Shown: in pieces, positions 1 through 64,000 of the stretch | How the letters are laid out: each line of letters begins with the position of its first letter | Position numbering within the stretch: the first letter of the stretch is position 1 | Assembly: GCA_965202855.1 (NCBI GenBank) | Contig: CBDBBP010000004.1 | Span: 1,107,213-1,171,212 of the forward strand | Origin: Arenicellales bacterium | GTDB taxonomy: Bacteria; Pseudomonadota; Gammaproteobacteria; Arenicellales; JAJDZL01 | Reading direction: 5' to 3' | Length of the DNA stretch: 64,000 nucleotides | The notes under the pieces: generated by a model | The model's input: only the letters and a program-made list of their open reading frames with translations | The model's database searches: none | Told to the model about the DNA's origin: nothing | Position numbers and translations under genes: made by a program

Positions 1-117
1 GCCGAACTTTGCGGAAAAGACCACGGTTTTATGCCCATCGTAGTCGAGGTGTTGACACCGGAAGAATTTGATGACTGGGTGGCAGAACAACAAACGCAGG
101 TAGCAGCCGTTGATTAA
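1..117 (+). CDS. coxB: cytochrome c oxidase subunit II, C-terminal end (gene starts upstream of the window)
   Basis: Frame 1 reads AELCGKDHGFMPIVVEVLTPEEFDDWVAEQQTQVAAVD-stop. This contains the C-x3-H-x2-M part of a CuA site and lies directly upstream of subunit I. Confidence 0.8.
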   Translation, partial: AELCGKDHGFMPIVVEVLTPEEFDDWVAEQQTQVAAVD

Positions 118-221
118 GAAACTATTTAGGGGATTTTATTCAACCTGCTGAAAACAAAGCAAAAATTTTAGAATTTTAAAATTCGTAAACGATCATTTGA
201 AAAAAGATAATTTAGGAAATA

Positions 222-1808
222 TTGAAAATGGCAGTCGCGCACTCTGAAGCTCACGATCATCACGACCACAGACCGTCCGGCATCATGCGTTGGTTGACAA
301 CAACCAACCACAAGGATATCGGAACGATGTACCTGATCTTTTCGCTCACAATGTTTTTTGTCGGCGGAATCATGGCATTGGCAATTCGTGCCGAACTCTT
401 TCAGCCGGGATTGCAAGTTGTCAACCCGGAACTGTTCAATTCACTTACGACGATGCACGCGCTGATCATGATTTTCGGAGCCATCATGCCCGGCTTCGTA
501 GGATTCGCGAACTGGTTGATCCCCATGATGCTTGGCGCACCGGATATGGCGCTGCCTAGGCTGAACAACTGGAGTTTTTGGATTTTGCCTTTCGCTTTCA
601 CACTATTGCTCGGCAGCCTGTTCACGGCAGGTGGCGGACCTGCTTCTGGCTGGACACTGTATGCACCGTTATCCATTCAAGGCGGTGTCGGTGTGGATAT
701 GACGATTCTGTCGATCCACATGATGGGAATATCATCAGTCTTGGGAGCAATTAACATCATTGTTACAATCATGAATATGAGAGCTCCGGGCATGCTGCTG
801 ATGAAAATGCCTTTATTCGTGTGGACTTGGCTGATCACTGCTTTCTTGCTGATCGCTGCGATGCCAGTGCTTGCCGGCGCGGTCACAATGCTATTGACCG
901 ACCGCCACTTTGGGACCGCATTTTTTGATCCAGCTGGTGGCGGCGACCCCGTATTGTTTCAGCACATTTTCTGGTTTTTTGGACACCCTGAAGTTTACAT
1001 TCTGATTCTTCCGGCATTTGGGATCATTTCTCAAATCGTTCCAACATTTTCGCGAAAACCCCTCTTTGGTTATGACTCCATGGTTTTCGCAACTACGGGG
1101 ATCGCATTCTTATCCTTTATCGTGTGGGCACACCATATGTTCACTGTCGGCATGCCATTGAAAGGTGAGTTGTTCTTCATGTACGCCACGATGCTGATCG
1201 CTGTGCCGACTGGAGTAAAAGTATTCAACTGGGTCGCTACGATGTGGCGCGGTTCCATCACCTTCGAAACTCCTATGCTTTTTGCATTGGCCGTCGTGTT
1301 TCTCTTTACAATCGGTGGCTTGTCCGGGCTGATGCTAGCGATCGTGCCAGCGGATTTTCAATACCACGACACCTATTTTGTCGTAGCCCACTTCCACTAC
1401 GTGCTATTTTCGGGTTCAATCATGGCAATGATGGGTGCGACCTATTACTGGTTGCCCAAGTGGACGGGACGGATGTATCATGAGCGACTGGGCAAATGGC
1501 ATTTCTGGCTTACAACCATTTTCTTCAACATCACATTCTTCCCACAGCATTTTCTTGGACTGGCTGGAATGCCACGACGAATTCCGGATTATTCAACTCA
1601 GTTCACAGAATTCAACGTCATCTCCAGCATTGGAGCGTTTGGACTCGGTGTGGCACAACTGCTGTTTGTCTACGTGATCATCCAGTGTGTTCGAGGTAAA
1701 GCGGAGAAGGCTACCTCCCAAGTTTGGGAAGGAGCGGAAGGCCTTGAGTGGACTGTGGCATCTCCACCGCCATATCACACTTTCTCGACTCCACCCACTG
1801 TCAAGTAA
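222..1808 (+). CDS. coxA: cytochrome c oxidase (aa3-type) subunit I
   Basis: 528-aa polytopic ORF with heme-copper oxidase subunit I stretches [24 protein letters not shown] and VVAHFHYV. Confidence 0.97.
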
Positions 1809-1826
1809 AAACTTGGATATTGTGTG

Positions 1827-1928
1827 ATGCAAGAACATCGGCGCAAAAATTATCGGCTCGCTGCGATTCTAGGCGGCATCGCATTTGTGTTTTTCATATT
1901 GATCATGGTCAGTCAATCCATGGCTTAA
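1827..1928 (+). CDS. possible small single-TM protein between coxA and ctaG (33 aa, below the ORF-track cutoff)
   Basis: ATG at 1827 and TAA at 1926-1928. Translation is MQEHRRKNYRLAAILGGIAFVFFILIMVSQSMA, a basic N-terminus plus one hydrophobic helix. A small assembly protein commonly occupies this position in cox clusters. Confidence 0.4.
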   Translation: MQEHRRKNYRLAAILGGIAFVFFILIMVSQSMA

Positions 1929-1932
1929 CGAA

Positions 1933-2493
1933 ATGACAGAGAACACATTAAAGAAACGATCCAATCGGCGAACAATCATTGCGCTGACCGCAGCTGTGTT
2001 TTTGATGTTCGGATTTGGCTATGCTCTAGTACCGCTTTACGATCTGATCTGCGAAATTACCGGTGTTGGCGGCAAACCAGCGATTGCCGCATTACAGGCA
2101 AAAGAGGATGGTTCCGAAGTTGATCCAAATCGAGAGCTTACAATCGAATTTATCGACACATCGAACAATGGTCTAGCTTTAGAAGTTGAGCCCATGGTCA
2201 AAAAAACAAAAGTACGCCCGGGTGAAATTCACAAGCTTCAGTACGTCGTTGAAAACACATCCGATCGAGATTTTTACGTCCAAGCGATCCCCAGCGTAAC
2301 ACCCATTCAAGCTGCACCACATTTTGTGAAACTGGAATGTTTTTGTTTCGAAGTTCAGAAACTAGTCGCTGGAGAAAAAAGCGAATTGCCCGTGCGGTTT
2401 TATGTTGACACAAAGTCACCGACCGATATTAAAACCATCACTTTGTCGTACAGTTTTTTTGAAGTTCATCCAAAGAAAGAAAATCTAGGTTAA
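1933..2493 (+). CDS. ctaG: cytochrome c oxidase assembly protein CtaG/Cox11
   Basis: 186 aa with an N-terminal TM anchor and the Cox11 copper-binding CFCF motif (KLECFCFEVQ). Located between coxA and coxC. Confidence 0.9.
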   Translation: MTENTLKKRSNRRTIIALTAAVFLMFGFGYALVPLYDLICEITGVGGKPAIAALQAKEDGSEVDPNRELTIEFIDTSNNGLALEVEPMVKKTKVRPGEIHKLQYVVENTSDRDFYVQAIPSVTPIQAAPHFVKLECFCFEVQKLVAGEKSELPVRFYVDTKSPTDIKTITLSYSFFEVHPKKENLG

Positions 2494-2540
2494 TGGAACA
2501 GAAATCACAAGCACACCCGAACAAGATATAGAGGATAAAA

Positions 2541-3416
2541 ATGAGCGCGTCAAACGGCGATTATTATCTCCCCGAACCGAGTCCTTGGCCACTTGTAGCA
2601 TCAGTTGGACTGTTTACATTGGCAGGCGGGTTCGTCATGTTGATGAATGATGTCAACATGGCTCCTATCGTTATGCTGATCGGCGGCCTGATCATCGCGT
2701 TCATGATGTTCGGTTGGTTTGGTGTCGTGGTCAAAGAAAGCGAAGGTGGACAATACAACGTTCATGTTGATATTTCATTTCGAATGAGCATGCTTTGGTT
2801 TATCTTTTCAGAGGTCATGTTTTTCGGTGGATTTTTTGGCGCTCTTTTTTACCTTAGAAATCTTGCGGTTCCCTGGTTGGCAGAAACCGACATTTTGTGG
2901 TTGGGGTTTGAAGGTGGATGGCCGACAGCCGGCCCAATGGGGCCTGATCTCCTCCCCGCAGATACCGTAGCGGCAGCCGGTCAGTTTTCTACTATCGGCG
3001 CTTGGGGAATCCCAGTTTGGAATACCATAATTCTGCTGAGCTCCAGCGTGACCGTAACCATTGCTCACTGGGCACTCAAGAAAGGGCAGCGCACTTCCTT
3101 AAACGTCTGGCTGGCAATCACGGTGGTTCTAGGATTTTTGTTCCTCTATCTGCAGGCGGCAGAGTATATTCATGCTTACTCAGAACTAGGTCTCACACTT
3201 GGTACCGGCGTCTACGGCGCTACGTTTTTTATGCTGACTGGATTTCACGGGGCTCATGTTACCATCGGAGCGATCATTTTAGCTGTCATATTAGTACGGT
3301 GTATCAGAGGGCATTTCAAACCTGATCACCATTTTGGCTTTGAAGCAGCCGCATGGTATTGGCATTTTGTGGATACAGTCTGGGTGGGTTTGTTTATATT
3401 TGTCTACGTAGTCTGA
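2541..3416 (+). CDS. coxC: cytochrome c oxidase subunit III
   Basis: 291-aa 7-TM protein. The C-terminal AAAWYWHFVDTVWVGLF is typical of subunit III. Cluster context supports the call. Confidence 0.95.
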   Translation: MSASNGDYYLPEPSPWPLVASVGLFTLAGGFVMLMNDVNMAPIVMLIGGLIIAFMMFGWFGVVVKESEGGQYNVHVDISFRMSMLWFIFSEVMFFGGFFGALFYLRNLAVPWLAETDILWLGFEGGWPTAGPMGPDLLPADTVAAAGQFSTIGAWGIPVWNTIILLSSSVTVTIAHWALKKGQRTSLNVWLAITVVLGFLFLYLQAAEYIHAYSELGLTLGTGVYGATFFMLTGFHGAHVTIGAIILAVILVRCIRGHFKPDHHFGFEAAAWYWHFVDTVWVGLFIFVYVV

Positions 3417-3432
3417 GGCAGTGCAGACAAAT

Positions 3433-3681
3433 TTATTCGGTAGCAGAATTCTTAGGCGGCATCGGGATTGTATTGCTCGGCGTGATCCAGCCCGTGTAGA
3501 TTCCACCTACGATAATTGCAAGCAACAAAACCCAAATTGAAACTCGTGCAGTAAGAGCTTTTACCGTTCGGTCGGTCTTGCCACGGTCTTTCATCATGTA
3601 CCAGAAGGCAGAGCCCAAACTGCCAATCATCAACAGCATCAATAAGGCGATTATCAGTTTATCGAGTGGCACAACTTTCAA
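3433..3681 (-). CDS. twin-transmembrane-helix small protein (HIG1/DUF2909-like)
   Basis: 82 aa with two hydrophobic helices separated by a basic loop (KDRGKTDRTVK). This is the usual position between coxC and SURF1. Confidence 0.55.
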   Translation of the reverse strand: MKVVPLDKLIIALLMLLMIGSLGSAFWYMMKDRGKTDRTVKALTARVSIWVLLLAIIVGGIYTGWITPSNTIPMPPKNSATE

Positions 3682-3739
3682 TCTTTCGTTTTCACTGTCA
3701 TTATTTTAGCAGTGAACATGGTTCGAATGAATTGACGCC

Positions 3740-4477
3740 ATGTTGAAAGTTCAAATTCGCCCTCGTCTCATTCCAACTATCTGCACTTTAATTCTCGTAC
3801 CGATTCTTGCTGCACTGGGAATGTGGCAGCTAGACCGAGCCAAGCAAAAAACGGAGATTCAAATTAAACAGCAAAGCCGGTATTCTGCACCGCCTATCGA
3901 GCTTGGGATTGATATTGCACTGCCTCAGGATATTGAGTTTTATCCCATACGGGCCACTGGAAGCTGGGATGAAACTCACCAGTTCTATTTGGATAATCGA
4001 ATTCTTGCGGGTCGCGCTGGATACCACGTCATTACACCTCTTTTGTTGCAAGACGCTAAGACTGCAGTTCTAGTGAATCGCGGATGGATTTTGGCTTCGC
4101 CCGACCGATCAGAGTTGCCAGCGGTGGCAGCAATTGGCGGAGAAACGACCGTTACTGGAATCGCGGTCGTTCCACCCGCAGATGTTTTCCAGCTCGAAGA
4201 ACAGGCGCCCATTCAAGGAAATTGGGAATCTGTCTGGCAATCCTTGGATCTGGTTCGTTTTGACGAAGCAGTGCCTTATTCAACGATGAACTTTGTCATT
4301 CAACTGAATAATGAACACCCAGATGGATTTGAACGTCGATGGAATCCGCCAAGTGACGAGTGGATCCTAAGGCATAAGGCCTATGCTTTTCAGTGGTTTG
4401 CGTTGTGTGCGACACTGCTTGTGATATACTGCCTTCTTACTTTTCGACCGATCCCTGAATCAAATTCTGAACAATAA
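3740..4477 (+). CDS. SURF1 family cytochrome oxidase biogenesis protein
   Basis: 245 aa with N- and C-terminal TM helices flanking a periplasmic domain. Has the WQLDRAKQK and VLVNRGW motifs typical of SURF1/Shy1. Confidence 0.85.
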   Translation: MLKVQIRPRLIPTICTLILVPILAALGMWQLDRAKQKTEIQIKQQSRYSAPPIELGIDIALPQDIEFYPIRATGSWDETHQFYLDNRILAGRAGYHVITPLLLQDAKTAVLVNRGWILASPDRSELPAVAAIGGETTVTGIAVVPPADVFQLEEQAPIQGNWESVWQSLDLVRFDEAVPYSTMNFVIQLNNEHPDGFERRWNPPSDEWILRHKAYAFQWFALCATLLVIYCLLTFRPIPESNSEQ

Positions 4478-4604
4478 TTACTTGAGTGATTGGATCATTT
4501 TCAATAAATCCAAGAAGTTCAAACTACCTTGTCATATGTTCGGAAATGTAAGACTATGCAATCGAAATATCTCAAGGAATAGACAGCGCATCTTCAGTAG
4601 TTGA

Positions 4605-5528
4605 ATGAATTCTAACGTTTCTGCCCAAGCACATCGAACACAGAATTATCCCGCTCGAGCGGTGCTTAGGGATTATTTTCGAATCACTAAGCCTCGTGTT
4701 GTCGCTCTCATCATGTTCACTGCAATAGTGGGCATGTTTTTGGCAACAAGTCAGCTGCCTGACCTTAACTCGTTATTGTTAGCAACGTTCGGCATTGGAC
4801 TCGCTGCTGCTGCAGGAGCTGCAGTGAACCACATTCTGGATGAAGACAAAGATTCGCTGATGAAGCGAACCCGAAATCGTCCGCTTCCATCGGGCCGGCT
4901 GGAATCGACGCCAGCATTGGTTTTCGCTTGTTTACTAGCAGCATTGTCGATGTTGGTTCTTACGATTGGCGTAAATCCACTTACTGCGATGCTTACCTTT
5001 GCGTCGTTGATCGGGTATGCAGTGATTTATACGATCTTCCTGAAACACGCCACACCTCAAAATATTGTCATAGGGGGTGCCGCGGGGGCGATGCCTCCGG
5101 TTCTTGGCTGGACTGCCATGACCGGTGAACTTCATTCAAACGCGTTTCTTTTGTTCCTGATCATCTTTTGCTGGACACCGCCACATTTTTGGGCATTGGC
5201 CCTATATCGAGCCAAGGACTATCAAAACGCGAAGATACCAATGCTGCCGGTAACCCACGGGCGGAAATACACTCTATTGCACATTTTGCTGTACACGATT
5301 CTCTTGGTGGCGGTTACAATTATGCCTTTTGCGGCAGGCATGTTTGGGCTTTACTATCTCGCCGCTGCGATTGTGCTTAATGGTGTGATTATCATTTTCG
5401 CACTTCGACTCTATTTCAACTACAGCGATCAGCTATCGCGCAAGATGTTCCGCTATTCCATTCAATATCTATCGTTACTTTTTGCTGCAATGTTGATCGA
5501 TCACTACTTTTATGTAGCTGCGATTTAG
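4605..5528 (+). CDS. cyoE: protoheme IX farnesyltransferase (heme o synthase)
   Basis: 307-aa polytopic UbiA-family protein with the Asp-rich NHILDEDKD motif and the WTPPHFWALAL motif. Sits at the end of the cox cluster. Confidence 0.93.
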   Translation: MNSNVSAQAHRTQNYPARAVLRDYFRITKPRVVALIMFTAIVGMFLATSQLPDLNSLLLATFGIGLAAAAGAAVNHILDEDKDSLMKRTRNRPLPSGRLESTPALVFACLLAALSMLVLTIGVNPLTAMLTFASLIGYAVIYTIFLKHATPQNIVIGGAAGAMPPVLGWTAMTGELHSNAFLLFLIIFCWTPPHFWALALYRAKDYQNAKIPMLPVTHGRKYTLLHILLYTILLVAVTIMPFAAGMFGLYYLAAAIVLNGVIIIFALRLYFNYSDQLSRKMFRYSIQYLSLLFAAMLIDHYFYVAAI

Positions 5529-5587
5529 CCAAACATTCTTATTTGCAGGAATGTGAGCCACGAACCATTGAATCGATTGATTCATCC

Positions 5588-6955
5588 GTGATATCAAGTA
5601 TCGAAGCACTCTCACCTCTGGATGGCCGATATGGCTCAAGGGTAAGACCTCTACGCAAAATTTTTAGCGAATTTGGCTTAATCAAGTTTCGCGTACACGT
5701 TGAAATCGAATGGCTCATAACCCTTGCCAATCGCGAAGAAGTTGACGAACTAGGTTGTTTTTCGGATCAAGTGATTGAAGAGCTGCGAGCCATTGCCGAC
5801 AGCTTTTCAGCGATTGAAGCTGAAGCTGTAAAAAAGATTGAACGCCAAACCAACCACGATGTCAAAGCGCTTGAATATTATCTAAAAGATCGCCTGCAGA
5901 ACATTTCCGAACTGCAAAACAGTTTGGAATTCATCCACTTTGGGTGCACTTCCTACGACATCAACGACAATTGCTTCGGTCTGATGTTGAAACAGTCGCG
6001 TGACCATGTCCTTCACCCACAGCTGGTGACTTTAAATTCCAAGTTATCCGCACTCGCGGTTCGTTATGCAGATGTGCCGATGTTAGCTCGAACTCATGGT
6101 CAGCCCGCATCGCCCACAACAGTAGGAAAGGAGCTGAGGGTGTTTTCACACCGACTAGACGATCAGATGCAGAAATTGATGTCGATCTCGATCAAGGGCA
6201 AGCTGAGTGGAGCTGTCGGCAACTTCAATGCGTTTTACTGCGCTTACCCGGATGTTGATTGGCCGGGCATCGCTCAACAATTTGTCGAAAGTCTTGGTTT
6301 GGATTACAGTCCGCTGACCACTCAAATTGAGCCCCATGACTACATCGCTGAACTCTGTCACTGCTACCAGCGAATCAACACAATCTTGATCGACTTATGC
6401 CGAGACCTATGGGGATACATAGCTCTTGGTTACTTTAAACAGAAAGCAGTTCGCGACGAAGTCGGGTCTTCCGCAATGCCACACAAGATCAATCCAATTG
6501 ATTTCGAAAATGCTGAAGGCAATTTGGGCGTTGCAAATTCCCTGTTCAGTCATTTTGCTGAAAAACTTCCGATCAGTCGCTGGCAAAGAGACCTGAGCGA
6601 TTCCACCGTACTGAGAAATCTCGGTGTTGCGGCAGGTCACAGTCTAATTTCATACCAAGCTGTCGTTGCTGGCTTGAATAAAATTGAAGTCAACGAAATT
6701 CAAATTAATCGAGATTTGGAAATTTCCTGGGAAGTTCTGAGTGAAGCAATTCAAACAGTACTTCGCAAACACGGCAGTGAGCTGCCCTATGAAAAACTAA
6801 AGAGTTTAACCAGAGGTGTCACCGTAGATCGAGAGACCATTGGCGACTTTATTGGTCAGCTCAATTTACCCCCTGCAGAAAAGCAAAAGCTTCTGGAATT
6901 AACTCCGCAAAATTACATCGGAATCGCTAAAGAACTTGCGCATGACGAATTTTGA
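5588..6955 (+). CDS. purB: adenylosuccinate lyase
   Basis: The ORF is open from 5543. GTG at 5588 gives an N-terminus (ISSIEALSPLDGRYGSRV) that matches the canonical PurB start. Fumarate-lyase signature GSSAMPHKINP is present. Confidence 0.95.
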   Translation: MISSIEALSPLDGRYGSRVRPLRKIFSEFGLIKFRVHVEIEWLITLANREEVDELGCFSDQVIEELRAIADSFSAIEAEAVKKIERQTNHDVKALEYYLKDRLQNISELQNSLEFIHFGCTSYDINDNCFGLMLKQSRDHVLHPQLVTLNSKLSALAVRYADVPMLARTHGQPASPTTVGKELRVFSHRLDDQMQKLMSISIKGKLSGAVGNFNAFYCAYPDVDWPGIAQQFVESLGLDYSPLTTQIEPHDYIAELCHCYQRINTILIDLCRDLWGYIALGYFKQKAVRDEVGSSAMPHKINPIDFENAEGNLGVANSLFSHFAEKLPISRWQRDLSDSTVLRNLGVAAGHSLISYQAVVAGLNKIEVNEIQINRDLEISWEVLSEAIQTVLRKHGSELPYEKLKSLTRGVTVDRETIGDFIGQLNLPPAEKQKLLELTPQNYIGIAKELAHDEF

Positions 6956-6985
6956 GTTCGGACTAGAAATTTTCCAGCAGCCAAA

Positions 6986-7588
6986 TCAACGTCCACAATT
7001 ATCAGCAATTTGATAGAACAAAGCTTGATCTGAAACATCAAACTCAAAAAAACTCAGCAAGGATTGATCGTCTAAAGTCAGACCGAAACTGCTGATCAAT
7101 GGATCAAACAATCTTCCAAGCGCTGTTATTATGAATTCGTAGTCGCGCGATTCCCTCCCCATGTAAAACACAAATATCGCTGACTGAGTATCCGACACAG
7201 CCAACCACTCCAGTGTCATCTGATCAGCATCGGACTTAAGAGTTATTTTTCTGCTCGGTGAATTTACGGGAACAGATTCGTGCGTTAGGATCAATGAAAT
7301 CCCGGGGTGACAATTGATTGAAATGGTTGGATGATTCTTCGGCTCGGGAGGAACATAGTATCCTCTGCACACTAATGATCGACCTGGAGTGACTACCAAA
7401 CAATTTTCAGATTGAACGGGGTCTGGTCCGATGTGGTCCGACTGAATTGAGAACGTCGAACTGGAGTACAACACTGTCCCCACACAGAGCATGACAGCTA
7501 GAGTCAAACTTTTGGAAACTCTATTCACCCAATCTGAAGGATGGATCTTTTTACTCAAGTTGGATGGTTTAACCTTGGCAAATTTCAT
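6986..7588 (-). CDS. hypothetical secreted protein (paralog of the next gene)
   Basis: 200 aa with an N-terminal hydrophobic signal-like segment (LTLAVMLCVGTVLYSSS). No motif I recognise. Shares an NC..C..NHP..S..C pattern with the 7569-8093 product. Confidence 0.5.
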   Translation of the reverse strand: MKFAKVKPSNLSKKIHPSDWVNRVSKSLTLAVMLCVGTVLYSSSTFSIQSDHIGPDPVQSENCLVVTPGRSLVCRGYYVPPEPKNHPTISINCHPGISLILTHESVPVNSPSRKITLKSDADQMTLEWLAVSDTQSAIFVFYMGRESRDYEFIITALGRLFDPLISSFGLTLDDQSLLSFFEFDVSDQALFYQIADNCGR

Positions 7589-8093
7589 AAAAGACTTCTA
7601 CTGCTCGCCATTCTGATCCAGACAATTCAATTTTTCCGCTAATATCATTTAAAGCAATTTCGAAATGCAGTTCATTGGCAGCTGTGTTGAACAGCGCCTG
7701 CAGTAATTTGTTGAAGCCTCGATTGGATGGGTCAACTCGGTTCGACAGAAAGGATTCCTTCGTGTCAGCCGCCATCCATGTGTCCGTAAACTGAGCACCT
7801 CCAAAATTAAATGTAATCGAGCGTATTGTGGAATCTGTATCGATAGAGTCATGACTCAAAAGAACTGCATGATAATCGTCGAAACAAACAAATGACAAGA
7901 ACGGATGAGAATTGTCTTGAGACAGTGGATGTTTTTGACCACAATAAAGAAAACCTTCGTCCGCCGTCCAACAATTGCCGGCTTGAATCCATTCGATTTC
8001 ACTGGTTTCTGTCTGGGCGAATAAAAGTCCGCTGAGCACCCACGATAATGTGGCAATAACAGAAGCCAATACTCGATTTTTCAGTGATGTCAT
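7569..8093 (-). CDS. hypothetical secreted protein (tandem paralog)
   Basis: The ORF is open to 8264, but ATG at 8093 gives a clean signal peptide (MTSLKNRVLASVIATLSWVLSGLLFAQ). Its 3' end overlaps the start of the downstream paralog by 20 nt. Confidence 0.5.
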   Translation of the reverse strand: MTSLKNRVLASVIATLSWVLSGLLFAQTETSEIEWIQAGNCWTADEGFLYCGQKHPLSQDNSHPFLSFVCFDDYHAVLLSHDSIDTDSTIRSITFNFGGAQFTDTWMAADTKESFLSNRVDPSNRGFNKLLQALFNTAANELHFEIALNDISGKIELSGSEWRAVEVFYEICQG

Positions 8094-8513
8094 TGTCCAA
8101 AAGCCGAATTGAAGATAAAAGTTTACGGTCTGCTTTAATTTGAGTGAATTATGTTGATATGGTTTCAATTTATACTCTAATCCAAAATCCGATACCATGA
8201 ATCCATAAGAAAAGCCTTGTATATCATGGTCTTGAAGATCAAATAGATATATTGCAATGCACACCTAGATGCCAATGAATTGCAATACATCACCGCCCGT
8301 TGCCTTTGTCGATGCTGATGTCACCCTCAAATCAGTGGGAGTAGGCTGTAGTTTCGGAATCAGCATTCAATTGGCCTGTCAATGTTCGGATTTGGGAATC
8401 TTGCTGCAAATGCAATTCTGAATTTATCTCATCGGAGAAATTTCTGTTACAATGATTTGTGGACACTTCATCTCCGGAACCAGAGTTTACTGGTTCGGCC
8501 TTAGAGGCCCCTT

Positions 8514-8563
8514 GGCACGTAGATGCCCGAATTAATTTGACACATAGATGTCCAAATTAATTT
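8514..8563. repeat. two tandem 25-nt units, each containing a 4-bp hairpin
   Basis: GGCACGTAGATGCCCGAATTAATTT is followed directly by GACACATAGATGTCCAAATTAATTT (21/25 identical). Two of the four substitutions are compensatory within the GGCA..TGCC / GACA..TGTC stem. Confidence 0.6.
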
Positions 8564-9123
8564 TTTGAGAGGAGTGTCCATTTCATTTTAGAAGGAAGTT
8601 TTCGAGCGGCGATGGGATTCCTTTCTGTTACCTCTGATTTGATTGCTTCAACTTCGTCATTGACCAGAATCTCTTCCATGACTTTCCGCAGTTGCTTAAA
8701 TCCGCACAACCTGCATCAATTGTTCTCTGTACATTGACTCTAAATGCCCAACATCCCAATGCGGTTCAAGCATTTCCGGGATGACGTCTTTGCCAAAGCA
8801 GAATATAGCAATTAAACAAATTCACGTTGCGTTAGTTCTGCAATCTGGACTTCTCGCGCATTTTGTAACAACCTCTTCTCGTATGATCCACCCCTGTGCC
8901 ATATGTCGATAGATTTACTGCCATAAAATGGTTTGATTCGCTGTTTTCCACCGAAGCGCAGAGTTCGAGAGAACATTGAATCCAAAACTCGACAAAAGCA
9001 TAAGAGAATAGCCATTTATAGTAGTTAACAAGCTCAGTCTTCGTTTGAGAATATCAGGTATTATGTTCATATAAACAATACTTTAAGATTTCAAATAAAC
9101 GCTGGTATGTAGTTTTTAGAACG

Positions 9124-9837
9124 ATGAGATTAACAAAATACCTTGCACAGAACGGCTTCTGTTCCCGTCGAGAAGCGGAAATGTATATTCGACGAGGATG
9201 GCTTAAAGTCGATGGCGAAAAGGTAACTCGAGTGAACACTGAAGTAAATGCGATGAGTCAGATTGATGTACTCCCTGCACTTATAAACCACCAAAATCAG
9301 TTAATAACAATTTTGTTGCACAAACCCGTGGGCTATGTTTCGGGACAACCTGAAAAAGGCTATCGAACCGCTGCATCGCTGCTCGTGAAAGAACGTCGAT
9401 ATGGATCGAAATCTCGCAAAATTAAGTGGCCCCTTAAACGTTTGGCACCTGCCGGTCGACTTGATATTGATTCAAGTGGTCTGCTTGTATTCAGCCAGGA
9501 TGGTCGCATCCCACGCCAATTGATTGGACCCGAATCCACAATTGAAAAGGAGTACTTGGTCAGAGTGAATCGTCGAGTCAGCTCAAAACAAATTGACAAA
9601 TTAACCTACGGATTGAAATTAGACAACGTGCAGTTAAGAGAGGCAAAAGTTAAACAAATCGATACAAATTTTCTGCAGATCATTTTGACTCAGGGGCGCA
9701 AACGTCAAATACGAAGAATGTGTGGATTGGTTGGGCTTCAGGTTACTGGCCTGAAACGAGTGCGCATTGGCAATGTTCGTTTGGGTTCACTGCCCTCCGG
9801 CCACTGGCGTTTACTTGGTAAGAACGAGAATTTTTGA
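9124..9837 (+). CDS. RsuA/RluB/E/F-family pseudouridine synthase
   Basis: N-terminal S4 domain (RLTKYLAQNGFCSRREAE) and catalytic motif GRLDIDSSGLLVFSQDG. Confidence 0.9.
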   Translation: MRLTKYLAQNGFCSRREAEMYIRRGWLKVDGEKVTRVNTEVNAMSQIDVLPALINHQNQLITILLHKPVGYVSGQPEKGYRTAASLLVKERRYGSKSRKIKWPLKRLAPAGRLDIDSSGLLVFSQDGRIPRQLIGPESTIEKEYLVRVNRRVSSKQIDKLTYGLKLDNVQLREAKVKQIDTNFLQIILTQGRKRQIRRMCGLVGLQVTGLKRVRIGNVRLGSLPSGHWRLLGKNENF

Positions 9838-9838
9838 C

Positions 9839-10957
9839 GTGTCACTGTACCGATTGATCCGCCCCTTATTGATGCAACTTGATGAAGAAGATGCCAGCAA
9901 GTTGGTTTTAAAAGTCTCCGGGAACAAGATCGCAAAACGAACTAGCAAAATTTATAGAAAGCAGGTCCCCAAACTTCCTGTCAATATTTTCGGCAAGACA
10001 TTCGCCAATCCAGTAGGGCTGGCGCCAGGATTGGATAAGGATGGTCTTGCATTGACCACATTTTCAAATTTTGGCTTTGGTTTTATTGAAGTTGGGACAG
10101 TGACGCCTTTGCCACAGTCTGGAAATCCTCGTCCTCGCGTGTTTCGGATCGTTGAGGATGAGGCGATCGTCAATCGACTTGGCTTCAATAACAATGGACT
10201 ACGGAAGTTTGAAATCAATCTGCGTCACACGTTAAAGTCTCCGTTGCCTTCTTTGATTGGAATCAACATCGGTGCAAACCAATTCTCTGCCAAAGATGAC
10301 GCGATCAAAGATTATGTTCGAGGGCTGGAAGCCTTCTATTTACTGGCAGACTATATCGTGATCAACATTTCTTCGCCGAATACCAAGGGACTTAGAGATC
10401 TTCAATTGAAGGGAGAATTCGAAAAACTCTTGAGTGTTGTTATGGAAAAACGGCTGAAGCTGGCATCAAACCATGACGGCAGGAAAACTCCAATTTCAAT
10501 CAAGGTCGCGCCCGACCTGGAGCAGCGAGATCTTAGCGCACTTGTTGAAGTTGCAGTTCAATACAAAGTCGACGCGATTACCGCAACCAATTCAACCATC
10601 ATGAGACCGTCCAGCTTGACTCACAAAAATTATGACCAAAGCGGCGGCTTAAGTGGCAGACCATTAGCGCCAATCTCAAATCGAATCATTGAAATGATTT
10701 CAGAGATTACGCAGGGTTCCATTCCGATCATTGGAGTGGGCGGAGTCTCAAGCGCCGAAGATGCCTGGCAAAAATTTTTGTGCGGAGCGGATCTGGTTCA
10801 GCTTTGTTCAGCTTTGGTTTACACAGGGCCGACCATAGTAAAAAAAATTGTCGTCGGTCTCGCAGACCGAGCTAAAAAGTATGACGCGTTGAATTTCAGT
10901 TCCGCCGTTAAATTGGCGCGAGAACAGCAAAGTAGAGCCGGTCCATACTCGCCCTAA
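9839..10957 (+). CDS. pyrD: dihydroorotate dehydrogenase (quinone), class 2
   Basis: Motifs GFIEVGTVTPLPQSGNPRPRVFR and NRLGFNNNG. The ORF is open from 9767, but GTG at 9839 (just after the upstream stop) gives the canonical (M)SLYRLIRPLL start. Confidence 0.93.
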   Translation: MSLYRLIRPLLMQLDEEDASKLVLKVSGNKIAKRTSKIYRKQVPKLPVNIFGKTFANPVGLAPGLDKDGLALTTFSNFGFGFIEVGTVTPLPQSGNPRPRVFRIVEDEAIVNRLGFNNNGLRKFEINLRHTLKSPLPSLIGINIGANQFSAKDDAIKDYVRGLEAFYLLADYIVINISSPNTKGLRDLQLKGEFEKLLSVVMEKRLKLASNHDGRKTPISIKVAPDLEQRDLSALVEVAVQYKVDAITATNSTIMRPSSLTHKNYDQSGGLSGRPLAPISNRIIEMISEITQGSIPIIGVGGVSSAEDAWQKFLCGADLVQLCSALVYTGPTIVKKIVVGLADRAKKYDALNFSSAVKLAREQQSRAGPYSP

Positions 10958-11913
10958 AGACCGGAAGCCTCACTAAAACCAAGCATCAAATTCAGCGATT
11001 GAACCGCCGCGCCGCCTGCACCTTTGCCCAAGTTATCCAATATTCCAACCAGAACGACATGACCTGATGGATGCGGTATGACGTTCAGGTCAACTCGATT
11101 AGTACCATTGCAGGCTTGGGGGTCAAATCGAAATTCCGAAATACCGTTCCAATCTTCCGACACTACGTTGACAAATTGCTCATTCTGATATCGTTCATAA
11201 AGAACCGAATGAACATCACGGCTAGAAGCCCGACCTGCTTGATTCAACCACGAAGAATGCAGAGGAATTTCGACACGCATGCCTTGCGAAAAGGGGCCAA
11301 CCCGAGGCAAAAATTGAGGCTCACATCTCAATCCTGAGTACTTCATCATTTCTGAAATATGCTTGTGCTTTCGATCAAGCGCATAGGGTGCTGAATACGG
11401 CAGCGACTTTAAGTCAGCGACGTCGTGTTCCCAACGTTCGATCAGTACTCGACCACCACCCGAATATCCTGATAAAGCGTGAATTACAAGTGGACAGTTT
11501 GAGCTGAGAATATTTTGAGCGATGAGTGGTTGCAAAAGCAAAATTACGGATGTAGGATAACACCCGGGATTTGCGACGAATTTAGCATTTTTTATGGATT
11601 CTCGCGCTTGGGTTCCAATTTCTGGCAATCCATAAACCCACCCTTCCGAGACTCGATGCGCAGTACTTGCATCTATGATTCTTGTGGAGGATTCCAACGC
11701 CCAAGTGGCAGCTTGAACTGCCGCTTCATCTGGCAGACAAAGTATCGCTAGATTGGCTCCCTGAATCGCGTCCCGTCGTGCAGATTCGTCCTTTCGAAGA
11801 CTCTCAGGAAGTCGCAGAATTTCAAGATCTCTTCGCTTTGATAGATACTCGGAAATTCTTAATGCTGTGGTTCCTGCTTGTCCGTCTATATATATCTTGG
11901 GCAGAGCCATCAT
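10954..11913 (-). CDS. argC: N-acetyl-gamma-glutamyl-phosphate reductase (short type-2 form)
   Basis: Active-site segment VANPGCYPTS. The N-terminus MMALPKIYIDGQAGTTAL is typical of the short ArgC form. The start ATG overlaps the stop of the upstream ABC ATPase (ATGA). Confidence 0.9.
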   Translation of the reverse strand: MMALPKIYIDGQAGTTALRISEYLSKRRDLEILRLPESLRKDESARRDAIQGANLAILCLPDEAAVQAATWALESSTRIIDASTAHRVSEGWVYGLPEIGTQARESIKNAKFVANPGCYPTSVILLLQPLIAQNILSSNCPLVIHALSGYSGGGRVLIERWEHDVADLKSLPYSAPYALDRKHKHISEMMKYSGLRCEPQFLPRVGPFSQGMRVEIPLHSSWLNQAGRASSRDVHSVLYERYQNEQFVNVVSEDWNGISEFRFDPQACNGTNRVDLNVIPHPSGHVVLVGILDNLGKGAGGAAVQSLNLMLGFSEASGL

Positions 11914-13007
11914 TCCATGGGCAGCATCACAGCCGCATCTTCGGCCCATGTCAGCCAAACTCTTCGGTCTACATTTCGAACCAAGTCCAATGATGCAGTT
12001 AAATTCTGTAAGGCAACGGATATCGGCTCGTCACGATTTGGGACAAAAATATAAAAATGACTTCGATCACCCAGATAAGCAGAAGGCCCCATGCGACCGA
12101 GCATGACATTGGGAGAATCTTCTATTTCATCGAAAGAAAGCGTAATTTTCTCGGGACGAACAGCCAAAGTGAATTCATTTCCGACGGCAACTGCAGGGCG
12201 ATCACATTTCAGCCGAATCTGTCCACACTCTTTCGATTGTCCGGTCGCAACACCGTTGGAAAATCCAGTCAATCTGCACTGAAAAAAGTTCATTGTTCCG
12301 ATGAAGTCAGCCACAAACTTAGAACGTGGAGATTCATAGAGCTGCCCCGGATTTGAAATTTCGATTACATCGCCTTGATTCATTACCGCTATTCGATCTG
12401 AAAGAGTAAGTGCTTCTTCTTGGTCATGGGTAACAAATACAAACGTGATTCCGAGATGCTGCTGCAACATTCTCAGTTCGATCTGCATTTGTTCTCGCAG
12501 CTTCTTGTCCAGTGCGCCAAGAGGCTCATCCAATAGCAGCACTTTTGGCTGTTTGATCAGAGCTCGAGCCAAAGCAACGCGCTGTCGTTGTCCACCTGAC
12601 AGCTCGTCCGCGCGCCGATTGCCGTATCCCGGAAGTTTGATCAGTTCCAGCATCTCTTCCGTCTTTGCCGCTAATTCTTGTTTCGAGAGCCCGGATTTTC
12701 GCATCCCAAATGCTATGTTTGAAGCCACATCAAGATGCGGGAAAATTGCATAGTTCTGAAAGACCATGTTGACCGGTCGAATGTTGGGTGGGGTAAGCGT
12801 CACATCTTTACCATCAATTTCGATGGTTCCCTGTGTCGGCAACTCAAAACCAGCCATGATGCGCAATAACGTAGTTTTCCCACATCCGGATGGACCTAGC
12901 AGCGAAAAAAACTCCCCTTGCAATACATCAAAATTGGCATTGTTCACAGCGCGAACTTCGCCAAAATCTTTGGTTACATATTTGATCGATATTATTGAGC
13001 TATTCAT
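11910..13007 (-). CDS. ABC transporter ATP-binding protein, spermidine/putrescine (PotA) type
   Basis: Walker A GPSGCGKTT, signature LSGGQRQRVALARAL and Walker B LLLDEPL, plus a C-terminal TOBE-like regulatory domain. Confidence 0.9.
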   Translation of the reverse strand: MNSSIISIKYVTKDFGEVRAVNNANFDVLQGEFFSLLGPSGCGKTTLLRIMAGFELPTQGTIEIDGKDVTLTPPNIRPVNMVFQNYAIFPHLDVASNIAFGMRKSGLSKQELAAKTEEMLELIKLPGYGNRRADELSGGQRQRVALARALIKQPKVLLLDEPLGALDKKLREQMQIELRMLQQHLGITFVFVTHDQEEALTLSDRIAVMNQGDVIEISNPGQLYESPRSKFVADFIGTMNFFQCRLTGFSNGVATGQSKECGQIRLKCDRPAVAVGNEFTLAVRPEKITLSFDEIEDSPNVMLGRMGPSAYLGDRSHFYIFVPNRDEPISVALQNLTASLDLVRNVDRRVWLTWAEDAAVMLPME

Positions 13008-13010
13008 AAA

Positions 13011-13820
13011 CTATACGTTTGAACGTTTTGTCAGCTGAACACCACCTCGACGAACAAATTCTGCGGAAAAAATTACGATTGTAGACACAACGACGATGAT
13101 TGCGCCTAATGCCAAAACAGACGGCAGTTTATCCGGGAATCGGAGCTGGCTCCAGATATGAATAGGCAATGTCGCATCAGTTCCGGCTAAGAAAAAAGCA
13201 AGCACAAATTCATCGAACGAAATGGTAAATGTGAGCAGCACGCTGGCAATTACACCGGGCTTGATAATTGGAAAAGTGACTCGCCAGAAAGTAAACCACG
13301 CATTTTCACCAAGATCTTGAGCAGCTTCCTCCAGGCTCTTGTCAAACCCTTCCATTCTGGAAATTAGCACCAACATTGAAAACGGTGTACACAACATTAA
13401 ATGCCCAATCCCTACAGTGACAAGCGACAACTTAATTTCACTGAGACTGAAAGTCATCAGCAGTGAAATGCCTAGAATGATTTCTGGAATAACAAGCGGC
13501 ACCATAATGACGCCGACAATAAAGCCACTTCTTTTGATTCGATATCGAGTTACTGCTTTCGCTGCAAATATTCCCAAAATCGTACTGATCACAGCAACTG
13601 ACAGCCCTACTTTGACACTATTCCATAGTGCATTTTGCAATCCATGGCTACCGGCTAGTTGCTCATACCATTTAAGTGTAAAACCTTCGAGAGGAAATTT
13701 AATGTATTGGGAATCATTGAATGAAAACAATGGCAACACTGCAACTGGCAAATACAAAAATATGAGGTACAGCACGGCATACACACCGAGACTATTGAAC
13801 TTTTTAGTACCTGCGGTCAT
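13011..13820 (-). CDS. ABC transporter permease (PotC-like)
   Basis: 269 aa, 6 TM, with EAA loop LEEAAQDLGENAWFTFWRVTFP. Confidence 0.88.
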   Translation of the reverse strand: MTAGTKKFNSLGVYAVLYLIFLYLPVAVLPLFSFNDSQYIKFPLEGFTLKWYEQLAGSHGLQNALWNSVKVGLSVAVISTILGIFAAKAVTRYRIKRSGFIVGVIMVPLVIPEIILGISLLMTFSLSEIKLSLVTVGIGHLMLCTPFSMLVLISRMEGFDKSLEEAAQDLGENAWFTFWRVTFPIIKPGVIASVLLTFTISFDEFVLAFFLAGTDATLPIHIWSQLRFPDKLPSVLALGAIIVVVSTIVIFSAEFVRRGGVQLTKRSNV

Positions 13821-13826
13821 GAGCGA

Positions 13827-14741
13827 TTAACTGACTTTCTTCCGAAAGAATTTAAATCCGCCTAGCAAAATACACACCGCCAGAGTAACTGTCACCATAG
13901 AAATGATCGAAAGTGCTGCTCCGAGAGGCCAATTTAAAGCTTTGCCAAACATGGATTGAATGATGTTTCCGATCATGAGCCCGCGTGGGCCTCCTACCAG
14001 TGCAGGTGTAACGTAATCTCCTACAGTCGGTATAAATACAAGCAAACAAGCAGCGATTACACCGGGCAAGGAAAGCGGCAGCGTGACTCGAACAAATGTC
14101 ATAATTGCGGTTTCACCAAGATCCCGTGAAGCTTCAATCAATGATCGATCAATCTTTTCCAATGAAACGTAAATCGGCAAGATTGCAACAGCTGCCCACG
14201 CATGAGCCAAGGTGATCACAACCGCAATTGGGTTGTATAAAAGAAACTCAAGTGGAGCGGAAATGAAACCGACTGCCTCCAATCCAGAATTAATAAGTCC
14301 GTTATACCCAAGAATCACTTTCCAAGAAAACACTCTCAACAAATAGCTGGTCCAAAACGGCACAGTTACCAGGATGATCCACATGATTTTGTTTTTCTTT
14401 ACATGAAATGCAATGAAATATGCAAGTGGATATGCAAGAACCACGGTAGCCAACATTACGAACGCAGAAATTTTTATAGATCGATACAAGATCAAGTAAT
14501 AAATTTTCTTTTCAAAAAACGCAGCGTAATTGGTCAGAGTGAAGGTTTGAATCACATTGACATAGTCTTGTTTCCAGAAGCTGAGTGTGAACAGAATGAG
14601 AAGGGGAAATAACAACCCAAGCAAAATAATCACTAATGTGGGCGAAAGTAGAGACAATCCGCGAGCGGATTCACTCTTTCTATACTTAATTCGAGTTTTG
14701 TCGATGAAAGAGGTTTTGCTGGTTGTTGACAGACTGTCCAT
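13827..14741 (-). CDS. ABC transporter permease (PotB-like)
   Basis: 304 aa, polytopic, with EAA loop LIEASRDLGETAIMTFVRVTLP. Confidence 0.88.
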   Translation of the reverse strand: MDSLSTTSKTSFIDKTRIKYRKSESARGLSLLSPTLVIILLGLLFPLLILFTLSFWKQDYVNVIQTFTLTNYAAFFEKKIYYLILYRSIKISAFVMLATVVLAYPLAYFIAFHVKKNKIMWIILVTVPFWTSYLLRVFSWKVILGYNGLINSGLEAVGFISAPLEFLLYNPIAVVITLAHAWAAVAILPIYVSLEKIDRSLIEASRDLGETAIMTFVRVTLPLSLPGVIAACLLVFIPTVGDYVTPALVGGPRGLMIGNIIQSMFGKALNWPLGAALSIISMVTVTLAVCILLGGFKFFRKKVS

Positions 14742-14830
14742 GAGCGACGATAAACGACTACACTAACAAATTAAATTGGTTCTTTTGCAGGGTACACAAA
14801 AAAGCAAGGGTATTTCTTGAGTTAGAATGC

Positions 14831-14870
14831 AAAAATGGGGATGCTCAGTTTCCGAGCTTCCCCACTTTTT
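14831..14870 (-). terminator. intrinsic terminator/attenuator between the binding-protein gene and the permease genes
   Basis: GGGGATGCTC (14837-14846) pairs with GAGCTTCCCC (14854-14863) at 9 of 10 positions with a 7-nt loop. It is flanked by an A-run and a T-run, so a U-tract follows on either strand. Confidence 0.55.
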
Positions 14871-14919
14871 CTTGTTTCAAAACGGTTGAAATCAGTGTTT
14901 TAAGAAATGGACGAGAAAC

Positions 14920-16071
14920 TTACAGTCCTGCTTTTACTTCTTCAAACATGGATTGAAGGACTGGTTCGTTCTTGATCGCAACTTGGAAGATTCCGGCATT
15001 TAACAATGCATCCGGATCTCTCGATAAGCCGCGCTCAGCAAGAACTGCTTCATCAACAAGTTCATATGCTTTAAGATTGGCACATCCATAACCTTCTTCA
15101 ATAATTGAGAATGCTCCGGATTCAGGACTCAAAAACGCGTCAATCACGTCATAGCTCTTATCAATTTTCGCGGGATCAGCATCAGCTAGCAAGCAAAAAC
15201 CGCACACCCAAGTCATTGCCCCTTCCTTCGGATTCATGTACTTGACATTGTGGCCAGCATTCTTCAATTCGGTATAGGCGTCGTTCCAAGCACTGGTTGC
15301 TACAAGCTCTCCGGCCGCCATTGCGTTTTCGATATCCGTAGGGCTGGTCCAATAGTAGCGCAAAAGCGGGAGTTGCTTACGCATTAATTCTTTTGTAACT
15401 TCGACTTCAGCGTCCGTCATATTGAAAGGATCTTTTGCGCCACCGTAGATTGCTGCGACCATGACACCATCAATCAAGCTGTCGGCCATTGACAATCTTC
15501 CTTTATATCTTTCATCCCACAAAATTCCCCAAGTCTCTTCTTCTTGGTATTTTTCATCAACCAAGTCGGGGCGATAGAGGACTGATGTGTTGCCCCAGTC
15601 GGCAGAAACAAACCAAACTTCATCACCTACGTTCATGCCGGGTATATTCTTTAGGCTAGGGATGATGTCAGGATAATGACTTAGACGACTAACGTCGATG
15701 GGCTGAAGAATTCCGGCGTCACGCCACAGTTCAACTTTGTAAGTGCAAGGATGAATGACATCATATTTTGCGCCTGCCATGATCTTTGCAAACGCTTCTT
15801 CCTCGTCTCCAAAAATTGCAAAATTTGGATACTCACCGTATTTCGCAAAATATTCTTCATGGTGTTCATTGGCATCCCAACCTTCCCAAGTAAAAACATT
15901 GGGGTGATCATCGGCAGCTGCATGTGCCCCACTTGGCATCAGCGGGAACGTAACGGTCGCTACTCCCAAAGAAGCAAGAAGCCCGTTGAATCTGCGTCGC
16001 GACATCTTCCCGGTGGCAAGTAATTCGACATAATTGTCTTTGTTGTATTTTTTCATGCTTTTTGTCTCCAT
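14920..16071 (-). CDS. periplasmic substrate-binding protein, polyamine (PotD/PotF) family, with Tat-type signal
   Basis: 383 aa. Twin-arginine motif SRRRFNGLL is followed by a hydrophobic region and AHA. First gene of the ABC operon. Confidence 0.8.
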   Translation of the reverse strand: METKSMKKYNKDNYVELLATGKMSRRRFNGLLASLGVATVTFPLMPSGAHAAADDHPNVFTWEGWDANEHHEEYFAKYGEYPNFAIFGDEEEAFAKIMAGAKYDVIHPCTYKVELWRDAGILQPIDVSRLSHYPDIIPSLKNIPGMNVGDEVWFVSADWGNTSVLYRPDLVDEKYQEEETWGILWDERYKGRLSMADSLIDGVMVAAIYGGAKDPFNMTDAEVEVTKELMRKQLPLLRYYWTSPTDIENAMAAGELVATSAWNDAYTELKNAGHNVKYMNPKEGAMTWVCGFCLLADADPAKIDKSYDVIDAFLSPESGAFSIIEEGYGCANLKAYELVDEAVLAERGLSRDPDALLNAGIFQVAIKNEPVLQSMFEEVKAGL

Positions 16072-16136
16072 ATCAACTTAAAACTTTCAATTTGATTTTA
16101 TCAAAATAAATAAAAAGCGATACTTATAATTCCTCT

Positions 16137-16440
16137 TTGGAGCTGGGACTGCGTCCGGTGTGGCATCGTCTGAACCAGCGAATCCAGGTGCACTTGTTCA
16201 TCACAGTGTTGGCTTATCACGTCGTTCAGACCTTGCGCTTTCAGTTCAAGCAGCAAGGCATTCACTGGAGCTGGCAGAGCATTCGCCGGCGTCTTCGAAA
16301 CTGGATGCGGGTGACGACCACGATGAAGACCCAGCAGCATCGCACCTGTACCAATCGTCAGGATGTCCGTCCGCGGAACAGGCACAGCTGGCGCATGCGG
16401 TGAACCTGAAAGTCGGGCTGCATCGAAGACGCTGGTGAGC
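16137..16440 (+). pseudogene. C-terminal fragment of an IS4/IS1634-type DDE transposase
   Basis: LELGLRPVWHRLNQRIQVHLFITVLAYHVVQTL resembles the conserved tail after the catalytic E of IS4-superfamily transposases. No N-terminal part is present. It is locally GC-rich, and several overlapping ORFs are open, as in foreign GC-rich DNA. Confidence 0.6.
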
Positions 16441-16520
16441 CAACGAGAATAAGAAAAATGCGCGAAATGTTGTTACATGTACGAATTTGTGGTATTCGAA
16501 AAAATCATGAGATCAATGCT

Positions 16521-16916
16521 TTACGGGAATTGATTTTTGAATAGTGCGGAACTAGGGTTGAGAAACAATAGCAGAATGATCGCACTCGTGGGAACCCAAG
16601 TTAAACTCGTTTGTCGACTTTCTTCTGATAGGTCTGAAGATTTCAAAGAGCGGTATTCAAACGAACTAGTGATCGTTTTCATGAAACCCGGAATATGTAC
16701 TAAACCCGTTATCCATACCCACATTAGCAACACAACCGCGGCCACCATTGCTAAGTTGACAGCTAACAGAACGTACTGGACAAGAATCAACAGGAGTGCA
16801 ACGATCAATCCAGCAACAGGATGAAAGAGCAAAGACTTCCCGATTTGATTATCTCTGATGGTTCTTGCTGGTTGAATCGGCAGACGAGTCATATTTGCTA
16901 GTGCATATGCCGTCAA
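16521..16916 (-). pseudogene. truncated CobS-like (cobalamin-5'-phosphate synthase family) paralog
   Basis: About half the residues are identical to residues ~45-165 of the 26283-27044 product (e.g. YALANMTRLPIQ / YALAHMTCLIRN and AAVVLLMWVWITGLVHIPGF / AAVLLLVWVWLTRLAHISGF). Similarity continues upstream across an in-frame stop. The C-terminal half is missing. Confidence 0.55.
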
Positions 16917-17039
16917 CCCTAAAATTGACTTCCAAAATACTACTTTGGATACGATGAAACAGTTTGAACAAGATTCTAGAAAGTATAGATGATTGTTTCG
17001 TTTGAAAAATGAACTGCAAGTTCAAATTTCAGTCAGACT

Positions 17040-18182
17040 TCACTCGAAACAAACTGAAGCAGTATCATCAGTCAGACGGTAGCTCGTGCTACGACCACCA
17101 CCGGAATTCTGTATGAAGATTCCTTGTGCCTTCAATCCTTGAATATCTCTCAATGCTGTATCCTTTGAGCATTTCGCCAGTTTTGCATATTTTGATGTAT
17201 TCATGTGGCCTTTGAAATGGTCCTCAAGCATGCGGTTAATAATCAACCGCTGTCTCGCATTGATCGAATGCTGATCGATTCTTTTCCATAGTTGCGCTTT
17301 AAACAGCACATTAGCAAATGAATCTTCAGCAAAAGTAATCGCACGTCCGAGACAGTCTAAAAACCACTCCAGCCAACCAGTGATGTCCAGTGTGCTACGA
17401 CTTTGTCGTTCCAGCTGGCGGTAGTAGTACTTTTGCTCGGACTGAATTTGCGATGACAGGCTGTAGAAGCGTTCTGGAGTGCCATCGGCACGCGCTAACG
17501 CCATGTCCGAAATTGCTCTACCGATTCGACCATTACCATCTTCGAACGGATGGATGGTAACAAACCAAAAATGTGCGACCGCTGCCCGGAAAACTGGATC
17601 AACATCATCTTTTCGCTCAAACCAGTAAAGAAAATCTGCCATTTCTTGTTCAAGTCGATCTGCATTCGGGGCTTCAAAATGAATTTTTTCGCGTCCAACA
17701 GGACCCGAAGCGATTCGCATGGGGCCGGCAGAATCATCGCGCCATTCCCCAATTCGAAGACGAAACCATCCAGTGTGCGCATCGGGAAAGAGTGACGCAT
17801 GCCAATCAAAAAGACGTTCTCTCGTTAGTGGTTTGGCAAATTGCCGAGTTGCGTCAAGCATCATTTCAACAATGCCTTCTACATCACGGCTTGCTCGTAC
17901 GAAGCCAGCAACATTAATCCCCAAACGACGAGCAATGGACGAACGTACTTCTTTCGTATCAAGGTATTCTCCCTCGATGGCTGATGTTTTAATTACGTCA
18001 TTTGTAAGTATGTTAAGACTGGCTTCACGCTTAAGTTCAAAGCCTAGACTTTCCATTCTACCGAGTAGACGCCCTTGCCTATAGCGAATGTCGGCGAGTT
18101 TAAATGCCAGCTTGCTATCATCCCAAGTAAATTCCGGCCAGTCTTGGTGTTCGTAGATCCACATATTGTTCACCCCATTCAT
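17040..18182 (-). CDS. Fic family protein (class II, N-terminal inhibitory helix, C-terminal winged-helix)
   Basis: Canonical Fic motif HPFEDGNGRIGR and inhibitory motif TSAIEG ([S/T]xxxE[G/N]) upstream of the core. The C-terminus KYAKLAKCSKDTALRDIQGL is HTH-like. Confidence 0.92.
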   Translation of the reverse strand: MNGVNNMWIYEHQDWPEFTWDDSKLAFKLADIRYRQGRLLGRMESLGFELKREASLNILTNDVIKTSAIEGEYLDTKEVRSSIARRLGINVAGFVRASRDVEGIVEMMLDATRQFAKPLTRERLFDWHASLFPDAHTGWFRLRIGEWRDDSAGPMRIASGPVGREKIHFEAPNADRLEQEMADFLYWFERKDDVDPVFRAAVAHFWFVTIHPFEDGNGRIGRAISDMALARADGTPERFYSLSSQIQSEQKYYYRQLERQSRSTLDITGWLEWFLDCLGRAITFAEDSFANVLFKAQLWKRIDQHSINARQRLIINRMLEDHFKGHMNTSKYAKLAKCSKDTALRDIQGLKAQGIFIQNSGGGRSTSYRLTDDTASVCFE

Positions 18183-18199
18183 TGCATTGACTAAGGGGC

Positions 18200-18228
18200 A
18201 TAATCAACGCAAAATATGCGTTGATTAT
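18200..18228. promoter_or_regulatory. perfect 11-bp inverted repeat (candidate operator) just upstream of the Fic gene
   Basis: ATAATCAACGC-AAAATAT-GCGTTGATTAT, located 18-46 nt upstream of the Fic start codon (18182, minus strand). Confidence 0.5.
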
Positions 18229-18650
18229 AGTTTTTATTCACCGCATTGAAAGAATATTCGCCGCATAAAGTGCGGTGCTTAAGTCGACTAATCACCGCAA
18301 ATTGGAATGCTATTAGCCTGAAGCAACCTACAGTTCAGTTCTTTCAGTCGACTTAATCTCTAGCAGTACAGATTCCTTTCGGCTAACTTATGTGCACTTT
18401 GCTATTTGGGTAGGTGTGCGTTTTATGTCGGTTATCAATGTTTCAGCGACACAAATGTCGTCGCCTATTCTGCCATTCTCTGGGTGCGCCAGTGACAAAA
18501 ACCATATGAAATCACTGAGTTGCTACACCCGAAATAGGGAGTTTGAGCTTCAAATGTTCAAAATCAATTGTTTCGATGCGCAATTGCCTCATCCGGTATC
18601 GGAAAGGGGAGGGAAGGTTTTAGATATAAAGGATCAACTAGGTCCATTCG

Positions 18651-18727
18651 ATGGGTGAGAGAAACGGATTCGAACCGTCGGTGCGCTATTCACGCACATA
18701 CGCTTTCTAAGCGTGGACCTTCAGCCG
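18651..18727 (-). pseudogene. 5'-truncated tRNA-Ser-like fragment
   Basis: The reverse complement reads GGCTGAAGGTCCACGCTTAGAAAGCGTATGTGCGTGAATAGCGCACCGACGGTTCGAATCCGTTTCTCTCACCCA. It has a D-loop remnant, anticodon arm, long variable arm, T-arm and CCA. The 5' acceptor strand (TGAGAGA) is absent. Confidence 0.65.
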
Positions 18728-19089
18728 AGAGTGTGAAAGTATTCTTATTTTCGTAGAAATATCAATCAGAAGAAACAATATTTATAAATTCAATCAATAA
18801 GATACAAATTCAATAATCCTCTTTGTTCTTAGGAGAGCAATTCTGGATTCAATCGCAACAAGTTTTGTCGACTTGCCATCACTGAACTATACTTATTTTT
18901 TTGCTCTCTGCAACCAAAGGAAAATCAAGGATTACTTGTGTTGATCACAAATATAGATGGCGCAATCCGTTTGTCGAATTGAATTTTCTTGATCGCCGAT
19001 GGCAATCAATTATCGCAATACAAAATTTTTTAAATTTCGATATCCCATATTCACACATCAAAAAATAGATATAAACTGGAGAGTGACTT

Positions 19090-20331
19090 ATGAGTAAAGC
19101 ACTTGAAGGAGTCCGAATTTTGGACATGACCCATGTACAGTCGGGTCCAACTTGCACACAACTTCTCGCGTGGTTTGGAGCGGACGTCATAAAAGTTGAA
19201 CGAGCTGGAGTAGGAGATGCAACGAGAGGACAGCTCAGAGATGTTCCAGATGCAGATAGTTTGTACTTCACGATGCTCAACCACAACAAACGCTCTATGA
19301 CTCTAGACACAAAAAATCTCGAAGGCAAGAAAATTTTCGAACGATTAATTCGTACGTGCGATGTACTGGTTGAAAATTTTGCACCTGGTGCGATCGACCG
19401 CATGGGATTTCCCTGGGAAAAAATCCAGAAGCTCAATCCAGGATTGATTTACGCATCGATTAAAGGTTTTGGCAAAGGACCTTACCAAGATTGCAAGGTG
19501 TATGAAAATGTAGCCCAGTGTACTGGAGGTTCGGCGAGTACAACCGGATTTGACGATGGACCGCCTACGGTCACCGGCGCTCAAATCGGCGACAGCGGAA
19601 CTGGCCTTCACCTCGCTATTGGAATCCTTGCGGCATTATTCCATCGTGAACAAACTGGGCTTGGACAACGTGTTGAATGTGCAATGCAAGATGCGGTAAT
19701 GAATCTGTGTCGAGTCAAATTCAGAGATCAACAGCGGCTTGCGCATGGCCCATTGACGGAATATCCACAATATCCCAATCAAACTTTCAGCAGTTCAGTT
19801 CCAAGAAGTGGAAATGCTTCTGGTGGCGGACAGCCCGGCTGGGCTGTTCGGACTTCTCCTGGAGGTCCAGATGATTACGTTTATGTCATTATTCAACCTC
19901 CAAGCTGGGCTCATCTAATGCGAGTCATAGGCCGTGAAGAACTCATTGATGACCCAGAGTGGGCCACTCCACAAGCGCGTTTGCCCAAACTCGACAAATG
20001 CTTTGAGATGATCGAAGAATGGACTATGACCAAGACTAAGTTCGAAGTCATGGCAACGCTGAATCCTCTCAACGTACCGTGTGGACCGATTCTTTCAATT
20101 GAGGAACTGATCAGCGAACAATCCTTAATGGATACGAACACAGTTGTTGAAGTGGACCATCCTGAGCGAGGCCCCTACAAATCAATCGGAAATCCGATAA
20201 AGCTGTCTGCCTCACCTGCGATCGTTGAAAGATCACCACTGCTAGGAGAGCACACCGATGAGATTCTTTCATCAGTTCTTGGTTACGATGCACAGGAGAT
20301 TGAAGAGTTTCGAAAAGCAGGGGCAATCTAA
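19090..20331 (+). CDS. frc: formyl-CoA:oxalate CoA-transferase (class III CoA-transferase)
   Basis: 413 aa, colinear from start to stop with Frc/YfdW as I recall them ([70 protein letters not shown]). Confidence 0.9.
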
Positions 20332-20760
20332 GTTTCTCCAGCAGATTTATGCTTTGCGCTGGAACGTGGAAGTTTATTTCAAGGAGGCGAAGAAAAACTT
20401 GGGCTTTTGTCCGAACAGACCCGCAGCTTCATTTCGTTCGTGGCATCGGCGCATCTTTGTCCGGTTCAGCACCTGATGCTCACCTACGCCAGTTCCAGTG
20501 ACGCGGGCGGTAGTCTGTGCGAAATCCGAGAACAGTTCAAAGACCAACTTAATCAGTTCAGCCTGGCGTGCCGGCTGTGGTATTCTTTCCTCGCGTTGAT
20601 GGGACGCGTAATTGATCAAATGAACATACTGTCCGAAAATCGTGTCAACCAGCTGACCCACACCGTGAACCGGGCGCTTGAACAATTTTTCGAACAGAGT
20701 CTGCAACTGGACGTGGCAACCATGCGATTGGAGCATGATTCAGTGCCCTTACCTCAGTAA
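20332..20760 (+). pseudogene. frameshifted C-terminal fragment of an IS4-superfamily transposase
   Basis: IYALRWNVEVYFKEAKKNLGF (Y-x2-R-W-x-V/I-E motif) appears in one frame. The reading continues in the next frame as SEQTRSFISFVASAHLCPVQHLML. It starts immediately after the frc stop codon and has no N-terminal half. Confidence 0.65.
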
Positions 20761-20992
20761 TTTAATGCGATTTTGAAATCCGAAACTTTAGGCAGCTATT
20801 GCTCTCGGTATAAAATTTGCAGTTTTTTCTTCCATAGCCAGCTGCACAATCACCCAAACAGTTCATTCTAGACTCAATTGATTCTTCCCCACTATATTAG
20901 ATTAGAGAATGTCTGCACAGAATCAGGGTAGTTTCAGCAACTGAAAAGTATTACATTGAGTCTGTAAGTTAAAACCGAAAAAAATTACAAAA

Positions 20993-22303
20993 GTGTCGTC
21001 AAGCATCAATCTCGGACAGGAAGAATTCCTCCCAATTGACAAAGTCGAAAGAGTGCAGCAGCATAATTGGGATGTTCAACGACAGCATGTTCTAAATAAT
21101 TCTTCGTTTTTTCAGCGACTTTGGAGCTCTGCCAAAGTACCGAACAATCTGAAAGATCTCCACAGATTACCTCTCTGTGATAAACCAATGCTAAGGGAGT
21201 CGCAGAAAATTTCCCCTCCATTTGGTGAATATCTAGCCGCGAATATCAATGATGTGGTTCGCTTTCATCGCACGTCAGGTTCTACCGGACATGAAGTGAA
21301 TATCGCACAGACTCAATTCGACGCAGAACAAACTGCGCGAGTTGGAGGAAGAAGCCATCGCGCTTGCGGACTTAAACCCAATCATTTGGTCATCCACTGT
21401 TTGAATTATCAAATTTGGATGGGTGGAGTGACAGATCATTTGTCTCTAGAGGCCGTCGGCGCAACAGTAATACCGTTTGGAATTGGAAATCGCAAGTTGC
21501 TGATAGAAACGATTTTAGAGCTTGGAGTCAATGCAATACACTCGACGCCATCCTATCCAGCGGTCCTGGAACAATCAATTGCAGAACACTTTTCTAATTT
21601 ATCACCTCGTGATTTGGGGCTCGAACTTGCACTGTTTGGAGGTGAAGCTGGCCTTGATGACATGGGATTTCGCAGGAGACTGAAAAATACGTGGGGATAT
21701 GCTGTAAGAAACGCCAACTATGGAGTTTCAGACGTCTTTAGCAATTTCGCTGGACAATGTGAATTCAGCAATGATCTGCATTTTGTCGGCCACGACGTTC
21801 TTTATCCAGAAGTAATTGATCCGAACACCTTGGAGCCACTACCTTGGGAAGAAGGAAGCCAGGGGGAACTGGTGTTGACACATTTGGCGCGTAGAGCACA
21901 GCCACTGGTTCGTTTTCGTACGAACGACTCCATCGTGATTACAGAAACCGATGTTTGTGCCTGCGGGCGTACAACGGCCAGATTTAGAGTGTTGGGCAGA
22001 ACCGACGACATGATCGTAATTCGAGGCGTAAACGTATTCCCCGCTGCCATTGGAGGTGTTCTGAATGAATTCAGGCAACTGTCAGGTGAATTTCGGATTC
22101 GGTTGAAAGGAATAGCGCCGAATCATCAAGTTCGGGTCGTAGCAGAATTGAAAGACGATGTTCAGACTACAGAAACCTTAATAGCACAAATCGAGAAGGC
22201 GATAAAATTTTCACTTCGGGTTTCAGTGCGCGTAGTTCTTGTGCCACCTCAATCCCTACCTAGAACAGAGGGAAAAACTAAACATTTGATTCGAGAAAAT
22301 TAA
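20993..22303 (+). CDS. phenylacetate-CoA ligase (PaaK)/coenzyme F390 synthetase-family adenylate-forming enzyme
   Basis: 436 aa with AMP-binding motif FHRTSGSTGHEV and PaaK-like size and layout. Non-ATG start in the ORF track. Confidence 0.75.
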   Translation: MSSSINLGQEEFLPIDKVERVQQHNWDVQRQHVLNNSSFFQRLWSSAKVPNNLKDLHRLPLCDKPMLRESQKISPPFGEYLAANINDVVRFHRTSGSTGHEVNIAQTQFDAEQTARVGGRSHRACGLKPNHLVIHCLNYQIWMGGVTDHLSLEAVGATVIPFGIGNRKLLIETILELGVNAIHSTPSYPAVLEQSIAEHFSNLSPRDLGLELALFGGEAGLDDMGFRRRLKNTWGYAVRNANYGVSDVFSNFAGQCEFSNDLHFVGHDVLYPEVIDPNTLEPLPWEEGSQGELVLTHLARRAQPLVRFRTNDSIVITETDVCACGRTTARFRVLGRTDDMIVIRGVNVFPAAIGGVLNEFRQLSGEFRIRLKGIAPNHQVRVVAELKDDVQTTETLIAQIEKAIKFSLRVSVRVVLVPPQSLPRTEGKTKHLIREN

Positions 22304-22305
22304 GC

Positions 22306-23061
22306 ATGAACGATACTGTATTGAGCTCTGTTCGAAGAAAAGTCTGCACGATCACTTTGAATCGTCCCGAACGATTGAATGCACTCAATTCCGAACTGCT
22401 GCTAGCGTTTCGAATTGCTCTGGATGCAGCTAATTCTAGCGATGATGTGGGAGCCATCTTACTTCGAGGTTCTGGAAGGGCGTTTTGTTCTGGGGACGAT
22501 CTGAAAGATTTTGAGGCACAATCGAATACAAAAGAAGAATCTCAAGTATTTATCGAATCAATTCAGGACATTACAAGGCGAATTGTGCTTGGGAAAAAGA
22601 TTGTTGTTGGCTCAATTCATGGTTGGGCCGTTGGCGGAGGGCTTGAATGGGCAATCAATTGTGATCTAGCGGTATTTGCAGACAATACTCAGTGCTTCTT
22701 TCCTGAACTAAAGTGGGGAATGTTTCCAACAGGTGGTGTAACTTCGCTGCTGCCGCGAATAGTTGGGTTAGTGAAAGCGAAAGAACTGATGTTGCTCGGT
22801 GAAGTGTTTGATGCTTCTGAAGCAAAGGAGATGGGTCTGGCTTGGAAAGTCGTCCCTGAATCCGAAGTGTATGACGTTGCACATCGGACAGCAGAGTATA
22901 TTGCGGGATTGCCAGAGCACTCGGTTCAAACACTCAAGTGCGTTTTGAACGCAACGCATCAACTTGATCTCGAGCAGACAATGAAACTGGAAACGGATGC
23001 AACAGTGGAGAGTTTTCTCAATCCTGAAACATTGAAGCGCGTAAAGACCTTCGATTCATAG
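22306..23061 (+). CDS. enoyl-CoA hydratase/isomerase (crotonase) family protein
   Basis: 251 aa with RAFCSGDDLKDF and GWAVGGGLEWAINCDL oxyanion-hole segments. It starts 3 nt after the ligase stop. Confidence 0.88.
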   Translation: MNDTVLSSVRRKVCTITLNRPERLNALNSELLLAFRIALDAANSSDDVGAILLRGSGRAFCSGDDLKDFEAQSNTKEESQVFIESIQDITRRIVLGKKIVVGSIHGWAVGGGLEWAINCDLAVFADNTQCFFPELKWGMFPTGGVTSLLPRIVGLVKAKELMLLGEVFDASEAKEMGLAWKVVPESEVYDVAHRTAEYIAGLPEHSVQTLKCVLNATHQLDLEQTMKLETDATVESFLNPETLKRVKTFDS

Positions 23062-23439
23062 ACGCTCTCGATTGACGTTGAATTTTGCGCATTTGTTTCT
23101 TGTCAACCTAAATTTCTACAGAACGGCAGAACCAATCGTTTATCCGGTATCAGTTCGAGACAATGCTCGATGATGGCGCTACTGACTGAGATTGATGCGG
23201 ATTCGAACTGTGACCGTAACGTTTTCGCTGCAGATCGCATATATTCACTTTATCTGAATCTCAGTTCAAATATATTTCCGGCATCTGAGCACGACAATCG
23301 GATATACGAATTGCCCTGTACAGAACCGCTGTAAATCAGCACGAAAGCATTGTCCCCGACTATAATAAATCTCTCCCAATTGCCTATCAACAAACACTCG
23401 TTCAGTAATATTATTTTCAACTGACCGAATTGCTGATCT

Positions 23440-23530
<91 letters not shown>

Positions 23531-24106
23531 CAGTATTTCAATGAGCTATTGTTTCAATTGGAATATTTTGTAAAATATTTTATGGAATCAATAGTTTATA
23601 TGTCGAATATGGTGTTCTGAATTGTGTGTCAGAGGTGTGGTTCAAGCTAGTCGTGACCGTACGAACGCGAGTGTGAACCTCCACGCTGGAGCGCAAAATC
23701 TCTGAATCCGCTTGTGAGGGGGAAATGTGTCTAGAACCGTAAAACCGCATAATGGGGCCGCGAGCCGAAGCCATAGGAGCGGGAGGACTCAAGAAGTCCC
23801 GCTGGGCCGCGGTAGCAGCTATCTCGTAGAATTTCTGCGTTTCTATCGGCTAGGCCTCGATGAATTGGAGCCTCTAAACAGCAGAAACAGGACAAGGTCA
23901 GTTCCAACAGACATTGGCTGCTTTGCAATAGCACTGTTCTCATCGACAACACTGTACGGGACATTTTCGCTCAGGCTTTGCGTCCTGAATCACCTCACTG
24001 CCTGGGAGCATGTCAGCGAGAAGCTCCACACTGTGGAGCGATTGGGAGCAGACGCCGCGTCCCATCGGATACGGTAGAAAAGGCAGTTCCAAGACAAGAA
24101 CGAAAA

Positions 24107-25750
24107 TTGAGATTCAACCGCTTTCGCTACGGCTTCGAGACCTTTCTTGGCGATCTGTCGGGAGCACTGACAGCAACCGTAGTGTCGTTGCCGTTCGCGC
24201 TCGCCTTCGGCGTCGCTTCAGGCTTGGGGGCAGCTGCCGGACTCTACGGTTCGATCGCAGTCGGCTTCTTTGCAGCCGCCTTCGGCGGTTCACGCACTGT
24301 GATTTCGGGGCCTGCACCTTCGGTGACCGTCGCCATGGCGGTGATCGTAACGACACACGCCACCAGTCTTTCCGAAGCCTTCACAGTAGTTGTGATGGGA
24401 GGACTGATTCAAATCCTCCTAGGTCTGTCCGGGCTAGGCCGCTTCGTTGCCTACACACCGTATGTCGTCATGTCGGGAGTTATGTCAGGGATCGGCTTAA
24501 TCATCGTGCTCGTGCAAATTGCACCGTTCTTCGGCTCACCCGCGGTACCAGGAGGCGCCATTCCTTCGCTGTGGGCAATACCACAGGCCATCACTAACTT
24601 TGAACCGCACGCCGTCCTGATCGCCGCCGCCACCTTGGCAACCGTAGTGCTGTGGCCTGGCAGACTTGCCAGGTTGCTGCCACCACCTCTCGTCGCACTA
24701 GTCGCAGGATCGCTCCTCGGTGTCCTATGGCTGACCGACGCGCCAACCATCGGGTCGATCCCTAGCGCATTGCCGAAAATTCAATTGGCGGCACCTTCGG
24801 TCGAGTTCGTAGTCAGTGCGATTGAACCCGCTCTCATCCTTGCTCTGCTGGGTTCGATCGACAGCCTTCTCGCCTGCATGGTCGCCGATTCGCTTACCGG
24901 CACACGACACGATGCAAATCGCGAATTGTCCGCCCAAGGTTTCGGTAACGTGGTTGCAGGACTGGTCGGGGGACTTCCAGGTGCAGGGGCTTCTGTCAGT
25001 ACCGCGACCAACATTCGAGCGGGCGGCCTGACGCGCGTGTCAGGTGTTTTGAGAGCCTTGTTCTTGCTCGCACTGGTATTGGGTTTTGGACATTTGGTCG
25101 AACCGATTCCCCACGCGGTTCTGGCAGCGATCCTGTTAAAGGTTGGCTGGAGCCTCATTGACTGGGATTTGCTCGGACGGGCGCGCCACCTCAGACGGGA
25201 GCACTTGATTGTCATTCTGACGACCTTGGCTCTGACGGTGTTTGTCGATCTTATAACTGCAGTTGCCGTAGGACTGATCGTCGCCGGCATGGCCCATGCG
25301 CGAAAGCTGGAACACTTCGAACTGGAAAGCGTAATTTCAATTCCGCTTCGCGATCGTACCTTTTTTGCTGACCATGACGACATGGCTCGCGCTGACCCCT
25401 ACTCGGCGAGAGTCGGACTAGTGGCGCTCAAGGGAGGATTCACCGTTGCGTCCTCCAAAAAGCTCGTGGACGTTATAGGCGCGGATATCAAGGACCACGA
25501 AGTCGTCATATTCGATTTCTCCGGTACCACTTACCTGGACGATAGCGCCGCGAAACTGATTGGAGAACTGCTTGACATTGCGAAAGAGCAGCGTACCCGT
25601 TTCATTCTCATAGGCTTTTCGGACGCTGTAGCACAGACACTGTTTGCATTCGGTGTCTTGCAGCGCATACCTGAAGGCTGCGTGGTAGAAACCATGGAAC
25701 ATGCGCGGGAGGCAGCTTATAGGTTCGTTGCGGAGGAGCGGAAGGGATGA
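24107..25750 (+). CDS. SulP-family anion transporter with C-terminal STAS domain
   Basis: The ORF is open from 23978. TTG at 24107 gives (M)RFNRFRYGFETFLGDLSGALTATVVSLPFALAFG, the usual SulP N-terminus. A polytopic core is followed by a STAS-like tail (VVIFDFSGTTYLDDSAAKLIGEL). It is markedly more GC-rich than the flanks. Confidence 0.85.
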   Translation: MRFNRFRYGFETFLGDLSGALTATVVSLPFALAFGVASGLGAAAGLYGSIAVGFFAAAFGGSRTVISGPAPSVTVAMAVIVTTHATSLSEAFTVVVMGGLIQILLGLSGLGRFVAYTPYVVMSGVMSGIGLIIVLVQIAPFFGSPAVPGGAIPSLWAIPQAITNFEPHAVLIAAATLATVVLWPGRLARLLPPPLVALVAGSLLGVLWLTDAPTIGSIPSALPKIQLAAPSVEFVVSAIEPALILALLGSIDSLLACMVADSLTGTRHDANRELSAQGFGNVVAGLVGGLPGAGASVSTATNIRAGGLTRVSGVLRALFLLALVLGFGHLVEPIPHAVLAAILLKVGWSLIDWDLLGRARHLRREHLIVILTTLALTVFVDLITAVAVGLIVAGMAHARKLEHFELESVISIPLRDRTFFADHDDMARADPYSARVGLVALKGGFTVASSKKLVDVIGADIKDHEVVIFDFSGTTYLDDSAAKLIGELLDIAKEQRTRFILIGFSDAVAQTLFAFGVLQRIPEGCVVETMEHAREAAYRFVAEERKG

Positions 25751-26282
25751 TCTGCTCGTTTGCGTCCAAACCACGTCGGACCGTGTTCGAGCGCAGCCAT
25801 AAGAGATCAGTGTCTGCAGTTGTCTTCGTTGGCGAACAGGGCAACATGCAGTACGAATTGAACGATTAGCACCGACTCGCCGTTGCGTGCAGGAATGTTT
25901 TTCGCTGACAAAAAAAGTGTCGCATCATCTCGAAAATGGCAGCGGATAAAGTAAAAATTCTTACTGTACGCACGATACAGAACTTATCTGACTTCAAACA
26001 TACAATTATTCACTTGACACAAATTTCTGACAAAATTTGTAAAGCCAAGAAATGGTTTAATAGACTTTCGTCGCGGCAAAAGGTACACACGAAACCATTG
26101 TTCGCCCTCTCCACCGGAAAAAATGTTCAATCCTCATTTTTCGCCAGTAGTTCATTATTGATCCAAACGATAGAACGACTTTGCAAAAATTTGAATCAAA
26201 CTTGAAACATATTAACAATGGTGCTAATGTTTCGATTAGTGTATTAATATATTTCTCATATATTCATTTAGTTGATTCCGTT

Positions 26283-27044
26283 ATGGCCAAATCACTTTCT
26301 CTGAAGTCCTATTGGACGTTGACGAATTATGCACTAGCACATATGACCTGTCTCATCCGTAATCCTCCGAGAGGCATTTTGGACAATGAAATCAGGCAAT
26401 CGCTGCTTTGTCACCCTCTAGTCGGATTGACTATTGGCATCCACATTTTCTGGTTGCAATATGTACTGCATTTGTTTGACGCGGTGTTGGTCGCCGCGGT
26501 TCTACTGCTTGTTTGGGTTTGGCTTACACGATTAGCCCATATTTCCGGCTTCGTAAATTCCGTACAGAGCTGGTTTGATTTGAATCGTCCTCTTTCCTTC
26601 AGTTCTGGGGAACAAGAACAAGACACAAATTTCAGCTGGCAGCCTACGGTCGCAATAATTTTACTGCTGATAATCAAATTTACAGGACTAGTCCAAGCTA
26701 CTGCAACCGAAAACTTCGGAGCAATTTTTATTGCTTGTGTAGTTGCAAGAACAATTCCCGTCGGACTTTTGGCATTTGCAGCTTATGACTCAAGTTCAAC
26801 GTTTGCTGGCTTGGCAAAAGTCGAAATTTCAAAAAGAAATTCATTGATTTGTGTGTCAGCCGCTGTGGTGCTAACGATCTTGTTGGCTTGGCATTGGGCA
26901 ATCGTGATTATTGGGATTTGCGCAGCCGGCGCTTTTCTCGTCTACTACGTTTTTAAGAAAAGAAAGAAAAAGGTCTCGGGTGACCATTGCAACGCGATGA
27001 TTGAAATTTCCGAAGCAGTGGTTCTGTGGACAGCTGTTTTATGA
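26283..27044 (+). CDS. divergent CobS-like (adenosylcobinamide-GDP ribazoletransferase family) membrane protein
   Basis: The ORF is open from 26181. ATG at 26283 gives ~253 aa, the normal CobS size. Polytopic. The C-terminal SGDHCNAMIEISEAVVLW resembles the CobS TGD..GA.IE tail. The central Asp-rich catalytic segment looks degenerate (LAHISGFVNSV). Confidence 0.5.
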   Translation: MAKSLSLKSYWTLTNYALAHMTCLIRNPPRGILDNEIRQSLLCHPLVGLTIGIHIFWLQYVLHLFDAVLVAAVLLLVWVWLTRLAHISGFVNSVQSWFDLNRPLSFSSGEQEQDTNFSWQPTVAIILLLIIKFTGLVQATATENFGAIFIACVVARTIPVGLLAFAAYDSSSTFAGLAKVEISKRNSLICVSAAVVLTILLAWHWAIVIIGICAAGAFLVYYVFKKRKKKVSGDHCNAMIEISEAVVLWTAVL

Positions 27045-27097
27045 CCGAATAGGATTCAGATAAAACGATCCTTGATTGGACCGTTGTAAATAATAAA

Positions 27098-27188
27098 TGG
27101 CGGAGAGGGTGGGATTCGAACCCACGTGGGGCTTGCGCCCCCAACGGATTTCGAGTCCGCGCCGTTATGGCCGCTTCGGTACCTCTCC
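27098..27188 (-). tRNA. tRNA-Ser (anticodon CGA)
   Basis: The reverse complement is GGAGAGGTACCGAAGCGGCCATAACGGCGCGGACTCGAAATCCGTTGGGGGCGCAAGCCCCACGTGGGTTCGAATCCCACCCTCTCCGCCA. It has anticodon loop CTCGAAA, a long variable arm and CCA. Confidence 0.93.
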
Positions 27189-27273
27189 TCCTAGCTGTTT
27201 GGGGTTCCGCGAATTAATTGAACTGGTTGAATACCAACGACTGGCCTCATATCCTCCAATGCTTTTCTTAATT

Positions 27274-27735
27274 TTAACGTTTCCGACGAAAAAAAATTTG
27301 AATCAATTCCCTGCAATCCTCCTCTAACACTGCACTGACTACCTCACATCGATGGTTCAATTTTTTGTGATTCAATAAGTTCATTAGTGAATCAACCGCA
27401 CCCGCTTTTGCGTCCGCTGCTCCGTAGACCAAAGTAGCAAGCCGTGCCTGGACAATAGCGCCCGCACACATCGCACAGGGTTCAATCGTCACATACATGG
27501 TTGCTGCGGGCATTCGATGATTGCCGAGTTGGGAAGCAGCATTTCTCAAGGCTACAATTTCTGCGTGCGCAGTAGGGTCACAATCTGTAATCGTTCGATT
27601 AAAACCTTTCCCTACGATTTTATTATCTACTATCACCACAGCTCCAATTGGAACCTCGTCCATTTCAAATGCTGTTTGCGCTAACTTCAGCGCCTCGCGC
27701 ATCCAATGCTCGTACTCATTTACCGGAACGCCCAT
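27274..27735 (-). CDS. tadA: tRNA-specific adenosine deaminase
   Basis: 153 aa with zinc-deaminase motifs HAEIVALR and PCAMCAGA. Confidence 0.93.
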   Translation of the reverse strand: MGVPVNEYEHWMREALKLAQTAFEMDEVPIGAVVIVDNKIVGKGFNRTITDCDPTAHAEIVALRNAASQLGNHRMPAATMYVTIEPCAMCAGAIVQARLATLVYGAADAKAGAVDSLMNLLNHKKLNHRCEVVSAVLEEDCRELIQIFFRRKR

Positions 27736-27819
27736 TTGAAATTTCTGCTGCGATTTCCAGAATTTGAGGTGACAGTTGATCAGAGATTTTTCTCTAGTAT
27801 TATTTTTGACAATCGTCGA

Positions 27820-28716
27820 TTAGTTTCGACGCCATAGCACTGGAAACCAATCCTCTCGCATTCGATCACCAAGCCTCAAGCCCATATCCCCCAAGGGAGG
27901 CGATGTCTCGATGTTTCGCTCACAGTAAACTACATCATCTCCTAACCAACGAGTCGAAAACGCACGACGGCGACTCAGCACTTCATCAGACTTCGTTCCA
28001 TGCACTGTCCGAAAATCGAACGCAATGCAGTCACCCGGCTCTAATTCCCAAGTTAGAAGTTCATACTCTGCAGGCTGAATGTTCGGCACTGACTCCAGAT
28101 ATTCACCCTGTGCGACAAAGTTAGCGCTGTCTTGAAACGCGACTGGATGAAACAGCTTGCCCCACCGGTGCGAACCTTTTACAAATCTGACGGCAACATT
28201 TGCTGGAGTTTGATCAAGTGCAATATACAGACTGACGGTTTGATTGCCATCAACACAGTAATACGGTAAATCTTGATGCCAGGGTGTTTCTTGTTGTGTG
28301 CCAGGTTCCTTACAAAATGTATGTTCGTGAAAGAATTGAGCTGTCTGTGCCTGCATCAACTGTCCGGCTATAGAAGCTGCAGAGGATTGAGTTACGTACT
28401 CAAAATATTCTGGAATCAGCAGCCAGTTGCAATAACTGTCAAAAAATCGGCCTTGATTGCCTGCGGGAACACTGTCACAAGGAAAAGCATAGTCATTTGG
28501 GGAATCGAGATTTCTCTGCAACCCTCGCCGAAGTGGCTTTATCCAGTCTCGAAATACTCCTCGAATTAGCACTGCTCCATCCTCCTGATATTTTTTGACG
28601 AGGTCATGCGAGCACAGCCACGACGGCATGACTGAAAGGTCAATTTCGGGCACACCGTGCGGTATCCAATCTACAGTTGGTTGATTTCCAGATTGTTTTT
28701 GATCTGATGTGTTCAT
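27820..28716 (-). CDS. phytanoyl-CoA dioxygenase (PhyH) family Fe(II)/2-oxoglutarate oxygenase
   Basis: WHQDLPYY (H-x-D) and a distal TVHGT histidine. The ORF is open to 28836, but ATG at 28716 (MNTSDQK...) avoids an implausible leader. The start is uncertain. Confidence 0.7.
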   Translation of the reverse strand: MNTSDQKQSGNQPTVDWIPHGVPEIDLSVMPSWLCSHDLVKKYQEDGAVLIRGVFRDWIKPLRRGLQRNLDSPNDYAFPCDSVPAGNQGRFFDSYCNWLLIPEYFEYVTQSSAASIAGQLMQAQTAQFFHEHTFCKEPGTQQETPWHQDLPYYCVDGNQTVSLYIALDQTPANVAVRFVKGSHRWGKLFHPVAFQDSANFVAQGEYLESVPNIQPAEYELLTWELEPGDCIAFDFRTVHGTKSDEVLSRRRAFSTRWLGDDVVYCERNIETSPPLGDMGLRLGDRMREDWFPVLWRRN

Positions 28717-28900
28717 GTAAATGATCTCAACTGCCTTGAAATGAGACGAGAAAAAATGCAAATAATCCATGATACTTGATGAAAAATCTAAACAGCGCAC
28801 TGATTTGTCGTTCCTTGATCCCGCGGCCATGCCCATCGAATTTCTTGATTCAACGAAAGTGTATAATTGGCCTAGAAAGTCTTTCTAACTTTTTCACAAC

Positions 28901-30808
28901 TTGATCCTCCCAATAATTTTGGTCTCCAGTTACAGCGCATCTGATATCGAAGTCCTTGTCGGTCTTGAGCCGGTCCAAAAAAGGCCGGGCATGTATACCC
29001 AAACCGACAATCCAAACCATTTAGCACAAGAAGTCATTGACAACGGTGTGGATGAAGTAATTTCCGGTCACGCATCAGAAATCACCGTGACTCTGCACGA
29101 AGATTGCTCCTTAAGCGTTTTGGACGATGGTAGAGGCATACCGGTCGATATTCATCAGGATGAAATGATTCCAGCGGTTGAATTAATCATGACAAGGTTA
29201 CATTCAGGCGCAAAATTTTCCTCTAAAAATTACCGACACTCAGGCGGACTGCATGGAGTTGGAGTTTCTGTTGTCAATGCCTTGTCAAAACGTCTTGTTG
29301 TTGAGATCATGCGTGGTGGACAGCTGCATCGAATCGAATTTGTGAATGGTGACGTCAGTCAGCCGCTAACGATTATCGGTGACGTCGCAAAGAGGTGTAC
29401 AGGCACAAAAATTCGATTTTGGCCAAATCCCAAATATTTTGATTCGATTGACTTTGATATCAGGAAATTAAAGCAGCTGATGATTGCAAAAGCCGTGCTA
29501 TGCACTGGTTTACAGCTGAATTATGTCGATAAAACCGACCCCAAAAAAAATGAAAGCTGGCAATTCGAGGAAGGCCTGCAGAACTATCTTCATGACCAGC
29601 TAAACGGAAGTTCAGCCATTCCGGAACTGCCTTTTGTTTTTCACCAAAATTTAGAAGAAACGGTCGTCGATTGCGCAATTACCTGGACTCCCGCATCAAG
29701 TCAAGTCATCGCAAAAAGCTTTGTCAATCTAATTCCTACGCCGCAGGGAGGCACGCACGTAAATGGGTTTCGAATCGGCATCGCGAATGCCCTGAGAGAG
29801 TTTTGCGAGTTTCGAAATCTTACTCCGAAAGCAATCAAAATTTCAGTTGACGACGTTTGGCGCCAGTGTAATTTCATTCTTTCCGTTCGTATGGACAACC
29901 CCCAGTTTCAAGGTCAAACCAAGGAACGGCTATCGACAAGAAGAATAGGCAAAATCCTTGCCAACATGACCAAAAACGTCATCAGTCTATGGTTGAATCA
30001 ACAGGTAACAGTTGCCGAACAAATCGCTAAACTGGCGATAGCCAATGCGCGTCAGCGTAAGTTAGCCAGTCAGTCGGTAAAAAGGCGAAAAACCGTGCTC
30101 GGTCCCGCATTGCCCGGCAAACTAGCAGACTGCACCAGTACTGAATTACAGGAAACAGAGCTGTTTCTTGTCGAAGGCGATTCTGCGGGCGGCTCAGCAA
30201 AACAGGCGCGCAACAAAGAAACGCAAGCGATTTTGCCATTGCGTGGAAAAATTCTCAACACTTGGGAAATTGGCTCGGAGCGTGTCCTTGCTTCAGCCGA
30301 AGTCAATTCAATCGCTGTAGCGCTTGGAGTCGACCCCGGATCATCAGAAGTCAATGGACTGCGTTATGGAAAAGTTTGCATACTAGCTGATGCCGATTCG
30401 GACGGAGCCCACATTGCGACTCTTCTATGCGCTCTTTTCGTCCGACATTTTCGAGTGCTTGTCGCTGCTGGACATGTCCATGTCGCAATGCCTCCGTTAT
30501 ACCGAATTGACTCTGGCAAGGATGTGCACTATGCGTTGGATGATGATGAACTGGAACAATTGAAGCGGCAGCTGAAATCTGCAAAGAGAAACACCAAGAT
30601 TACAGTACAGCGCTTTAAAGGACTCGGAGAAATGAATCCATCTCAGTTGAAGGAAACAACGATGGACCCTTCTTCCCGTCGACTGGTTCGGCTTGAAATT
30701 AATGGAACTGCGACAGTCGACAAAAAACTAGACATGCTGCTCGCCAAGAAAAAAGCCGGGGCTCGAAAGCTTTGGTTGACAAGATATGGTGACCAAGCCA
30801 TTATCTGA
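28901..30808 (+). CDS. parE: DNA topoisomerase IV subunit B
   Basis: Colinear with Par[32 protein letters not shown], Toprim [24 protein letters not shown]. About 630 aa without the GyrB insertion. Followed by parC. Non-ATG start (TTG at 28901 or 28919). Confidence 0.93.
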
Positions 30809-30813
30809 CAGCA

Positions 30814-33132
30814 ATGTCGATTGAGGGTTCAGACCAGCCGAATATCTTTGCTGATTCAGCAGAGGAGTCCGTCCTTCTGGAGGAATTCGCAGAAAAGGCA
30901 TACTTGAACTACTCCATGTATGTCATTCTGGATCGAGCTCTACCGCATATCTCAGACGGTCTCAAACCCGTACAGCGAAGAATCGTCTACGCAATGTCCG
31001 AACTGCGCCTGAATTCGACCGAGAAATTCAAAAAGTCCGCGCGTACCGTCGGTGACGTCATTGGCAAATTTCACCCACATGGCGACACCGCCGCATATGA
31101 AGCCATGGTGCTCATGGCCCAGCCATTTTCGTACCGATATCCTATTATTCACGGCCAAGGAAACTGGGGCTCACCCGATGACCCAAAATCATTCGCCGCT
31201 ATGCGCTACACCGAGTGTAAATTTACTCCGTACGCTCAAACCTTGTTGGAAGAGCTGTCCAAAGACAAGGTTTATTGGCAGCCTACATCAGCTCCTACAT
31301 CCAATGCGGATCTCGAACCTCAAGTATCCAAAGGAACGGTGAACTGGGTTCCTAATTTCGACGGCACAATGGATGAACCGCAGCGACTGCCCGCACAGCT
31401 GCCAAATATTCTTCTCAACGGAAGTACGGGTATCGCCGTGGGAATGACAACGAGTGTTCCGCCTCATAACATGCGGGAAGTGGCCAAAGCGTGCGAAGCT
31501 CTTTTACGGAAACCCACCACGAGAAGTGAACAGTTATGTGAATATATTCCTGGTCCTGATTTCCCAACGAAAGCCATCATCATTACTCCTCGCGATGATT
31601 TAGTGAAAACATACAAAACGGGAAATGGTTCAGTCAGAATGCGCGCAGACTGGAAAACTGAGAAGAAATCTATCGTAATTCATGCTCTACCGTACCAGGT
31701 TTCAGGTGCAAAAATTATGGAGCAGATTGCCAAACAGATGCTCGAAAAGAAACTGCCCATGATCGTGGACCTTCGAGACGAAGGTGATGAAGAAACTCCA
31801 ACGCGACTGGTCTTGGAACTTCGAAGCAATCAGGTTGATGGTGAACGATTGATGGGCCATTTATTCAAGACAACAGATCTGGAAAGAAGCTATCGAATTC
31901 ACCTAAATCTAATTGGACTCGACGGAAAACCAAGAGTGCACAATTTAAAGAAACTGCTTTCAGACTGGTTGAAGTTTCGGAAGTCGACAATTCTGCGACG
32001 CCTGCAGGGTCGGCTGGATTACGTCACAGACAGGCTCGAAATTCTTGATGGATTGTTCACTGTTTATCTGAATCTCGATGAAGTTATTCAGATCATTCGC
32101 AATGAAGATCATCCTAAATTGGTATTGATGCAAGAGTTCAATCTTAGCAAACGTCAAGTGGATGCAATTTTGGAAATTCGTTTGCGTCAATTGGCCAAGC
32201 TCGAAGAAATCAAAATTCGAAAAGAACAGAACGCCTTGCGCATTGAAAGCAATGATCTTTATGAAATTATTCATTCACCGAGAAAGCTGAAGCAACTGAC
32301 AATTCAAGAAATTCAAGCAGTCGCCAAAAAGTATGGAGATGATCGCTCATCAAAAATGCAAGAAATGGGCGAAGTTCAGGCATTTTCTGTTGATGAATTC
32401 ACTCCCGTTGAGCTAATTACAGTCTTCCTGTCTGAGAATGGTTGGGTTCGTGCCGGAAAAGGTCATAAGTTCAACCTCGAAACGCTCAAATATCGATCTG
32501 GCGATAAATACCTATCGCACACAACAGGGAAGTCAAATGAGACGTTGATTTTTATGGACGCCACTGGCAGAGTCTACACGGTAAATGTCCGCGACTTGCC
32601 ATCTGCAAGAACCTTGGGCGATCCATTGACAAAGTTTGTGACTCCACCAAAAATGGCTCACTTAACTGGAATGTTTTTAGGGCCTGCTGACTGTCACTGT
32701 CTGTTGTCATCAAGTGACGGGTATGGATTCGTGAGTCCGCTAAAGCAGATCACTTCCAAAACAAAAACCGGTAAAAATGTGCTCATGGTGGCAGAGGGTA
32801 TTCCCCTCCCAATCGAGCGTGTAGACGATTTTTCCGAATCAGTTGTCGTAATTACGAATAAAGGACGCCTTCTGACGTATTCAATAAAGCAGCTTCCGAT
32901 ACGCAGCAGAGGAAAAGGCACAAAACTGATCAACATACCGAAAACAGCGACTGGCGAAAACGTCAAGATCGTAAAAGTACTGTCACAAGATCAGACCATA
33001 AAAATTCACGCGGGCAAACGGTTCGTTCGATTGAATTCTTCACAACGAGAAGGCTACAGAGGCGACCGAACGTTACGAGGGAAATTACTGCCTCGGGGTT
33101 ATCAGCGAGTCGACAGAGTTGAAATCGAATAG
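30814..33132 (+). CDS. parC: DNA topoisomerase IV subunit A
   Basis: 772 aa with [24 protein letters not shown] and the active-site Tyr context AAMRYTE. Confidence 0.95.
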
Positions 33133-33269
33133 ATGCTATGGGTTCGGTAGGGATTGTAACGTGATTGAATGATTCCCTTCGATTCTTTTTTAGTTTGGTT
33201 TCTAAGGAGAATTTTGGATTAAACTTGCTTGCTTTGCTTTGTTTTTTGAGCGAATTCAAAAGCTAGAAT

Positions 33270-34550
33270 CTAAGTCACTGAAATCGCTCGAAATAACGTT
33301 CCAATTCGCTCAATCGTCCAAATGGAGGCAAGGAAAACGCAAGGAGTCACAACAATCCATCGGTAGATATTCAATAAATTAGCTTTGAATCGTTTGATTC
33401 CCCACATGGTCAGCCACATGCCTACGACGATTGCAATCTGACCAAGTTCTACGCCAACATTGAAAGATAACAGTACTTTCCACAAATGTGCGCTGTTGGG
33501 CAACAGCAGTTCGTGCAAAATAAAGGAAAATCCAAATCCGTGAAACAAACCAATAAAAATCGTTATGCCTAGATTTGCGTATGCTCTTTCTGGTTTTTCA
33601 CTTAGTTGCAGAGCAACCACTCCCATGTAGATGATCGAGATCGCTATAAATGCTTCTACTGTGGGGACAAACCAAGCGGCAGATGGAACGAAACCCAAGA
33701 AACCAGCTATCAATGTAAATGTGTGTCCGACAGTAAAACCAGTCACTCGCCAAATCACACTTCCGAGTGAAACAGCGCCAACAGTCAGGCACAGCACAAA
33801 AAGCACATGATCCAATCCTTCCAGTATGTGCTTCATACCGTGAAAAATGAACGTTGCTATCGCAGCAACTTCCGAATTTTCTATTTTCACAGGTTCGTGA
33901 CGCAAACCTGTCAGTTTATGAATTCTGGTGCTGCCTGGATAGTGGTCAAGTATCAAATTTGCGATGCTGTCTTGGAATTCCAGATTGGGCTGAAAGTGAT
34001 CCTGAAAGGTAAATGAATCGACAGATGATGAATGCTCGTAATGTAGATAAACATCTGTAACGGTCTCACCAACATATAGCTCGCCATCAAAATTTACAAC
34101 AGCATCTCCTTGAAAAGCACGCTTTGCTTCCGTCAATGACGAAAACGGTGGCTGTTCAAGTACAGCATACATTCGCACTGCGCGTATCGTAGGAATCAAT
34201 CGTTCATTTTCAGTCTCGAACGACATGCCATCGACCACAAATTGAGCAAATTCATTGGGATTTAACCGCACTTTTTCAACGTCAACATAGTGCATTAGGA
34301 CGTCAGTTTCTATTCGGTTATAAGTAAAAGGAGCGGGTGCTGGCGTGCCCTCACCAGTATCCTCTCCAGCTAATCCAGCCAGAAAAATTGGTGTAGGCAA
34401 TCGAAGATAGACATCAAGTCCATTTGAGGTGTGAACAATGTGAATCGTTCGGATATTAGCGTTGAGATTGAAGTGTGCGTAACCCGAACCAGAAACGAAA
34501 ATCGTCCCTAACGCAAAAGAAAGTAAGGTTAAGAATCGGAAACGAACCAC
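33270..34550 (-). CDS. HupE/UreJ-2 family membrane protein with large N-terminal periplasmic domain
   Basis: 426 aa with a signal peptide. The C-terminal polytopic region starts with HGMKHILEGLDHVLFVLCL, the H..G.DH.LF signature of HupE/UreJ-like proteins. Confidence 0.65.
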   Translation of the reverse strand: MVRFRFLTLLSFALGTIFVSGSGYAHFNLNANIRTIHIVHTSNGLDVYLRLPTPIFLAGLAGEDTGEGTPAPAPFTYNRIETDVLMHYVDVEKVRLNPNEFAQFVVDGMSFETENERLIPTIRAVRMYAVLEQPPFSSLTEAKRAFQGDAVVNFDGELYVGETVTDVYLHYEHSSSVDSFTFQDHFQPNLEFQDSIANLILDHYPGSTRIHKLTGLRHEPVKIENSEVAAIATFIFHGMKHILEGLDHVLFVLCLTVGAVSLGSVIWRVTGFTVGHTFTLIAGFLGFVPSAAWFVPTVEAFIAISIIYMGVVALQLSEKPERAYANLGITIFIGLFHGFGFSFILHELLLPNSAHLWKVLLSFNVGVELGQIAIVVGMWLTMWGIKRFKANLLNIYRWIVVTPCVFLASIWTIERIGTLFRAISVT

Positions 34551-34742
34551 TTTTGATTTCTGGTACTTAGAAAACTAAATCAAAATGGAAGGCTGAGCTC
34601 GCAAAAATTTAGCTGAATTTACTGCCAGTTAGGTGTGCCGTGCCCAATACTCGCCAGTAATCTATCTGCCTTGCTAAACCTTCGATCAAACTGGAAGAAA
34701 ATTGATTGAGAGGATATGGCTCGATATTCTGACAACCGCTCC

Positions 34743-35288
34743 TTAACCGGAGGCAACGAGAACCTCTCTAAACACAGCTTGAACCATCGGTACTGGCACA
34801 GCGTTTCCTGTTTGCTTTCTAAGCTGGCTGCCGTTGCCGATGATCTCGAACTTCTCAGGGAACCCCTGCAGTCTCAACTGCTCGCGGGGTGATAATCGAC
34901 GCTCTCCGTTCACCAAAAGATAGTTGTAAGGTGCGTTCGTGCGCAAGGCGCACGAAAAAGGATGACTTTTTGCATTGCCTACATTATTTTCGTGCCATAT
35001 TGAAGGAACGATATTTGATGTATGTTTAGCCAGACGCTTTCTTCTTATATGTTCACTAACGAAGTGCCGTTTTTCTGCACATCTCTCGCGAATTTGCGAG
35101 AAAGTATTACTGTGTGATTTCGATTTTGGCCGTTTGAATGACTCTAAACCACTGCGCATGCCAACAACAATTGCTCGTTCTCGTTTTTGCGGAAGCCCGA
35201 AGTCAAGTGCGTTTAATACTTTCACTTTAGCGACTGACAATCGGGGTGTCGGTTCAACCCCCAAGCACAAATCAAGCCGAGATTTCAA
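34743..35288 (-). pseudogene. dcm: C-terminal half of a DNA (cytosine-5) methyltransferase; N-terminal catalytic half missing
   Basis: Contains motif VIII (LNALDFGLPQKRERAIVVG) and motif X (GNAVPVPM). There is no FxGxG, PCQ or ENV motif, and no room for them upstream (only 186 nt to the next gene). Confidence 0.75.
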
Positions 35289-35426
35289 ATGCCTTAGTGC
35301 TCATTTTTAAGACGGATTAAAAGAAGAGATTTGTCGGAACCCAAATCTATTCAGCACTTAAAACTCGACTCAATATAACAAGCATCACAGAGTCAGGATA
35401 TGTTTATCAACTAAATCGCAACCTGA

Positions 35427-35461
35427 AACCAGCCTCGGAACTTAATATTCCAAGGCTGGTT
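35427..35461 (-). terminator. possible terminator hairpin downstream of the MBL-fold gene
   Basis: A 9-bp perfect stem, AACCAGCCT (35427-35435) / AGGCTGGTT (35453-35461), with a 17-nt loop. The trailing U-tract on the minus strand is weak. Confidence 0.35.
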
Positions 35462-35474
35462 AGTTTTACAGCAA

Positions 35475-36416
35475 TTAACCGTCTTGTTGAACTGCCAGGT
35501 TATGAGATCCGAAATACATGACATGCCCTTTCATATCTGCAATACTATCGGGCGTAAGAGTCACGGTAGGTCCATCTAACATCGTATGTTCGTGGGTCTG
35601 TGTCCATTCGGACGCGTCAAGAAGCGTGGAAGTCCAGAAAGTCGTTTCAGGAACCAAGTAGTGATGTGGAATTGCAACTTTGGCGCCAACCATATCAACG
35701 ACTGAATCCGCTTGTTCATAATCCAAAATATGTTTAGATCCATCGACTGGAACAAATACGACATCGACCTGACCGATTTTATCCAGCACTTCCTGAGGAG
35801 GATTCGGCCGATTGTCACCCCACATCAGCAGTCGAAGACCACCGGTTTCGATCAGGTAGAGACTATTGTCCATGTGTCGGAAGTTTGTCGGTGGACAAGG
35901 ATCATCGCGACCTTCAAATTGCTTGACTGCTTCAGTCCAAGTAACGATTCCCGGCGCAACACATTGATGTTTATCCGCAATCCCCGTAATCTTGACATCT
36001 CCCAGTTCAAATGTTCCGCCCATACGATCCAAAAGCATGTTTGCATCGAGTCGCTCAAGGGCGTCGTGGTCAAAATGAGCATGAGTTGACAAGCCGATAT
36101 CCACGTCTGTCATTGGAAATTCAATTCGATACCACAATCCCCAAGCACCGGAAGGGTCGTTTCGCCATGGATCAACCATCATGGAGATACCACGCGGTGA
36201 CGTGACTTTAAATGATGAATTGCTGTAGTACGAGACTTCGACTCCTGCCATTGCATCACGCGTGCCGCCTTCATTTTGAATTTGGATAATTCGATTGTGG
36301 TTCTTGCCCGACTCCCAGGAAACTAGATGGGTGATTCCTTCTTTGGATAGGCCAACCAAACCTCCGAGCATAACAACCAAACCAATTACAAATAGTTTAT
36401 TGCCTTTGTTTTTCAC
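35475..36416 (-). CDS. MBL-fold metallo-hydrolase, exported/anchored
   Basis: 313 aa with an N-terminal hydrophobic anchor and metal-binding motif STHAHFDHD. Confidence 0.7.
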   Translation of the reverse strand: MKNKGNKLFVIGLVVMLGGLVGLSKEGITHLVSWESGKNHNRIIQIQNEGGTRDAMAGVEVSYYSNSSFKVTSPRGISMMVDPWRNDPSGAWGLWYRIEFPMTDVDIGLSTHAHFDHDALERLDANMLLDRMGGTFELGDVKITGIADKHQCVAPGIVTWTEAVKQFEGRDDPCPPTNFRHMDNSLYLIETGGLRLLMWGDNRPNPPQEVLDKIGQVDVVFVPVDGSKHILDYEQADSVVDMVGAKVAIPHHYLVPETTFWTSTLLDASEWTQTHEHTMLDGPTVTLTPDSIADMKGHVMYFGSHNLAVQQDG

Positions 36417-36889
36417 ATTACCTCCTATAGATCAATGGTAAGCTCATATTAAAAAAATCTATTTTAGCACACGGTAGTGAAACCCAATAAATGGTGAATT
36501 CCAAAAACTGGAGCAAAAAGTCGGCCCTTTATTTAGTAAGCAGTTCAGTCATCACAAAATTTATTAACAACAAAAACAAATATTTAGAGAATGAGGGTGA
36601 CACGACCTAGGGAAGCCGCTCGGAGCTTGCCGAAAGTGCACCTTCAGGTCCCCCATCTCAAACGCTTATTGTTAAACACCCATCACGGTTTCAGTTGAAT
36701 GTATTCGTAGAAAATAATCTATAAAATTGTGTATCGTTCCAATCGAAGTCCTCGGAAAAGCCAATTGCTACCGAGTTTTATGAACGCGCTGGGAATCACG
36801 CTGGAGTTGTTTTGTAAGTCAAGACTGAAAATTGAACAGAGACGATTCTTTTACTTAATCGCTTGAATGTTCGATAATGTTTTGAATCT

Positions 36890-37360
36890 ATGGCTGATGT
36901 GTTCAATAAAGAAAAACGAAGCCAAATTATGGCTTCAATTTCGGGGAAAGACACTAGTGTAGAACTACAAATTAGAAAAGCTTTGCATCGAAGGGGCTAT
37001 CGGTATGGTCTGCACAATAGAACTTTGCCCGGCACGCCTGACATTGTCTTTCGTCGATTCAATGCGGTAGTCTTTGTCAACGGCTGTTTCTGGCATGGAC
37101 ACGACTGTCCACTTTTCAGACCTCCATCTTCAAATCGAGACTATTGGGAGAAAAAGATACAGGGGAATCGAGATAGGGACGTAAAATCAGTTGCGCTGCT
37201 TCAAGAAAAAGGCTGGCGAACGATGGTTGTCTGGGAATGCAGCTTAAAAGGAAAAACCAAACTGAATTTTGAGACTGTCATCCTGACAATCGAGGATTGG
37301 CTGCAAGGCAACGGAAAACATGCTGAAATAAGAGGTGTTGCCTCAATAGAAAATCAGTAG
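36890..37360 (+). CDS. vsr: very-short-patch repair endonuclease
   Basis: 156 aa. RSQIMASISGKDTSVELQIRKAL, GTPDIVF and VFVNGCFWHGHDC are canonical Vsr segments. Confidence 0.93.
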   Translation: MADVFNKEKRSQIMASISGKDTSVELQIRKALHRRGYRYGLHNRTLPGTPDIVFRRFNAVVFVNGCFWHGHDCPLFRPPSSNRDYWEKKIQGNRDRDVKSVALLQEKGWRTMVVWECSLKGKTKLNFETVILTIEDWLQGNGKHAEIRGVASIENQ

Positions 37361-37458
37361 GCTGAACTCAGGAAGCCAGCTACGACTCTCGATTCTTGTG
37401 CCAGTCATAAACTCTGGATAGAGCACATTTCCATTGTGCAACGTAGAATGCTCTATGT

Positions 37459-38886
37459 TTAAAGCAGGAGCGAATTATCCAAATAATGCATCTCTTCTTC
37501 AAAGCGTTCCTGAATTCTCTCTAACGCATCCAAGTCATCCGCTTCGAATCGAAATACAATTTCGCTGGCTGTATTTGAAGCGCGCATGACACCAAATCCA
37601 TCATCAAAATCGACGCGGATACCATCAAGGTAATTGACGGTGGCATCCCAAAAATTTGCGCGTTTTCGAAACTCTTCAACAACTAGATGTGGTCGCTCAC
37701 ACTCTATTCTCAATTCCTGAGTACCAAGAGGGAAGGGTAAATCTTCGAATATTTCCCAGGTCGCCCGTCCATCATTCGCGAGAATTTCACATAATCTGGC
37801 ACCAGCGTAGAGACCGTCGTCAAATCCTGGCCAACGGTCCCTGAAAAACATATGCCCACTCAGTTCGCCGCCAAATATTCCGTCACATTCAATGAGCTTT
37901 GATTTCATGAGAGAATGCCCTGTTTTCCACATCACCGGTTCGCCGCCTGCGAATTCAATCGCTTCTGGCAAAGCGCGCGAGCATTTCACGTCAAAGACGA
38001 CAGCCCGACCCGGGTTTTCTTCAAGAATATTCTGAGCAAATAAAATCATTAACCGGTCCGGCCAAATTATTTCACCAGTCGGTGCGATTGCAACGACTCG
38101 ATCCCCGTCACCATCAAATGCCAAACCGACATCGGCGCCAACCTCTTTTACTTTTTCAATAATGTCCTTTAGATTTTCGACTTGCGTGGGATCACCCAAA
38201 TGATTCGGAAAACTGCCATCAACTTCACTGTACATTTCAATGACTTCACATCCTAGCCGACGAAACAGTTGAGGCGCTATCAATCCTGCGACGCCATTTG
38301 CACTGTCAATTACGACTCGCAATCCTTGATTGAGCCGAATATCTGAACAAATCGTGTCGATATAGAACTCTGATATGGATTTTTTCTGCAAATACCCTTC
38401 ACCTTCCAGAAACATTCTTTCTTCGATTCGTTTCTTGATTTTTTGGATGTTGGTTCCGTACAACGTATGGTGTGCCAGCATCATCTTGACACCGTTGTAA
38501 AACGGCGGATTGTGACTCGCAGTAACCATCAATCCCGTGCCAGCTGTCAGGTGATAAGCTCCGAAATAAAGCAAGGGAGTAGGAATTGTTCCCAAATCAA
38601 TAACGCCACATCCTGTTGAGCGCACGCCGGAGATCAACGAATTTTTAAACTGAGGGCTAGACAATCGAGCGTCACACGCAATTGCGACTTCTTCGATCGA
38701 TTTAATTTGCGCAATAGTGCCAAAGGATTGGCCAATCTTCTTGATGACTGAACTTGTGAGAGACTTATGTGCAACTCCGCGAATGTCATACATTCTGAAG
38801 ATATTCTCTTTTATAGGCTTTTGAGTTCGCTTTTTGGGAATACCAGATTGGAGAAAGTCGTACGAGTTTGAAAAATTTTTGTCCAC
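37459..38886 (-). CDS. phosphomannomutase/phosphoglucomutase
   Basis: Active-site Ser loop TASHNPPFYNGVK and metal loop FDGDGDRV. 475 aa. Confidence 0.92.
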   Translation of the reverse strand: MDKNFSNSYDFLQSGIPKKRTQKPIKENIFRMYDIRGVAHKSLTSSVIKKIGQSFGTIAQIKSIEEVAIACDARLSSPQFKNSLISGVRSTGCGVIDLGTIPTPLLYFGAYHLTAGTGLMVTASHNPPFYNGVKMMLAHHTLYGTNIQKIKKRIEERMFLEGEGYLQKKSISEFYIDTICSDIRLNQGLRVVIDSANGVAGLIAPQLFRRLGCEVIEMYSEVDGSFPNHLGDPTQVENLKDIIEKVKEVGADVGLAFDGDGDRVVAIAPTGEIIWPDRLMILFAQNILEENPGRAVVFDVKCSRALPEAIEFAGGEPVMWKTGHSLMKSKLIECDGIFGGELSGHMFFRDRWPGFDDGLYAGARLCEILANDGRATWEIFEDLPFPLGTQELRIECERPHLVVEEFRKRANFWDATVNYLDGIRVDFDDGFGVMRASNTASEIVFRFEADDLDALERIQERFEEEMHYLDNSLLL

Positions 38887-38915
38887 AGCGGAAAAAGTTA
38901 AAGGGTTGTATAAAT

Positions 38916-40346
38916 TTAATTCAGGCGATGGATGCCACGTGCATCAACAGAAAGAGCAGCTTCATGCACCGCTTCGGACAACGTTGGATGTGCATGAATC
39001 GTCCGTGCTAAATCTTCTGAGCTAGCGTGATATTCCATTGCAACGACCGCTTCTGCGATCAATTCGGATGCATGTGGTCCGATAATATGTACGCCTCGGA
39101 TTCGGTCGGTATCTGCATCCGCAACAATTTTTACGAAACCGGCAGTATCTTCCATCGCTTTGGCGCGGCCAGTTGCCATGAAAGGGAAAGATCCGGTTCT
39201 GCATCTCCCTCCCGCTGCAACGACTTCGTTTTCAGTTTCACCAACCCAAGCGATTTCAGGTGACGTGTAAATCGCCCAAGGAATCGTGGCATAGTTGATG
39301 TGTCCCACACCAGTTGCAATTCGTTCAGCAACTGCGACACCTTCTTCCGAACCCTTATGAGCTAACATCGGGCCGCGCACACTGTCGCCAACAGCATATA
39401 CATGGTCCACACTGGTACGACAGTCTTTATCGACTTGAATGAAACCACGCTCATCCAGTTGAATACCACTTGTCGGGGTAAACAAATTGTCCGTAAAGGG
39501 GCGACGCCCGATACACACGATTAAACGATCGACCGTCAATTTTTGCAGTTTTCCTTTAAGTGTGTAATTGATATCTACAACGGAGTCTTGAACTTGGGCA
39601 GATTCAACTCGAGTACCCAGCAGAATGTTCAGTTTCTGCCGTTTGAAAATTTTGGCAGCTTCGGCCGAGATTTGATGATCCGCCGTGGGAAGAAATTCAT
39701 CCAAGGCTTCTAAAATAATTACATTCGAACCCAAGCGATTCCATACGCTGCCGAGTTCTAGCCCAATTACTCCTGCACCGACAATTCCCAGTTTTTTGGG
39801 GACCGAATCAAATTCCAGGGCACCCGCGGAATCTACAATGTGACTGCCGTCAAAGGGCAGGCTTCGAAGTTCGATAGGTGTCGATCCACTGGCGAGAATG
39901 ATATGATCGGCAGTGATTTCTCCAGTTTTTTGCGACGTATTCCAATCTAGCAGTTCAACCACATCGCCGCCAGCGTAACGACCATGTGCATGAATTGACT
40001 CGACATTATTGCCTTTGAACAAAGTCGCAATTCCTCTCGTCAGCGATGAAACAATTCGATTTTTTCGATTCATCATTGTCTTGACATTCATCGACACGTC
40101 TTTGACAATGATTCCGTGTCTTTTGTAAGTCGTCTTGACTTCGTGATATTTTTCCGTAGAGTCTAAAAGCGCCTTTGACGGGATGCAGCCGACGTTCAGG
40201 CAGGTTCCGCCGAGAGCAGGCTTACCCTTGTTTGTCCATCGATCTACACATGCCGTCTTCAAACCGAGCTGAGCACATCGAATCGCTGCCACGTAACCGG
40301 CTGGGCCTGCGCCGATTACGGCGACATCATAGGATTTTGATTGCAT
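38916..40346 (-). CDS. lpdA: dihydrolipoyl dehydrogenase (E3)
   Basis: Redox disulfide motif GGTCLNVGCIPSK and C-terminal HAHPTLSE. Downstream of sucAB. Confidence 0.96.
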   Translation of the reverse strand: MQSKSYDVAVIGAGPAGYVAAIRCAQLGLKTACVDRWTNKGKPALGGTCLNVGCIPSKALLDSTEKYHEVKTTYKRHGIIVKDVSMNVKTMMNRKNRIVSSLTRGIATLFKGNNVESIHAHGRYAGGDVVELLDWNTSQKTGEITADHIILASGSTPIELRSLPFDGSHIVDSAGALEFDSVPKKLGIVGAGVIGLELGSVWNRLGSNVIILEALDEFLPTADHQISAEAAKIFKRQKLNILLGTRVESAQVQDSVVDINYTLKGKLQKLTVDRLIVCIGRRPFTDNLFTPTSGIQLDERGFIQVDKDCRTSVDHVYAVGDSVRGPMLAHKGSEEGVAVAERIATGVGHINYATIPWAIYTSPEIAWVGETENEVVAAGGRCRTGSFPFMATGRAKAMEDTAGFVKIVADADTDRIRGVHIIGPHASELIAEAVVAMEYHASSEDLARTIHAHPTLSEAVHEAALSVDARGIHRLN

Positions 40347-40355
40347 ACTTTGAGT

Positions 40356-41612
40356 CTACAGTTCCAGCAACAAACGAGAAGGATCTTCCAATCCTCTTTT
40401 AATTCCCACCAAGAATGTAACCGCCTCACGACCATCAATAATTCTGTGATCATAGGTCAACGCAAGATACATCATGGGTCTGATAACAACTTTGCCGTTC
40501 GCTGCCATTGGACGTTCTTGAATTTTGTGCATTCCTAAAATGGCACTTTGAGGGGGATTTACGATAGGAGTAGATACCAAGGATCCAAATACACCACCGT
40601 TGGTGATTGTGAAGGTGCCGCCGCTGAGTTCGGCCAGTGTCAGCGCACCTCTCTGAGCACGACCCCCAAAATCCCGAATCTGTTGCTCGATTTCAGCAAA
40701 ACTCATCCGTTCTGCATTCCGAAGAATCGGTACCACCAAGCCGCGTGGCGATGAAACAGCGATACCAATATCGCAATAATTGTGATAAACAATTTCGTTG
40801 CCATCGATTTGAGCATTGACGGCAGGAATCGCCTTGAGTGACTCGACTGCAGCTTTCACAAAAAATGACATGAAACCGAGACGAGTTTCATGTTTCTTTT
40901 CAAATTCATCTCGATATTTTTTGCGCAAGTCCATCACTGCGCTCATATCTACTTCATTAAAGGTTGTCAGCAAAGCTGCTGTTTGCTGTGACTGTACGAG
41001 CCGATCTGCAATAGTTCGCCGTATTCTGCTCATCGTCTGATGACGAACGGATCGCTCGTTGCTGGTCGGTGCAGTTACAGAAGGCGCTTCTTCCGGTTGA
41101 GGCAATGCTTCTGCTATTTCTTTTACCAACTTTTCTGGTTCAGGCTGAGCTTCCGCCTGCACCATGCTCTCTACGTCAGGTTTCGTAATTCGACCGTCTT
41201 TTCCAGTACCCGAAACCTTGCTCACGTCAATTTTGTGCTCTGCTGCAACGCGGCGAGCTGCTGGACTCAAAATCGGTTCCGGTTTTTCTGGTTCGGTTTT
41301 GACTTCCGGTGGCGCTACCGGTTCTGCTTTTTGAGTTGCTGCTGGTTCTGCAGGTTGTGGCCTTGATTCGGTTTTACCGGTTTCGATCACGCCAAGAATG
41401 TCGCCTTCAACCGTCACACTGCCTTCACCCTTCATGATTCTGCCAACTTGACCGCTCTGAGGCGCCGGCACCTCCAAAACGATTTTTTCTGTTTCGAGTT
41501 CGATCAGCACTTCGTCGCGCTCAACGCTCTCACCAACATGTTTAGTCCAGGAAAGAACAGTTGCCTCACTTACAGATTCAGGCAACATGGGTGTTTTGAT
41601 TTCAATTGACAT
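40356..41612 (-). CDS. sucB: 2-oxoglutarate dehydrogenase E2, dihydrolipoyllysine succinyltransferase
   Basis: N-terminal lipoyl domain ([14 protein letters not shown]), a Pro/Ala/Glu linker, and catalytic DHRIIDG. Confidence 0.95.
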
Positions 41613-44424
41613 TCGATCTTTGCCTCTTTGAATCTGAAATGGAAACTACTTTGCGAGTTACGGACAGTGCATCGGTAACCAAGCGTTGTTGTTGTACTAA
41701 GTGAACACGATAATTCCCGACTGCAGGTGCAGGAGCTTCATCTCGAGACACGCAAGTGAATTTCTGGTTCTTTCTCAAACAATCGCGAATGAGATGCCAA
41801 ATTTGGTACCAAGCGCCCTGATTCCTCGGTTCTTCCTGGCACCATACGACTTCTTGTGCCTTGGGGTAATTCCTAAGAACGAAATTCAATACATTGACTG
41901 GAAATGGATAAAGCTGTTCAATTCGAATAATAGCAATATTGCGAATATTCAAGTGTTCCCGCATATGATAAAGATCGTAGTAGACTTTACCCGTACACAA
42001 AATAATACGAACGACTTCATCACGTCGAATTGATCGATTAGTTTCGTCTATTACAGTGATAAATCCAGAATCCGACAGATCGCTAATATCCGAAATGGCG
42101 AGCTTGTGTCGCAGCAAGCTTTTTGGTGACAAAACTATCAATGGATGGCGGTATTTTCGCAGAATTTGCCGTCGCAGCAGATGAAACATTTGCGCAGGTG
42201 TTGTCGGAATGCAAACCTGTATATTGTCGCCAGCACATAGCTGCAGAAATCTTTCAAGTCGAGCGGATGAATGTTCCGGTCCCTGTCCTTCGTAACCATG
42301 TGGCAACAGCATTACCAAACCACAGAGCCTCCCCCACTTTACGAAACCACTACTGATGAATTGATCAATGACAATCTGCGCGCCGTTGGAGAAATCACCA
42401 AATTGCGCTTCCCAAATAACAAGTGTTTCGGGATCGGTGGTTGAATAGCCATACTCAAATGCAAGCACTGCTTCTTCGGATAGCAGCGAGTTGTAAACTT
42501 CATAATTGTCCTCAGTACGAATCGATTTCAGAGGACAGTACACACCTCGGCTATTCTGATCGTGCAACAGCGCATGACGATGTGAAAATGTTCCACGACC
42601 AACATCCTGTCCGGTCAAACGAACCTGGTATCCGTCATCAATCAGAGAGGCATAAGCCATCGTTTCCGCAAATCCCCAATCGATCGCTTTTTCCCCCAAT
42701 GACATGCTGGTGCGGTCGGACACAATTTTTTGAACCCGATTGTGCAGTGTGAAATTTTCCGGCAATTCCGTCAGCTGCTTCTGCAGCTTTTCAATTCTCT
42801 CTCGAGAAACGCTTGTGTCGACTGGATCTGTCCATTGTGCAGACATGTATCGATTCCAATCGACAATTTTTTCCATTTTTGCAGGATCAATAATCTGACC
42901 GGCCACGACTTCACCTCGGTCAAGCTCGTCGCGGTAATCCAGAACCATCTTTTGGGCTTCAGTATCGGAAATCACTCCTTTTTGGGCCAAATCCTGCGCA
43001 TACATGCGTCGAATTGGGACGACTTGCTTGATTCGCGAATACATGACGGGCTGTGTCATCATCGGTTCGTCCGCTTCATTGTGACCATATCTTCGATAAC
43101 AGACCATATCGATCACAACATCCGTATGAAATTCCGTTCGGTAGGCATGCGCCAGTCGAGCCACTTTTACCACAGCTTCAGGGTCGTCACCGTTTACGTG
43201 AAATATGGGTGACTGCACCATCTTTGCCACTTCCGTGCAATGAATCGTAGAGCGCGCATCCGCCTTATTGCTGGTGGTAAATCCAATTTGATTGTTGATG
43301 ATGATATGGATGGTGCCACCTACCCCGAATCCTCGAGTATGTGACATGTTAAAGGTTTCCATCACCACGCCTTGACCGGCGAATGCCGCATCTCCATGCA
43401 CGACAATCGGCGTCACTTCTTTCCAGGAATTATCTTCACGACGATGCTGTCGGGCGCGAACCGAACCAACTACGACAGGATTAATGATTGCCAGATGAGA
43501 TGGATTAAATCCCAAGGCAACATGAACAATTCCACCGGAAGTATTGATGTCGGCCGAAAATCCCATGTGATATTTCACATCGCCCTGATCCTTCCAGACA
43601 CCGCTGACTGCCACATTCCCTTCAAATTCACCAAAGACTTCGGCGGGTGATTTACCCAATACGTTAACTAGAACATTGAGCCGGCCGCGATGAGCCATTC
43701 CGATTACGACTTCTTTGCCGCCAGTTTTGCCTGACAGCTCAACCAACTCCGTCAACATAGGAATGAGTGATTCACCGCCTTCCAGTGAAAATCGCTTCTG
43801 ACCGACATATTTCATGTGCAAGTATGTTTCCATACATTCGGCCATTGTCAACGCTCGCAAAATTCGCTTGCGGTCATCATCGGTTACGACTGGGTGCAAA
43901 TTTTCGTTTTCGACTCTGGATAACAGCCATTCCAGACGATCTTGTTCCGAAACATGCATAAATTCGTAACCAATCGAGCTGCAGTACGTCTTATCGTAGA
44001 ACTCCAGGATTTTTCTGAGCTCCATGGACTTCGTGTCTTCAACTGCGTCGATCTTAAAAATTTCATTCAGGTCGCTTTCGACCAAACCAACGGATTCAAG
44101 GCTCAGATCGGTACTGGGTGCGACATCTTCGAGTCCCAGCGGGTCTAGGTTGGCGTTCAAATGCCCATAAACTTGATATTTGCGAACCAAACGCTGAACT
44201 GCGGCCTGACGACGAATACTGTCATGATCCACATACTCGTGCGCATAACCTACTCCAGGCAGAAATGGCTTATGTTCGGTGGTTTCAAAATCCGAAAAGG
44301 TTTCATTCCATTCCTGAGTGACTTTTTCGGGTTCCGAATGATATTGATCATACAGACTTTCGAGATAATCAGCGTTACCTGAAAAGAAAGCGGTTTCTTG
44401 AGTTGGACTTTTTGATGTACTCAT
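41602..44424 (-). CDS. sucA: 2-oxoglutarate dehydrogenase E1 component
   Basis: 940 aa, with SucA size and motifs ([42 protein letters not shown]). Overlaps sucB by 11 nt. Confidence 0.96.
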
Positions 44425-44470
44425 GGAATGAAATTAGTTGGATTAGTCAAAGCTAGAAGATAAATCTAAC

Positions 44471-44509
44471 TCCTAGTCATTTGTATAGAATGACATCAAA
44501 TGACTAGGA
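44471..44509. promoter_or_regulatory. 13-bp perfect inverted repeat upstream of sucA
   Basis: TCCTAGTCATTTG (44471-44483) and CAAATGACTAGGA (44497-44509) are separated by 13 nt. It lies 47-85 nt upstream of the sucA start codon. Confidence 0.4.
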
Positions 44510-44814
44510 TACTGCGAGTGACAAGACTCTACTGAAAACTATCAAATTAAACACAGTTTTCAAAAGAATTGACGATTAATTTATCGGTTTAATTATAAAA
44601 CATTTACAGCATTTAGATTTTATTGATGATGCACGAAATCTTCAAAAATTGAGAATGTTGATTTTACGCTTTGCAGAACATATCGGAGCGTAACATATCG
44701 ACAAATTTTTGCGAGATTAACCGAATATGCCTAAGTTCAAATTACCTGATGGTATTCTGATAAATGCTCACAGTAACGAGAGAGTTGACTCAGTATAAAA
44801 ATAATTATTCAATG

Positions 44815-44878
44815 TCACTTGAAACCAACCACAGCAAGATTCAACTTCACTTGAAACGATTAACAGCAAGCTTCAATA
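44815..44878. repeat. two tandem 32-nt units in the AT-rich spacer region
   Basis: TCACTTGAAACCAACCACAGCAAGATTCAACT is followed by TCACTTGAAACGATTAACAGCAAGCTTCAATA (about 25/32 identical). Confidence 0.5.
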
Positions 44879-45149
44879 GTGTCGCTCGTCGAGAGAAACA
44901 CGAATTTGATTCAATTGCTTCTGCACCCGTTTCATCATGTGATGTGTTTTTAGTCAAAATTAGATAAGAAAATTCGTTTATTAGATTAAATCATGCCAAA
45001 AACTAAATTCACCTAATAAATATTCTCGAATTTCGTCTACTGGCGTGCCACTTATTCAAACTAGCAAGCATGTCCAGAAGAATCTGAGATTCCTAAGAGG
45101 CAAATTACAAAAATAGTACCGAACAACAAACTAGGAGAGATCCAAAAAG

Positions 45150-45395
45150 ATGACCAAAAAAAAGAATATGGCAGCGTTGACTTACCATGAAATGCATACT
45201 GATTCTCCAGACGAGCGAGGATCATTCTGGCGTACTGTACTTGATATACTCAGCAGCGGTGGGGGCGTCAATCCCGATTTCGGTGAAATTCGATATCCGA
45301 AGAATGCACAAAAACAGGATTTAGAGCGAATCGGTCAGGATTTTTCTAGAACACTTAGTAAATTTGACTCTTCAAAATTACATCGAAACGGCTGA
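45150..45395 (+). CDS. hypothetical small protein next to the CRISPR array
   Basis: 81-aa ORF with an AGGAGA 9 nt upstream of the ATG. No motif I recognise. An adjacent +1-frame ORF stays open to 45528. Confidence 0.4.
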   Translation: MTKKKNMAALTYHEMHTDSPDERGSFWRTVLDILSSGGGVNPDFGEIRYPKNAQKQDLERIGQDFSRTLSKFDSSKLHRNG

Positions 45396-45540
45396 GCGCA
45401 ATAAAGCCACTTCTGAGAAAGAATTCACCGAGAAAGAATCCTCTAGATCCGAATCTACTGAGAAAAATTCTTCGACATTTCGTATCGGTTGGGTATTAGA
45501 AGTATTAGTTAATGACCCGAAAGAGACATGATTCCCTTCG

Positions 45541-45557
45541 GTTTAAATTGCTGAAAC
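45541..45557 (+). repeat. internally deleted CRISPR repeat remnant
   Basis: GTTTAAATTGCTGAAAC equals repeat nt 1-14 (2 substitutions) joined to the last 3 nt of the repeat. A 21-nt spacer-like segment follows, then the degenerate first full repeat. Confidence 0.6.
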
Positions 45558-45578
45558 TTATGCTCCCACGCGAAATAA

Positions 45579-48500
45579 GTTTCAGTTACTGAGTAATCAG
45601 GTATATTGGTGAAACTTTTCGAGCCGCGAGCGAACTTGGAATTCGGACAATGTTTCAGTTGCTGAGTAGTCAGGTATATTGGTGAAACTTGAAGGCTATG
45701 AGGGAGAACGACACGCATTCACTGTTTCAGTTGCTGAGTAGTCAGGTATATTGGTGAAACCCCATTACGCTGCCCATCAGCCAAAACCAGATCATGTTTC
45801 AGTTGCTGAGTAGTCAGGTATATTGGTGAAACTTCAAGCGTTACTTGAATTGACGGCTGTCGTAAGTTTCAGTTGCTGAGTAGTCAGGTATATTGGTGAA
45901 ACAAAAGCAAACAACCGGATCAACAAGTCTTATGATTGTTTCAGTTGCTGAGTAGTCAGGTATATTGGTGAAACTGCCCTCCGATCTTGCGTTGCGTCAC
46001 TGCTTCCTGTTTCAGTTGCTGAGTAGTCAGGTATATTGGTGAAACTCAAGTTGATCGTGCGGGTCCGTCAGGAAGTCATTTGTTTCAGTTGCTGAGTAGT
46101 CAGGTATATTGGTGAAACCGCGAAAGGTTCAATCCGTTCCGGCACGTCTCGAGAGTTTCAGTTGCTGAGTAGTCAGGTATATTGGTGAAACTGCCCTCCG
46201 ATCTTGCGTTGCGTCACTGCTTCCTGTTTCAGTTGCTGAGTAGTCAGGTATATTGGTGAAACGTGTCAGACTTATGCGACCGTGATAGAGGCTTAGTTTC
46301 AGTTGCTGAGTAGTCAGGTATATTGGTGAAACCGAAAAAACTGGATGTAAACCTTGTCCATACAGGTTTCAGTTGCTGAGTAGTCAGGTATATTGGTGAA
46401 ACATCAATCCCAGTCGGAACCAAACAAATGTGATACCTGTTTCAGTTGCTGAGTAGTCAGGTATATTGGTGAAACAGCAAAACGATTTGCAGTTGAGCCG
46501 CAAAACGTTCTGTTTCAGTTGCTGAGTAGTCAGGTATATTGGTGAAACTCTGCAAAACTCCAGGTTGCGACAATCATCGGACGTTTCAGTTGCTGAGTAG
46601 TCAGGTATATTGGTGAAACACAGTTGTTCAACGAACACGTAGATATTTTCAAAGAGTTTCAGTTGCTGAGTAGTCAGGTATATTGGTGAAACGCAGATCC
46701 ACGGGATTATCAAGAGTTCGAACTACGAGTTTCAGTTGCTGAGTAGTCAGGTATATTGGTGAAACTGAAGGATGCGTAGCATAGACGCTTCGGTCATTAG
46801 GTTTCAGTTGCTGAGTAGTCAGGTATATTGGTGAAACTTGGCAATCCTCCATTCTCCGACCGAGCAATCACAGGTTTCAGTTGCTGAGTAGTCAGGTATA
46901 TTGGTGAAACTCCGATATCGGCGACCACCTAAACCACATGAAACAGTTTCAGTTGCTGAGTAGTCAGGTATATTGGTGAAACCATGAAGAGGGTAAAACC
47001 TACCGCTTGAGCAAACAGTTTCAGTTGCTGAGTAGTCAGGTATATTGGTGAAACTTGAACCACACACCGAAGCGAGGAACGAATCTTAGTTTCAGTTGCT
47101 GAGTAGTCAGGTATATTGGTGAAACCGAATGGTGCGAGGTGTCTAACTATAGGTATGCGCGTTTCAGTTGCTGAGTAGTCAGGTATATTGGTGAAACTAC
47201 ACGGTGTAGTGCAACCGCTTCGTTCATCCAGTGTTTCAGTTGCTGAGTAGTCAGGTATATTGGTGAAACCTTGATAAATCCCGCTGACGGCTGCGAGTAT
47301 GATCAGTTTCAGTTGCTGAGTAGTCAGGTATATTGGTGAAACCCAAAAAGAGTATTACAAGGTTGACAGTTTAGAGTGTTTCAGTTGCTGAGTAGTCAGG
47401 TATATTGGTGAAACTCAAGCTCAGATGAAACATGAGATTCCTGAGATCAGTTTCAGTTGCTGAGTAGTCAGGTATATTGGTGAAACGGCTCAGATAATAG
47501 TCGGACGTCTGGATCTTAAGGGTTTCAGTTGCTGAGTAGTCAGGTATATTGGTGAAACTGGTTGATCCATTAGATTATGAGTCAGGTGTGATAGTTTCAG
47601 TTGCTGAGTAGTCAGGTATATTGGTGAAACCAAAAGACAACGGTATCCTTGAAGTCATACCCGGCAGTTTCAGTTGCTGAGTAGTCAGGTATATTGGTGA
47701 AACTATTTAACGAATGGCAAATTAGAGAAATATACCAAGTTTCAGTTGCTGAGTAGTCAGGTATATTGGTGAAACGGTGAAATTTTGTCTATCTCAATTC
47801 CGTCTGGCATGTTTCAGTTGCTGAGTAGTCAGGTATATTGGTGAAACCGCACTGTGCCGACATACGGGTGAACTTCCCCTGAGTTTCAGTTGCTGAGTAG
47901 TCAGGTATATTGGTGAAACGATGAATTCGTTGAATAGCGCCAGCGATAAAGAGTGTTTCAGTTGCTGAGTAGTCAGGTATATTGGTGAAACCCAGAGAGT
48001 CGTCAACCGTGTCGTCAGATCTCAGAATGTTTCAGTTGCTGAGTAGTCAGGTATATTGGTGAAACGATTTGAGTGCTATAAGTCATGTGTGCCCTTAGAA
48101 TGTTTCAGTTGCTGAGTAGTCAGGTATATTGGTGAAACGCTGCCATGCTGACCGTCGACGGCGCAGAGGGAGTGGTTTCAGTTGCTGAGTAGTCAGGTAT
48201 ATTGGTGAAACGGTGTTGCGGATGACAATGTTGCAGTATTTCATATGTTTCAGTTGCTGAGTAGTCAGGTATATTGGTGAAACTGCTCAGGTCTTCAAAC
48301 ATGGCTAGGTTGTTATTGGTTTCAGTTGCTGAGTAGTCAGGTATATTGGTGAAACTGGATCGAGACACGTTTGAGCGAATTGTTCTGGAATCGTTTCAGT
48401 TGCTGAGTAGTCAGGTATATTGGTGAAACCGGGAAGGGAGAGCTCATCGAGGCCATGGCCAGGATGTTTCAGTTGCTGAGTAGTCAGGTATATTGGTGAA

Positions 48501-48865
48501 ACCGTTAAATTCTTTAAAATCCCTTTTAGTGTTGAAGTTTCAGTTGCTGAGTAGTCAGGTATATTGGTGAAACTTTGATTATTGGTTCGTCTTCGCGGGA
48601 GAGTGGGCGTTTCAGTTGCTGAGTAGTCAGGTATATTGGTGAAACTAGGATTCGTTCTTGCAGTTCAAACATTTAGCCTCCGAGTTTCAGTTGCTGAGTA
48701 GTCAGGTATATTGGTGAAACGAATTGCTAGGGGTGGAGGAAGCTTGCGACACGTAGTTTCAGTTGCTGAGTAGTCAGGTATATTGGTGAAACGTTGAACA
48801 GGTATATGATAGCGGTGATTTTGGGTATGTTTCAGTTGCTGAGTAGTCAGGTATATTGGTGAAAC
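45579..48865 (+). CRISPR. CRISPR array, 46 repeats / 45 spacers, type II-B
   Basis: The 37-nt repeat is GTTTCAGTTGCTGAGTAGTCAGGTATATTGGTGAAAC. I located 46 copies by hand. The first copy (45579-45615) carries G10A and G18A, and all the others appear identical. Spacers are 33-38 nt. The strand is assigned from the tracrRNA anti-repeat and from the 5' GTTTCAGTTGCTGA shared with the F. novicida crRNA repeat. Confidence 0.98.
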
Positions 48866-48973
48866 TCCATTCGATTTCTGTTTAAGAACAGTAATATATG
48901 GAAAATATGAGGGATAATATTTTCGAAAATGACCTTTCTGTACGAAAATCGACATTTTTTGCGAAAATATCTC

Positions 48974-49002
48974 TTGTGTAAAAGGAATGATTTCAATAAA
49001 AT
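48974..49002 (+). promoter_or_regulatory. sigma-70-type promoter of the tracrRNA
   Basis: -35 TTGTGT (48974-48979), a 17-nt spacer, and -10 TAAAAT (48997-49002). This predicts a start about 7 nt downstream, exactly at the anti-repeat. Confidence 0.6.
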
Positions 49003-49008
49003 TAAGAA

Positions 49009-49134
49009 AACCAATATAGTTGACTACTGATGCACTGTAATCATAAAAAAGTATTTTGATCGGACCTCTGCCTAGCACGTCTGAAATTGATTAGTAAAAT
49101 AGGATATCCACCCTTGGTTGGATATCCTATTTTT
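49009..49134 (+). ncRNA. tracrRNA
   Basis: The anti-repeat AACCAATATAGTTGACTACTGATGCACTG pairs with repeat nt 5-32 (perfect blocks of 9 bp and 8 bp). Downstream, GTAATCATAAAAAAGTATTTTGATCGGACCTCTGCCTAGCACGTCTGAAATTG is near-colinear with the F. novicida tracrRNA/sgRNA scaffold as I recall it. It ends in a 12-bp hairpin plus a T-run. Confidence 0.88.
49099..49134. terminator. bidirectional intrinsic terminator shared by tracrRNA and the convergent cas operon
   Basis: ATAGGATATCCA (49099-49110) / TGGATATCCTAT (49119-49130) with an 8-nt loop. AAAA lies upstream and TTTT downstream. It sits 17 nt past the cas4 stop. Confidence 0.8.
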
Positions 49135-49150
49135 ATGCTTCTCATCTACT

Positions 49151-49759
49151 TTAAAGTCTGTCATTACAAAAGTTAATGTATTCGCAGGAGCAACATTGAA
49201 AGACCGATGCATTGGAGTCAGGTTTCACACCGAGAGTTAGCATTTGTCGTATTGCATCGGCAATTTGTAAGACTTTTTGCCTTCTGTCTGTACTGATTTC
49301 AATGGTGTGCAACATTTTGCCTGCTCCAACAAGAAATCCATACTGGCTTGGTTTCGAAAAATGACTTTCTAACAGCATCGCATATGCAGTCAACTGCATA
49401 ATATCTCCGCGTTTTTTATTGCTCGCCGATATTTTGAACTCGATTGGATAAACGGCTTCATTAGTTTCAATAGCCATGTCAACAATACCGTGAATGCCAT
49501 AAAGATTATCCCGTATAGCGAGTTTGTAGAATTTCTCGCCATCTTTTAATTTAAACCGAGATAGATTGCGGCGCTGCCACAATTTTTCTTCCAACTGATG
49601 AAAATATTCGCCCTGTTTCACCCATAGTGGATAATTAGCAACAATATCTGTTAGTTCAATATAGTAAACAACTCTTGGGCAATAACACCACTGCCGCAAT
49701 AGGTTCGCAGGCACACTAAATGACTTCTGTTTCATTCCAATCTTTAAAGTCTTTAGCAC
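49151..49759 (-). CDS. cas4: CRISPR-associated exonuclease Cas4
   Basis: 202 aa with PD-(D/E)xK core (VDMAIE...PIEFK) and the 1+3 cysteine Fe-S pattern (WCYCPR near the N-terminus; CCSCEYINFC at the C-terminus). Confidence 0.9.
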   Translation of the reverse strand: MLKTLKIGMKQKSFSVPANLLRQWCYCPRVVYYIELTDIVANYPLWVKQGEYFHQLEEKLWQRRNLSRFKLKDGEKFYKLAIRDNLYGIHGIVDMAIETNEAVYPIEFKISASNKKRGDIMQLTAYAMLLESHFSKPSQYGFLVGAGKMLHTIEISTDRRQKVLQIADAIRQMLTLGVKPDSNASVFQCCSCEYINFCNDRL

Positions 49760-50039
49760 TGTATCCGATGAAAAAACTTTTCCCTCTACCGTTAAAATTA
49801 GTTCGAGTAATGAAAACTTTGTCAGTACTCCTAAAGTTAGTCTTCAGGAACCGTTTGATGGCCTCTGTTTCAGCGGTTGTTAAATATCCCCAAAACACGG
49901 ATTTCTGTACGGGTTTTAATCCCAATTTGCTCAGTTCATTGAAGATTTCAGTGCGCAGTTTATTGTTCGAAATATCGTAACTAACAAGATATTCTTGTCG
50001 GAGTGGATGCGTCATTCGATAAGACCGATTCTCTACCAC
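49716..50039 (-). CDS. cas2: CRISPR-associated endoribonuclease Cas2
   Basis: 107 aa. LVSYDISNNKLRTEIFNELSKLGLKPVQKSVFWGYL is the Cas2 ferredoxin-fold N-terminus. Located between cas1 and cas4. Confidence 0.88.
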   Translation of the reverse strand: MVENRSYRMTHPLRQEYLVSYDISNNKLRTEIFNELSKLGLKPVQKSVFWGYLTTAETEAIKRFLKTNFRSTDKVFITRTNFNGRGKSFFIGYSAKDFKDWNETEVI

Positions 50040-50992
50040 TTGAAAAGATATGGCCTGTAAGTTTTCTCTCCGTAAAAATGCCCGCAGAGTCTATAAATCT
50101 GCCTTTGAATAATATGTTCCAGTTTCAGCTTTCTTTTTCTATATAGATAACTTCTCGCACAAGTTCGTTGAACTTCAGATATTAGTGCCTTTTTTAGTTC
50201 CACATCTAAATCTTGCTTCTTTTCAATTCTAGAGCGCAATTTGATAACGACTCTGTCTACTACCCAAGAACGATATTCTTCCATCAGATCCAATACCAAT
50301 GCCATTTTGCCTGGACGTCTGCCATGTAGAATGCCGAGATAAGGTTCCAAGCCAGCATTGATGATCGAACTTAGAATGTAGGCACTTAGCATCGCGTATC
50401 CAAAGTTCAGCATGACATTATTGAGTTCTTGACTTCCGCGCCCTTCGCGTCTGCAGAACGAAGATGAAAATAAGCCGGCATTGCGCAATCCTCCAAAATA
50501 AGCACTCGCACTAGCACCTTCGTACCCTAAAAGGGTTTGAAAGTGACTTGTCTTATTAGCTTGGTTGGCGTAATCCAGTAGTTTTACAGCAGTTGACTGT
50601 AATTCCTCATTCTGATGATATTTACCCAGATGTTTAATTACTGCACGCTGATTCTTTATCTTCGCAACTACGATTTTTTTTGCGAGTGGCAGGGTGTCGC
50701 CTTGACAATATTTCATTTGCGCCATGCGAACGGCAACCACTCCGTGTTGTGATTGCCCTAGAATTGCTGAATGGGCTACACCACGATAATCTAAGAAGAA
50801 TAACTTAATGCCCCGAACACTAAACGCCTCAATTAAATCACTCGAAATACTAATTCCACGTTTTGCTATCGATACGGTACACAGACGATTAAGAGGATAA
50901 TATTTGGTGGCATTACCTCGCTGTTTGACCGCTAAACGATGACGCTCTAATCCAAGAAAAGTGCCGTAATCACATATTACTAGGTGCTTCAC
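50033..50992 (-). CDS. cas1: CRISPR-associated endonuclease Cas1
   Basis: 319 aa. The N-terminal beta domain begins LVICDYGTFLGLERHRLAV. The C-terminal helical domain carries conserved acidic/His residues (LGYEGASASAYF, LGILHGRRPGKMALVLDLMEEYR). Confidence 0.92.
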   Translation of the reverse strand: MKHLVICDYGTFLGLERHRLAVKQRGNATKYYPLNRLCTVSIAKRGISISSDLIEAFSVRGIKLFFLDYRGVAHSAILGQSQHGVVAVRMAQMKYCQGDTLPLAKKIVVAKIKNQRAVIKHLGKYHQNEELQSTAVKLLDYANQANKTSHFQTLLGYEGASASAYFGGLRNAGLFSSSFCRREGRGSQELNNVMLNFGYAMLSAYILSSIINAGLEPYLGILHGRRPGKMALVLDLMEEYRSWVVDRVVIKLRSRIEKKQDLDVELKKALISEVQRTCARSYLYRKRKLKLEHIIQRQIYRLCGHFYGEKTYRPYLFKW

Positions 50993-51103
50993 TGCATTAA
51001 ATTATCCTCTTCGCTTTAGTTCCTCTACTAATTTACGCTTTTCTCTAAACTGCACTCGATATTAAATGCGAAACATTGCATGTACACCAATTCAAAGGAG
51101 TGT

Positions 51104-54100
51104 CTACGTTTCGTTCGAATCGCCGAAATAATACTGCTGTAAAATCTTACTCAAGGAACTCTTTATTTCGTTTGAAAAACCGTCTGCTTTGTACTCCATT
51201 AATTCAAACTCATTTGAATTCAAATTAGTTAGAAATTTCTCTTTCAATTTTTGAAAACTATCTTTTCTAGGCTTAAGTAAAGGGTCTTGAAATATCTCTT
51301 CAATTTTTTCTCTGGCCACCTGCTGATCGAATTTAAAGCGGATTCGAGGGCGAGTATTGTCTTCAATTCGGTATTCCAGTTCAGTCACACCATTTCTTTT
51401 CAAAGATTCGTTAAGTTCCACTCTATGCCATTTTTCCGTGTCAATCAATTTAACGGTATCACTTCGTTCAGAATTGTATTTTTGTCTCTTCAAAAAAAAT
51501 GTGTTCTGAGATTTGGCTGACTCGGAGAGTAACTTACCAATCTTACCTTCACTGTTGCAAACCGGGATAAACGCTTTGGCACCTAGTTTTTGAGAATTCG
51601 AATCATTGACGATCTGAAAAATTGGACTGTTGTTCCAAGATTTTCTCTTCAGCAACCTGTGCCCTTGATTCGATTTTATGGGCAATGAATAAACTTGACG
51701 AAATTTTTTGTGAGGGTGTTGGTGTCTATACCTGAAAAATCCTCTCAAAAATTCTCCATTTTCTAATTCTGATGACTTCTCCCATGCGTCAATGAGCATT
51801 TTCCATTCATTTCTCACTGGCAATATGAGATTCCCTTGATCTTTTGATAACTTAAAATTTTGCCCATTGTTCAAAATTTTCTTCGCATCATCCAATGTTG
51901 TGATTTGTTTTTTCTCAGTTCGATAAGAAAGCTTTTTTCTAAGAAAATTCATCTCATTGCTATAAACTTGACAACCTTTAGCCGTATTGTAGTTTTCTAT
52001 GTAATGAGAGTGGATCATTCGTGTATTCAATGAGATACAGAAATAGTCATTTTTTGATTTAAATCCAACTTGGATTAGCTGAGACCTTAGTGTCTGGAAA
52101 GTATCTTCTTCATTTAGTGCCAATAATTTTTTTTTGCGATTGAACTGAAGGGCAAAATTCAATTTTTCTCGATTTGGTTTGTAGTCTTTGAGTGGAAAAC
52201 TGTTCTTCCAGTCAAATCCAATACGAACTTCCGATAATTTTCGGTGTACAAGGATCGGCAGATAATGTTCGGCGTACATTCCATCGCGATGAATGGAGCG
52301 ATGTTTGAAATACTGTCGGTCAGGTTTGCGACGTTCCAAGGAAACCTCTCGGAAATTTTTTGGTTCAACTTGAATAGCCTTGAAGAGACTGTCATCATAG
52401 ACTCGAAAATGTGCGTTTTCCATTTGGCTCACTAATTGATCAACACGAGACCAAATTCCCGTTTTTCCCAATTCAAGCCTCAAACTTCCACTGCCGCGAT
52501 GTGCATCTGCCACCATGCAGAATGCCACTTGCGCATCTAACAGATGAGAATACGGTTTCTGAGGCGAATTATCACTTTTACTGTAGCTGGCTAGATCTGG
52601 GCGATAATAGGTAACCAAATCATGACGCAAATTGTGTATTCCATCGCCCCGGGAATTGTCCCGCGCTTCCACTCCAAAATAGTCAAATGAAAGTAAGTGA
52701 TGTTTGTCAATTCTTTTTGCTTTCTTATAAAGTGCGTTGGCTAATACTTCCGCAAAGTATCGTTGGGTTCCATTAACGAGCGATTTGGTTCGATGATTGA
52801 TAGTGCTAATAACGAGCTCTCGAAGGGGGTCACCTGCTTTGAGGAATAGTGCGTGTCGAAATGCTTTTCGTTGTTCTTTCGTCAAATTTATAAAATTGAA
52901 ATAGCGTCCAAATTTGAACTGCCCTCCTTGACCGTCGCCAATTGTATCTTTTATCCGTTTCTCTATTCGCGAGTCGTCAGCGGTTCCGAAAACGTGACGT
53001 TTGTAATGGGGATGCAAATCTGAAAGGGAAAATTCTGAATCTCCTTTATTTGCACGATTGTCTTGTTCACTGGTAAAAATCAGATTTGCTTCATCATTAA
53101 GCGTACCCCATTTAGGATGCGCTCTGGGAATAATATGATCGATATCCCCCGTGTTCCCCAATGTTACTCCTGAATATGGCGAAATTTGGGTTGATTTTCT
53201 GACTCTATTTCTTTTTGAATGTTGTATCTTCTTCAGGTCACTTGAATTAAATTCTCTTTTTCTTTTGTTATACTCCCTCGCGTCCAAATAGGGCCTTTTA
53301 AGCTCTAGCAAATTTGGTTCAAACTGAAACCGATTAGATTCTGTAATTATTGGTATCCGAACTTCTATACCCGATGATAAATTCTTCTCGATTTTTAACC
53401 ATTTATCTTTTGCGATAGCTGCGCCTAAAATTCGAGCTAGACGCATCACTGCACCATCAATCAGTCTGGTCGGAATCGCAGGCAAGCGTTGGGCTTTTAC
53501 ACTTTTTTCGAACATTTGCATTCTTTGGGCGTTATCCAAACTACAAACAGAGCAAGTTTTTGCATTTCCACGGCGCTCCTTGAATGCTATGTTGTTAATC
53601 TGAGCAAGCAGAAATACAGCACTTGCTGGATGGTCTTGAAGACTTTGATTCCATTTCTCTGATTGTGATTCATCATACAGTCGACTTCCTATTTCTCCAC
53701 ATACTTCAAGACACTTTTTTACAAGTTTGAATAATTCTTCATGAGAATTAGACTCACCCCAAACTTCAAGAATTTTATCCTTCAGCTGCCCACGGAATTT
53801 TTTTTGTTCCTTAGCTGCATCTGCGCTATTAGTCTTCAAGCCCTTGATATTTTTCAACCAAATTGTCAGCTCGGTATGGTCATTAGATTTTGTTCGTTTT
53901 TTAAGTTGCTTCGGGGATATCTGAAATAAGCCAGCTATATCACTGATCAGCTGATAACGCTTTTGTCTTGGCTTATGGTTGCAATAGGTGAGCAGGTGAT
54001 CACGGTCTTCAAAACGTCCAGTTTTTTTGAATCCACGACCTTTTATTAAGCGATACTCGGGATGAATGAATATCCTACCATCGCGCGCTTTCTGCCGATT

Positions 54101-56047
54101 TTTGTAATAGTTGCAGATTAAATGCATGAAACTCCCTTGAGCAAAGACACCGCTGTCATCGTAGTTCGGCCGTGTTTTGAAATTATCAGGCAATCTGCTG
54201 CAGTTCATCGCTTTTGCTAATTTTTCTCTCGTTTTCTCACGGTCTTTCCGACTAGACTGTTGTTGGCGAATTTTTTTCGTATGACTGAAAATTTCATTTA
54301 GCTTCAGTACGTCTTCGTCTTTCACCCGGTCTAATAGAAACTGCAATATTCGAGCGTCCAAATCCTTAGCAGTTCTGCACCCTGAATCTCTCTGAGGCGA
54401 ATTGGTTAACTTGCCACCAAAATAAGCAGTGCCTTTACTGCTCTTCAACTCTTCCATTTCCTTCTTGTAATTTCCTAGATATCCTTTTACTTCCGGCAGG
54501 CGCAACAGTTCTTTCAGCCATATTCTCCAGTCTCTGTAATCGTTATCCAAGAATTCTGTGTTGAGTACCAAGCTCTGACATTTCGGCGGACGCCGATTGT
54601 TTTTATCTTGGTATGGAGGAATAGTAAATAAAGGAGATTGCTCAAGCCAAAATTCAACAACGCTACCTTGATGAGCTTTGCATATTGAGCGAAGTTTTTG
54701 GTAGTCATATTCTGCGCCTGGTGCTTTGTCCAAGTCTTTTTCCGGATTTACGCGCCACTCCCGAAGTATCCAGTGTTCAAACTGATCTTTCAAGCGACTC
54801 CTGTCCCAATAATCACCCTGTTTATGTCTTTTTTCGTTGAAATATTTTCTGAGAGGTTTCAGTTCCAAATTACTCAAGTGACCGATGAGATTTGCCAGTG
54901 ACTGAGGAGTGAGAGAAGTACCATTTTGGATTCTAAATTCACCGGAATGCAGTCTCGTGCAGAATGAATTCAAATAGCCATGTTGGTGGTTCACGCATTC
55001 TAAGGTATCTTTAATCTCTTGAAAATATTTGCTTCTATGACGAGCACCCGTACTTAACTCCTGAATTACCGTATGCAAAGCGAATGCGAAGTGATGGATA
55101 TGAGTTCTTAACCAATTCTTCCGCGCTTGAAGAATTCTTTTATTTACTCTATTGGAATTATTCGATGTTTCTATCGGGTCGAACGAGGCTTTTTCGAGCT
55201 TAAACTTTTCGGCATCAAAGTTCCATATTGAAGCGTTCAATTCAGCATTTTCTTTTTCCAAGTCGGTGGGTAGACTGCTAAGAATTTCACTGGCAACCGA
55301 AGAGCTCTTCTGATTGAGTTTTTCAGCTAAGTCGACTGTTCTTCCTTCGTCTCGAATACAGTGTAACCCAACAATGCCCATATCATCCCAAGCATCAAGA
55401 ATCCATTCATTTAATCTAAACTTGTCTTGAGTTCGTTTGTTTACCTCTATCTGACTCCCTCCAATCCTTGTTTTACAACTTTCCTTCAGTAATTTTGTAC
55501 GATTAATGATTAGAAGATTGCGTTTAATCTTTTTCGGTTTTTCAATAACAGACTTGAATATTTCCTTGATTTCAGATCGACCATGCTGCTTCCATTCGGA
55601 CATCTTTTCATCTAAATTACAGGTGTCTCGTATTTCACCAAATTGATTCTGGACCGCTTCTGGAAGTTCCCTAAATGCAGGCTCTGGAAAGTACTTTAAG
55701 GCTTCTGCATCATATTCTTCGGACAGATAACTAAACCCTCTGCGATTGAACAGAAAACCGATAGTCTGCTGAGTCTTTACGTCCCATTCCAAACCAAACT
55801 CTTGGCACCAGATCAGTCGAAACAAACGCTTTACCATTTGCCTGCGTTTGTATCCTCGCCGTTGATGACGTCTGGCAGTTCTTTCGGGCATCATTAACGT
55901 AAATGCGTTTTTCTCCAACTGATACACTTTTCCTTCTTTCTCAATTTCTCCTAGAGAACTTCCAGCTTGATAATGAGCGAAGTACACTCCAGTGCTTTTC
56001 GAACCAAGATCTATGGAAATAGGACTAATTACTAATCGTTTCGGCAT
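51104..56047 (-). CDS. cas9: type II-B CRISPR-associated endonuclease Cas9 (1647 aa, FnCas9-like)
   Basis: RuvC-I ISIDLGSKSTGVYF; Arg-rich bridge helix RTARRHQRRGYKRRQMVKRLFRLIW; RuvC-II IPIITESNRFQFEP; HNH DIDHIIPRAHPKWGTLNDEANLIFTSEQDNRANKG; RuvC-III SHLLDAQVAFCMVADAH. Long colinear blocks match F. novicida Cas9 (e.g. LELKPLRKYFN, TIPPYQDKNNRRPPKCQSL, LTYCNHKPRQKRYQL, AQRLPAIPTR). Confidence 0.97.
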   Translation of the reverse strand: MPKRLVISPISIDLGSKSTGVYFAHYQAGSSLGEIEKEGKVYQLEKNAFTLMMPERTARRHQRRGYKRRQMVKRLFRLIWCQEFGLEWDVKTQQTIGFLFNRRGFSYLSEEYDAEALKYFPEPAFRELPEAVQNQFGEIRDTCNLDEKMSEWKQHGRSEIKEIFKSVIEKPKKIKRNLLIINRTKLLKESCKTRIGGSQIEVNKRTQDKFRLNEWILDAWDDMGIVGLHCIRDEGRTVDLAEKLNQKSSSVASEILSSLPTDLEKENAELNASIWNFDAEKFKLEKASFDPIETSNNSNRVNKRILQARKNWLRTHIHHFAFALHTVIQELSTGARHRSKYFQEIKDTLECVNHQHGYLNSFCTRLHSGEFRIQNGTSLTPQSLANLIGHLSNLELKPLRKYFNEKRHKQGDYWDRSRLKDQFEHWILREWRVNPEKDLDKAPGAEYDYQKLRSICKAHQGSVVEFWLEQSPLFTIPPYQDKNNRRPPKCQSLVLNTEFLDNDYRDWRIWLKELLRLPEVKGYLGNYKKEMEELKSSKGTAYFGGKLTNSPQRDSGCRTAKDLDARILQFLLDRVKDEDVLKLNEIFSHTKKIRQQQSSRKDREKTREKLAKAMNCSRLPDNFKTRPNYDDSGVFAQGSFMHLICNYYKNRQKARDGRIFIHPEYRLIKGRGFKKTGRFEDRDHLLTYCNHKPRQKRYQLISDIAGLFQISPKQLKKRTKSNDHTELTIWLKNIKGLKTNSADAAKEQKKFRGQLKDKILEVWGESNSHEELFKLVKKCLEVCGEIGSRLYDESQSEKWNQSLQDHPASAVFLLAQINNIAFKERRGNAKTCSVCSLDNAQRMQMFEKSVKAQRLPAIPTRLIDGAVMRLARILGAAIAKDKWLKIEKNLSSGIEVRIPIITESNRFQFEPNLLELKRPYLDAREYNKRKREFNSSDLKKIQHSKRNRVRKSTQISPYSGVTLGNTGDIDHIIPRAHPKWGTLNDEANLIFTSEQDNRANKGDSEFSLSDLHPHYKRHVFGTADDSRIEKRIKDTIGDGQGGQFKFGRYFNFINLTKEQRKAFRHALFLKAGDPLRELVISTINHRTKSLVNGTQRYFAEVLANALYKKAKRIDKHHLLSFDYFGVEARDNSRGDGIHNLRHDLVTYYRPDLASYSKSDNSPQKPYSHLLDAQVAFCMVADAHRGSGSLRLELGKTGIWSRVDQLVSQMENAHFRVYDDSLFKAIQVEPKNFREVSLERRKPDRQYFKHRSIHRDGMYAEHYLPILVHRKLSEVRIGFDWKNSFPLKDYKPNREKLNFALQFNRKKKLLALNEEDTFQTLRSQLIQVGFKSKNDYFCISLNTRMIHSHYIENYNTAKGCQVYSNEMNFLRKKLSYRTEKKQITTLDDAKKILNNGQNFKLSKDQGNLILPVRNEWKMLIDAWEKSSELENGEFLRGFFRYRHQHPHKKFRQVYSLPIKSNQGHRLLKRKSWNNSPIFQIVNDSNSQKLGAKAFIPVCNSEGKIGKLLSESAKSQNTFFLKRQKYNSERSDTVKLIDTEKWHRVELNESLKRNGVTELEYRIEDNTRPRIRFKFDQQVAREKIEEIFQDPLLKPRKDSFQKLKEKFLTNLNSNEFELMEYKADGFSNEIKSSLSKILQQYYFGDSNET

Positions 56048-56730
56048 GAGAGTTCTGTCTCTTAATGTGAGGAATGCAATTATTCACTCGCATTCCACGT
56101 TTGAAGTTTTTTGTGAAGATGGTAATAATTATATAAATTCAAGCACATCGCTATACTCAACTCTGTTATCAGGACGAGACCATTCGTAAATTCGGTTGCT
56201 CGTACTTGAATTCTGGAAATGCACTTGATCGGGACTGACATAAAATGCATACGTCTACAATTCGTAGTGAAAACGCTACAGTCACTTTTTAAATCAGGAA
56301 TCTCAGTCAATAGCACTATCATCGCGTAAGATCCGGTACTGAATCCGATTTACATGTTGATTTCCAGTTAAATACTCACAAGAATGAGAAAGTTGGCTCG
56401 GCATAACAGAAAAGTTTTCAATACCGCTTTAAGCCAACCGCAGCTAAACTCAATTATCTTGCCGGTATCGAGTAACACTAATAACGCTGTGAGCAACACA
56501 GACTTGATTTTAGAAGATATTGGAACACTATGTTTCCAAGTGTTAGCGTAACACGTCAATATAAGACGGATAATTTGCAATTGGTTGTTTTACAGAGGCA
56601 CCTATTCCCTTGTGCCATTGTCTAATTCGAAAATTTAGGAATTCCTAGCGCAGTAATTCACACATGCATGCCAAGTGCTGCGCTCTCAAATAAGTACGTT
56701 GAACGCAGTTCCTGCTGCACTTAACGTCGA

Positions 56731-59700
56731 TTAGCTTTCTTTTGTTGCTTTCAATTCGGTCAACAGATCTTTTGCATCAACATTGTCACCCACTGCGACC
56801 AAGATAGATTCTACGGTTGCAGCAACAGCAGTACGAATGGCAGTTTCCATCTTCATCGCCTCAATTGTCAACAGCACATCACCCGCTTGAACTTGCTGAC
56901 CGACACTGACACTGACAGAAGAAATCATGCCCGGCATTGGAGATATGACATGATCTGGATTTTCTGGATCCCCTTGAGGACGTTTCTCAATTTTGAGTGA
57001 AAATTTTCGATTGGGAACCTTAGCTGTTCGCGGCTGCCCGTTCAATTCGAAAAACATCTGCACATTTCCGTCTGCGTCGGTCTCACCTACAGCCAGACTC
57101 TGTATCACTAAAGTCTTGCCCAACTCCAAGTCCACCGAAATTTGCTGATCTGATTTCATGCCGTAGAAAAACACAGGCGTCGGCAGGATATGCACCGGTC
57201 CATATTCTTCACGATGGGACATATAGTCAGCGAAAACCGCGGGATACATCAAATGAGACTGAAACTCCTCGTCAGTGATTTTTCGCCCTACGCGGGTATT
57301 GGCGTTGTCACGCATCGCGGCTAAATCCGCCGGTGGTAAATTTTCACCCGGGCGGTTGGTCATAGGTTTTTCACCCTGAAGCACTTTTTTCTGTAGCTTT
57401 GAGGGAAATCCACCTGGAGGCTGACCAAGTTCTCCAGCAAAAAATGACTTCACTGAATCCGGGAATGCCACTTCCTTATCTGGATTTTGAATATCCTCAG
57501 CGCTAACCCCCGAACTGACCATCGATAAAGCCATATCACCGATCATCTTGGAAGTTGGAGTCACTTTGATCACATCACCAAACATTTCATTCACAACTGC
57601 ATAGGCTTCTGCCACCTCGGGCCAGCGATTTTGCAATCCCATCGCACGAGCTTGTTCTTTCAGATTGGTAAATTGACCTCCGGGCATCTCGTGCAAATAA
57701 ACCTCAGATGCACCAAACCGGACGTCACTTTCAAATGCTGCATAGTGTCGCCGCACAGCTTCCCAATAACCTGAAAAAGCCATGACCTGATCAGAATTTA
57801 TGCCGGTATCGTATCCTGTGCCCTGGAGTGCTTTGACAACCGATCCTAAATTGGGCTGAGAGGTGATTCCAGATACCGAATCCATCGCCAGATCAATTGC
57901 GTCAGCACCGGATTCGACGGCTGCAATGACACTAGACGCTGCGATGCCGCTGGTGTCATGAGTATGAAAATGCAATGGGAGTCCAGTCTCATCCTTCAGC
58001 GCCTGCACTAAAGTTCTTGCACTTTTCGGTGTGAGCAGTCCCGCCATATCCTTAATGCACAGAATATGTACACCTGCGTCTGCCAAATCACGTGCCATTT
58101 TGATGTAGTAATCCAGCGTGTATTTCTTACGCGCAGAATTATGGATGTCGCCGGTATAGCAAATCGCACCTTCAAGCAGTTTCCCAGCCTCCAAGACTGC
58201 ATCCATCGCCACGCGCATGTTGTCCACCCAGTTCAGGCAATCAAATACCCGAAATAGATCGATGCCTGATTCTGCGGCTTGCAAAACGAAACCCCGAACT
58301 ACATTGTCAGGATAATTCTTGTAGCCTACTCCATTTGCTCCGCGCAATAACATCTGCAGCAGGATGTTCGGAACCCGGCGACGCAGTTCTTCTAATCTTT
58401 GCCAAGGGCATTCCTTCAAAAACCTCATGGCTACATCAAAGGTCGCGCCACCCCAACATTCCAAGCTGAAGAGGTTTGGTAAATTTCGTGAATAGGATTC
58501 CGCTGCGTAAATTAGGTCATAAGTACGAAATCGAGTCGCTAACAAGGATTGGTGGGCATCTCGAAAAGTGGTATCCGTTACCAAAGCCCGCTTTTGCTGC
58601 AGCATCCACTGAGAAAAACGCTCTGGGCCTAGTGCATCCAAAACTTGTCGAGTCCCGGTTGGTTGATAGTCGACTGCAAATTCTGGAACGACAGCTTTTA
58701 ATGTGGTTCCAGGATGTGGCCGATCCTTTACTTCCGGATTTCCATTTACCGTAATGTCCGCAATGTAGCGCAGAAGGCGTGTTGCCCGGTCTCGTCGCTG
58801 CGGAATGTGCAGTAATTCAGGAGTTTCATCGATAAACCGTGTGGTGTACGAACCGTCAAGAAAGGTCTTGTGCTGTATCAGATTTTCCAAGAAAACAAGA
58901 TTCGTCGCAATTCCGCGAATTCTGAACTCACGAAGAGCGCGATGCATTCTCCGAACAGATTCTTCCGGTGTTTGCGCCCACGCTGTAACTTTTTCCAGAA
59001 GACTGTCGTAGAATCGCGTGATCACGGCTCCCGAATACGCAGTTCCGCCATCGAGTCGAATTCCAAAACCAGCCGCACCTCGATATGCAGATATACGCCC
59101 ATAGTCAGGCAGAAAATTTTCGCGTGGATTTTCTGTTGTCAATCGACATTGAAGCGCATATCCATTAATTCCTATTTCATGCTGATGAGGCACGCCAGAA
59201 CTTGCAATATCGCCGATTGCCCCTCCTTGAGCGAGTCGGATCTGCGCCTTTACAACATCAATACCGGTAATCTCCTCTGTGACCGTGTGCTCGACCTGAA
59301 TTCGAGGATTAACTTCAATGAAATAAAACTCCCCAGTATCGTCATCGAGTAAAAATTCTGCAGTGCCTGCATTGGTATAACCCACCGAACGAGCGAGGCG
59401 GAGCGCTGCGCTACATAGTGCGTTTCGCTGCTGGTTGGACAGGAAAAGCGCCGGTGCTCGCTCAATGATTTTTTGATTCCGACGCTGAATGGAGCAGTCT
59501 CGTTCAAATAGATGAATTATGTTTCCATGCAAATCGCCGAGCAGCTGAACTTCAACATGCCGCGCACGGCGTATCAGTTTTTCCAGATAAACCTCGGTAT
59601 TGCCAAAGGCAGCCAGGGTCTCTCTGCGACCGATTTCAACTGTTTCTTCCAGCTGGCTCGCATCGTCAATCACACGCATGCCTCTTCCGCCACCACCCCA

Positions 59701-60198
59701 GGATGCTTTCAACATCAGCGGATAGCCAATTTTCGATGCGATTTTTCGCACCTCTGCGGGGTCTTCCGGCAAGGCGGATGAAGCAGGTAACACAGGAACA
59801 TTTACTTTTTGTGCTTCTTCCCTCGCACTGACTTTGTTACCAAGTCGACGCATGACTTCTGGCGTTGGACCGACGAAGCGAATTCCCTTCTCTATGCAAG
59901 CTTCAGCAAAATCAGGTCGTTCTGAAAGAAATCCATAACCAGGGTGAATTGCATCAACTTTTCTCGATACCGCAATATTCAAAATATCTCTGATGGCGCC
60001 ATAAGCCTGAATTGGGCCTAATCCGGTGCCGATCTGGTAGCTTTCGTCGGCTTTGAACCGATGCAAAGAAAACTTATCCTGTTCGGCGTAAACACCAACA
60101 GTTCGAATGCCAAGTTCACTCGCAGCGCGAAAAACTCGGATTGCAATCTCACTTCGATTTGCGACTAAAAGTGTATTGATGGGTTTGTAGGTATTCAT
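56731..60198 (-). CDS. pyc: pyruvate carboxylase (single-chain)
   Basis: 1155 aa with an N-terminal biotin carboxylase/ATP-grasp domain, a carboxyltransferase domain with HFHTHDTSG, and a C-terminal biotinyl domain with EAMKME. Confidence 0.95.
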   Translation of the reverse strand: MNTYKPINTLLVANRSEIAIRVFRAASELGIRTVGVYAEQDKFSLHRFKADESYQIGTGLGPIQAYGAIRDILNIAVSRKVDAIHPGYGFLSERPDFAEACIEKGIRFVGPTPEVMRRLGNKVSAREEAQKVNVPVLPASSALPEDPAEVRKIASKIGYPLMLKASWGGGGRGMRVIDDASQLEETVEIGRRETLAAFGNTEVYLEKLIRRARHVEVQLLGDLHGNIIHLFERDCSIQRRNQKIIERAPALFLSNQQRNALCSAALRLARSVGYTNAGTAEFLLDDDTGEFYFIEVNPRIQVEHTVTEEITGIDVVKAQIRLAQGGAIGDIASSGVPHQHEIGINGYALQCRLTTENPRENFLPDYGRISAYRGAAGFGIRLDGGTAYSGAVITRFYDSLLEKVTAWAQTPEESVRRMHRALREFRIRGIATNLVFLENLIQHKTFLDGSYTTRFIDETPELLHIPQRRDRATRLLRYIADITVNGNPEVKDRPHPGTTLKAVVPEFAVDYQPTGTRQVLDALGPERFSQWMLQQKRALVTDTTFRDAHQSLLATRFRTYDLIYAAESYSRNLPNLFSLECWGGATFDVAMRFLKECPWQRLEELRRRVPNILLQMLLRGANGVGYKNYPDNVVRGFVLQAAESGIDLFRVFDCLNWVDNMRVAMDAVLEAGKLLEGAICYTGDIHNSARKKYTLDYYIKMARDLADAGVHILCIKDMAGLLTPKSARTLVQALKDETGLPLHFHTHDTSGIAASSVIAAVESGADAIDLAMDSVSGITSQPNLGSVVKALQGTGYDTGINSDQVMAFSGYWEAVRRHYAAFESDVRFGASEVYLHEMPGGQFTNLKEQARAMGLQNRWPEVAEAYAVVNEMFGDVIKVTPTSKMIGDMALSMVSSGVSAEDIQNPDKEVAFPDSVKSFFAGELGQPPGGFPSKLQKKVLQGEKPMTNRPGENLPPADLAAMRDNANTRVGRKITDEEFQSHLMYPAVFADYMSHREEYGPVHILPTPVFFYGMKSDQQISVDLELGKTLVIQSLAVGETDADGNVQMFFELNGQPRTAKVPNRKFSLKIEKRPQGDPENPDHVISPMPGMISSVSVSVGQQVQAGDVLLTIEAMKMETAIRTAVAATVESILVAVGDNVDAKDLLTELKATKES

Positions 60199-60225
60199 CG
60201 GCTTATTGATAATCGTTGAGTCATG

Positions 60226-61290
60226 TTAAGTGGAGCCTCCCCAAATGTCTCCCATTGTAAATCCTTCCGGGAATGGGTCGCCTGGACTTAAAACGTAATG
60301 AGAATTCGCGGTAATCCACGCCTGTCCTTTAATTTTTGGAATGACGGCATCGTACGTCCCTACTTTACAGGTGCCAGTCAGAGTGCCTGTAAAAATTGTG
60401 CCGAGGATGCCTTCATGATGAAATTCTTCGTGTAATGAAAGTTGACCTTTCGCATGTAGCGCAGCCATCTTCGCACAGGTCCCAGTGCCACATGGGGACC
60501 GATCCAAAGCTGCTGTCCAAGTTTCTTCTCGATCCCAATCCAATGCGCCAGTCGAAATGATCGCTGCGTTTTTTAGTGATGCCTGTGGATGATCGGGCGG
60601 TCCGGAAATGACTCCGATGGTCACCCCAGAAACTTCTGGATTCTCGGGATGGACGCATTCCAATTGCTCTTTTGCAGCCGCTTTCACCATTTCGCCCACT
60701 CTCGCAATTTTACCCGCCTGACTTGGTTCTAACTTCAACCCCAAAGGCTCGGCTTCCGTTATTACGTAGAACATGCCTCCCCAAGCTACATCAACTAAAA
60801 CTTTTCCAATTGTAGGAACATTTATCGTCTGATCGAGATGAACAGCAAATGCAGGCACATTCAGAAATTTTACTCCAGTCACTCGCCCGTTTTCGACCTC
60901 TGCATCCACTTCGATCAAACCCGCGGGACTTTCCAAAATCAACTGGGTTACAGGTTCCTGGTACTCCACCATACCCGTTTCGATAAGCGCCGTAACAACG
61001 CAGATCGTATTTGTGCCAGACATCGGTGGATATTCGACCTGCTCCATAATCACAAAACCCGCGTCCGCTTCGGGAACAGTGGGTGGGAGAATCAAATTGC
61101 AGTTCGCAGCCGGATAACCCCTGGGCTCGCGCAGCATGCATTTTCGTAGACCATCCAGGTTCTGTTCCAAATACTGCATTTTTTCGAACATGGAATTACC
61201 TGGAACGTCCAGTATTCCACCGACAATCACTCGCCCATGCTCGCCACACGCATGCAGATCGACTGCGTGAATCACTTTGGAAACCTGCAT
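60226..61290 (-). CDS. proline racemase / hydroxyproline epimerase-dehydratase family protein
   Basis: 354 aa. The family segment DRSPCGTGTCAKMA has the second catalytic position as Cys. The first catalytic position reads PMSGTN, with Ser where racemases have Cys. Confidence 0.8.
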   Translation of the reverse strand: MQVSKVIHAVDLHACGEHGRVIVGGILDVPGNSMFEKMQYLEQNLDGLRKCMLREPRGYPAANCNLILPPTVPEADAGFVIMEQVEYPPMSGTNTICVVTALIETGMVEYQEPVTQLILESPAGLIEVDAEVENGRVTGVKFLNVPAFAVHLDQTINVPTIGKVLVDVAWGGMFYVITEAEPLGLKLEPSQAGKIARVGEMVKAAAKEQLECVHPENPEVSGVTIGVISGPPDHPQASLKNAAIISTGALDWDREETWTAALDRSPCGTGTCAKMAALHAKGQLSLHEEFHHEGILGTIFTGTLTGTCKVGTYDAVIPKIKGQAWITANSHYVLSPGDPFPEGFTMGDIWGGST

Positions 61291-61291
61291 T

Positions 61292-62260
61292 TTACTTACA
61301 ACCTTCGATGTGCTTCGGCACTACTTCGTAACCGGGCGCCTCTTCCTCATCATCGGCTAATTCCGCGGGAAAACCATCGGCCAGAATGGAAGTATTACAT
61401 TTTTCTTCTAATATCTTTATGATGTTGGGTGACCATTCCCGCGCTCCGAATCGAGATTTTCCTTCTTCAAAGATTTCGATCAGAATTGGGTTAATCTCCA
61501 ATGGGACGTTTGCACGGTCTGCAACGTCTTGAAACAAAGAGATATCCTTGATCACCAGCTCCATTGTAAAGTTAATGTTTCGACTGCCGTTGAGAATGAC
61601 CTGACTTTCCGTTTCGTGGACAAAAGAGTTCCCTGAGGAGATCCGTATTGCTTCATAGGTTGTGTTTAAATCGAGTCCGGCTTCTTTTGAAGTGACAAGA
61701 GCCTCGCACAACGTCACCAGATTTGCGGTAGCCAAATAATTGGTGAGTACCTTTAGCACCGAAGCGCTGCCGAGCGGACCCGTATGCAGAATTCGTCGTC
61801 CCATAGCCTGAAGTACAGGGAACACTCTCTCAAAAGTACTTCGTTCACATCCCGCGAAAATTGAAATGTTTCCTGTTGCTGCACGGTGACATCCGCCTGA
61901 AACCGGGCAGTCAACCGGTTCCCCGCCTATTTCTAATACCTTTTCACCCATTCGCCTGACTTCGGATTCATCCGTAGTGCTCATTTCAGCCCATATATTG
62001 CCTGCACTCAATCCGGCTAAAACGCCATCTGACGCTTCCATCACTTCTCGACAAGCTGCCGGACTAGGCAGGCACGTGATCACCAGATCAGCCTTTTCAG
62101 CCAGTTCCTTCGGCGAATCAGCCCAAGCAGCGCCATTGTCGATAAAGGGCCTGGCAGTCGTTCTGGCCAGATCCCGCACTATGAGATCAAATCCTCGTCT
62201 TTGAAGACTGCCTGCAAGTTTACCGCCTACATTCCCCAATCCTATGAATCCAATTCTCAT
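61292..62260 (-). CDS. NAD(P)-dependent oxidoreductase, beta-hydroxyacid dehydrogenase family
   Basis: Rossmann N-terminus MRIGFIGLGNVGGKLA and 6-phosphogluconate-dehydrogenase-like layout. 322 aa. Confidence 0.8.
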   Translation of the reverse strand: MRIGFIGLGNVGGKLAGSLQRRGFDLIVRDLARTTARPFIDNGAAWADSPKELAEKADLVITCLPSPAACREVMEASDGVLAGLSAGNIWAEMSTTDESEVRRMGEKVLEIGGEPVDCPVSGGCHRAATGNISIFAGCERSTFERVFPVLQAMGRRILHTGPLGSASVLKVLTNYLATANLVTLCEALVTSKEAGLDLNTTYEAIRISSGNSFVHETESQVILNGSRNINFTMELVIKDISLFQDVADRANVPLEINPILIEIFEEGKSRFGAREWSPNIIKILEEKCNTSILADGFPAELADDEEEAPGYEVVPKHIEGCK

Positions 62261-62299
62261 GGAACAGCCCTTCCTAAAATAAATTCTGCGTATGATTTT

Positions 62300-63082
62300 T
62301 TACTGTTCCATGCTCCGTACGAGCAGGTCAGCCTTGTCGGAAAACATCCACCGCGTGCCGGAACGAATTTCCCTTGCCAATAAATTGACTGAGTTGACAA
62401 AACCCGTCCCCCACGGAATATTTTGCTCCGCCAGTTCACTGCGAATTTTGCGATTCAGCAATAAAAAATGACCAGTGAATCCACCAAATCCACCTTTTTT
62501 GAACTCTGCGTACATTGAATTTGTATTTGTCGTTGCAATTAACAGCTTCGCTTCTTCAGGCCATCCGAGTACCGAGCGCAATGATTCTGCATTCAACGAC
62601 ATCAGATGGTAATCTTCAACACTTTCCAAACTCGACAGACAAGCTTTGAGCACATTCGCCGCATTGGAATTCATCGTTTCAGCCTTCAGCTCGATCATCA
62701 GGTGGATTCTGCCGCCATATGCGTTTACGACTTCATCCAGTCGAGGAACTAAAGGACAAAACCGTCTCAATTCCGAAAATTCGATTTGCTTGACTTCAAC
62801 TGGCGAGGCACCTGGAAGCCGACCAGTATCCGGATCGTGAATGACAACCGGAATTCCGTCGCGAGTCCACTGTACATCAAGTTCAATGCCCCAGCAGTTC
62901 AGGTCACAAGCGGCATCAAACGCAGCCATGGTATTTTCATGAATCGTTTGTCCCGAATCATGGCATCCTCGATGCGCGATCAATCGACAAGACTGCCATT
63001 CGTCCGAGCTGATTCTCGGGCGCGGAATCCACTGAAACAAGATATTAACTGTTTTTTCCGCAATGTTGGTAACTGAGCTCAT
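62300..63082 (-). CDS. glycerophosphodiester phosphodiesterase family protein
   Basis: IAHRGC...HENT...GIELDVQWTRDGIPVVIHD is the GDPD catalytic signature. Confidence 0.82.
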   Translation of the reverse strand: MSSVTNIAEKTVNILFQWIPRPRISSDEWQSCRLIAHRGCHDSGQTIHENTMAAFDAACDLNCWGIELDVQWTRDGIPVVIHDPDTGRLPGASPVEVKQIEFSELRRFCPLVPRLDEVVNAYGGRIHLMIELKAETMNSNAANVLKACLSSLESVEDYHLMSLNAESLRSVLGWPEEAKLLIATTNTNSMYAEFKKGGFGGFTGHFLLLNRKIRSELAEQNIPWGTGFVNSVNLLAREIRSGTRWMFSDKADLLVRSMEQ

Positions 63083-63166
63083 CTCTCTGCCATTTATAGT
63101 TGCTAAAAATTATCTACAGGCGCTGTCGTCGTCAAGAGTTATCGGTATATCCGCGTAATAAATCAA

Positions 63167-64000
63167 TCAATCTTTGGCAGTAAGAATTGAAACCAATTCG
63201 TTCAGCACCTGGTCCATTTGATGCTCAGCGATAACCAATGGCGGTAAAAGTCGAATCACAGTAGATCCTGCAGGCAATGCCAGAATTCGTCTTTCCTGAA
63301 GCTGCTTCAGATAGGGTGTCGATCTCACTCTCAGCTCAATTCCAATCATCAGGCCCAGCTGCCGAATGTCTCGAATCAAGGGGATCTCGTACTGCTTCAG
63401 CTGTTGCACAAAAGAACTTCCTAGTTCAGCTGCCCGCTTGGCCAGTTTTTCTCTCTGCATATATTCGATCGTAGCCACGGACGCAGCACAGGCTAGTGGG
63501 TTTCCTCCAAAAGTACTGCCATGAGAGCCGATCTTGGACCGAATTTTTTCGTTTACGACAGTCGCACCCATCGGAAATCCGCCGGCCATCGCTTTCGCGA
63601 GGCACAAAATATCGGGAGCAACGCCATATTGCTCACAGGCAAACATCGTGCCAGTTCGACAAAATCCAGTTTGAATTTCGTCTATCACCAGCAATACACC
63701 GCGTTCATGACACATTTTCGCAGCCTCCGATACAAATTCCTGACGCGCCGGACGAACTCCGCCTTCCCCCTGTACAAGTTCTAATATCAGTGCCGCAGTG
63801 TCGTCATCCAACACTTTGTCGAGTGATTTGATCTTGTTGAAAGAAAAACCTTTAAATCCGGGCACTAGAGGCTGAAATGGTTCTTGATATGACTTTCGAT
63901 GTGTTGCGCTGAGCGCTCCGAACGTACGGCCATGAAAACCAAGGTAAGCGCTTGCGATCTCATGACGTCCCGTCGACTGTCGCGCCAGTTTAATGGCCGC
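63167..64000 (-). CDS. class-III pyridoxal-phosphate aminotransferase (acetylornithine/ornithine aminotransferase-like), N-terminus beyond window
   Basis: The frame stays open to the window edge ([33 protein letters not shown]...). Motifs [11 protein letters not shown] and the PLP-lysine context [12 protein letters not shown] are present. Confidence 0.85.

Follow-up and report, generated by a model that had tools for sequence, protein, structure and literature searches.

The locus at 45541-56047 of the DNA analysed here raises the question of which kind of CRISPR-Cas system it encodes, whether that system is intact and whether it is new. The whole stretch, referred to as the window, comprises 64,000 nt of an Arenicellales bacterium (assembly GCA_965202855.1, contig CBDBBP010000004.1, positions 1,107,213-1,171,212, forward strand). 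With a probability that we put at roughly 93%, the chromosome of an Arenicellales-related gammaproteobacterium here carries a complete CRISPR-Cas9 system for adaptive immunity, of type II-B and of the Francisella (Csx12) kind. The gene identities, the intact catalytic residues, the complementarity and conservation of repeat and tracrRNA and the insertion site are read directly from the DNA. The extent of the locus agreed almost to the base with that given in the original prediction, whose start at 45541 is the beginning of a 17-nt repeat remnant.

The cas genes and the residues of interest in Cas9 are as follows:

51104-56047, minus strand: cas9 (Csx12 type), 1647 aa, ATG start (ORF list)
D13, E903, H1168 and D1171 of Cas9: RuvC residues, aligned with FnCas9 D11, E898, H1162 and D1165
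D970/H971 and N997 of Cas9: HNH residues; H971 and N997 align with FnCas9 H969 and N995
50033-50992, minus strand: cas1, 319 aa; TIGR00287, 201 bits; PADLOC Cas1_II, 405 bits over 1-319
49716-50039, minus strand: cas2, 107-aa ORF; Pfam CRISPR_Cas2; PADLOC Cas2_II, 103 bits
49151-49759, minus strand: cas4, 202 aa; TIGR00372, 92.6 bits; PADLOC Cas4_II, 204 bits, full length
56048-56141, minus strand: conserved DNA ahead of cas9, presumably its promoter and 5' UTR; a 7-bp inverted repeat lies at 56071-56096

The ORFs and the subtype-specific profile matches bore out the order cas9-cas1-cas2-cas4 on the minus strand for all four genes. Cas9 scored 577.3 bits against the NCBIfam equivalog TIGR03031 cas_csx12 (cut-off 399.4) and matched Pfam PF21069 Csx12 at 3.2e-114, while its best PADLOC profile was Cas9b (1.6e-173); the predicted II-B subtype was thus recovered by profile search. 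Residues 7-1642 aligned with residues 5-1625 of FnCas9 (PDB 5B2O and 9EHF) in a single HMMER stretch of 1169 bits, at an identity of about 40-43%. Together with the equivalog match, this full-length, one-stretch colinearity confirmed the description of the 1647-aa protein as a Francisella-like Cas9. All RuvC and HNH catalytic residues fell in invariant columns of an alignment of 16 II-B sequences (40-86% identity), so the RuvC D/E/H/D and HNH H/N motifs are indeed intact.

The search of public data returned 252 Csx12-type homologues at E <= 1e-20, and PF21069 was carried by 120 of the 120 homologues among the matches listed. The original prediction had spoken of a rare II-B subtype. The subtype stood, but its great rarity did not, as II-B with 252 homologues at this threshold is a minor rather than a very rare subtype. 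The closest Cas9 proteins were those of the loci L002 (ERZ26693581; 85-86% identical) and L001 (OY282380.1; 76%). Since more than 250 Csx12-type Cas9s are public, the closest being 85% and 76% identical, the locus belongs to a known kind: it is a fresh example of a well-known system type and not a new type.

A REC3 clamp has been described for FnCas9 (PMC12231574). The homologous segment exists in the window Cas9 with an 11-residue deletion relative to FnCas9; only Q717 and Q798 among the 11 cited contacts are identical, Y794 is changed to F, and K788, K789, S792, Q801 and N812 are replaced. The 3' half of cas9 is 83-86% identical to L002 at the DNA level, compared with 97-98% in the flanking genes. 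Between these conspecific strains its rate of divergence is several times that of the genome, and it looks mosaic and fast-evolving.

The best PADLOC matches of Cas1, Cas2 and Cas4 were type II profiles. Cas4 has nuclease motifs of the RecB type and Cys residues clustered near its C-terminus; Cys occurs at 25/27 and 189/190/192/198. The likely start of cas2 is the ATG at 50015, giving a protein of 99 aa that matches the 99-aa gene call in L002. The ORF list and the profile searches showed no csn2 and no ORF in the operon other than cas9, cas1, cas2 and cas4.

The array, the leader and the tracrRNA gene lie beside the cas4 end of the operon:

45541-45557, plus strand: what is left of a truncated repeat (17 nt, GTTTAAATTGCTGAAAC), at the old end of the array, distal to cas (read directly)
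45579-48865, plus strand: CRISPR array with 46 copies of a 37-nt repeat, separated by 45 spacers 33-38 nt long
48866-49009, plus strand: leader-like region from the last repeat to the tracrRNA, conserved in the window, L002 and L001
48921-48929, plus strand: box A of the conserved leader, TTTCGAAAA
48957-48966, plus strand: box B of the conserved leader, TTTTGCGAAA
48974-48979 and 48997-49002, plus strand: candidate tracrRNA promoter (TTGTGT and TAAAAT), found by eye and missed by the scanner
49010-49134, plus strand: tracrRNA gene with anti-repeat, Fn-like core and terminator hairpin
about 49010-49041, plus strand: anti-repeat
within 49010-49134, plus strand: Fn-like tracrRNA core CTGTAATCAT..GTATTTTGATCGGACCTCTG..CACGTCTGAA
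49096-49134, plus strand: terminator hairpin with T-run (read by eye and by folding)

The repeat GTTTCAGTTGCTGAGTAGTCAGGTATATTGGTGAAAC was present in 46 copies, with none expected from 100 shuffles, and the predicted counts of 46 repeats and 45 spacers held. All repeats but one are identical (45/46); the first (45579-45615) is degenerate, with two substitutions. The 17-nt remnant, also kept in L002, forms a weak duplex with the anti-repeat (-7.8 kcal/mol). The duplex of repeat and anti-repeat reached -32.9 kcal/mol, which upheld the predicted presence of a tracrRNA. This gene is 94% conserved over the three loci of the window, L002 and L001. In a six-locus alignment its core was invariant from the window to Francisella, and the terminator showed nine compensatory pairs. 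Repeat and anti-repeat co-vary, and the strongest duplexes were formed by the cognate pairs. Rfam gave no family match anywhere in the locus. The scanner detected no promoter or terminator above shuffle expectation near the tracrRNA; for the array, it found nothing convincing upstream and nothing above shuffle expectation nearby.

From the tracrRNA anti-repeat and the Francisella locus it follows that the crRNA sense strand would be the plus strand, opposite the cas operon. The predicted layout needs one correction: all components are present, but the array and the tracrRNA run counter to the cas operon, on the other strand.

The spacers are heterogeneous, and none is shared with the arrays of L002, a conspecific genome, or L001, which argues for recent spacer turnover. 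No protospacers were found for the 45 concatenated spacers among 50,697 GenBank phages (blastn), for five spacers in IMG/VR (searched with their 3' 23-24 nt) or for two spacers in JGI metagenomes. Because no protospacer was found, we infer the PAM, which is probably NGG-like; R1566 and R1594 of Cas9 align with the PAM-reading R1556 and R1585 of FnCas9, and TGG follows the single protospacer-like match, which is to pyc. The L002 allele of Cas9 has a different PI domain.

As judged from its sequence, the system is apparently working, and its expression, processing, PAM and present activity may be predicted as follows. Cas1, Cas2 and Cas4 would insert spacers of ~35 nt at the cas-proximal array end, beside the leader at 48866-49009. 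Transcription of the array would follow the plus strand, against the direction of the cas operon. A tracrRNA of ~125 nt, from the gene immediately downstream on that strand, would use its 5' anti-repeat to pair with every repeat. The duplexes would presumably be processed by RNase III and then loaded into the 1647-aa Cas9, the predicted plus-strand crRNAs bearing the 3' handle GUUUCAGUUGCUG... Finally, HNH and RuvC would cut matching DNA beside the PAM, probably an NGG-like one.

Spacer addition at the cas-proximal end is supported by the degenerate repeats, which in the window, L001, L007, L008 and Francisella novicida are found at the array end away from the cas genes, and by the strain-specific spacers seen at the cas-proximal end when L009 was compared with L014. 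A two-box leader motif was observed at +54..58 and +89..94 in eight II-B loci. Positions 21-29 of the repeat carry an extended -10-like sequence (xGnTAnAnT) in 7/9 II-B loci; it is missing in L009. We tentatively propose, as something possible rather than likely, that II-B arrays are organised 'backwards'. Spacers would be added at the end proximal to the cas genes and tracrRNA, that is, the 3' end of the transcript, by the leader with TTTCGCAAA at ~+55 and TTTTGCGAAA at ~+92. The crRNAs would arise from repeat-internal extended -10-like promoters, as in II-C, and not from a leader promoter. The literature searched contained no description of such an arrangement in II-B, and no published description of a II-B leader. 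The conserved leader boxes and the polarity evidence offer a concrete entry point to the little-examined II-B adaptation.

The genomic site was delimited by comparison with related genomes:

41602-44424: sucA (2-oxoglutarate dehydrogenase E1), flank of the module
56731-60198: pyc (pyruvate carboxylase), flank of the module
44706-56722: variable segment between the conserved promoter region of sucA and the pyc stop, containing the module and ~1.4 kb of unassigned flanking DNA

Homology to the Arenicellales MAG OY282380.1 at this site (L015) ends at 44705 and restarts at 56723. In a three-way alignment the DNA upstream of cas9 is kept to about 56141, where L001 diverges, and this point marks the right-hand limit of the module common to L001. 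The module thus extends over ~10.6 kb (45541-56141) inside a 12-kb variable segment; these limits are drawn from L015 and L001, the intergenic DNA of L003 and L004 being too diverged to align. The predicted insertion between sucA and pyc passed the synteny check, as pyc directly adjoins sucA and the site is empty in the relatives L003 and L004. L015 holds other cargo at the site, namely an MmeI-family restriction-modification enzyme and a GmrSD-like gene. This one named MAG is the basis of the organism assignment: its pyc and that of the window share a 90% cluster, and the flanking genes are 84.7% identical (DNA). The conspecific L002 (a 4.38-Mb assembly) has the identical insertion site with CRISPR-Cas, so this strain is not alone in having the insertion.

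Conserved core genes are known to flank defence islands and integration hotspots. The pyc-sucA interval, being empty, occupied by II-B or occupied by restriction-modification and GmrSD-like genes among relatives, accordingly behaves in this lineage as a variable defence hotspot with three occupancy states. The GC content is 35-42% in the module and 44-49% in the flanks. Within the window, the site showed no integrase, no transposase and no direct repeats at its flanks, and our default guess is that cargo is exchanged by homologous recombination through the flanks. The flank ORFs 45150-45395, 56080-56322, 56368-56580 and 44764-44967 had no Pfam match; the first three had none in PADLOC, and 45150-45395 had none in NCBIfam.

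Could the pyc and sucA junctions be an assembly artefact, a MAG chimera of a low-GC CRISPR contig and housekeeping DNA? In its favour, the source appears metagenome-derived and GC falls by ~8-10 points across the module. However, L002, an independent assembly, joins pyc-cas9...array-sucA in the same way, its DNA at the junctions being 93-95% identical, and we give the artefact a negligible chance. Equally hard to credit is a superficial II-B likeness of a Cas9 that in fact belongs to II-A, II-C or an unclassified type II variant. We found no supporting evidence for it; Pfam gives no HNH domain match, but this match is also missing in most II-B homologues among the matches listed. The TIGR03031 score above cut-off, the PF21069 domain shared by every homologue listed, the 37-nt repeats, the absence of csn2 and the full-length colinearity with FnCas9 speak against it. 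The fourth gene of II-A is csn2, and II-C has no fourth gene; cas4 as the fourth gene here rules against both.

A less remote, though still improbable, alternative is that the locus is intact in sequence but has no immune role, being a decaying remnant or co-opted for gene regulation as in F. novicida, where Cas9, directed by a scaRNA, represses lipoprotein genes of the host. The dual function of FnCas9 is documented (PMC12231574), the searches of GenBank phages, IMG/VR and JGI metagenomes gave no external protospacers, and the sole protospacer-like match was a partial one between spacer 1 and the neighbouring pyc, followed by the NGG-like TGG. Against this, spacer 1 is mismatched to pyc at PAM-proximal positions 2, 3 and 6, which makes stable binding unlikely. 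Nor does the window have a scaRNA analogue or an orphan degenerate repeat: apart from the anti-repeat itself, the whole window contained no orphan repeat with <=15 mismatches, and the best flank duplex reached -18 kcal/mol versus -32.9 for the real repeat. The 45 identical internal repeats, the intact catalytic residues and the complete spacer turnover between conspecific genomes likewise favour the immune function.

II-B systems combine a Csx12-type Cas9 with Cas4, 37-nt repeats and an array transcribed opposite the cas genes (Chylinski 2013, PMC3737331). At the sequence level, the window has the Csx12 Cas9, cas1-cas2-cas4, 37-nt repeats, a tracrRNA and an opposite array. The II-C arrays of Neisseria and Campylobacter are transcribed opposite the cas operon (PMC3737331). 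They resemble the window's array in being antisense to the cas genes, but II-C lacks cas4. Zhang and Dugar reportedly described promoters within each repeat of II-C arrays in 2013. Such promoters are putative in II-B. The unusual mismatch intolerance of FnCas9 (PMC12231574) gives II-B Cas9s their practical interest. New targeting properties are unlikely in this ortholog, since its guide scaffold is that of Fn and the PAM-reading arginines are retained; the Fn guide sequence was not found in the literature searched. Of greater use to biology are the pyc-sucA hotspot, the fast-diverging 3' half of cas9 and the leader boxes with the polarity evidence.

Among the closest loci, the L002 repeat is identical to that of the window and the L001 repeat differs at three positions; both have a near-identical tracrRNA and leader, and the II-B locus L001 sits in a genomic context other than pyc-sucA. 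The F. novicida reference locus (L005, CP010103.1) shares with the window the order cas9-cas1-cas2-cas4, 37-nt repeats beginning GTTTCAGTTGCTGA, an array antisense to the cas genes with cas-distal degenerate repeats, and leader boxes at equal offsets. The tracrRNA likewise has the array on one side and cas4 on the other, its core being CTGTAATCAT..AAAAGTATTTTGA.CGGACCTCTG..CACGTCTGAA, and the catalytic residues and both PAM-reading arginines are kept in both Cas9 proteins. Unlike the window, F. novicida has a scaRNA-type orphan repeat ~170 nt beyond the array. The array of the window holds 45 spacers compared with a handful in Francisella, and its host belongs to a marine Arenicellales lineage, whereas Francisella is an intracellular pathogen. 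With this locus, a little-studied, probably host-associated marine lineage contributes a well-preserved II-B system whose array is long.

The original prediction was a complete type II-B CRISPR-Cas9 locus, inserted between sucA and pyc and encoding a 1647-aa Francisella-like Cas9. The ORF list contains its cas genes as four successive ORFs, all on the minus strand. The genes and the adjoining RNA elements are as follows:

48866-49009, leader-like region (box A at 48921-48929, box B at 48957-48966)
49010-49134, plus strand, tracrRNA gene, with the array on one side and the convergent 3' end of cas4 on the other
49151-49759, minus strand, cas4 (202 aa)
49716-50039, minus strand, cas2 (107 aa)
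50033-50992, minus strand, cas1 (319 aa)
51104-56047, minus strand, cas9 of the Csx12 type (1647 aa)

Pfam, NCBIfam and PADLOC were concordant on the identities of the four proteins. Cas9 matched Pfam Csx12 (3e-114) and the NCBIfam equivalog TIGR03031 (577 bits; cut-off 399), and was Cas9b in PADLOC. Cas1 matched PADLOC Cas1_II over its full length (405 bits), the best profile for Cas2 was Cas2_II, and Cas4, which carries both the nuclease motifs and the cysteine cluster, matched Cas4_II (204 bits). These matches bear out the assignment to type II-B. A 7-bp inverted repeat (56071-56096; GGAATGC and GCATTCC separated by 12 nt) lies within the 95 conserved nucleotides that precede cas9 and could act as an operator or form a hairpin in the 5' UTR. 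In another II-B locus (L007, 4692-11848; Cas9 53% identical), cas1-cas2-cas4 are divergent from cas9 and the array/tracrRNA/cas4 layout is retained.

A phmmer search of the PDB aligned residues 7-1642 of Cas9 with residues 5-1625 of the Francisella novicida protein FnCas9 (5b2o, 9ehf) in a single full-length stretch (1169 bits), confirming the predicted colinearity; the identity to FnCas9 (1629 aa) is about 40-43%. The RuvC residues D13, E903, H1168 and D1171 align with FnCas9 D11, E898, H1162 and D1165, and the HNH residues D970/H971 and N997 with H969 and N995. When 16 II-B Cas9s with 40-86% identity to the query were aligned, every one of these positions was invariant, so the catalytic motifs are intact, as predicted. 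The two FnCas9 arginines that read the GG of the PAM, R1556 and R1585, are kept as R1566 and R1594. At E <= 1e-20 the Csx12-type family numbered 252 proteins; its closest members, P0002 and P0003, are 85% and 76% identical.

The module is flanked by sucA-sucB-lpd on one side and by pyc on the other, and its GC content is 35-42% compared with 44-49% in the flanks. In the conspecific assembly ERZ26693581 (L002; 4.38 Mb), the flanking genes are 97-98% identical to those of the window and the same order, pyc-cas9-cas1-cas2-cas4-array-sucA, is found, which rules out an assembly chimera. In two more distant relatives, sucA comes directly after pyc, in support of the proposed insertion between these genes: in L003, pyc is 86% identical and 811 bp separate the two genes, and in L004 the values are 75% and 428 bp. 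In the Arenicellales MAG OY282380.1, pyc belongs to the same 90% cluster as that of the window and the flanks share 84.7% DNA identity with it. At the pyc-sucA site of this MAG (L015), homology stops at window position 44705 and restarts at 56723. The segment 13477-20092, which takes the place of window 44706-56722, encodes a 961-aa restriction-modification enzyme of the MmeI family and a 712-aa GmrSD_N/SLFN_AlbA_2 protein. The II-B locus of this MAG (L001) is some 200 kb distant from this site, and what it shares with the window begins at the first repeat and reaches as far as about 56141. As the interval is empty in L003 and L004, holds CRISPR in the window and L002, and carries other defence cargo in L015, we conclude that it behaves as a variable defence hotspot, of which the CRISPR module is one cargo.

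Between sucA and the array lie a 32-nt tandem repeat (44807-44876; 2.2 copies), situated in unassigned DNA and conserved in L002, and an 81-aa ORF (45150-45395, plus strand), which is open in L002 too. The ORF shows nine non-synonymous changes and one synonymous change between the two genomes and had no match in Pfam, NCBIfam or PADLOC. Whether it is coding is doubtful; otherwise, its product would be a small protein that evolves very fast.

The cas9 genes of the window and L002 differ far more than the DNA around them, with a DNA identity of 83-86% in the 3' half (51104-53500) against 97-98% in the flanks. In the C-terminal half (aa 751-1647), dS is 0.28-0.38, a 3- to 5-fold increase over sucA and pyc (0.06-0.10). 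The dN/dS ratio is 0.35 for the whole of cas9 and 0.35-0.47 in parts of its 3' half, compared with 0.05 for sucA and pyc. Some segments, such as residues 901-950, are nearer to the L001 allele than to that of L002. This pattern suggests that cas9 is a recombinant mosaic that also evolves fast; in such an allele, PAM or anti-CRISPR interactions may be altered.

The 37-nt repeat occurs in 46 plus-strand copies at 45579-48865 (0 expected by chance). All are identical except the cas-distal one, which differs at two positions; a 17-nt remnant of a repeat stands in front of it (45541-45557). None of the 45 spacers (33-38 nt each) is found in the arrays of L002 (10 repeats) or L001 (41 repeats). We infer from the sequence that the system is probably active: the intact catalytic residues, the 45 identical repeats and the lack of spacers in common with L002 and L001 favour activity, while the lack of protospacers in the collections searched (45 spacers against GenBank phages, five against IMG/VR and two against JGI metagenomes) speaks against it. 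Two spacers three units apart are identical (45975-46008 and 46192-46225) and several others are loosely alike, which suggests that related targets were sampled repeatedly.

Spacer 1 (45616-45651), the oldest by position, agrees with the sense strand of the adjoining pyc in 29 of its 36 nucleotides (60098-60133, codons 22-34) and with L002 pyc in 30 of 36. Third codon positions account for six of the seven mismatches with the window pyc, and a TGG follows the matched stretch. This spacer was apparently captured from a diverged pyc homologue. Self-targeting of pyc is unlikely because PAM-proximal positions 2, 3 and 6 are mismatched.

Two boxes follow the cas-proximal repeat in eight II-B loci (the window, L001, Francisella L005, L006, L008, L009, L010 and L011; Cas9 identity 38-100%): box A, similar to TTTCGCAAA, at offsets of +54 to +58, and box B, TTTTGCGAAA, at offsets of +89 to +94. 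TTTCGCAAA and TTTTGCGAAA are reverse complements of each other, and the offsets are constant whatever the tracrRNA start. The boxes probably constitute the integration leader. An identical II-B Cas9 (P0084) is encoded in four assemblies (L009, L012, L013 and L014), whose arrays were compared at about 12800-15500. L014 has most cas-distal spacers in common with the other three, up to spacer 23 and with a few internal differences, and the cas-proximal end differs by seven spacers each. In the window, L001, L007, L008 and Francisella, degenerate repeats stand at the cas-distal end. The proximal differences and the distal degenerate repeats place acquisition next to the boxes, and the II-B acquisition end would be the 3' end in the direction of crRNA transcription.

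An extended -10-like motif, AGGTATATT, is present at positions 21-29 of every window repeat (e.g., 48849-48857). It is kept as xGnTAnAnT in seven of nine II-B repeats, including that of Francisella, being absent from L009 and unclear in L011. Upstream of the array, the window and L001 show no sequence conservation. Both observations fit promoters inside the repeats, as in II-C, without proving them.

Pairing of the tracrRNA 5' end (ACCAAUAUAGUUGACUACUGAUGCACUG) with positions 5-32 of the repeat gives -32.9 kcal/mol; beyond it lie a core that is conserved and a strong hairpin terminator. This region is 94% conserved among the window, L002 and L001. In an alignment of six loci, Francisella included, the core CTGTAATCAT..AAAAG..TTGA.C.GACCTCTG..CACGTC is invariant and the terminator stem has nine pairs with compensatory changes. 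Repeat and anti-repeat co-vary, as cognate duplexes are the most stable. The anti-repeat sets the plus strand as the crRNA sense strand, antisense to the cas operon. Two tracrRNA-like copies each were seen in the more distant L009 (after the array) and L011 (one per array end).

Both the observation and the interpretation of the original prediction are correct. Close relatives are already in public assemblies, and the locus itself is of modest interest; the II-B leader with its polarity and the defence hotspot are worth following up. In comparison with FnCas9, the window protein has the REC3-clamp segment reported for the former (PMC12231574) in a form 11 residues shorter, with the named contact residues mostly changed. 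A scaRNA-type orphan repeat lies about 170 nt beyond the Francisella array, whereas none was found within the window. The locus is a textbook II-B system in its layout, its guide architecture and its catalytic make-up. The documented traits of II-B include a 37-nt repeat and an anti-repeat next to the array, and an array antisense to the cas operon is the arrangement documented for F. novicida (PMC3737331).

Follow-up and report, generated by a model that had tools for sequence, protein, structure and literature searches.

The scaRNA of Francisella novicida lies upstream of the CRISPR array (PMC6199352 section 14), in a locus whose array is transcribed opposite to the cas operon (PMC3737331). 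Cas9-regulating scaRNAs and the long-form tracrRNA (tracr-L) have been described as repressing the cas9 promoter (bioRxiv 10.64898/2026.06.01.729453). In type II-C arrays, an extraneous crRNA (ecrRNA) arises from the first repeat, which is also the oldest and collects mutations (PMC12080349). For type II-B, the polarity of spacer acquisition is experimentally undetermined according to PMC13187072, and recent papers leave both the growth end of the array and the site of the extraneous crRNA undetermined. We analyzed a 64,000-nt stretch of an Arenicellales genome (the window; all coordinates refer to it) in which a guide-repeat element (45541-45615) borders a type II-B array. We read this element as the decayed, oldest end of the array, with a probability of roughly two in three.

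The CRISPR-Cas9 locus belongs to type II-B, the tracrRNA-dependent Francisella kind, and combines a large Csx12-type Cas9 with cas1, cas2 and cas4. The Csx12-like cas9 (51104..56047, minus strand; PF21069, E 3e-114) encodes 1647 aa, and cas1 (50033..50992; TIGR00287, E 1.7e-59), cas2 (49716..50039; TIGR01573, E 2.7e-07) and cas4 (49151..49759; TIGR00372, E 2.5e-26) are located on the same strand. Comparison with the FnCas9 structures PDB 9ehf/5b2o gave a full-length match of 1169 bits, identifying the protein as an orthologue of F. novicida Cas9, and the PAM-reading residues Arg1556 and Arg1585 are kept. The tracrRNA gene (about 49007..49134, plus strand) begins its repeat-pairing part, the anti-repeat, within 49011-49042, and also has a 3′ scaffold resembling that of Francisella and a hairpin terminator. 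It matches Rfam FtrA (RF02747) at 49016-49128 with 39.2 bits (E 0.0078), which is below the gathering score, and is conserved in all 11 loci compared.

The array, the only one in the 4.2-Mb genome, comprises 46 repeats. Forty-five of them are identical copies of the 37-nt consensus GTTTCAGTTGCTGAGTAGTCAGGTATATTGGTGAAAC and occupy, together with 45 spacers of 33-38 nt, positions 45616..48865 (plus strand), while the first repeat alone differs. The crRNA sense, as judged from the sequence, is that of the plus strand: reading starts at the 45.5-kb side, proceeds in the direction of the tracrRNA and cas genes, and is opposite to the cas operon. Two imperfect protospacers carry NGG on their 3′ side in the plus sense, in agreement with this orientation, and from the side of the PAM and the retained PAM-reading arginines we infer NGG as the PAM of this Cas9.

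The end unit consists of a deleted repeat, a 21-nt relic and the sole degenerate full repeat, with sequence and coordinates as reported in a first-pass annotation made from the DNA alone, and it is located upstream of the array in the crRNA sense, far from the tracrRNA and cas genes. The repeat remnant GTTTAAATTGCTGAAAC (45541..45557, plus strand) corresponds to repeat positions 1-14 (with C5A and G7A) joined to positions 35-37, the 20-nt internal deletion falling between two TGA triplets. Counting both strands, a 64-kb window should contain 0.86 matches to the first 14 nt with at most two mismatches, from which a p value of ~4e-4 follows arithmetically for one such match that shares the strand of the array and lies no more than 60 nt away from it; the remnant is therefore not a chance resemblance, and it is probably the leftover of a former terminal 'extra' repeat. 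The earlier wording, that it lacks its tracr-pairing centre, had to be corrected: what survives is the 5′ portion of the repeat, the segment forming the Cas9-proximal lower stem with tracrRNA. Even so, the two substitutions and the deletion leave almost no predicted pairing, the remnant-tracrRNA duplex being only -3.1 kcal/mol. An alternative alignment of 45541-45576 as one full scrambled repeat was rejected as less parsimonious, the resemblance being confined to the termini.

The relic TTATGCTCCCACGCGAAATAA (45558..45578, plus strand) separates the remnant from the first full repeat and has no second copy within the window. Its 21 nt are indeed shorter than any of the real spacers, and it is most simply explained as a spacer shortened by a deletion of about 14 nt. 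The first full repeat GTTTCAGTTACTGAGTAATCAGGTATATTGGTGAAAC (45579..45615, plus strand) is the only mutated one of the 46; its two substitutions, G10A and G18A, both hit positions paired with the tracrRNA anti-repeat. The predicted duplex with tracrRNA is -23.7 kcal/mol, compared to -33.3 kcal/mol for the consensus repeat. The repeat had been called tracr-competent, which holds in that it still pairs with tracrRNA, but with ~10 kcal/mol lost it is by predicted duplex energy the least competent full repeat of the array.

The three parts are further connected by a hairpin (45551..45585, plus strand), an 11-bp perfect inverted repeat with arms at 45551-45561 and 45575-45585 and a 13-nt loop. It takes in the remnant at its 3′ end, the relic at both of its ends and the first repeat over its initial 7 nt. 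Of the 11 pairs, seven derive from the inverted termini of the repeat and four (TTAT/ATAA) from the relic, and the stem reaches 14 pairs if G-U is allowed. Its folding energy of -16.5 kcal/mol (z = -3.65) was equalled by none of 200 shuffles. An 81-aa ORF preceding the array gave no Pfam match, and its homology to a small ORF before the array of a related locus (G009), suspected by eye, was dismissed after BLASTP returned nothing.

To place the end unit in a wider context, we compared this locus (G000) with 10 related type II-B loci, which are kin and not independent samples. The first repeat, at the far end from the tracrRNA, is mutated or truncated in 7/11 loci, whereas the last, tracr-proximal repeat is perfect in 11/11. 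Besides the two substitutions described above, the first repeat carries three mutations in G009, two in G011, three in G138 and five in G495, and it is truncated or fused in G136 and G161; in G001, G127, G133 and G137 it is intact and no remnant precedes it. The sequence of the end unit is absent from all 10 related loci, which answers the conservation check proposed for a regulatory unit in the negative; what recurs across the relatives is only a tendency of the far end to decay, not the unit itself. The related arrays, which belong to different species, have no spacers in common, and exact scans of a metagenome collection for strain-level relatives returned nothing for either the mutated or the consensus repeat. 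Deletions also occur inside related arrays, as in G138, which has a 19-nt spacer and a nearly lost repeat in the interior of its array.

The opposite end is of a different character. The last perfect repeat adjoins a conserved AT-rich leader-like flank (48866..49006, plus strand), in which two motifs stand out, TTCGAAA some 56 nt and TTTGCGAA some 97 nt past the repeat. About 40 columns of this flank are identical in at least 9/11 loci and none at the other end, although part of this conservation could be explained by the tracrRNA promoter that the flank also holds. In the 10 Arenicellales loci counted, the motif keeps a fixed distance of 55-58 nt from the repeat. If the 45.5-kb end were instead the acquisition end, the remnant and the relic would stem from a faulty recent integration or from the leader, and the mutated repeat would be the newest one. 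Most CRISPR types do take up spacers at the transcription-upstream end. For type II-B, experiments have yet to establish the polarity (PMC13187072). Nevertheless, it is the flank at this end that is unconserved among the 11 loci and the other flank that keeps its motifs in register with the repeat, and mutated repeats are found at this end in seven loci and never at the other. Moreover, mutations in a leader-proximal repeat would be passed on to all repeats added later, and no such spread is seen. We accordingly give this possibility hardly any credence.

On the favored reading of a decayed array end, new spacers would enter on the tracr side beside the leader-like flank, as in type II-C, and the repeat at 45579 would therefore be the oldest of the array. 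Read-through transcription from upstream would then generate one more crRNA, composed of the relic and the mutated first repeat, its guide being the full-length 21 nt with no known target; such an RNA would be an extraneous or fossil crRNA and not a dedicated scaRNA. Its output is predicted to be damped in three ways: by the two G-to-A changes that break tracrRNA pairs, by the lost centre of the neighbouring repeat, and by the 14-pair hairpin, which would sequester the ends of the guide and the start of the repeat.

This arrangement resembles the ecrRNA of type II-C (PMC12080349) in that the extra repeat comes first in the crRNA sense, opposite the putative acquisition end, in the accumulation of mutations weakening tracrRNA pairing in this repeat, and in a hairpin involving the guide region. 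It differs in subtype, the polarity and ecrRNA handling of II-B being still undescribed (PMC13187072), and in the further internally deleted repeat and shortened spacer that precede the mutated repeat. The general decay of trailer ends shares with this locus the mutated repeat opposite a conserved leader-like flank, the truncated repeats and shortened spacers, and the recurrence in relatives without conservation of sequence. In contrast to ordinary trailer decay, the decayed end lies here on the transcription-upstream side, where the relic is predicted to be still expressible as a guide.

A more specific function had been suggested in the first-pass annotation, namely that a short guide next to a tracr-competent repeat forms a scaRNA for non-cleaving regulatory targeting. 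In such a scheme the guide, the degenerate repeat and tracrRNA would steer Cas9 to a partial chromosomal match and cause repression without cutting, or, in a variant, repress cas9 itself in the manner of the recently described Cas9-regulating scaRNAs. The likeness in layout and position is real: as in F. novicida, a II-B system with orthologous Cas9 and tracrRNA has, upstream of the array in the crRNA sense and with the tracrRNA downstream on the other side, a guide followed by a degenerate repeat able to pair with tracrRNA (PMC6199352; bioRxiv 10.64898/2026.06.01.729453), in this case at the -23.7 kcal/mol given above. The Cas9 is a full-length FnCas9 orthologue, and the REC3 clamp separating repression from cleavage is reported to be conserved across II-B Cas9 proteins (PMC12231574). 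A solitary guide-repeat element in a type II locus is likewise what the Cas9-regulating scaRNAs and tracr-L have in common with the end unit.

The guide itself fits less well. FnCas9 uses a 20-bp R-loop in canonical targeting (PMC12231574), and thus 21 nt is full length and not short; the non-cleaving action of scaRNA comes from partial (11-bp) complementarity and not from guide length. In F. novicida, moreover, the guide is truncated by the transcription start, whereas here all 21 nt are present, and the unit directly adjoins the array, spaced much as a spacer would be. A search of the 4.2-Mb genome for the PAM-adjacent partial target that had been envisaged found none beyond chance: the best NGG-adjacent seed was 9 nt, equal to the median of real spacers and shuffles (real spacers mostly 8-11 nt, with outliers of 13 and 14; 60 shuffles, 7-13 nt). 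With any PAM allowed the best seed was 11 nt, and the two 11-nt seeds found, about two being expected, both lacked NGG. The absence of a target thus holds for the inferred NGG PAM and for the collections searched.

No seed of 7 nt or more was present in the cas9 and tracrRNA promoter regions (56000-56800 and 48860-49200), which sets the unit apart from the Cas9-regulating scaRNAs and tracr-L. Unlike the F. novicida scaRNA, it showed by consensus scans no promoter or terminator of its own, neither a sigma-70-like promoter within ~650 nt upstream nor a terminator-like site, and its guide is not conserved in the relatives. Protospacers of the relic or the array were not found in viral contigs, phages or plasmids, the viral scan having covered the array without its individual neighbouring spacers. 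The end guides of four relatives yielded a single 11-nt match followed by CGG; it lies within the coding region of a LysR-type gene in G495 and could well have arisen by chance.

Other candidate guides fared no better. The 20 nt upstream of the remnant had no NGG-adjacent seed, their one 13-nt match (33169-33181) being flanked by ATT in a convergent intergenic region, and the guide upstream of an orphan mini-repeat at 20931-20947 had no target. On another contig (C2), a 9-nt seed with AGTTTCAG after it looked like a second copy of the array or unit, but it falls within a gene for an ABC transporter and is a chance match. Taken with the lack of conservation in the relatives, these results make a scaRNA-like role highly improbable and close this lead for the present genome; plain array decay, which had been offered only as a fallback, is the better-supported reading, and the end unit by itself is an ordinary decayed array end. 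The F. novicida scaRNA, which occupies the same position, is best regarded as an array end of this kind that was co-opted; the copy studied here bears no sign of co-option.

The decay was possibly selected to silence the end RNA. In G136, a distant relative, a repeat with a nearly identical internal deletion is found at the same array end; after it come a spacer of normal length (36 nt) and a repeat without mutations, an arrangement that removes exactly the extra repeat. We count this deletion and the unusually stable hairpin against the decay reading, and together they hint at more than neutral decay. The deletion, the two substitutions and the hairpin may have been kept by selection against an extraneous crRNA that soaks up tracrRNA and Cas9, which would make the unit the II-B counterpart of the II-A leader-repeat hairpin and of the II-C repeat mutations and guide hairpins. 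Each of these features works in the direction expected of a silencer (duplexes of -33.3, -23.7 and -3.1 kcal/mol for consensus, first repeat and remnant; hairpin of -16.5 kcal/mol, z = -3.65), and silencing mechanisms are documented in II-A, II-C and VI-B while being explicitly open for II-B (PMC12080349, PMC13187072).

Pairing of the first repeat with its upstream sequence is strong in G138 and G137, where only 0/28 and 1/36 internal units, respectively, are as high. In G009, G011, G001 and G161, however, there is almost none, and 10/45 internal units of G000 reach the level of its first repeat, so that a leader-repeat hairpin as a general II-B feature was rejected as inconsistent across loci. 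Furthermore, 4/11 loci (G001, G127, G133 and G137) lack a remnant and start with a perfect repeat, and the same mutations would be expected if the oldest repeat simply decayed neutrally. On balance we consider a selected silencer unlikely, and retain the decayed array end as the preferred reading.

The wider value of the unit lies in the pattern to which it belongs. The 11 loci agree on three counts: the tracrRNA side has a perfect repeat next to a conserved flank fixed in register, the far side is the one that decays, and the crRNA sense starts from there. This constitutes comparative evidence on the growth end of II-B arrays and on the origin of extraneous crRNA. We tentatively suggest, while regarding it as the less probable outcome, that II-B arrays are built like those of II-C, with entry at the leader side and reading from the oldest end, and hence always produce an extraneous crRNA that is silenced here and co-opted in Francisella as scaRNA. 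These marine gammaproteobacteria would then silence the end RNA through mutation of the repeat, through an internal deletion in the extra repeat (G000 and G136) or through a hairpin, and the pattern suggests that the Francisella scaRNA began as such an array-end relic. If true, this would resolve a point named as open for II-B in the 2026 literature, and scaRNA would gain an evolutionary origin. The loci come from uncultured marine bacteria, and as compact, intact FnCas9-like systems they could be reconstituted.

The CRISPR array comprises 46 repeats of 37 nt each, ends at 48865 and holds spacers of 33-38 nt. Its repeats share the sequence GTTTCAGTTGCTGAGTAGTCAGGTATATTGGTGAAAC (repeats 2-46, 45/46 identical), and the sole deviant is the first repeat, GTTTCAGTTACTGAGTAATCAGGTATATTGGTGAAAC (45579-45615, + strand), which carries G10A and G18A. 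Directly before it on the + strand, the window reads a 17-nt repeat remnant, GTTTAAATTGCTGAAAC (45541-45557), followed by a 21-nt segment, TTATGCTCCCACGCGAAATAA (45558-45578). In the remnant, positions 35-37 of the repeat follow directly on positions 1-14, which carry C5A and G7A; the 20-nt deletion is internal to the repeat and flanked by two TGA triplets. Since 0.86 matches to the first 14 nt of the repeat (up to two mismatches, both strands) are expected per window, a match situated 38 nt upstream of the array and on its strand is not a chance occurrence. The first-pass annotation, which described an odd unit at the array edge with a segment too short for a real spacer and the only degenerate full repeat, was thus correct in sequence, coordinates and repeat comparison (21 versus 33-38 nt; 1 of 46 repeats).

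The surroundings of the unit offer several further features. The 13 nt directly before the remnant, ATGATTCCCTTCG (45528-45540), have an exact second copy 12 kb off at 33169-33181, in a convergent intergenic region and with ATT and a T-run after it; ~0.1 matches are expected genome-wide for a recurrence of this type. An orphan element, TTTTCAGTTGCTGAAAC (20931-20947, minus strand), is intergenic, lies 24.6 kb from the array and is one base off a repeat carrying the same internal deletion as the 45541 remnant. It is a palindrome with 7-bp arms (GTTTCAG and CTGAAAC around TTG), and by our own arithmetic ~0.03 such matches with up to one mismatch are expected genome-wide. Candidate explanations are a chance match, a relic and a binding site; the 20 nt upstream of the element, read as a guide, gave no target. 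An 81-aa ORF at 45150-45395 adjoins the array; it has no Pfam match and no similarity to the small ORF preceding the array of G009 (a same-order relative), and its DNA has matches of ~70% identity at several sites in same-genus genomes (three in G009).

The locus is type II-B. On the minus strand, cas4 (49151-49759), cas2 (49716-50039) and cas1 (50033-50992) lie 3′ of the array, and cas9 (51104-56047) encodes a 1647-aa protein that has a Csx12-type Cas9 helical lobe and can be aligned over its whole length to structures of F. novicida Cas9 (1169 bits). The Rfam Francisella sRNA FtrA, the tracrRNA of Francisella, matches 49016-49128 (+) between the array and cas4 (E = 0.0078; its 39.2 bits fall short of the gathering score), and an anti-repeat at 49011-49042 is predicted to pair with the + strand repeat at -33.3 kcal/mol. 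Judged from this arrangement, each crRNA (a spacer with the repeat after it) has its sense on the + strand, heading for the tracrRNA and against the direction of the cas operon, as was shown experimentally for the F. novicida array (PMC3737331).

In the + strand crRNA orientation, CGG and GGG flank two imperfect protospacers on the 3′ side. The equivalents of FnCas9 Arg1556 and Arg1585, the arginines reading the GG of the PAM, are conserved in the host Cas9, and from both observations NGG was adopted as the working assumption for its PAM. The first protospacer is that of spacer 3 (45761-45795), of which 29 nt match the host's own genome (C2:291243-291272), followed by a 2-nt insertion (GA) in the spacer, 4 nt from its PAM-proximal end, and 4 nt more of match. 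It is followed by CGG, which supports the NGG PAM, and lies ~150 bp from a phage-integrase gene (PF00589); spacer 3 resembles a self-targeting spacer whose target is an integrated element and which an indel in the seed has disarmed. The second belongs to spacer 1 (45616-45651), which matches a same-genus locus (L006, G004:C1:269478-269510) at 31/36 positions with GGG on the 3′ side, consistent with NGG.

In F. novicida, the scaRNA mimics a guide-repeat unit, and its gene lies upstream of the array in the crRNA sense, with the tracrRNA downstream (PMC6199352; bioRxiv 10.64898/2026.06.01.729453). The unit is alike in position and layout (guide plus repeat), so that the scaRNA-like anatomy proposed in the first-pass annotation holds. 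PAM-proximal seeds of the 21-mer were searched on both strands of the whole 4.2-Mb genome of this gammaproteobacterium, to which an Arenicellales MAG is the closest named relative in the collections. No seed of at least 12 nt was found, and two 11-nt seeds were present where about two are expected, neither followed by NGG. The best NGG-adjacent seed in the genome measured 9 nt, the median of both controls, namely the 45 real spacers (mostly 8-11 nt, outliers 13 and 14) and 60 shuffles of the 21-mer (7-13 nt); the anticipated PAM-adjacent partial target did not emerge. The cas9 upstream region and the surroundings of the tracrRNA promoter contained no 21-mer seed of at least 7 nt, which excludes an scaRNA of the cas9-autoregulating type. 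Taken as a guide, the 20 nt preceding the remnant had no NGG-adjacent target, and the 21-mer matched none of the viral contigs, phage genomes and plasmids searched. Consensus scans found no sigma-70-like promoter within ~650 nt upstream of the unit, nor a terminator-like site for it.

FnCas9 forms a 20-bp R-loop in canonical targeting, and the scaRNA represses owing to only 11 bp matched (PMC12231574), so a 21-nt guide is not short as had been supposed. The adjoining repeat, described as tracr-competent, is the least so of the 46, with G10A and G18A both on paired positions and a predicted tracrRNA duplex of -23.7 kcal/mol versus -33.3 for the consensus repeat. A regulatory interpretation of the unit is hence not supported by the tests run, all of them computational. 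In G495, a relative from elsewhere in the class, the 11 nt preceding the degenerate first repeat recur beside CGG (L037, G495:C1:961503-961516) on the coding strand of a LysR-type regulator gene, within the gene and with no pairing beyond 11 nt; ~0.05 such matches are expected per genome.

Cas9 searches returned ten further II-B loci, nine in the same order plus G495, and their arrays were fetched. Neither the 21-mer nor an equivalent conserved unit was present in any of the ten, contrary to the conservation looked for. All 11 loci run from array through conserved flank and tracrRNA to cas4, and the last, tracr-proximal repeat is perfect in 11/11. The far-end repeat is mutated in the host G000 (2 changes), G009 (3), G011 (2), G138 (3) and G495 (5), fused or truncated in G161, and intact in G001, G127, G133 and G137; in G000 and G136 a repeat with an internal deletion comes before it. 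The interior of the G138 array contains a 19-nt spacer and a repeat cut to its last 6 nt.

Among the 150 nt beside the last repeat, ~40 alignment columns are identical in at least 9 of 11 loci; at the far end, by contrast, not one column of the 150 nt is conserved (11 loci). TTCG[AC]AA (TGCGAAA in G161) lies 55-58 nt from the last repeat in the ten Arenicellales loci counted, and a second motif, TTTGCGAA, lies near +97 at a fixed distance from the repeat. By our own count from the alignment, its distance to the anti-repeat is ~16 nt longer in G000 and G009 than in the others while its distance to the repeat is the same; the motif thus seems anchored to the repeat and not solely to the tracrRNA promoter. 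This leader-like flank (48866-49006 in the host, with a counterpart in the 10 related loci) is possible evidence that type II-B arrays take up spacers on the tracrRNA side. A -10-like hexamer occupies repeat positions 24-29 in all repeats (e.g. 45675-45680), reading TATATT, TATACT or TATGAT across the 11 loci. Together with a G two bases upstream it is kept in every repeat consensus, the adjoining positions varying, and its position would put the transcript start close to the first base of the spacer. The repeats may thus contain promoters of their own, as those of type II-C do; pairing with the tracrRNA involves these bases as well.

Type II-C arrays acquire spacers at the last repeat, and their first, oldest repeat collects mutations and yields an "extraneous" crRNA; mutations in the repeat, hairpins in the guide or terminators upstream act against this RNA (PMC12080349). 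For type II-B, the literature describes as still to be determined where spacers are acquired, where transcription takes place and how extraneous crRNA is dealt with (PMC13187072). The 11 II-B loci together display the type II-C pattern, the last repeat being perfect throughout and the first often decayed, from which we infer a II-C-like polarity in II-B by comparative anatomy of related, non-independent loci; this is the by-product worth following. No strain-level relatives of the host were found (exact repeat scans, metagenome collection).

Because the loci follow the type II-C pattern, 45541-45615 is most likely a decayed stretch of a type II-B array at its extraneous-crRNA end; plain decay was the alternative that the first-pass annotation had also named. 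The remnant would be a one-time terminal repeat now missing its centre, the relic a spacer cut to 21 nt, and the first repeat the oldest surviving one with two mutations; any RNA from the unit would be a fossil or an extraneous crRNA.

Perfectly matched arms of 11 bp, at 45551-45561 and 45575-45585, form an inverted repeat that extends to 14 pairs. One arm comprises TTAT and the remnant's 3′ end before it, the other ATAA and the opening 7 nt of the first repeat. The predicted hairpin (-16.5 kcal/mol, z = -3.65, 0/200 shuffles as stable) would hide the guide ends and the repeat part forming the Cas9-proximal stem, as fits selected silencing of the extraneous crRNA by hairpin and deleted end repeat. 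The far end of G136 (L032) fits it too: GTTTCAATTGCTGGAAGC, its own repeat minus positions 15-33, shows a deletion of the same kind as the host remnant, and after it come a spacer of normal length (36 nt) and a perfect repeat, which would abolish the extraneous crRNA without loss of a real one. However, strong upstream pairing of the first repeat is confined to G000, G137 and G138 and near zero in four other loci, and 10 of the 45 internal units of G000 score as high as its first repeat. Selection is therefore an unlikely explanation on thin evidence, and neutral decay is the main reading.

The deleted repeat of G136 directly follows a run of ~23 C, and in its array 1658 bp are inserted between the second and third repeats. 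Spacers 6 and 9 of the host array are identical (45975-46008 and 46192-46225); three related arrays contain duplicated spacers too, side by side in G001 (7/8, 20/21) and G133 (11/12) and separated in G138 (13/16). The cas9 gene is interrupted by one TAG in G011, a two-frame split in G001 and one TGA in G495, and that of G011 shares the strand of the array repeats (+), the reverse of the host arrangement.

Follow-up and report, generated by a model that had tools for sequence, protein, structure and literature searches.

A type II-B CRISPR array that probably gains spacers at its transcript-distal end, with a promoter-like block in every repeat

The window analyzed here, a 64,000-nt stretch of the genome of an Arenicellales bacterium, carries a CRISPR array whose crRNA strand runs head-on toward the cas operon, and comparison with related loci makes it highly probable that new spacers are added at the cas-proximal end, the end that is transcribed last. 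By the same comparison this convergent, seemingly 'backwards' layout is the normal architecture of type II-B. A fuller explanation, in which spacer integration and crRNA transcription start from opposite ends of the array and promoters reside in the repeats themselves, is put forward tentatively, at slightly below an even chance.

The main components of the locus are as follows.
45579–48865, crRNA sense plus: CRISPR array with 46 repeats (37 nt) and 45 spacers (33–38 nt), with the strand assigned from the tracrRNA and the PAM side
49008–49135, plus strand: tracrRNA gene, with anti-repeat (49009–49037), scaffold, and terminator hairpin and U-run (49096–49135)
49151–49759, minus strand: cas4 (TIGR00372, E = 2.5e-26)
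49716–50039, minus strand: cas2 (TIGR01573)
50033–50992, minus strand: cas1 (TIGR00287, 201 bits)
51104–56047, minus strand: cas9/csx12 of type II-B, 1647 aa (TIGR03031, E = 5.9e-173)

Judged by its genes and repeats, the locus is an ordinary CRISPR-Cas system of type II-B and is probably active. Cas9 scored 577 bits against TIGR03031 (cut-off 399), which places it in the Csx12 family, and its homologs carry the Pfam domains Csx12 and Cas9_C_2. The genes cas1, cas2 and cas4 lie downstream of cas9 as consecutive minus-strand ORFs, a tracrRNA with an anti-repeat adjoins the array, and the repeats have the 37-nt length of type II-B (PMC3737331). Type II-C, with cas9-cas1-cas2 only and a short Cas9, does not fit a locus with cas4 and a 1647-aa Csx12 protein. 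Cas1 is closer to the type I-C and I-D models (Cas1c 148 bits, Cas1d 139 bits) than to the type II model (cas1_NMENI, 122 bits).

The repeat consensus, GTTTCAGTTGCTGAGTAGTCAGGTATATTGGTGAAAC, is 37 nt long and occurs in 46 copies across 45579–48865. A preliminary description of this DNA had assigned the crRNAs to the plus strand, and the tracrRNA match, the anti-repeat duplex and the PAM side all agree with that assignment. The anti-repeat at 49009–49037 (plus strand) was predicted to pair with repeat nt 5–32. The Rfam model FtrA matched 49016–49128 of the same strand over its full length, at a score below the gathering score (39 bits, E = 0.0045); the model gives 141 bits for the Francisella tracrRNA, which is encoded opposite to cas9. 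A hairpin followed by a U-run is present at 49096–49135 (plus strand; z = −3.9 for the predicted fold). Protospacers of spacers 2 and 3, found in metagenome contigs, have TGG and CGG on their 3′ side in the plus sense, and no common motif was seen on the opposite side. Because the tracrRNA pairs from the plus strand and NGG lies 3′ of both protospacers, the crRNA strand is plus; with the cas genes on the minus strand, the array converges on cas4-cas2-cas1-cas9/csx12, as had been described. RNA from a relative covers this region: one metatranscriptome contig, which carries no direction, spans 49020–49117 of the tracrRNA, and a metatranscriptome contig extends colinearly from nt 8 of the last repeat across the leader as far as the tracrRNA terminator and leaves cas4 uncovered.

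Were the crRNAs instead encoded on the minus strand, co-directional with the cas genes, the AT-rich DNA at 48.87 kb would be a normal upstream leader bearing a promoter. Promoter-like minus-strand sites do occur at 48982–48954 and 49041–49013, and the 'Cas Orientation' rule predicts that II-B arrays are co-oriented with their cas genes, a prediction with no experimental II-B data behind it (PMC6737040). This reading is nevertheless extremely improbable, as the scaffold and terminator of the tracrRNA lie on the plus strand and show homology to their Francisella counterpart, a plus-strand tracrRNA pairs with plus-strand repeats only, and the protospacers show a 3′ NGG in the plus sense only. Furthermore, the 5′ end of the repeat, GTTTCAGTTGC, matches the Francisella crRNA sense, and RNA-seq of F. 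novicida showed that its array is transcribed against the direction of the cas operon (PMC3737331).

With the strand assigned to plus, the polarity of the array can be considered from its two ends. Three relatives were informative: L048, which is 95% identical to the window, and X3 and X5, whose flanks are approximately 95% identical and which have none of the window's spacers. The features concerned are as follows.
45150–45395, plus strand: ORF of 81 aa (from the ORF list) in the cas-distal flank, in the same direction as the array
45541–45557, plus strand: repeat remnant GTTTAAATTGCTGAAAC, from which nt ~15–34 of the repeat are deleted (from the sequence)
45558–45578, plus strand: pseudo-spacer of 21 nt between the remnant and R1, also present in L048, X3 and X5
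45579–45615, plus strand: R1, the sole mutated full repeat (G10A, G18A) and first in transcription order
48829–48865, plus strand: R46, the leader-adjacent repeat, of perfect consensus and abutting the conserved leader
48866–49007, no strand assigned: leader (integration side) and tracrRNA promoter region, 96% identical in L048

The preliminary description had pointed out that the only mutated full repeat and a deleted remnant both lie at the upstream end, which is borne out by R1 and by the remnant at 45541–45557, and had taken this as the old end of the array. R1 does appear to be the trailer, or oldest, end. The remnant is found in L048, X3 and X5 with single SNPs, and X3 and X5 have kept both remnant and leader. 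The mutated R1 is identical in X3, where the trailer end consists of R1, one spacer and a consensus repeat, and it is likely also identical in X5, whose contig reaches only 45607. Since X3 (and likely X5) retains the mutated R1 in spite of its other spacers, R1 is the old end and not the repeat that is duplicated. L048 has kept the remnant, leader and tracrRNA and has 10 different spacers, with consensus bases at the positions mutated in R1. The comparison of related strains, proposed earlier as a check, therefore identifies the R1 end as old (certain for X3, likely for X5); as no spacers are shared among the 37 species-level loci or with L048, it is not possible to order spacer gain directly strain by strain. 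The upstream flank is 95–96% identical to that of L048, which is merely the genome-wide level and gives no sign of special constraint.

The same polarity is seen across the subtype. The comparison set comprised 36 other type II-B loci, giving 37 species-level loci with the window, and Francisella was also examined. In 35 of the 36 other loci, the cas operon is followed downstream by an array that is antisense to it. Mutated or truncated repeats occur at the transcript-proximal, cas-distal end in 15 of the 37 loci (window included), spread over many phyla, and at the other end in one. After the last repeat there follow a conserved leader and the tracrRNA. By comparison, then, the locus appears to combine a transcript-distal acquisition leader with a transcript-proximal degenerate repeat, and the family-wide and strain comparisons agree with the earlier suggestion of an uncoupling between acquisition and transcription like that in type II-C. 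The idea of a polarity paradox peculiar to this locus has to be given up, since the same layout is standard in II-B, including Francisella.

At the cas-proximal end, the earlier observation of AT-rich, leader-like DNA at 48.87 kb is confirmed by a conserved leader module. In the family it directly follows the last repeat and consists of a CCC junction, an inverted repeat and a TTTCGMAAA box, with the anti-repeat 120–160 nt downstream. In the window, the junction reads TCC where most loci have CCC, the inverted repeat (48866–48902) is weak, and the box, TTTCGAAAA, lies at 48921–48929. The segment 48866–48985 has 70% A+T compared with 55% for the whole window. R46 would then be the putative site of spacer integration.

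A canonical polarity would require that the 45.4–45.58 kb flank is the true leader, that spacers are added beside R1, and that the R1 mutations and the remnant are accidental. Promoter and newest spacers would then share one end, as in most CRISPR types, and it is indeed only spacers 2 and 3, beside R1, for which related metagenomes, the source sample among them, hold near-perfect protospacers; protospacer detection, however, covered only runs with relatives of the source genome. Searching a phage collection with the array gave no match, and neither did a metagenome contig scan with Cas4 as the query; a scan of metagenome contigs with a two-repeat DNA pattern returned coding tandem repeats only. 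Against canonical polarity, a duplicated R1 would pass on both of its mutations, and R2–R46 are without them; the same mutated R1 accompanies wholly different spacers in X3 (and likely X5); degenerate or truncated repeats lie at the R1-type end in 15 loci versus one with the opposite arrangement; and the conserved leader module is at the other end. We regard it as very improbable. A canonical leader-promoter array, as in II-A, is also not what the window presents: R1 is degenerate yet first transcribed, the leader lies downstream of the array, and 45396–45578 is without a promoter-like site.

If spacers enter at the cas-proximal end, the start of crRNA transcription has to be accounted for separately. 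The hexamer TATATT is present at repeat nt 24–29, 8 nt from the 3′ end, in all 46 repeats, as exemplified by R2.
45675–45680, plus strand: −10-like hexamer TATATT of R2, the start being predicted at nt 36 of the repeat
The preliminary description had proposed it as a promoter element while noting that there was no good −35 or TG extension. This reservation was justified: the box of the window repeat, AGGTATATT, matches the −10 at 5 of 6 positions and has G at −14 with the T at −15 missing, and the −35, GTTTCA (nt 1–6, spacing 17), matches at 3 of 6. The total of 8/12 is below the scan threshold and does not exceed the best match that arises by chance in a random sequence of 250 nt.

Across the family the block is constant in position. 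TAnnnT occurs at repeat nt 24–29 in 36 of the 37 loci, with conservation of 0.97 at T24, 0.91 at A25, 0.91 at T29 and 0.94 at G22, and the neighboring positions vary; the Legionella II-B repeat is without the box. This comparison drew on repeat sequences from PMC6199352. Among 34 unique repeats, G is found at −14 (G22) in 32 and a purine at nt 36, the predicted start, in 31. The full TGnTATACT is present in eight loci as well as in Francisella (TGGTAAACT) and Wolinella, and at least 10 lineages have the full TGn. T32 and G33 are conserved too, G33 being paired in only 44% of loci. The TATAYT block also lies inside the repeat:anti-repeat duplex, where the anti-repeat is equally conserved and strictly Watson-Crick paired. 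Because the anti-repeat is not less conserved opposite the box, constraint at the DNA level is inseparable from constraint at the RNA level, and an RNA-level constraint (an RNase III site or a Cas9 contact) or recognition by Cas1-Cas2 could explain the box without a promoter. The box is not spared by point mutations in trailer repeats: of approximately 40, approximately 5 fall within nt 24–29, against an expectation of approximately 6.5. Half-repeats with the 3′ half only occur at the array edge in five loci (L009, L010, L039, L041 and L042); they fit the promoter idea, and boundary deletions together with detection bias explain them equally well. The window's own remnant lacks the TATATT box because nt ~15–34 are deleted. 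In the literature searched, there was no report of repeat promoters or of the leader position for II-B.

The principal alternative keeps the polarity and places one external promoter upstream of R1, giving a single 3.3-kb pre-crRNA that is cut by tracrRNA and RNase III and trimmed at the 5′ end, with TATAYT retained for the RNA duplex or the integrase and not as a promoter. This corresponds to the textbook route of II-A/II-B biogenesis (PMC5965381, PMC8616872), reviews describing that of II-B as a pre-crRNA processed by RNase III (PMC8616872). The start could be at the promoter of the 81-aa ORF, inside this ORF or beyond it. This ORF points the same way as the array, is conserved and syntenic in L048 and gave no match in an NCBIfam search; it is a possible source of read-through transcription. 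Further points in favor are the sequence TGaTATACT at 45242–45250, the strict pairing of nt 24–29 with an equally conserved anti-repeat, and the weakness of the repeat promoter by consensus. In addition, the relative's RNA contigs contain repeat sequence upstream of the predicted start and span whole repeats, so that multi-unit read-through transcripts exist in any case.

Evidence for a promoter outside the array was sought in the flank. A promoter scan found no promoter-like site in the approximately 180 nt before the array (45396–45578). The TGaTATACT was rejected as a conserved external promoter, as it reads TGATGTACT in L048. Over 35 loci, the cas-distal flanks are not enriched in promoter-like sites (mean best score 7.94 versus 7.86 in controls) and are not homologous to one another. 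A boxA antitermination site was not found, and a long untranslated RNA would be open to Rho termination, with the newest spacers presumably the least expressed. G22, T32 and G33 are conserved although the pairing of G33 is so restricted. An external promoter retains a substantial probability that falls somewhat short of even. For promoters inside the repeats, an extended −10-like block at a fixed position combined with no external promoter signal strengthens the case, which is still hypothetical in that the block is also a strict part of the duplex.

The strand, layout, trailer/leader polarity and conservation of the motif are shown by the analysis above and would fit the following scheme of repeat-borne transcription. 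The integration leader is very probably the conserved DNA that separates the last repeat (48865) from the tracrRNA gene, with new spacers entering beside R46, and R1, the remnant and the 21-nt pseudo-spacer (45.54–45.62 kb) make up the decaying trailer. As to integration geometry, we infer that a type-I-like Cas1-Cas2-Cas4 integrates spacers so that their PAM-derived end faces the leader. As Cas9 reads its PAM on the 3′ side of the protospacer, a leader-facing PAM end would mean that the guide must be read toward the leader. The crRNAs, on the plus strand, run toward the leader, tracrRNA and cas4. Promoter activity and start site we likewise infer: transcription would most likely begin, at least partly, inside every repeat, each acting, like the repeats of type II-C arrays, as a self-contained weak sigma-70 promoter (GTTTCA at nt 1–6, a 17-bp spacer, G22, TATATT at nt 24–29, start near nt 36). 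Every spacer would have its own start, even the newest, 3.3 kb downstream, and transcripts would extend beyond the array across the leader into the tracrRNA terminator. Pairing of tracrRNA at repeat nt 5–32 and RNase III would produce the 3′ handle, and trimming would take place at the 5′ end.

Extended to the subtype, this would mean that repeat-embedded promoters are conserved in II-B also and are not a speciality of II-C, a proposal that we consider somewhat more doubtful than probable. The 37-nt repeat would be a complete promoter cassette (GTTTCA, 17-bp spacer, (T)G-n-TATAYT, purine start at nt 36) from which each spacer is transcribed alone, and new spacers would enter at the transcript-distal leader next to the tracrRNA. 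Read-through from the last units into the co-oriented tracrRNA, always 120–160 nt downstream and behind the conserved leader hairpin, would yield an array-tracrRNA co-transcript favoring the newest spacer.

The direction of an array decides which target strand is matched by a spacer and where the PAM is located, and automatic orientation tools either misassign most II-B arrays or leave them undecided (PMC6737040). Spacer-target and PAM calls for the subtype would be corrected by a rule that reads II-B arrays toward the tracrRNA and cas4 and takes the cas-distal end as the old one. If (T)GnTATAYT works as a promoter, II-B biogenesis would be revised from one precursor to many short primary transcripts, and repeat-borne promoters would be common to II-B and II-C, which would explain the expression of the newest spacers in long arrays. 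A type-I-like Cas1-Cas2-Cas4 may force leader-ward reading of the guide, which would be a mechanistic reason for the reversal of the II-B layout relative to II-A.

The locus most resembles that of Francisella novicida U112 (II-B), with which it shares the gene set cas9/csx12-cas1-cas2-cas4, a 37-nt repeat starting GTTTCAGTTGCTGA, the NGG PAM, a tracrRNA that separates cas4 from the array and is encoded opposite to the cas genes (in Francisella approximately 110 nt downstream of the last repeat), an array that faces the cas genes, by RNA-seq in F. novicida (PMC3737331) and by the assigned guide strand in the window, and the −10-like box at repeat nt 24–29. Francisella also has mutated cas-distal repeats (G13A in the first two) and a degenerate scaRNA-like copy upstream. 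Differences are that the F. novicida Cas9 is only 40% identical to that of the window, that the window host is sponge-associated, with Arenicellales MAGs as the closest relatives among the compared loci, that the window array is much longer at 46 repeats, and that its box is without the T of the TGn extension. The window trailer is a deleted repeat and a 21-nt pseudo-spacer abutting R1, whereas Francisella has a separate scaRNA gene approximately 170 nt away.

The II-C arrays of Neisseria meningitidis and Campylobacter jejuni likewise converge on the cas operon, and each of their repeats carries a −10-like box within its 3′ portion. In II-C, the acquisition leader lies beside the transcript-distal repeat and the degenerate repeat is transcript-proximal (PMC3737331, PMC12477760); this is the precedent for a transcript-distal leader with repeat-embedded promoters (PMC12477760, PMC5965381), and spacer addition at the leader end is experimental there. 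Promoter activity and 5′-triphosphate ends are also experimental in II-C and inferred in the window. The II-C box occupies the extreme 3′ end of the repeat, with transcription starting at spacer nt 6 (PMC12477760), whereas the window box, 8 nt from the repeat end, would place the start at the repeat/spacer junction and leave an approximately 35-nt spacer for trimming. II-C has no cas4, and its tracrRNA is elsewhere in the locus. With II-A (Streptococcus pyogenes, S. thermophilus), the locus has in common maturation by tracrRNA, RNase III and Cas9, 5′ trimming of the spacer and an integrase acting at the leader-repeat junction. In II-A, however, the leader upstream of the array bears the promoter, transcription reaches the newest spacers first, the degenerate repeat occupies the transcript-distal end, and the accessory adaptation protein is Csn2 and not Cas4.

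The locus, flanked by sucA and pyruvate carboxylase, makes up a complete CRISPR-Cas system of type II-B, with four minus-strand cas ORFs lying to the right of the array. Among the fetched loci, its nearest relatives were sponge-associated MAGs titled Arenicellales.

Features of the type II-B locus (window positions)
45541–45557, plus: repeat remnant GTTTAAATTGCTGAAAC, repeat nt ~15–34 deleted, directly 5' of the array start
After the remnant and before R1: pseudo-spacer, 21 nt
45579–48865, plus: CRISPR array, 37-nt direct repeats (GTTTCAGTTGCTGAGTAGTCAGGTATATTGGTGAAAC, 46 copies) separated by 45 spacers (33–38 nt)
45579–45615, plus: R1, the cas-distal first repeat, sole deviant among the 46 (G10A, G18A)
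49151–49759, minus: cas4
49716–50039, minus: cas2
50033–50992, minus: cas1
51104–56047, minus: Cas9, Csx12 family, 1647 aa (TIGR03031, 577 bits)

Spacers 6 (45975–46008) and 9 (46192–46225) are identical; duplicates inside one array are common in type II-B (17/37 loci). Between the window and its syntenic relative L048 (~95% nucleotide identity), identity is 89% over the CRISPR-cas segment 48175–53243, which covers cas4 through the 3' part of cas9, and 95–96% in the flanking housekeeping genes, reflecting faster divergence of the cas genes than of the genome background, or exchange.

Four independent lines of evidence establish plus as the guide strand. An anti-repeat at 49009–49037 (plus) pairs with repeat nt 5–32, and the full Rfam FtrA model matches at 49016–49128 (plus) with 39 bits (E = 0.0045), under the gathering score; in a Francisella locus the FtrA hit, at 141 bits, coincides with the tracrRNA and lies on the other strand from cas9. 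The tracrRNA segment terminates with a strong hairpin and U-run (49096–49135, z = −3.9). The protospacers of spacers 2 and 3, found on metagenome contigs, carry TGG and CGG immediately 3' in the plus sense, with no common motif on their 5' side; NGG is what a Francisella-like Cas9 would be expected to recognise as PAM. On this evidence the array would be read from 45.6 kb in the direction of cas4, in agreement with the preliminary description. Such NGG-PAM protospacers of spacers 2 (45689–45723) and 3 (45761–45795) occur on contigs from several sponge metagenomes. The spacer-3 target in metagenome X8 is a perfect match; that in the source sample (X2) differs PAM-proximally (...CCA|TCAT|CGG against ...CCAGATCAT in the spacer) and may be an escape variant.

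The two array ends were distinguished by comparison with related populations. L048 has the flank, remnant, pseudo-spacer, leader and tracrRNA in common with the window, and its 10 repeats enclose no common spacer. Contigs from two further populations, X3 and X5, have flanks ~95% identical to the window and entirely different spacers. R1 of X3 nevertheless carries both window mutations, and that of X5 is likewise mutated as far as its contig extends (45607), supporting the earlier view that the degenerate end is the oldest. The X3 array has only two repeats, R1 and a consensus copy, with one new spacer between them and a window-type leader behind. As newer repeats lack the R1 mutations, R1 is not the repeat copied at each acquisition, which makes the 45.6-kb end the predicted trailer and the cas-proximal end very probably the one gaining spacers. 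The unit of remnant, pseudo-spacer and R1 (45541–45615) is kept in all four populations, whose arrays are otherwise unrelated, and occupies the same position as the Francisella scaRNA. In a minor X4 variant a full repeat with 4 mismatches replaces the remnant.

The leader-like DNA noted at the cas-proximal end proved to be a conserved module, found there in type II-B loci of many phyla (window 48866–49007; in loci L006–L043 the ~150 nt that follow the last repeat in crRNA sense).

Elements of the type II-B leader module
Abutting the last repeat: leader junction, CCC (TCC in the window's clade)
From leader nt 1: inverted repeat, sequences variable, structure kept
~60 nt into the leader: box TTTCGCAAA/TTTCGAAAA
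120–160 nt after the last repeat: anti-repeat and co-oriented tracrRNA

The inverted repeat reached z < −2 in 21/37 loci, and mean folding energy was −15.3 kcal/mol for the leader versus −7.2 for the other flank. Lacking a U-run, this hairpin does not qualify as a classical terminator; it may serve as an integration signal, an RNA 3'-end structure or an insulator.

Repeat-borne promoters had been hypothesised from the window alone. Comparative data, with repeat sequences from PMC6199352, raise them from a single-locus guess to a putative conserved feature of the II-B family, to which we give just under an even chance. A TAnnnT hexamer stands at repeat nt 24–29 in 36/37 loci; among 34 unique repeats T24, A25 and T29 are 91–97% conserved, G22, at the would-be −14 position, reaches 94%, and nt 17–21, 23 and 30–31 vary freely. 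A purine occupies nt 36, seven bases past the hexamer, in 31/34, and a full TGn extended −10 is present in eight loci as well as in Francisella (TGGTAAACT) and Wolinella. The main rival, a single external promoter with the same polarity, is a real possibility, though somewhat below an even chance. Points against repeat promoters are the weakness of the window box (−10 5/6, G at −14, no T at −15, −35 3/6), the strict Watson-Crick pairing of the box in the tracrRNA duplex with an equally conserved anti-repeat, trailer-repeat mutations that show no avoidance of the box, a Legionella repeat lacking it, and reviews placing II-B in the RNase III precursor route (PMC8616872). Also in favour of repeat promoters, no promoter-like site was found in the 180 nt before the window array; the sole extended −10 box nearby, at 45242, is destroyed in L048, the cas-distal flanks of 35 loci showed no promoter enrichment, and no boxA was found. 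On the minus strand, a promoter-like site inside the anti-repeat (49013–49041; ATTACA-17-TATATT, 9/12) mirrors the repeat box and is directed into the leader and array.

Indirect RNA evidence comes from a relative, whose metatranscriptome (X7) includes a 282-nt contig, from a direction-less assembly, colinear with last-repeat nt 8–37, the leader and the tracrRNA to 49117 (window 48836–49117), with no cas4 sequence. Another contig, assembled without strand or 5'-end information, holds a spacer with a repeat on both sides. This relative thus expresses array, leader and tracrRNA together. The 282-nt contig suggests read-through from the array into the tracrRNA; on such an RNA the anti-repeat could form a cis duplex with the repeat of the newest spacer.

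The window Cas1 is scored higher by type I-C and I-D Cas1 models than by the type II model. Type I systems with Cas4 orient each new spacer so that its PAM-derived end lies on the leader side, and Cas9 reads a PAM 3' of the protospacer. Were new spacers inserted here with the PAM end towards the leader, a guide would be usable only if read towards the leader; we infer that integration geometry would account for the backwards II-B layout without special pleading.

When genomes were scanned with an alignment of Cas9, 40 loci of type II-B were recovered across many phyla, 36 of them with a detectable array. In 35 of these the cas operon is followed downstream by the array, whose repeat is antisense to the operon; in the single exception (L014) the whole array-leader-tracrRNA unit stands upstream of cas9, in the same orientation as that gene. 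The L014 unit keeps its internal order, mutated first repeat included. Mutated, degenerate or 5'-truncated repeats occupy the crRNA-sense 5' (cas-distal) end in 15/37 loci, the window counted, and a cas-proximal repeat with a single mismatch was seen in only 1/37. In five loci (L009, L010, L039, L041 and L042) the outermost cas-distal copy retains the 3' half only (nt ~11–23 to 37, TATACT included), its 5' half being unrelated sequence beyond a sharp boundary.

The preliminary description was thus largely right as to strand and polarity, but this is no paradox specific to the window: type II-B arrays are normally laid out in this backwards fashion, as are those of II-C. Francisella has the same order: a degenerate, scaRNA-like copy comes first, then a pair of repeats with G13A, four of consensus sequence and the tracrRNA ~110 nt on. 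RNA-seq showed transcription of the F. novicida array to run against that of the cas operon, as in N. meningitidis and C. jejuni; in the latter two the degenerate-repeat rule predicts the wrong direction (PMC3737331). With the leader module at the transcript-distal end, acquisition would be uncoupled from transcription, as had been proposed by analogy with type II-C. For this arrangement type II-C offers an experimental precedent, its leader lying beside the transcript-distal repeat and its transcription being driven by promoters within the repeats (PMC12477760).

Follow-up and report, generated by a model that had tools for sequence, protein, structure and literature searches.

A very likely tracrRNA gene between the CRISPR array and cas4 in the type II-B CRISPR-Cas9 locus of an uncultured gammaproteobacterium

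Introduction

The closest described counterpart of the RNA considered here is the tracrRNA of Francisella novicida U112, the expression and processing of which have been shown by RNA-seq and northern blot (PMC3737331). A primary 5' end of this RNA was found by RNA-seq at a predicted promoter, processing yields further 5' ends about 6 and 16 nt downstream of the start, and both co-processing with pre-crRNA by RNase III and binding to Cas9 have been shown for this homologue (PMC3737331). A repeat length of 37 nt has been described for type II-B in the same work (PMC3737331), and the scaRNA of Francisella is known to be an orphan repeat at the array end remote from the tracrRNA (PMC6199352). As regards the direction of transcription, type II-C arrays have been found by RNA-seq to be read opposite to the cas operon, the rule relying on a mutated terminal repeat is reported to give the wrong direction for them (PMC3737331), and a rule of thumb termed 'Cas Orientation' expects II-B arrays to follow the orientation of the cas genes (PMC6737040).

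In this work we consider one window, by which we mean the whole stretch of 64,000 nt that was analysed, and we conclude with high confidence that its positions 49010-49134 on the plus strand encode the tracrRNA of a type II-B CRISPR-Cas9 system of an uncultured gammaproteobacterium. The gene lies outside the array, in the interval from the last repeat, which ends at 48865, to the stop codon of cas4 at 49151, and its identity, strand and position, which had been put forward in an initial annotation, are agreed upon by a covariance model, by synteny, by covariation and by a match to the Rfam family FtrA.

Layout of the locus

The array and the cas genes of the system are as follows.

45579-48865, plus strand: CRISPR array of 46 repeats of 37 nt (GTTTCAGTTGCTGAGTAGTCAGGTATATTGGTGAAAC) with spacers of 33-38 nt, crRNA sense on the plus strand
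49151-49759, minus strand: cas4 (TIGR00372, 92.6 bits), last gene of the converging cas operon, stop codon 49151-49153
49716-50039, minus strand: cas2
50033-50992, minus strand: cas1
51104-56047, minus strand: cas9/csx12 of type II-B, 1647 aa (TIGR03031, 577 bits against a cut-off of 399)

A Csx12-type Cas9 is thus found together with cas1, cas2, cas4 and a 37-nt repeat, as is characteristic of type II-B, and the order cas9-cas1-cas2-cas4, the antisense tracrRNA and the transcription of the array towards the operon are all the same in Francisella novicida U112. The plus strand was taken as the crRNA sense because the tracrRNA is on this strand and because nt 1-14 of the repeat are identical to those of the Francisella repeat. 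The Cas9 proteins themselves differ considerably, the window enzyme being only 40% identical to FnCas9 as against 85% and 76% to its two closest relatives (L043 and L001, respectively), of which L001 is recorded as a metagenome-assembled Arenicellales genome; the closest relatives of the window are indeed Arenicellales genomes assembled from metagenomes. The closest solved structures to the window Cas9 are FnCas9 complexes, which align over the full length, and in an alignment of 18 Cas9 sequences the columns holding D13, H971, H1168 and D1171, which we take to be the RuvC and HNH catalytic residues, are invariant. With four cas genes, invariant putative catalytic columns, 46 repeats and spacer turnover relative to L043, the system looks intact and active.

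The window has no spacers in common with L043 or with L001, and an attempt to read the polarity of acquisition from shared spacers was dropped for this reason. It should also be mentioned that a repeat-spacer-repeat block of 108 nt is duplicated exactly within the array (45938-46045 and 46155-46262), making spacers 6 and 9, counted from 1, identical. An 81-aa open reading frame (45150-45395, plus strand) with a good ribosome-binding site, AGGAGA, is found in the 1.1 kb that separate a sucA-like gene from the old array end; over 9 nt it matches the repeat in reverse complement, probably by chance. The only open reading frame overlapping the tracrRNA itself (48665-49078, minus strand) is taken as spurious, since it runs through CRISPR repeats.

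Pairing of the repeat and the anti-repeat

The anti-repeat and the blocks in which it pairs with the repeat, all on the plus strand, are the following.

49010-49041: anti-repeat, pairing with repeat nt 1-32 over 28 bp and interrupted by a single mismatch or bulge at each of 49019, 49029, 49031 and 49038
49010-49018: duplex block with repeat nt 24-32
49020-49028: duplex block with repeat nt 14-22
49030: pair with repeat nt 12
49032-49037: duplex block with repeat nt 9-11 and 5-7
49039-49041: duplex block with repeat nt 1-3

An anti-repeat of three short blocks had initially been placed at 49009-49037, and the in silico co-folding of repeat and anti-repeat confirms the pairing, but it starts at 49010 and extends to 49041, thereby involving repeat nt 1-32 in a duplex of 28 bp with an energy of -33.3 kcal/mol (RNAduplex). 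A sceptical reader may object that complementarity to the repeat could be a chance match in an A/T-rich intergenic region, and other sites in the window do have a duplex energy nearly as low. The tracrRNA site has the best energy found outside the array (z = -4.9), with chance sites following at -33.1 and -32.6 kcal/mol, and three such sites lie within 0.2-1.3 kcal/mol of the true one:

29996-30045, minus strand: chance duplex site
43706-43760, plus strand: chance duplex site within a 940-aa open reading frame
45226-45270, plus strand: chance duplex site within the 81-aa open reading frame, sharing a 9-mer

None of the three is accompanied by the scaffold and none is matched by the covariance model. 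Since the chance sites come so close, duplex energy alone is weak evidence, and an energy scan of the window was rejected as a discriminating test for the same reason; it is the homology and covariation tests that we regard as decisive for the identity of the RNA. A chance match is vanishingly improbable and indeed already refuted by these tests, namely by an E value of 5.6e-19 with a model (R1) built without the window clade and by covariation, as well as by synteny.

Homology and covariation

Forty II-B loci were retrieved through their Cas9, and nhmmer with window positions 49009-49134 as query found a homologue in most of them. Of these loci 35, Francisella included, went into the covariance model R1, from which the window and its two closest relatives were left out. 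A covariance comparison with II-B tracrRNAs had been proposed as a check, and R1, although blind to the window clade, matches the window a single time, at 49007-49084 on the plus strand with 86.4 bits and the E value given above, all other matches having E values of at least 1 and falling mostly on array repeats. Among the related loci R1 detects a single copy in 36 and a pair of copies in another two, and as all but two of the 40 hits score 72-97 bits they constitute one family. With nhmmer and R1 taken together, a homologue of the tracrRNA is present in 38 of 42 related loci, and it is almost always located downstream of cas4, antisense to the operon, adjoining the array and about 2 kb past the end of cas9, the exception being L009, where it is upstream of cas9. 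These other loci (L001-L038) come from Arenicellales, Poriferihabitaceae, Bdellovibrionales, Spirochaetia, Thermodesulfobacteriota and others, and they agree with the window in family, position, strand and the possession of a covarying anti-repeat. In L009 the array and the tracrRNA are found together upstream of cas9 and on its strand (L009 5864-7623). The two loci with two copies are L019 (16727-16805 and 20625-20704) and L017 (7730-7811 and 7859-7939), each copy scoring 66-76 bits, and in L019 the copies flank the array on both sides.

When the region 44400-51200 is compared to Rfam, the only meaningful match is to FtrA (RF02747), covering 49016-49128 with 39.2 bits, an E value of 0.004 and model positions 1-111 of 111. 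The gathering score of FtrA is 134, and in the present material it is reached only by the Francisella sequence, which scores 141 bits (L041 14187-14297) and is situated beside the array and antisense to the cas operon. Rfam FtrA is therefore the Francisella tracrRNA under another name, filed as a generic sRNA, and the window RNA is a homologue of FtrA but falls below Rfam's own cut-off for membership. With 39.2 bits against a threshold of 134 it is missed by standard Rfam annotation, and the same probably applies to other II-B tracrRNAs.

In order to assess covariation, the repeat of each locus was joined to the locus's own tracrRNA and the resulting sequences from 37 distinct loci were aligned with MAFFT, i.e. 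in an alignment that was not fitted to the structure. In this alignment 88.5% of the cells are paired as compared to 31-45% (at most 44.5%) after the partners have been shifted against each other by 1-3 columns, 23 of the 37 repeat:anti-repeat pairs have changed on both sides, and 126 compensatory cells are observed against 36 expected, values that are reached in none of 500 shuffles. A change of repeat G7 to A is for instance matched by a change of C to U in the tracrRNA in L010, L014 and L031, and the distal helix has been replaced completely in L005, L016, L035 and L037. Likewise the distal half of the anti-repeat differs between the window and Francisella, in each case fitting the genome's own repeat. 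Judged from these alignments, the anti-repeat evidently evolves together with the repeat of its own locus.

The scaffold and its conservation

Downstream of the anti-repeat, and partly overlapping it, the following elements make up the scaffold.

49035-49059, plus strand: invariant CUGUAAUCA motif and A/U-rich linker (CAUAAAAAAGUAUUUUGA), with CTGTAATCA invariant or nearly so in 38 loci
49060-49084, plus strand: stem-loop 2, UCGGAC/GUCUGA with an inner UGC/GCA, 3 of 8 pairs with compensatory changes, those of the innermost one being seen in 12 sequences

The initial annotation had remarked on a resemblance between a stretch of 53 nt, which corresponds to 49037-49089, and the FnCas9 sgRNA scaffold. 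This resemblance is borne out, since the scaffold string given there occurs verbatim in the Francisella locus L041 and since the core of 51 nt at 49035-49085 is identical to the Francisella novicida tracrRNA at 44 positions (86%), including CUGUAAUCA and CGGACCUCUG...CACGUCUGA. The inner stem of stem-loop 2 has two compensatory changes relative to Francisella, and most other II-B tracrRNAs differ from the window in having an extra conserved hairpin between stem-loop 2 and the terminator (e.g. CCCUUGCUUGACAAGGG, or CCCTTGCTTGACAAGGG in L031), which is missing in the window, L001, L043, L006 and Francisella. In the FnCas9 guide, the counterpart of 49035-49059 is the region named 'stem loop 1'. 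Such a stem-loop, formed by AAAA and UUUU, is supported neither by RNAalifold nor by a scan of all column pairs, in which only one isolated pair covaries. This pair, 49044-49050, is found in the linker after CUGUAAUCA as U-A in 29 sequences, C-G in three and G-C in one, its neighbours being unsupported, and it may be a loop-closing or protein-bound contact. A 6-bp UAAUCA/UGAUUA pairing that RNAfold predicts for the window is missing from the sequences of Francisella (L041) and L001 and was discarded.

The irregularities of the duplex could be taken to mean that the RNA is a decaying relic, i.e. a pseudo-tracrRNA or a remnant of an inverted repeat that no longer works with this Cas9, although nothing specific speaks for such decay. 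The mismatches and bulges had from the outset been described as typical of II-B duplexes, and the very same ones are indeed kept across loci and in Francisella, whose duplex has an identical mismatch pattern on its Cas9-proximal side. The scaffold is moreover nearly invariant, the window contains no other copy of the tracrRNA, and there is spacer turnover in the system. In addition, the tracrRNA is 99.2% identical to that of L043 with flanks at 94-97%, and 92% identical to that of L001 with flanks at 82-89%; it is the best conserved segment of the locus, which on comparative grounds points to purifying selection. A relic is therefore very unlikely, and we regard the window RNA as a new representative of the known II-B (Francisella-type) tracrRNA family, a result that would not surprise a specialist.

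Predicted promoter and terminator

The signals that would delimit the transcript are listed here.

48974-48979, plus strand: putative -35 box TTGTGT, 3 of 6 matches to TTGACA, 17 nt upstream of the -10 box, also present in L001 and L043
48997-49002, plus strand: putative -10 box TAAAAT, predicted start at about 49009-49010, about 7 nt past the box
49096-49134, plus strand: predicted intrinsic terminator, G+C-containing stem of 11 bp with two further inner pairs, flanked by AAAA and TTTTT

A promoter of the form TTGTGT-17nt-TAAAAT had been proposed, and here the coordinates and the -10 box hold up well whereas the -35 box is weak and the consensus scan makes no call. Of the 38 loci, 36 have a TAnnnT hexamer a few nt ahead of the base at which pairing of the anti-repeat begins. 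A TG extension is present at 16 of these boxes, where about two would be expected by chance, and in Francisella a TAAAAT is located 8 nt before the anti-repeat, where FtrA begins. Generic scans for promoters and terminators call neither of the two tracrRNA signals, but since the -10 box is supported by comparison, a start at about 49009-49010 is accepted as the best inference.

At the other end of the gene, TAGGATATCCA (49100-49110) pairs with TGGATATCCTA (49119-49129) between AAAA at 49096-49099 and TTTTT at 49130-49134, the hairpin having an energy of -15 to -21 kcal/mol and being longer than that of Francisella. A hairpin followed by a T-run is found at the equivalent place in 33 of 39 loci, which gives RNAs of about 110-132 nt. 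The suggestion of a 12-bp bidirectional terminator can thus be retained as far as the hairpin and its T- and A-runs are concerned, with a stem of 11 bp and two inner pairs, but read on the minus strand the hairpin has only four T after it (TTTTACTAAT), and termination of the converging cas operon at the same hairpin is plausible. In support of two-way termination it may be noted that many relatives have an A-run on one side of the hairpin and a T-run on the other. The distance from the hairpin to the cas4 stop codon is 21 nt.

These signals bear on the question of whether the tracrRNA has an effective promoter of its own or is mainly the 3' end of read-through from the array, in which case the last repeats and the anti-repeat would reside on one RNA and constitute a natural cis-paired guide precursor. 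Such an origin would fit the facts that array and tracrRNA are on the same strand and 134-187 nt apart in nearly all loci, that they have moved together in L009, that no canonical terminator is called between them by the generic scan and that the -35 box of the window is weak. It agrees poorly, however, with a -10 box, often TG-extended, that keeps its distance to the anti-repeat in nearly all loci, with the primary 5' end that RNA-seq has revealed at a predicted promoter in Francisella (PMC3737331), and with L035, where the tracrRNA is conserved in spite of being 3.8 kb from the array; furthermore, the hairpin that immediately follows the last repeat in most loci could limit read-through. We consider it unlikely as the main source and prefer transcription from the tracrRNA's own promoter, but since array and tracrRNA are co-oriented and no canonical terminator is called between them, read-through could contribute some tracrRNA as a second source.

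Transcription of the tracrRNA would accordingly begin at about 49009-49010 and end at the hairpin and T-run at 49130-49134, these predicted ends giving a primary RNA of about 125 nt, and pre-crRNA would, by analogy with Francisella (PMC3737331), be transcribed from the plus strand of the array in the direction of the cas operon. The 5' 32 nt of the tracrRNA would then pair with every repeat of the pre-crRNA, as indicated by the in silico pairing and the covariation, and the duplex would be processed by RNase III together with Cas9, again as in Francisella (PMC3737331). The processed tracrRNA and crRNA would be held on Cas9 by way of the CUGUAAUCA junction, the A/U-rich linker and stem-loop 2 and so guide the cleavage of DNA, and the terminator hairpin probably ends the converging cas transcript as well.

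Orientation of the array and a possible leader element

The strand of the tracrRNA fixes the transcription sense of II-B arrays, and by this measure the crRNA sense runs opposite to the cas operon in 37 of 38 II-B loci. The repeat at the cas-distal end of the window array (45579-45615) has two mismatches and is preceded by a decayed remnant at 45521-45557, and degenerate repeats occupy the cas-distal end of the array (upstream in the crRNA sense) in 13 loci, as compared to a single locus with such repeats next to the tracrRNA. As mutated repeats are mostly cas-distal, new spacers presumably enter beside the tracrRNA gene; a like disagreement between the mutated-repeat rule and the direction of transcription is on record for II-C arrays (PMC3737331). 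The repeats themselves contain a -10-like hexamer: in 37 of 39 II-B repeat consensus sequences TAnnnT stands at nt 24/25-29/30, which leaves about 8 nt to the end of the repeat; nt 24-29 are TATATT in each of the 46 window repeats and the corresponding hexamer of the Francisella repeat is TAAACT. A -10-like hexamer likewise occurs inside each repeat in type II-C, and the II-B hexamer could be compatible with a promoter inside each repeat as in that type, but the same bases also pair with the anti-repeat. Type II-C systems (Neisseria meningitidis, Campylobacter jejuni) furthermore resemble the present one in the transcription of the array opposite to the cas operon, but their tracrRNAs are unrelated in sequence and position, they have no cas4, and their Cas9 is much smaller.

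The end of the array that corresponds to the site of the Francisella scaRNA holds, in the window, only the repeat with two mismatches and the remnant lacking the 5' half that is used by Cas9 and tracrRNA, and no Francisella-type scaRNA candidate was recognised in the window. A scaRNA in the spacer between array and tracrRNA was considered and rejected, since the Francisella scaRNA is at the other end of the array. This spacer has features of its own.

48866-48973, no strand assigned: spacer between the array and the tracrRNA promoter, read as an integration-side leader with a palindrome and two arms
48866-48902: junction palindrome, weak in the window version (-8.7 kcal/mol, z -1.7)
48922-48929: leader arm 1, TTCGAAAA
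48958-48965: leader arm 2, TTTGCGAA

In approximately 35 of 38 loci an inverted pair, TTCGCAAA-N28-TTTGCGAA, is found 54-58 and 89-94 nt from the last (tracrRNA-proximal) repeat, and its start-to-start spacing is exactly 36 nt in 16 of the 17 loci with perfect arms, Francisella included. The pair occurs in several phyla, from Francisella (L041 14311-14354, minus strand) to Bdellovibrionales and Spirochaetia, and its distance from the tracrRNA varies from 43 to 123 nt while that from the array is kept even in L035, where the tracrRNA (16385-16464) is remote from the array (from 20276) and the TTTGCGAA element stays with the latter. In most loci a palindrome or hairpin begins 1-3 nt past the last repeat, often as CCCC...GGGG but with a sequence that varies by locus, and in 21 of 38 loci it folds better than shuffled sequences (z below -2). 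The fixed inverted pair, the palindrome and the cas-distal position of degenerate repeats together suggest that 48866-48973 is an integration-side leader, situated at the array end that is downstream in crRNA transcription.

In most other loci the -35 slot of the tracrRNA promoter is occupied by the TTGCGA of leader arm 2, and in about 15 loci arm 2 is itself the -35 box, 16-18 nt from the -10 box. In the window clade about 15 nt have been inserted at this place, there are about 15 nt more than in Francisella between the TTTGCGAA element and the -10 box, and TTGTGT fills the -35 slot. One may tentatively speculate, though we find it rather doubtful, that the tracrRNA promoter is built into a conserved II-B leader element; given its conservation across phyla, this element could have as its partner a protein from the locus itself, for example the Cas1-Cas2-Cas4 integrase, and spacer integration and tracrRNA transcription might then be physically coupled.

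Implications

The orientation of II-B arrays found here contradicts the expectation of the 'Cas Orientation' rule (PMC6737040), and if the leader element does work as speculated, spacer integration and tracrRNA transcription would be coupled at the array end that is downstream in crRNA transcription. The tracrRNA itself is a biologically expected part of a known system, and its usefulness lies in guide design for an uncharacterised II-B Cas9 of 1647 aa. Such a design is valuable in view of the fact that the organism is apparently known from metagenome assemblies alone. The guide may be composed of a crRNA with repeat nt 1-22 and a tracrRNA running from 49010 or 49020 to 49134, or of a fusion of the two. 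An sgRNA joining repeat nt 1 to about 20 to 49020 onward had been suggested; the join point at 49020 is sound, but repeat nt 1-22 pair down to this position, and the predicted fold of an sgRNA made of repeat nt 1-22, a tetraloop and 49020 onward keeps the duplex, stem-loop 2 and the terminator. Finally, with a scaffold core that is 86% identical between the window and Francisella as compared to 40% for the Cas9 proteins, guide scaffolds may be interchangeable among the II-B enzymes.
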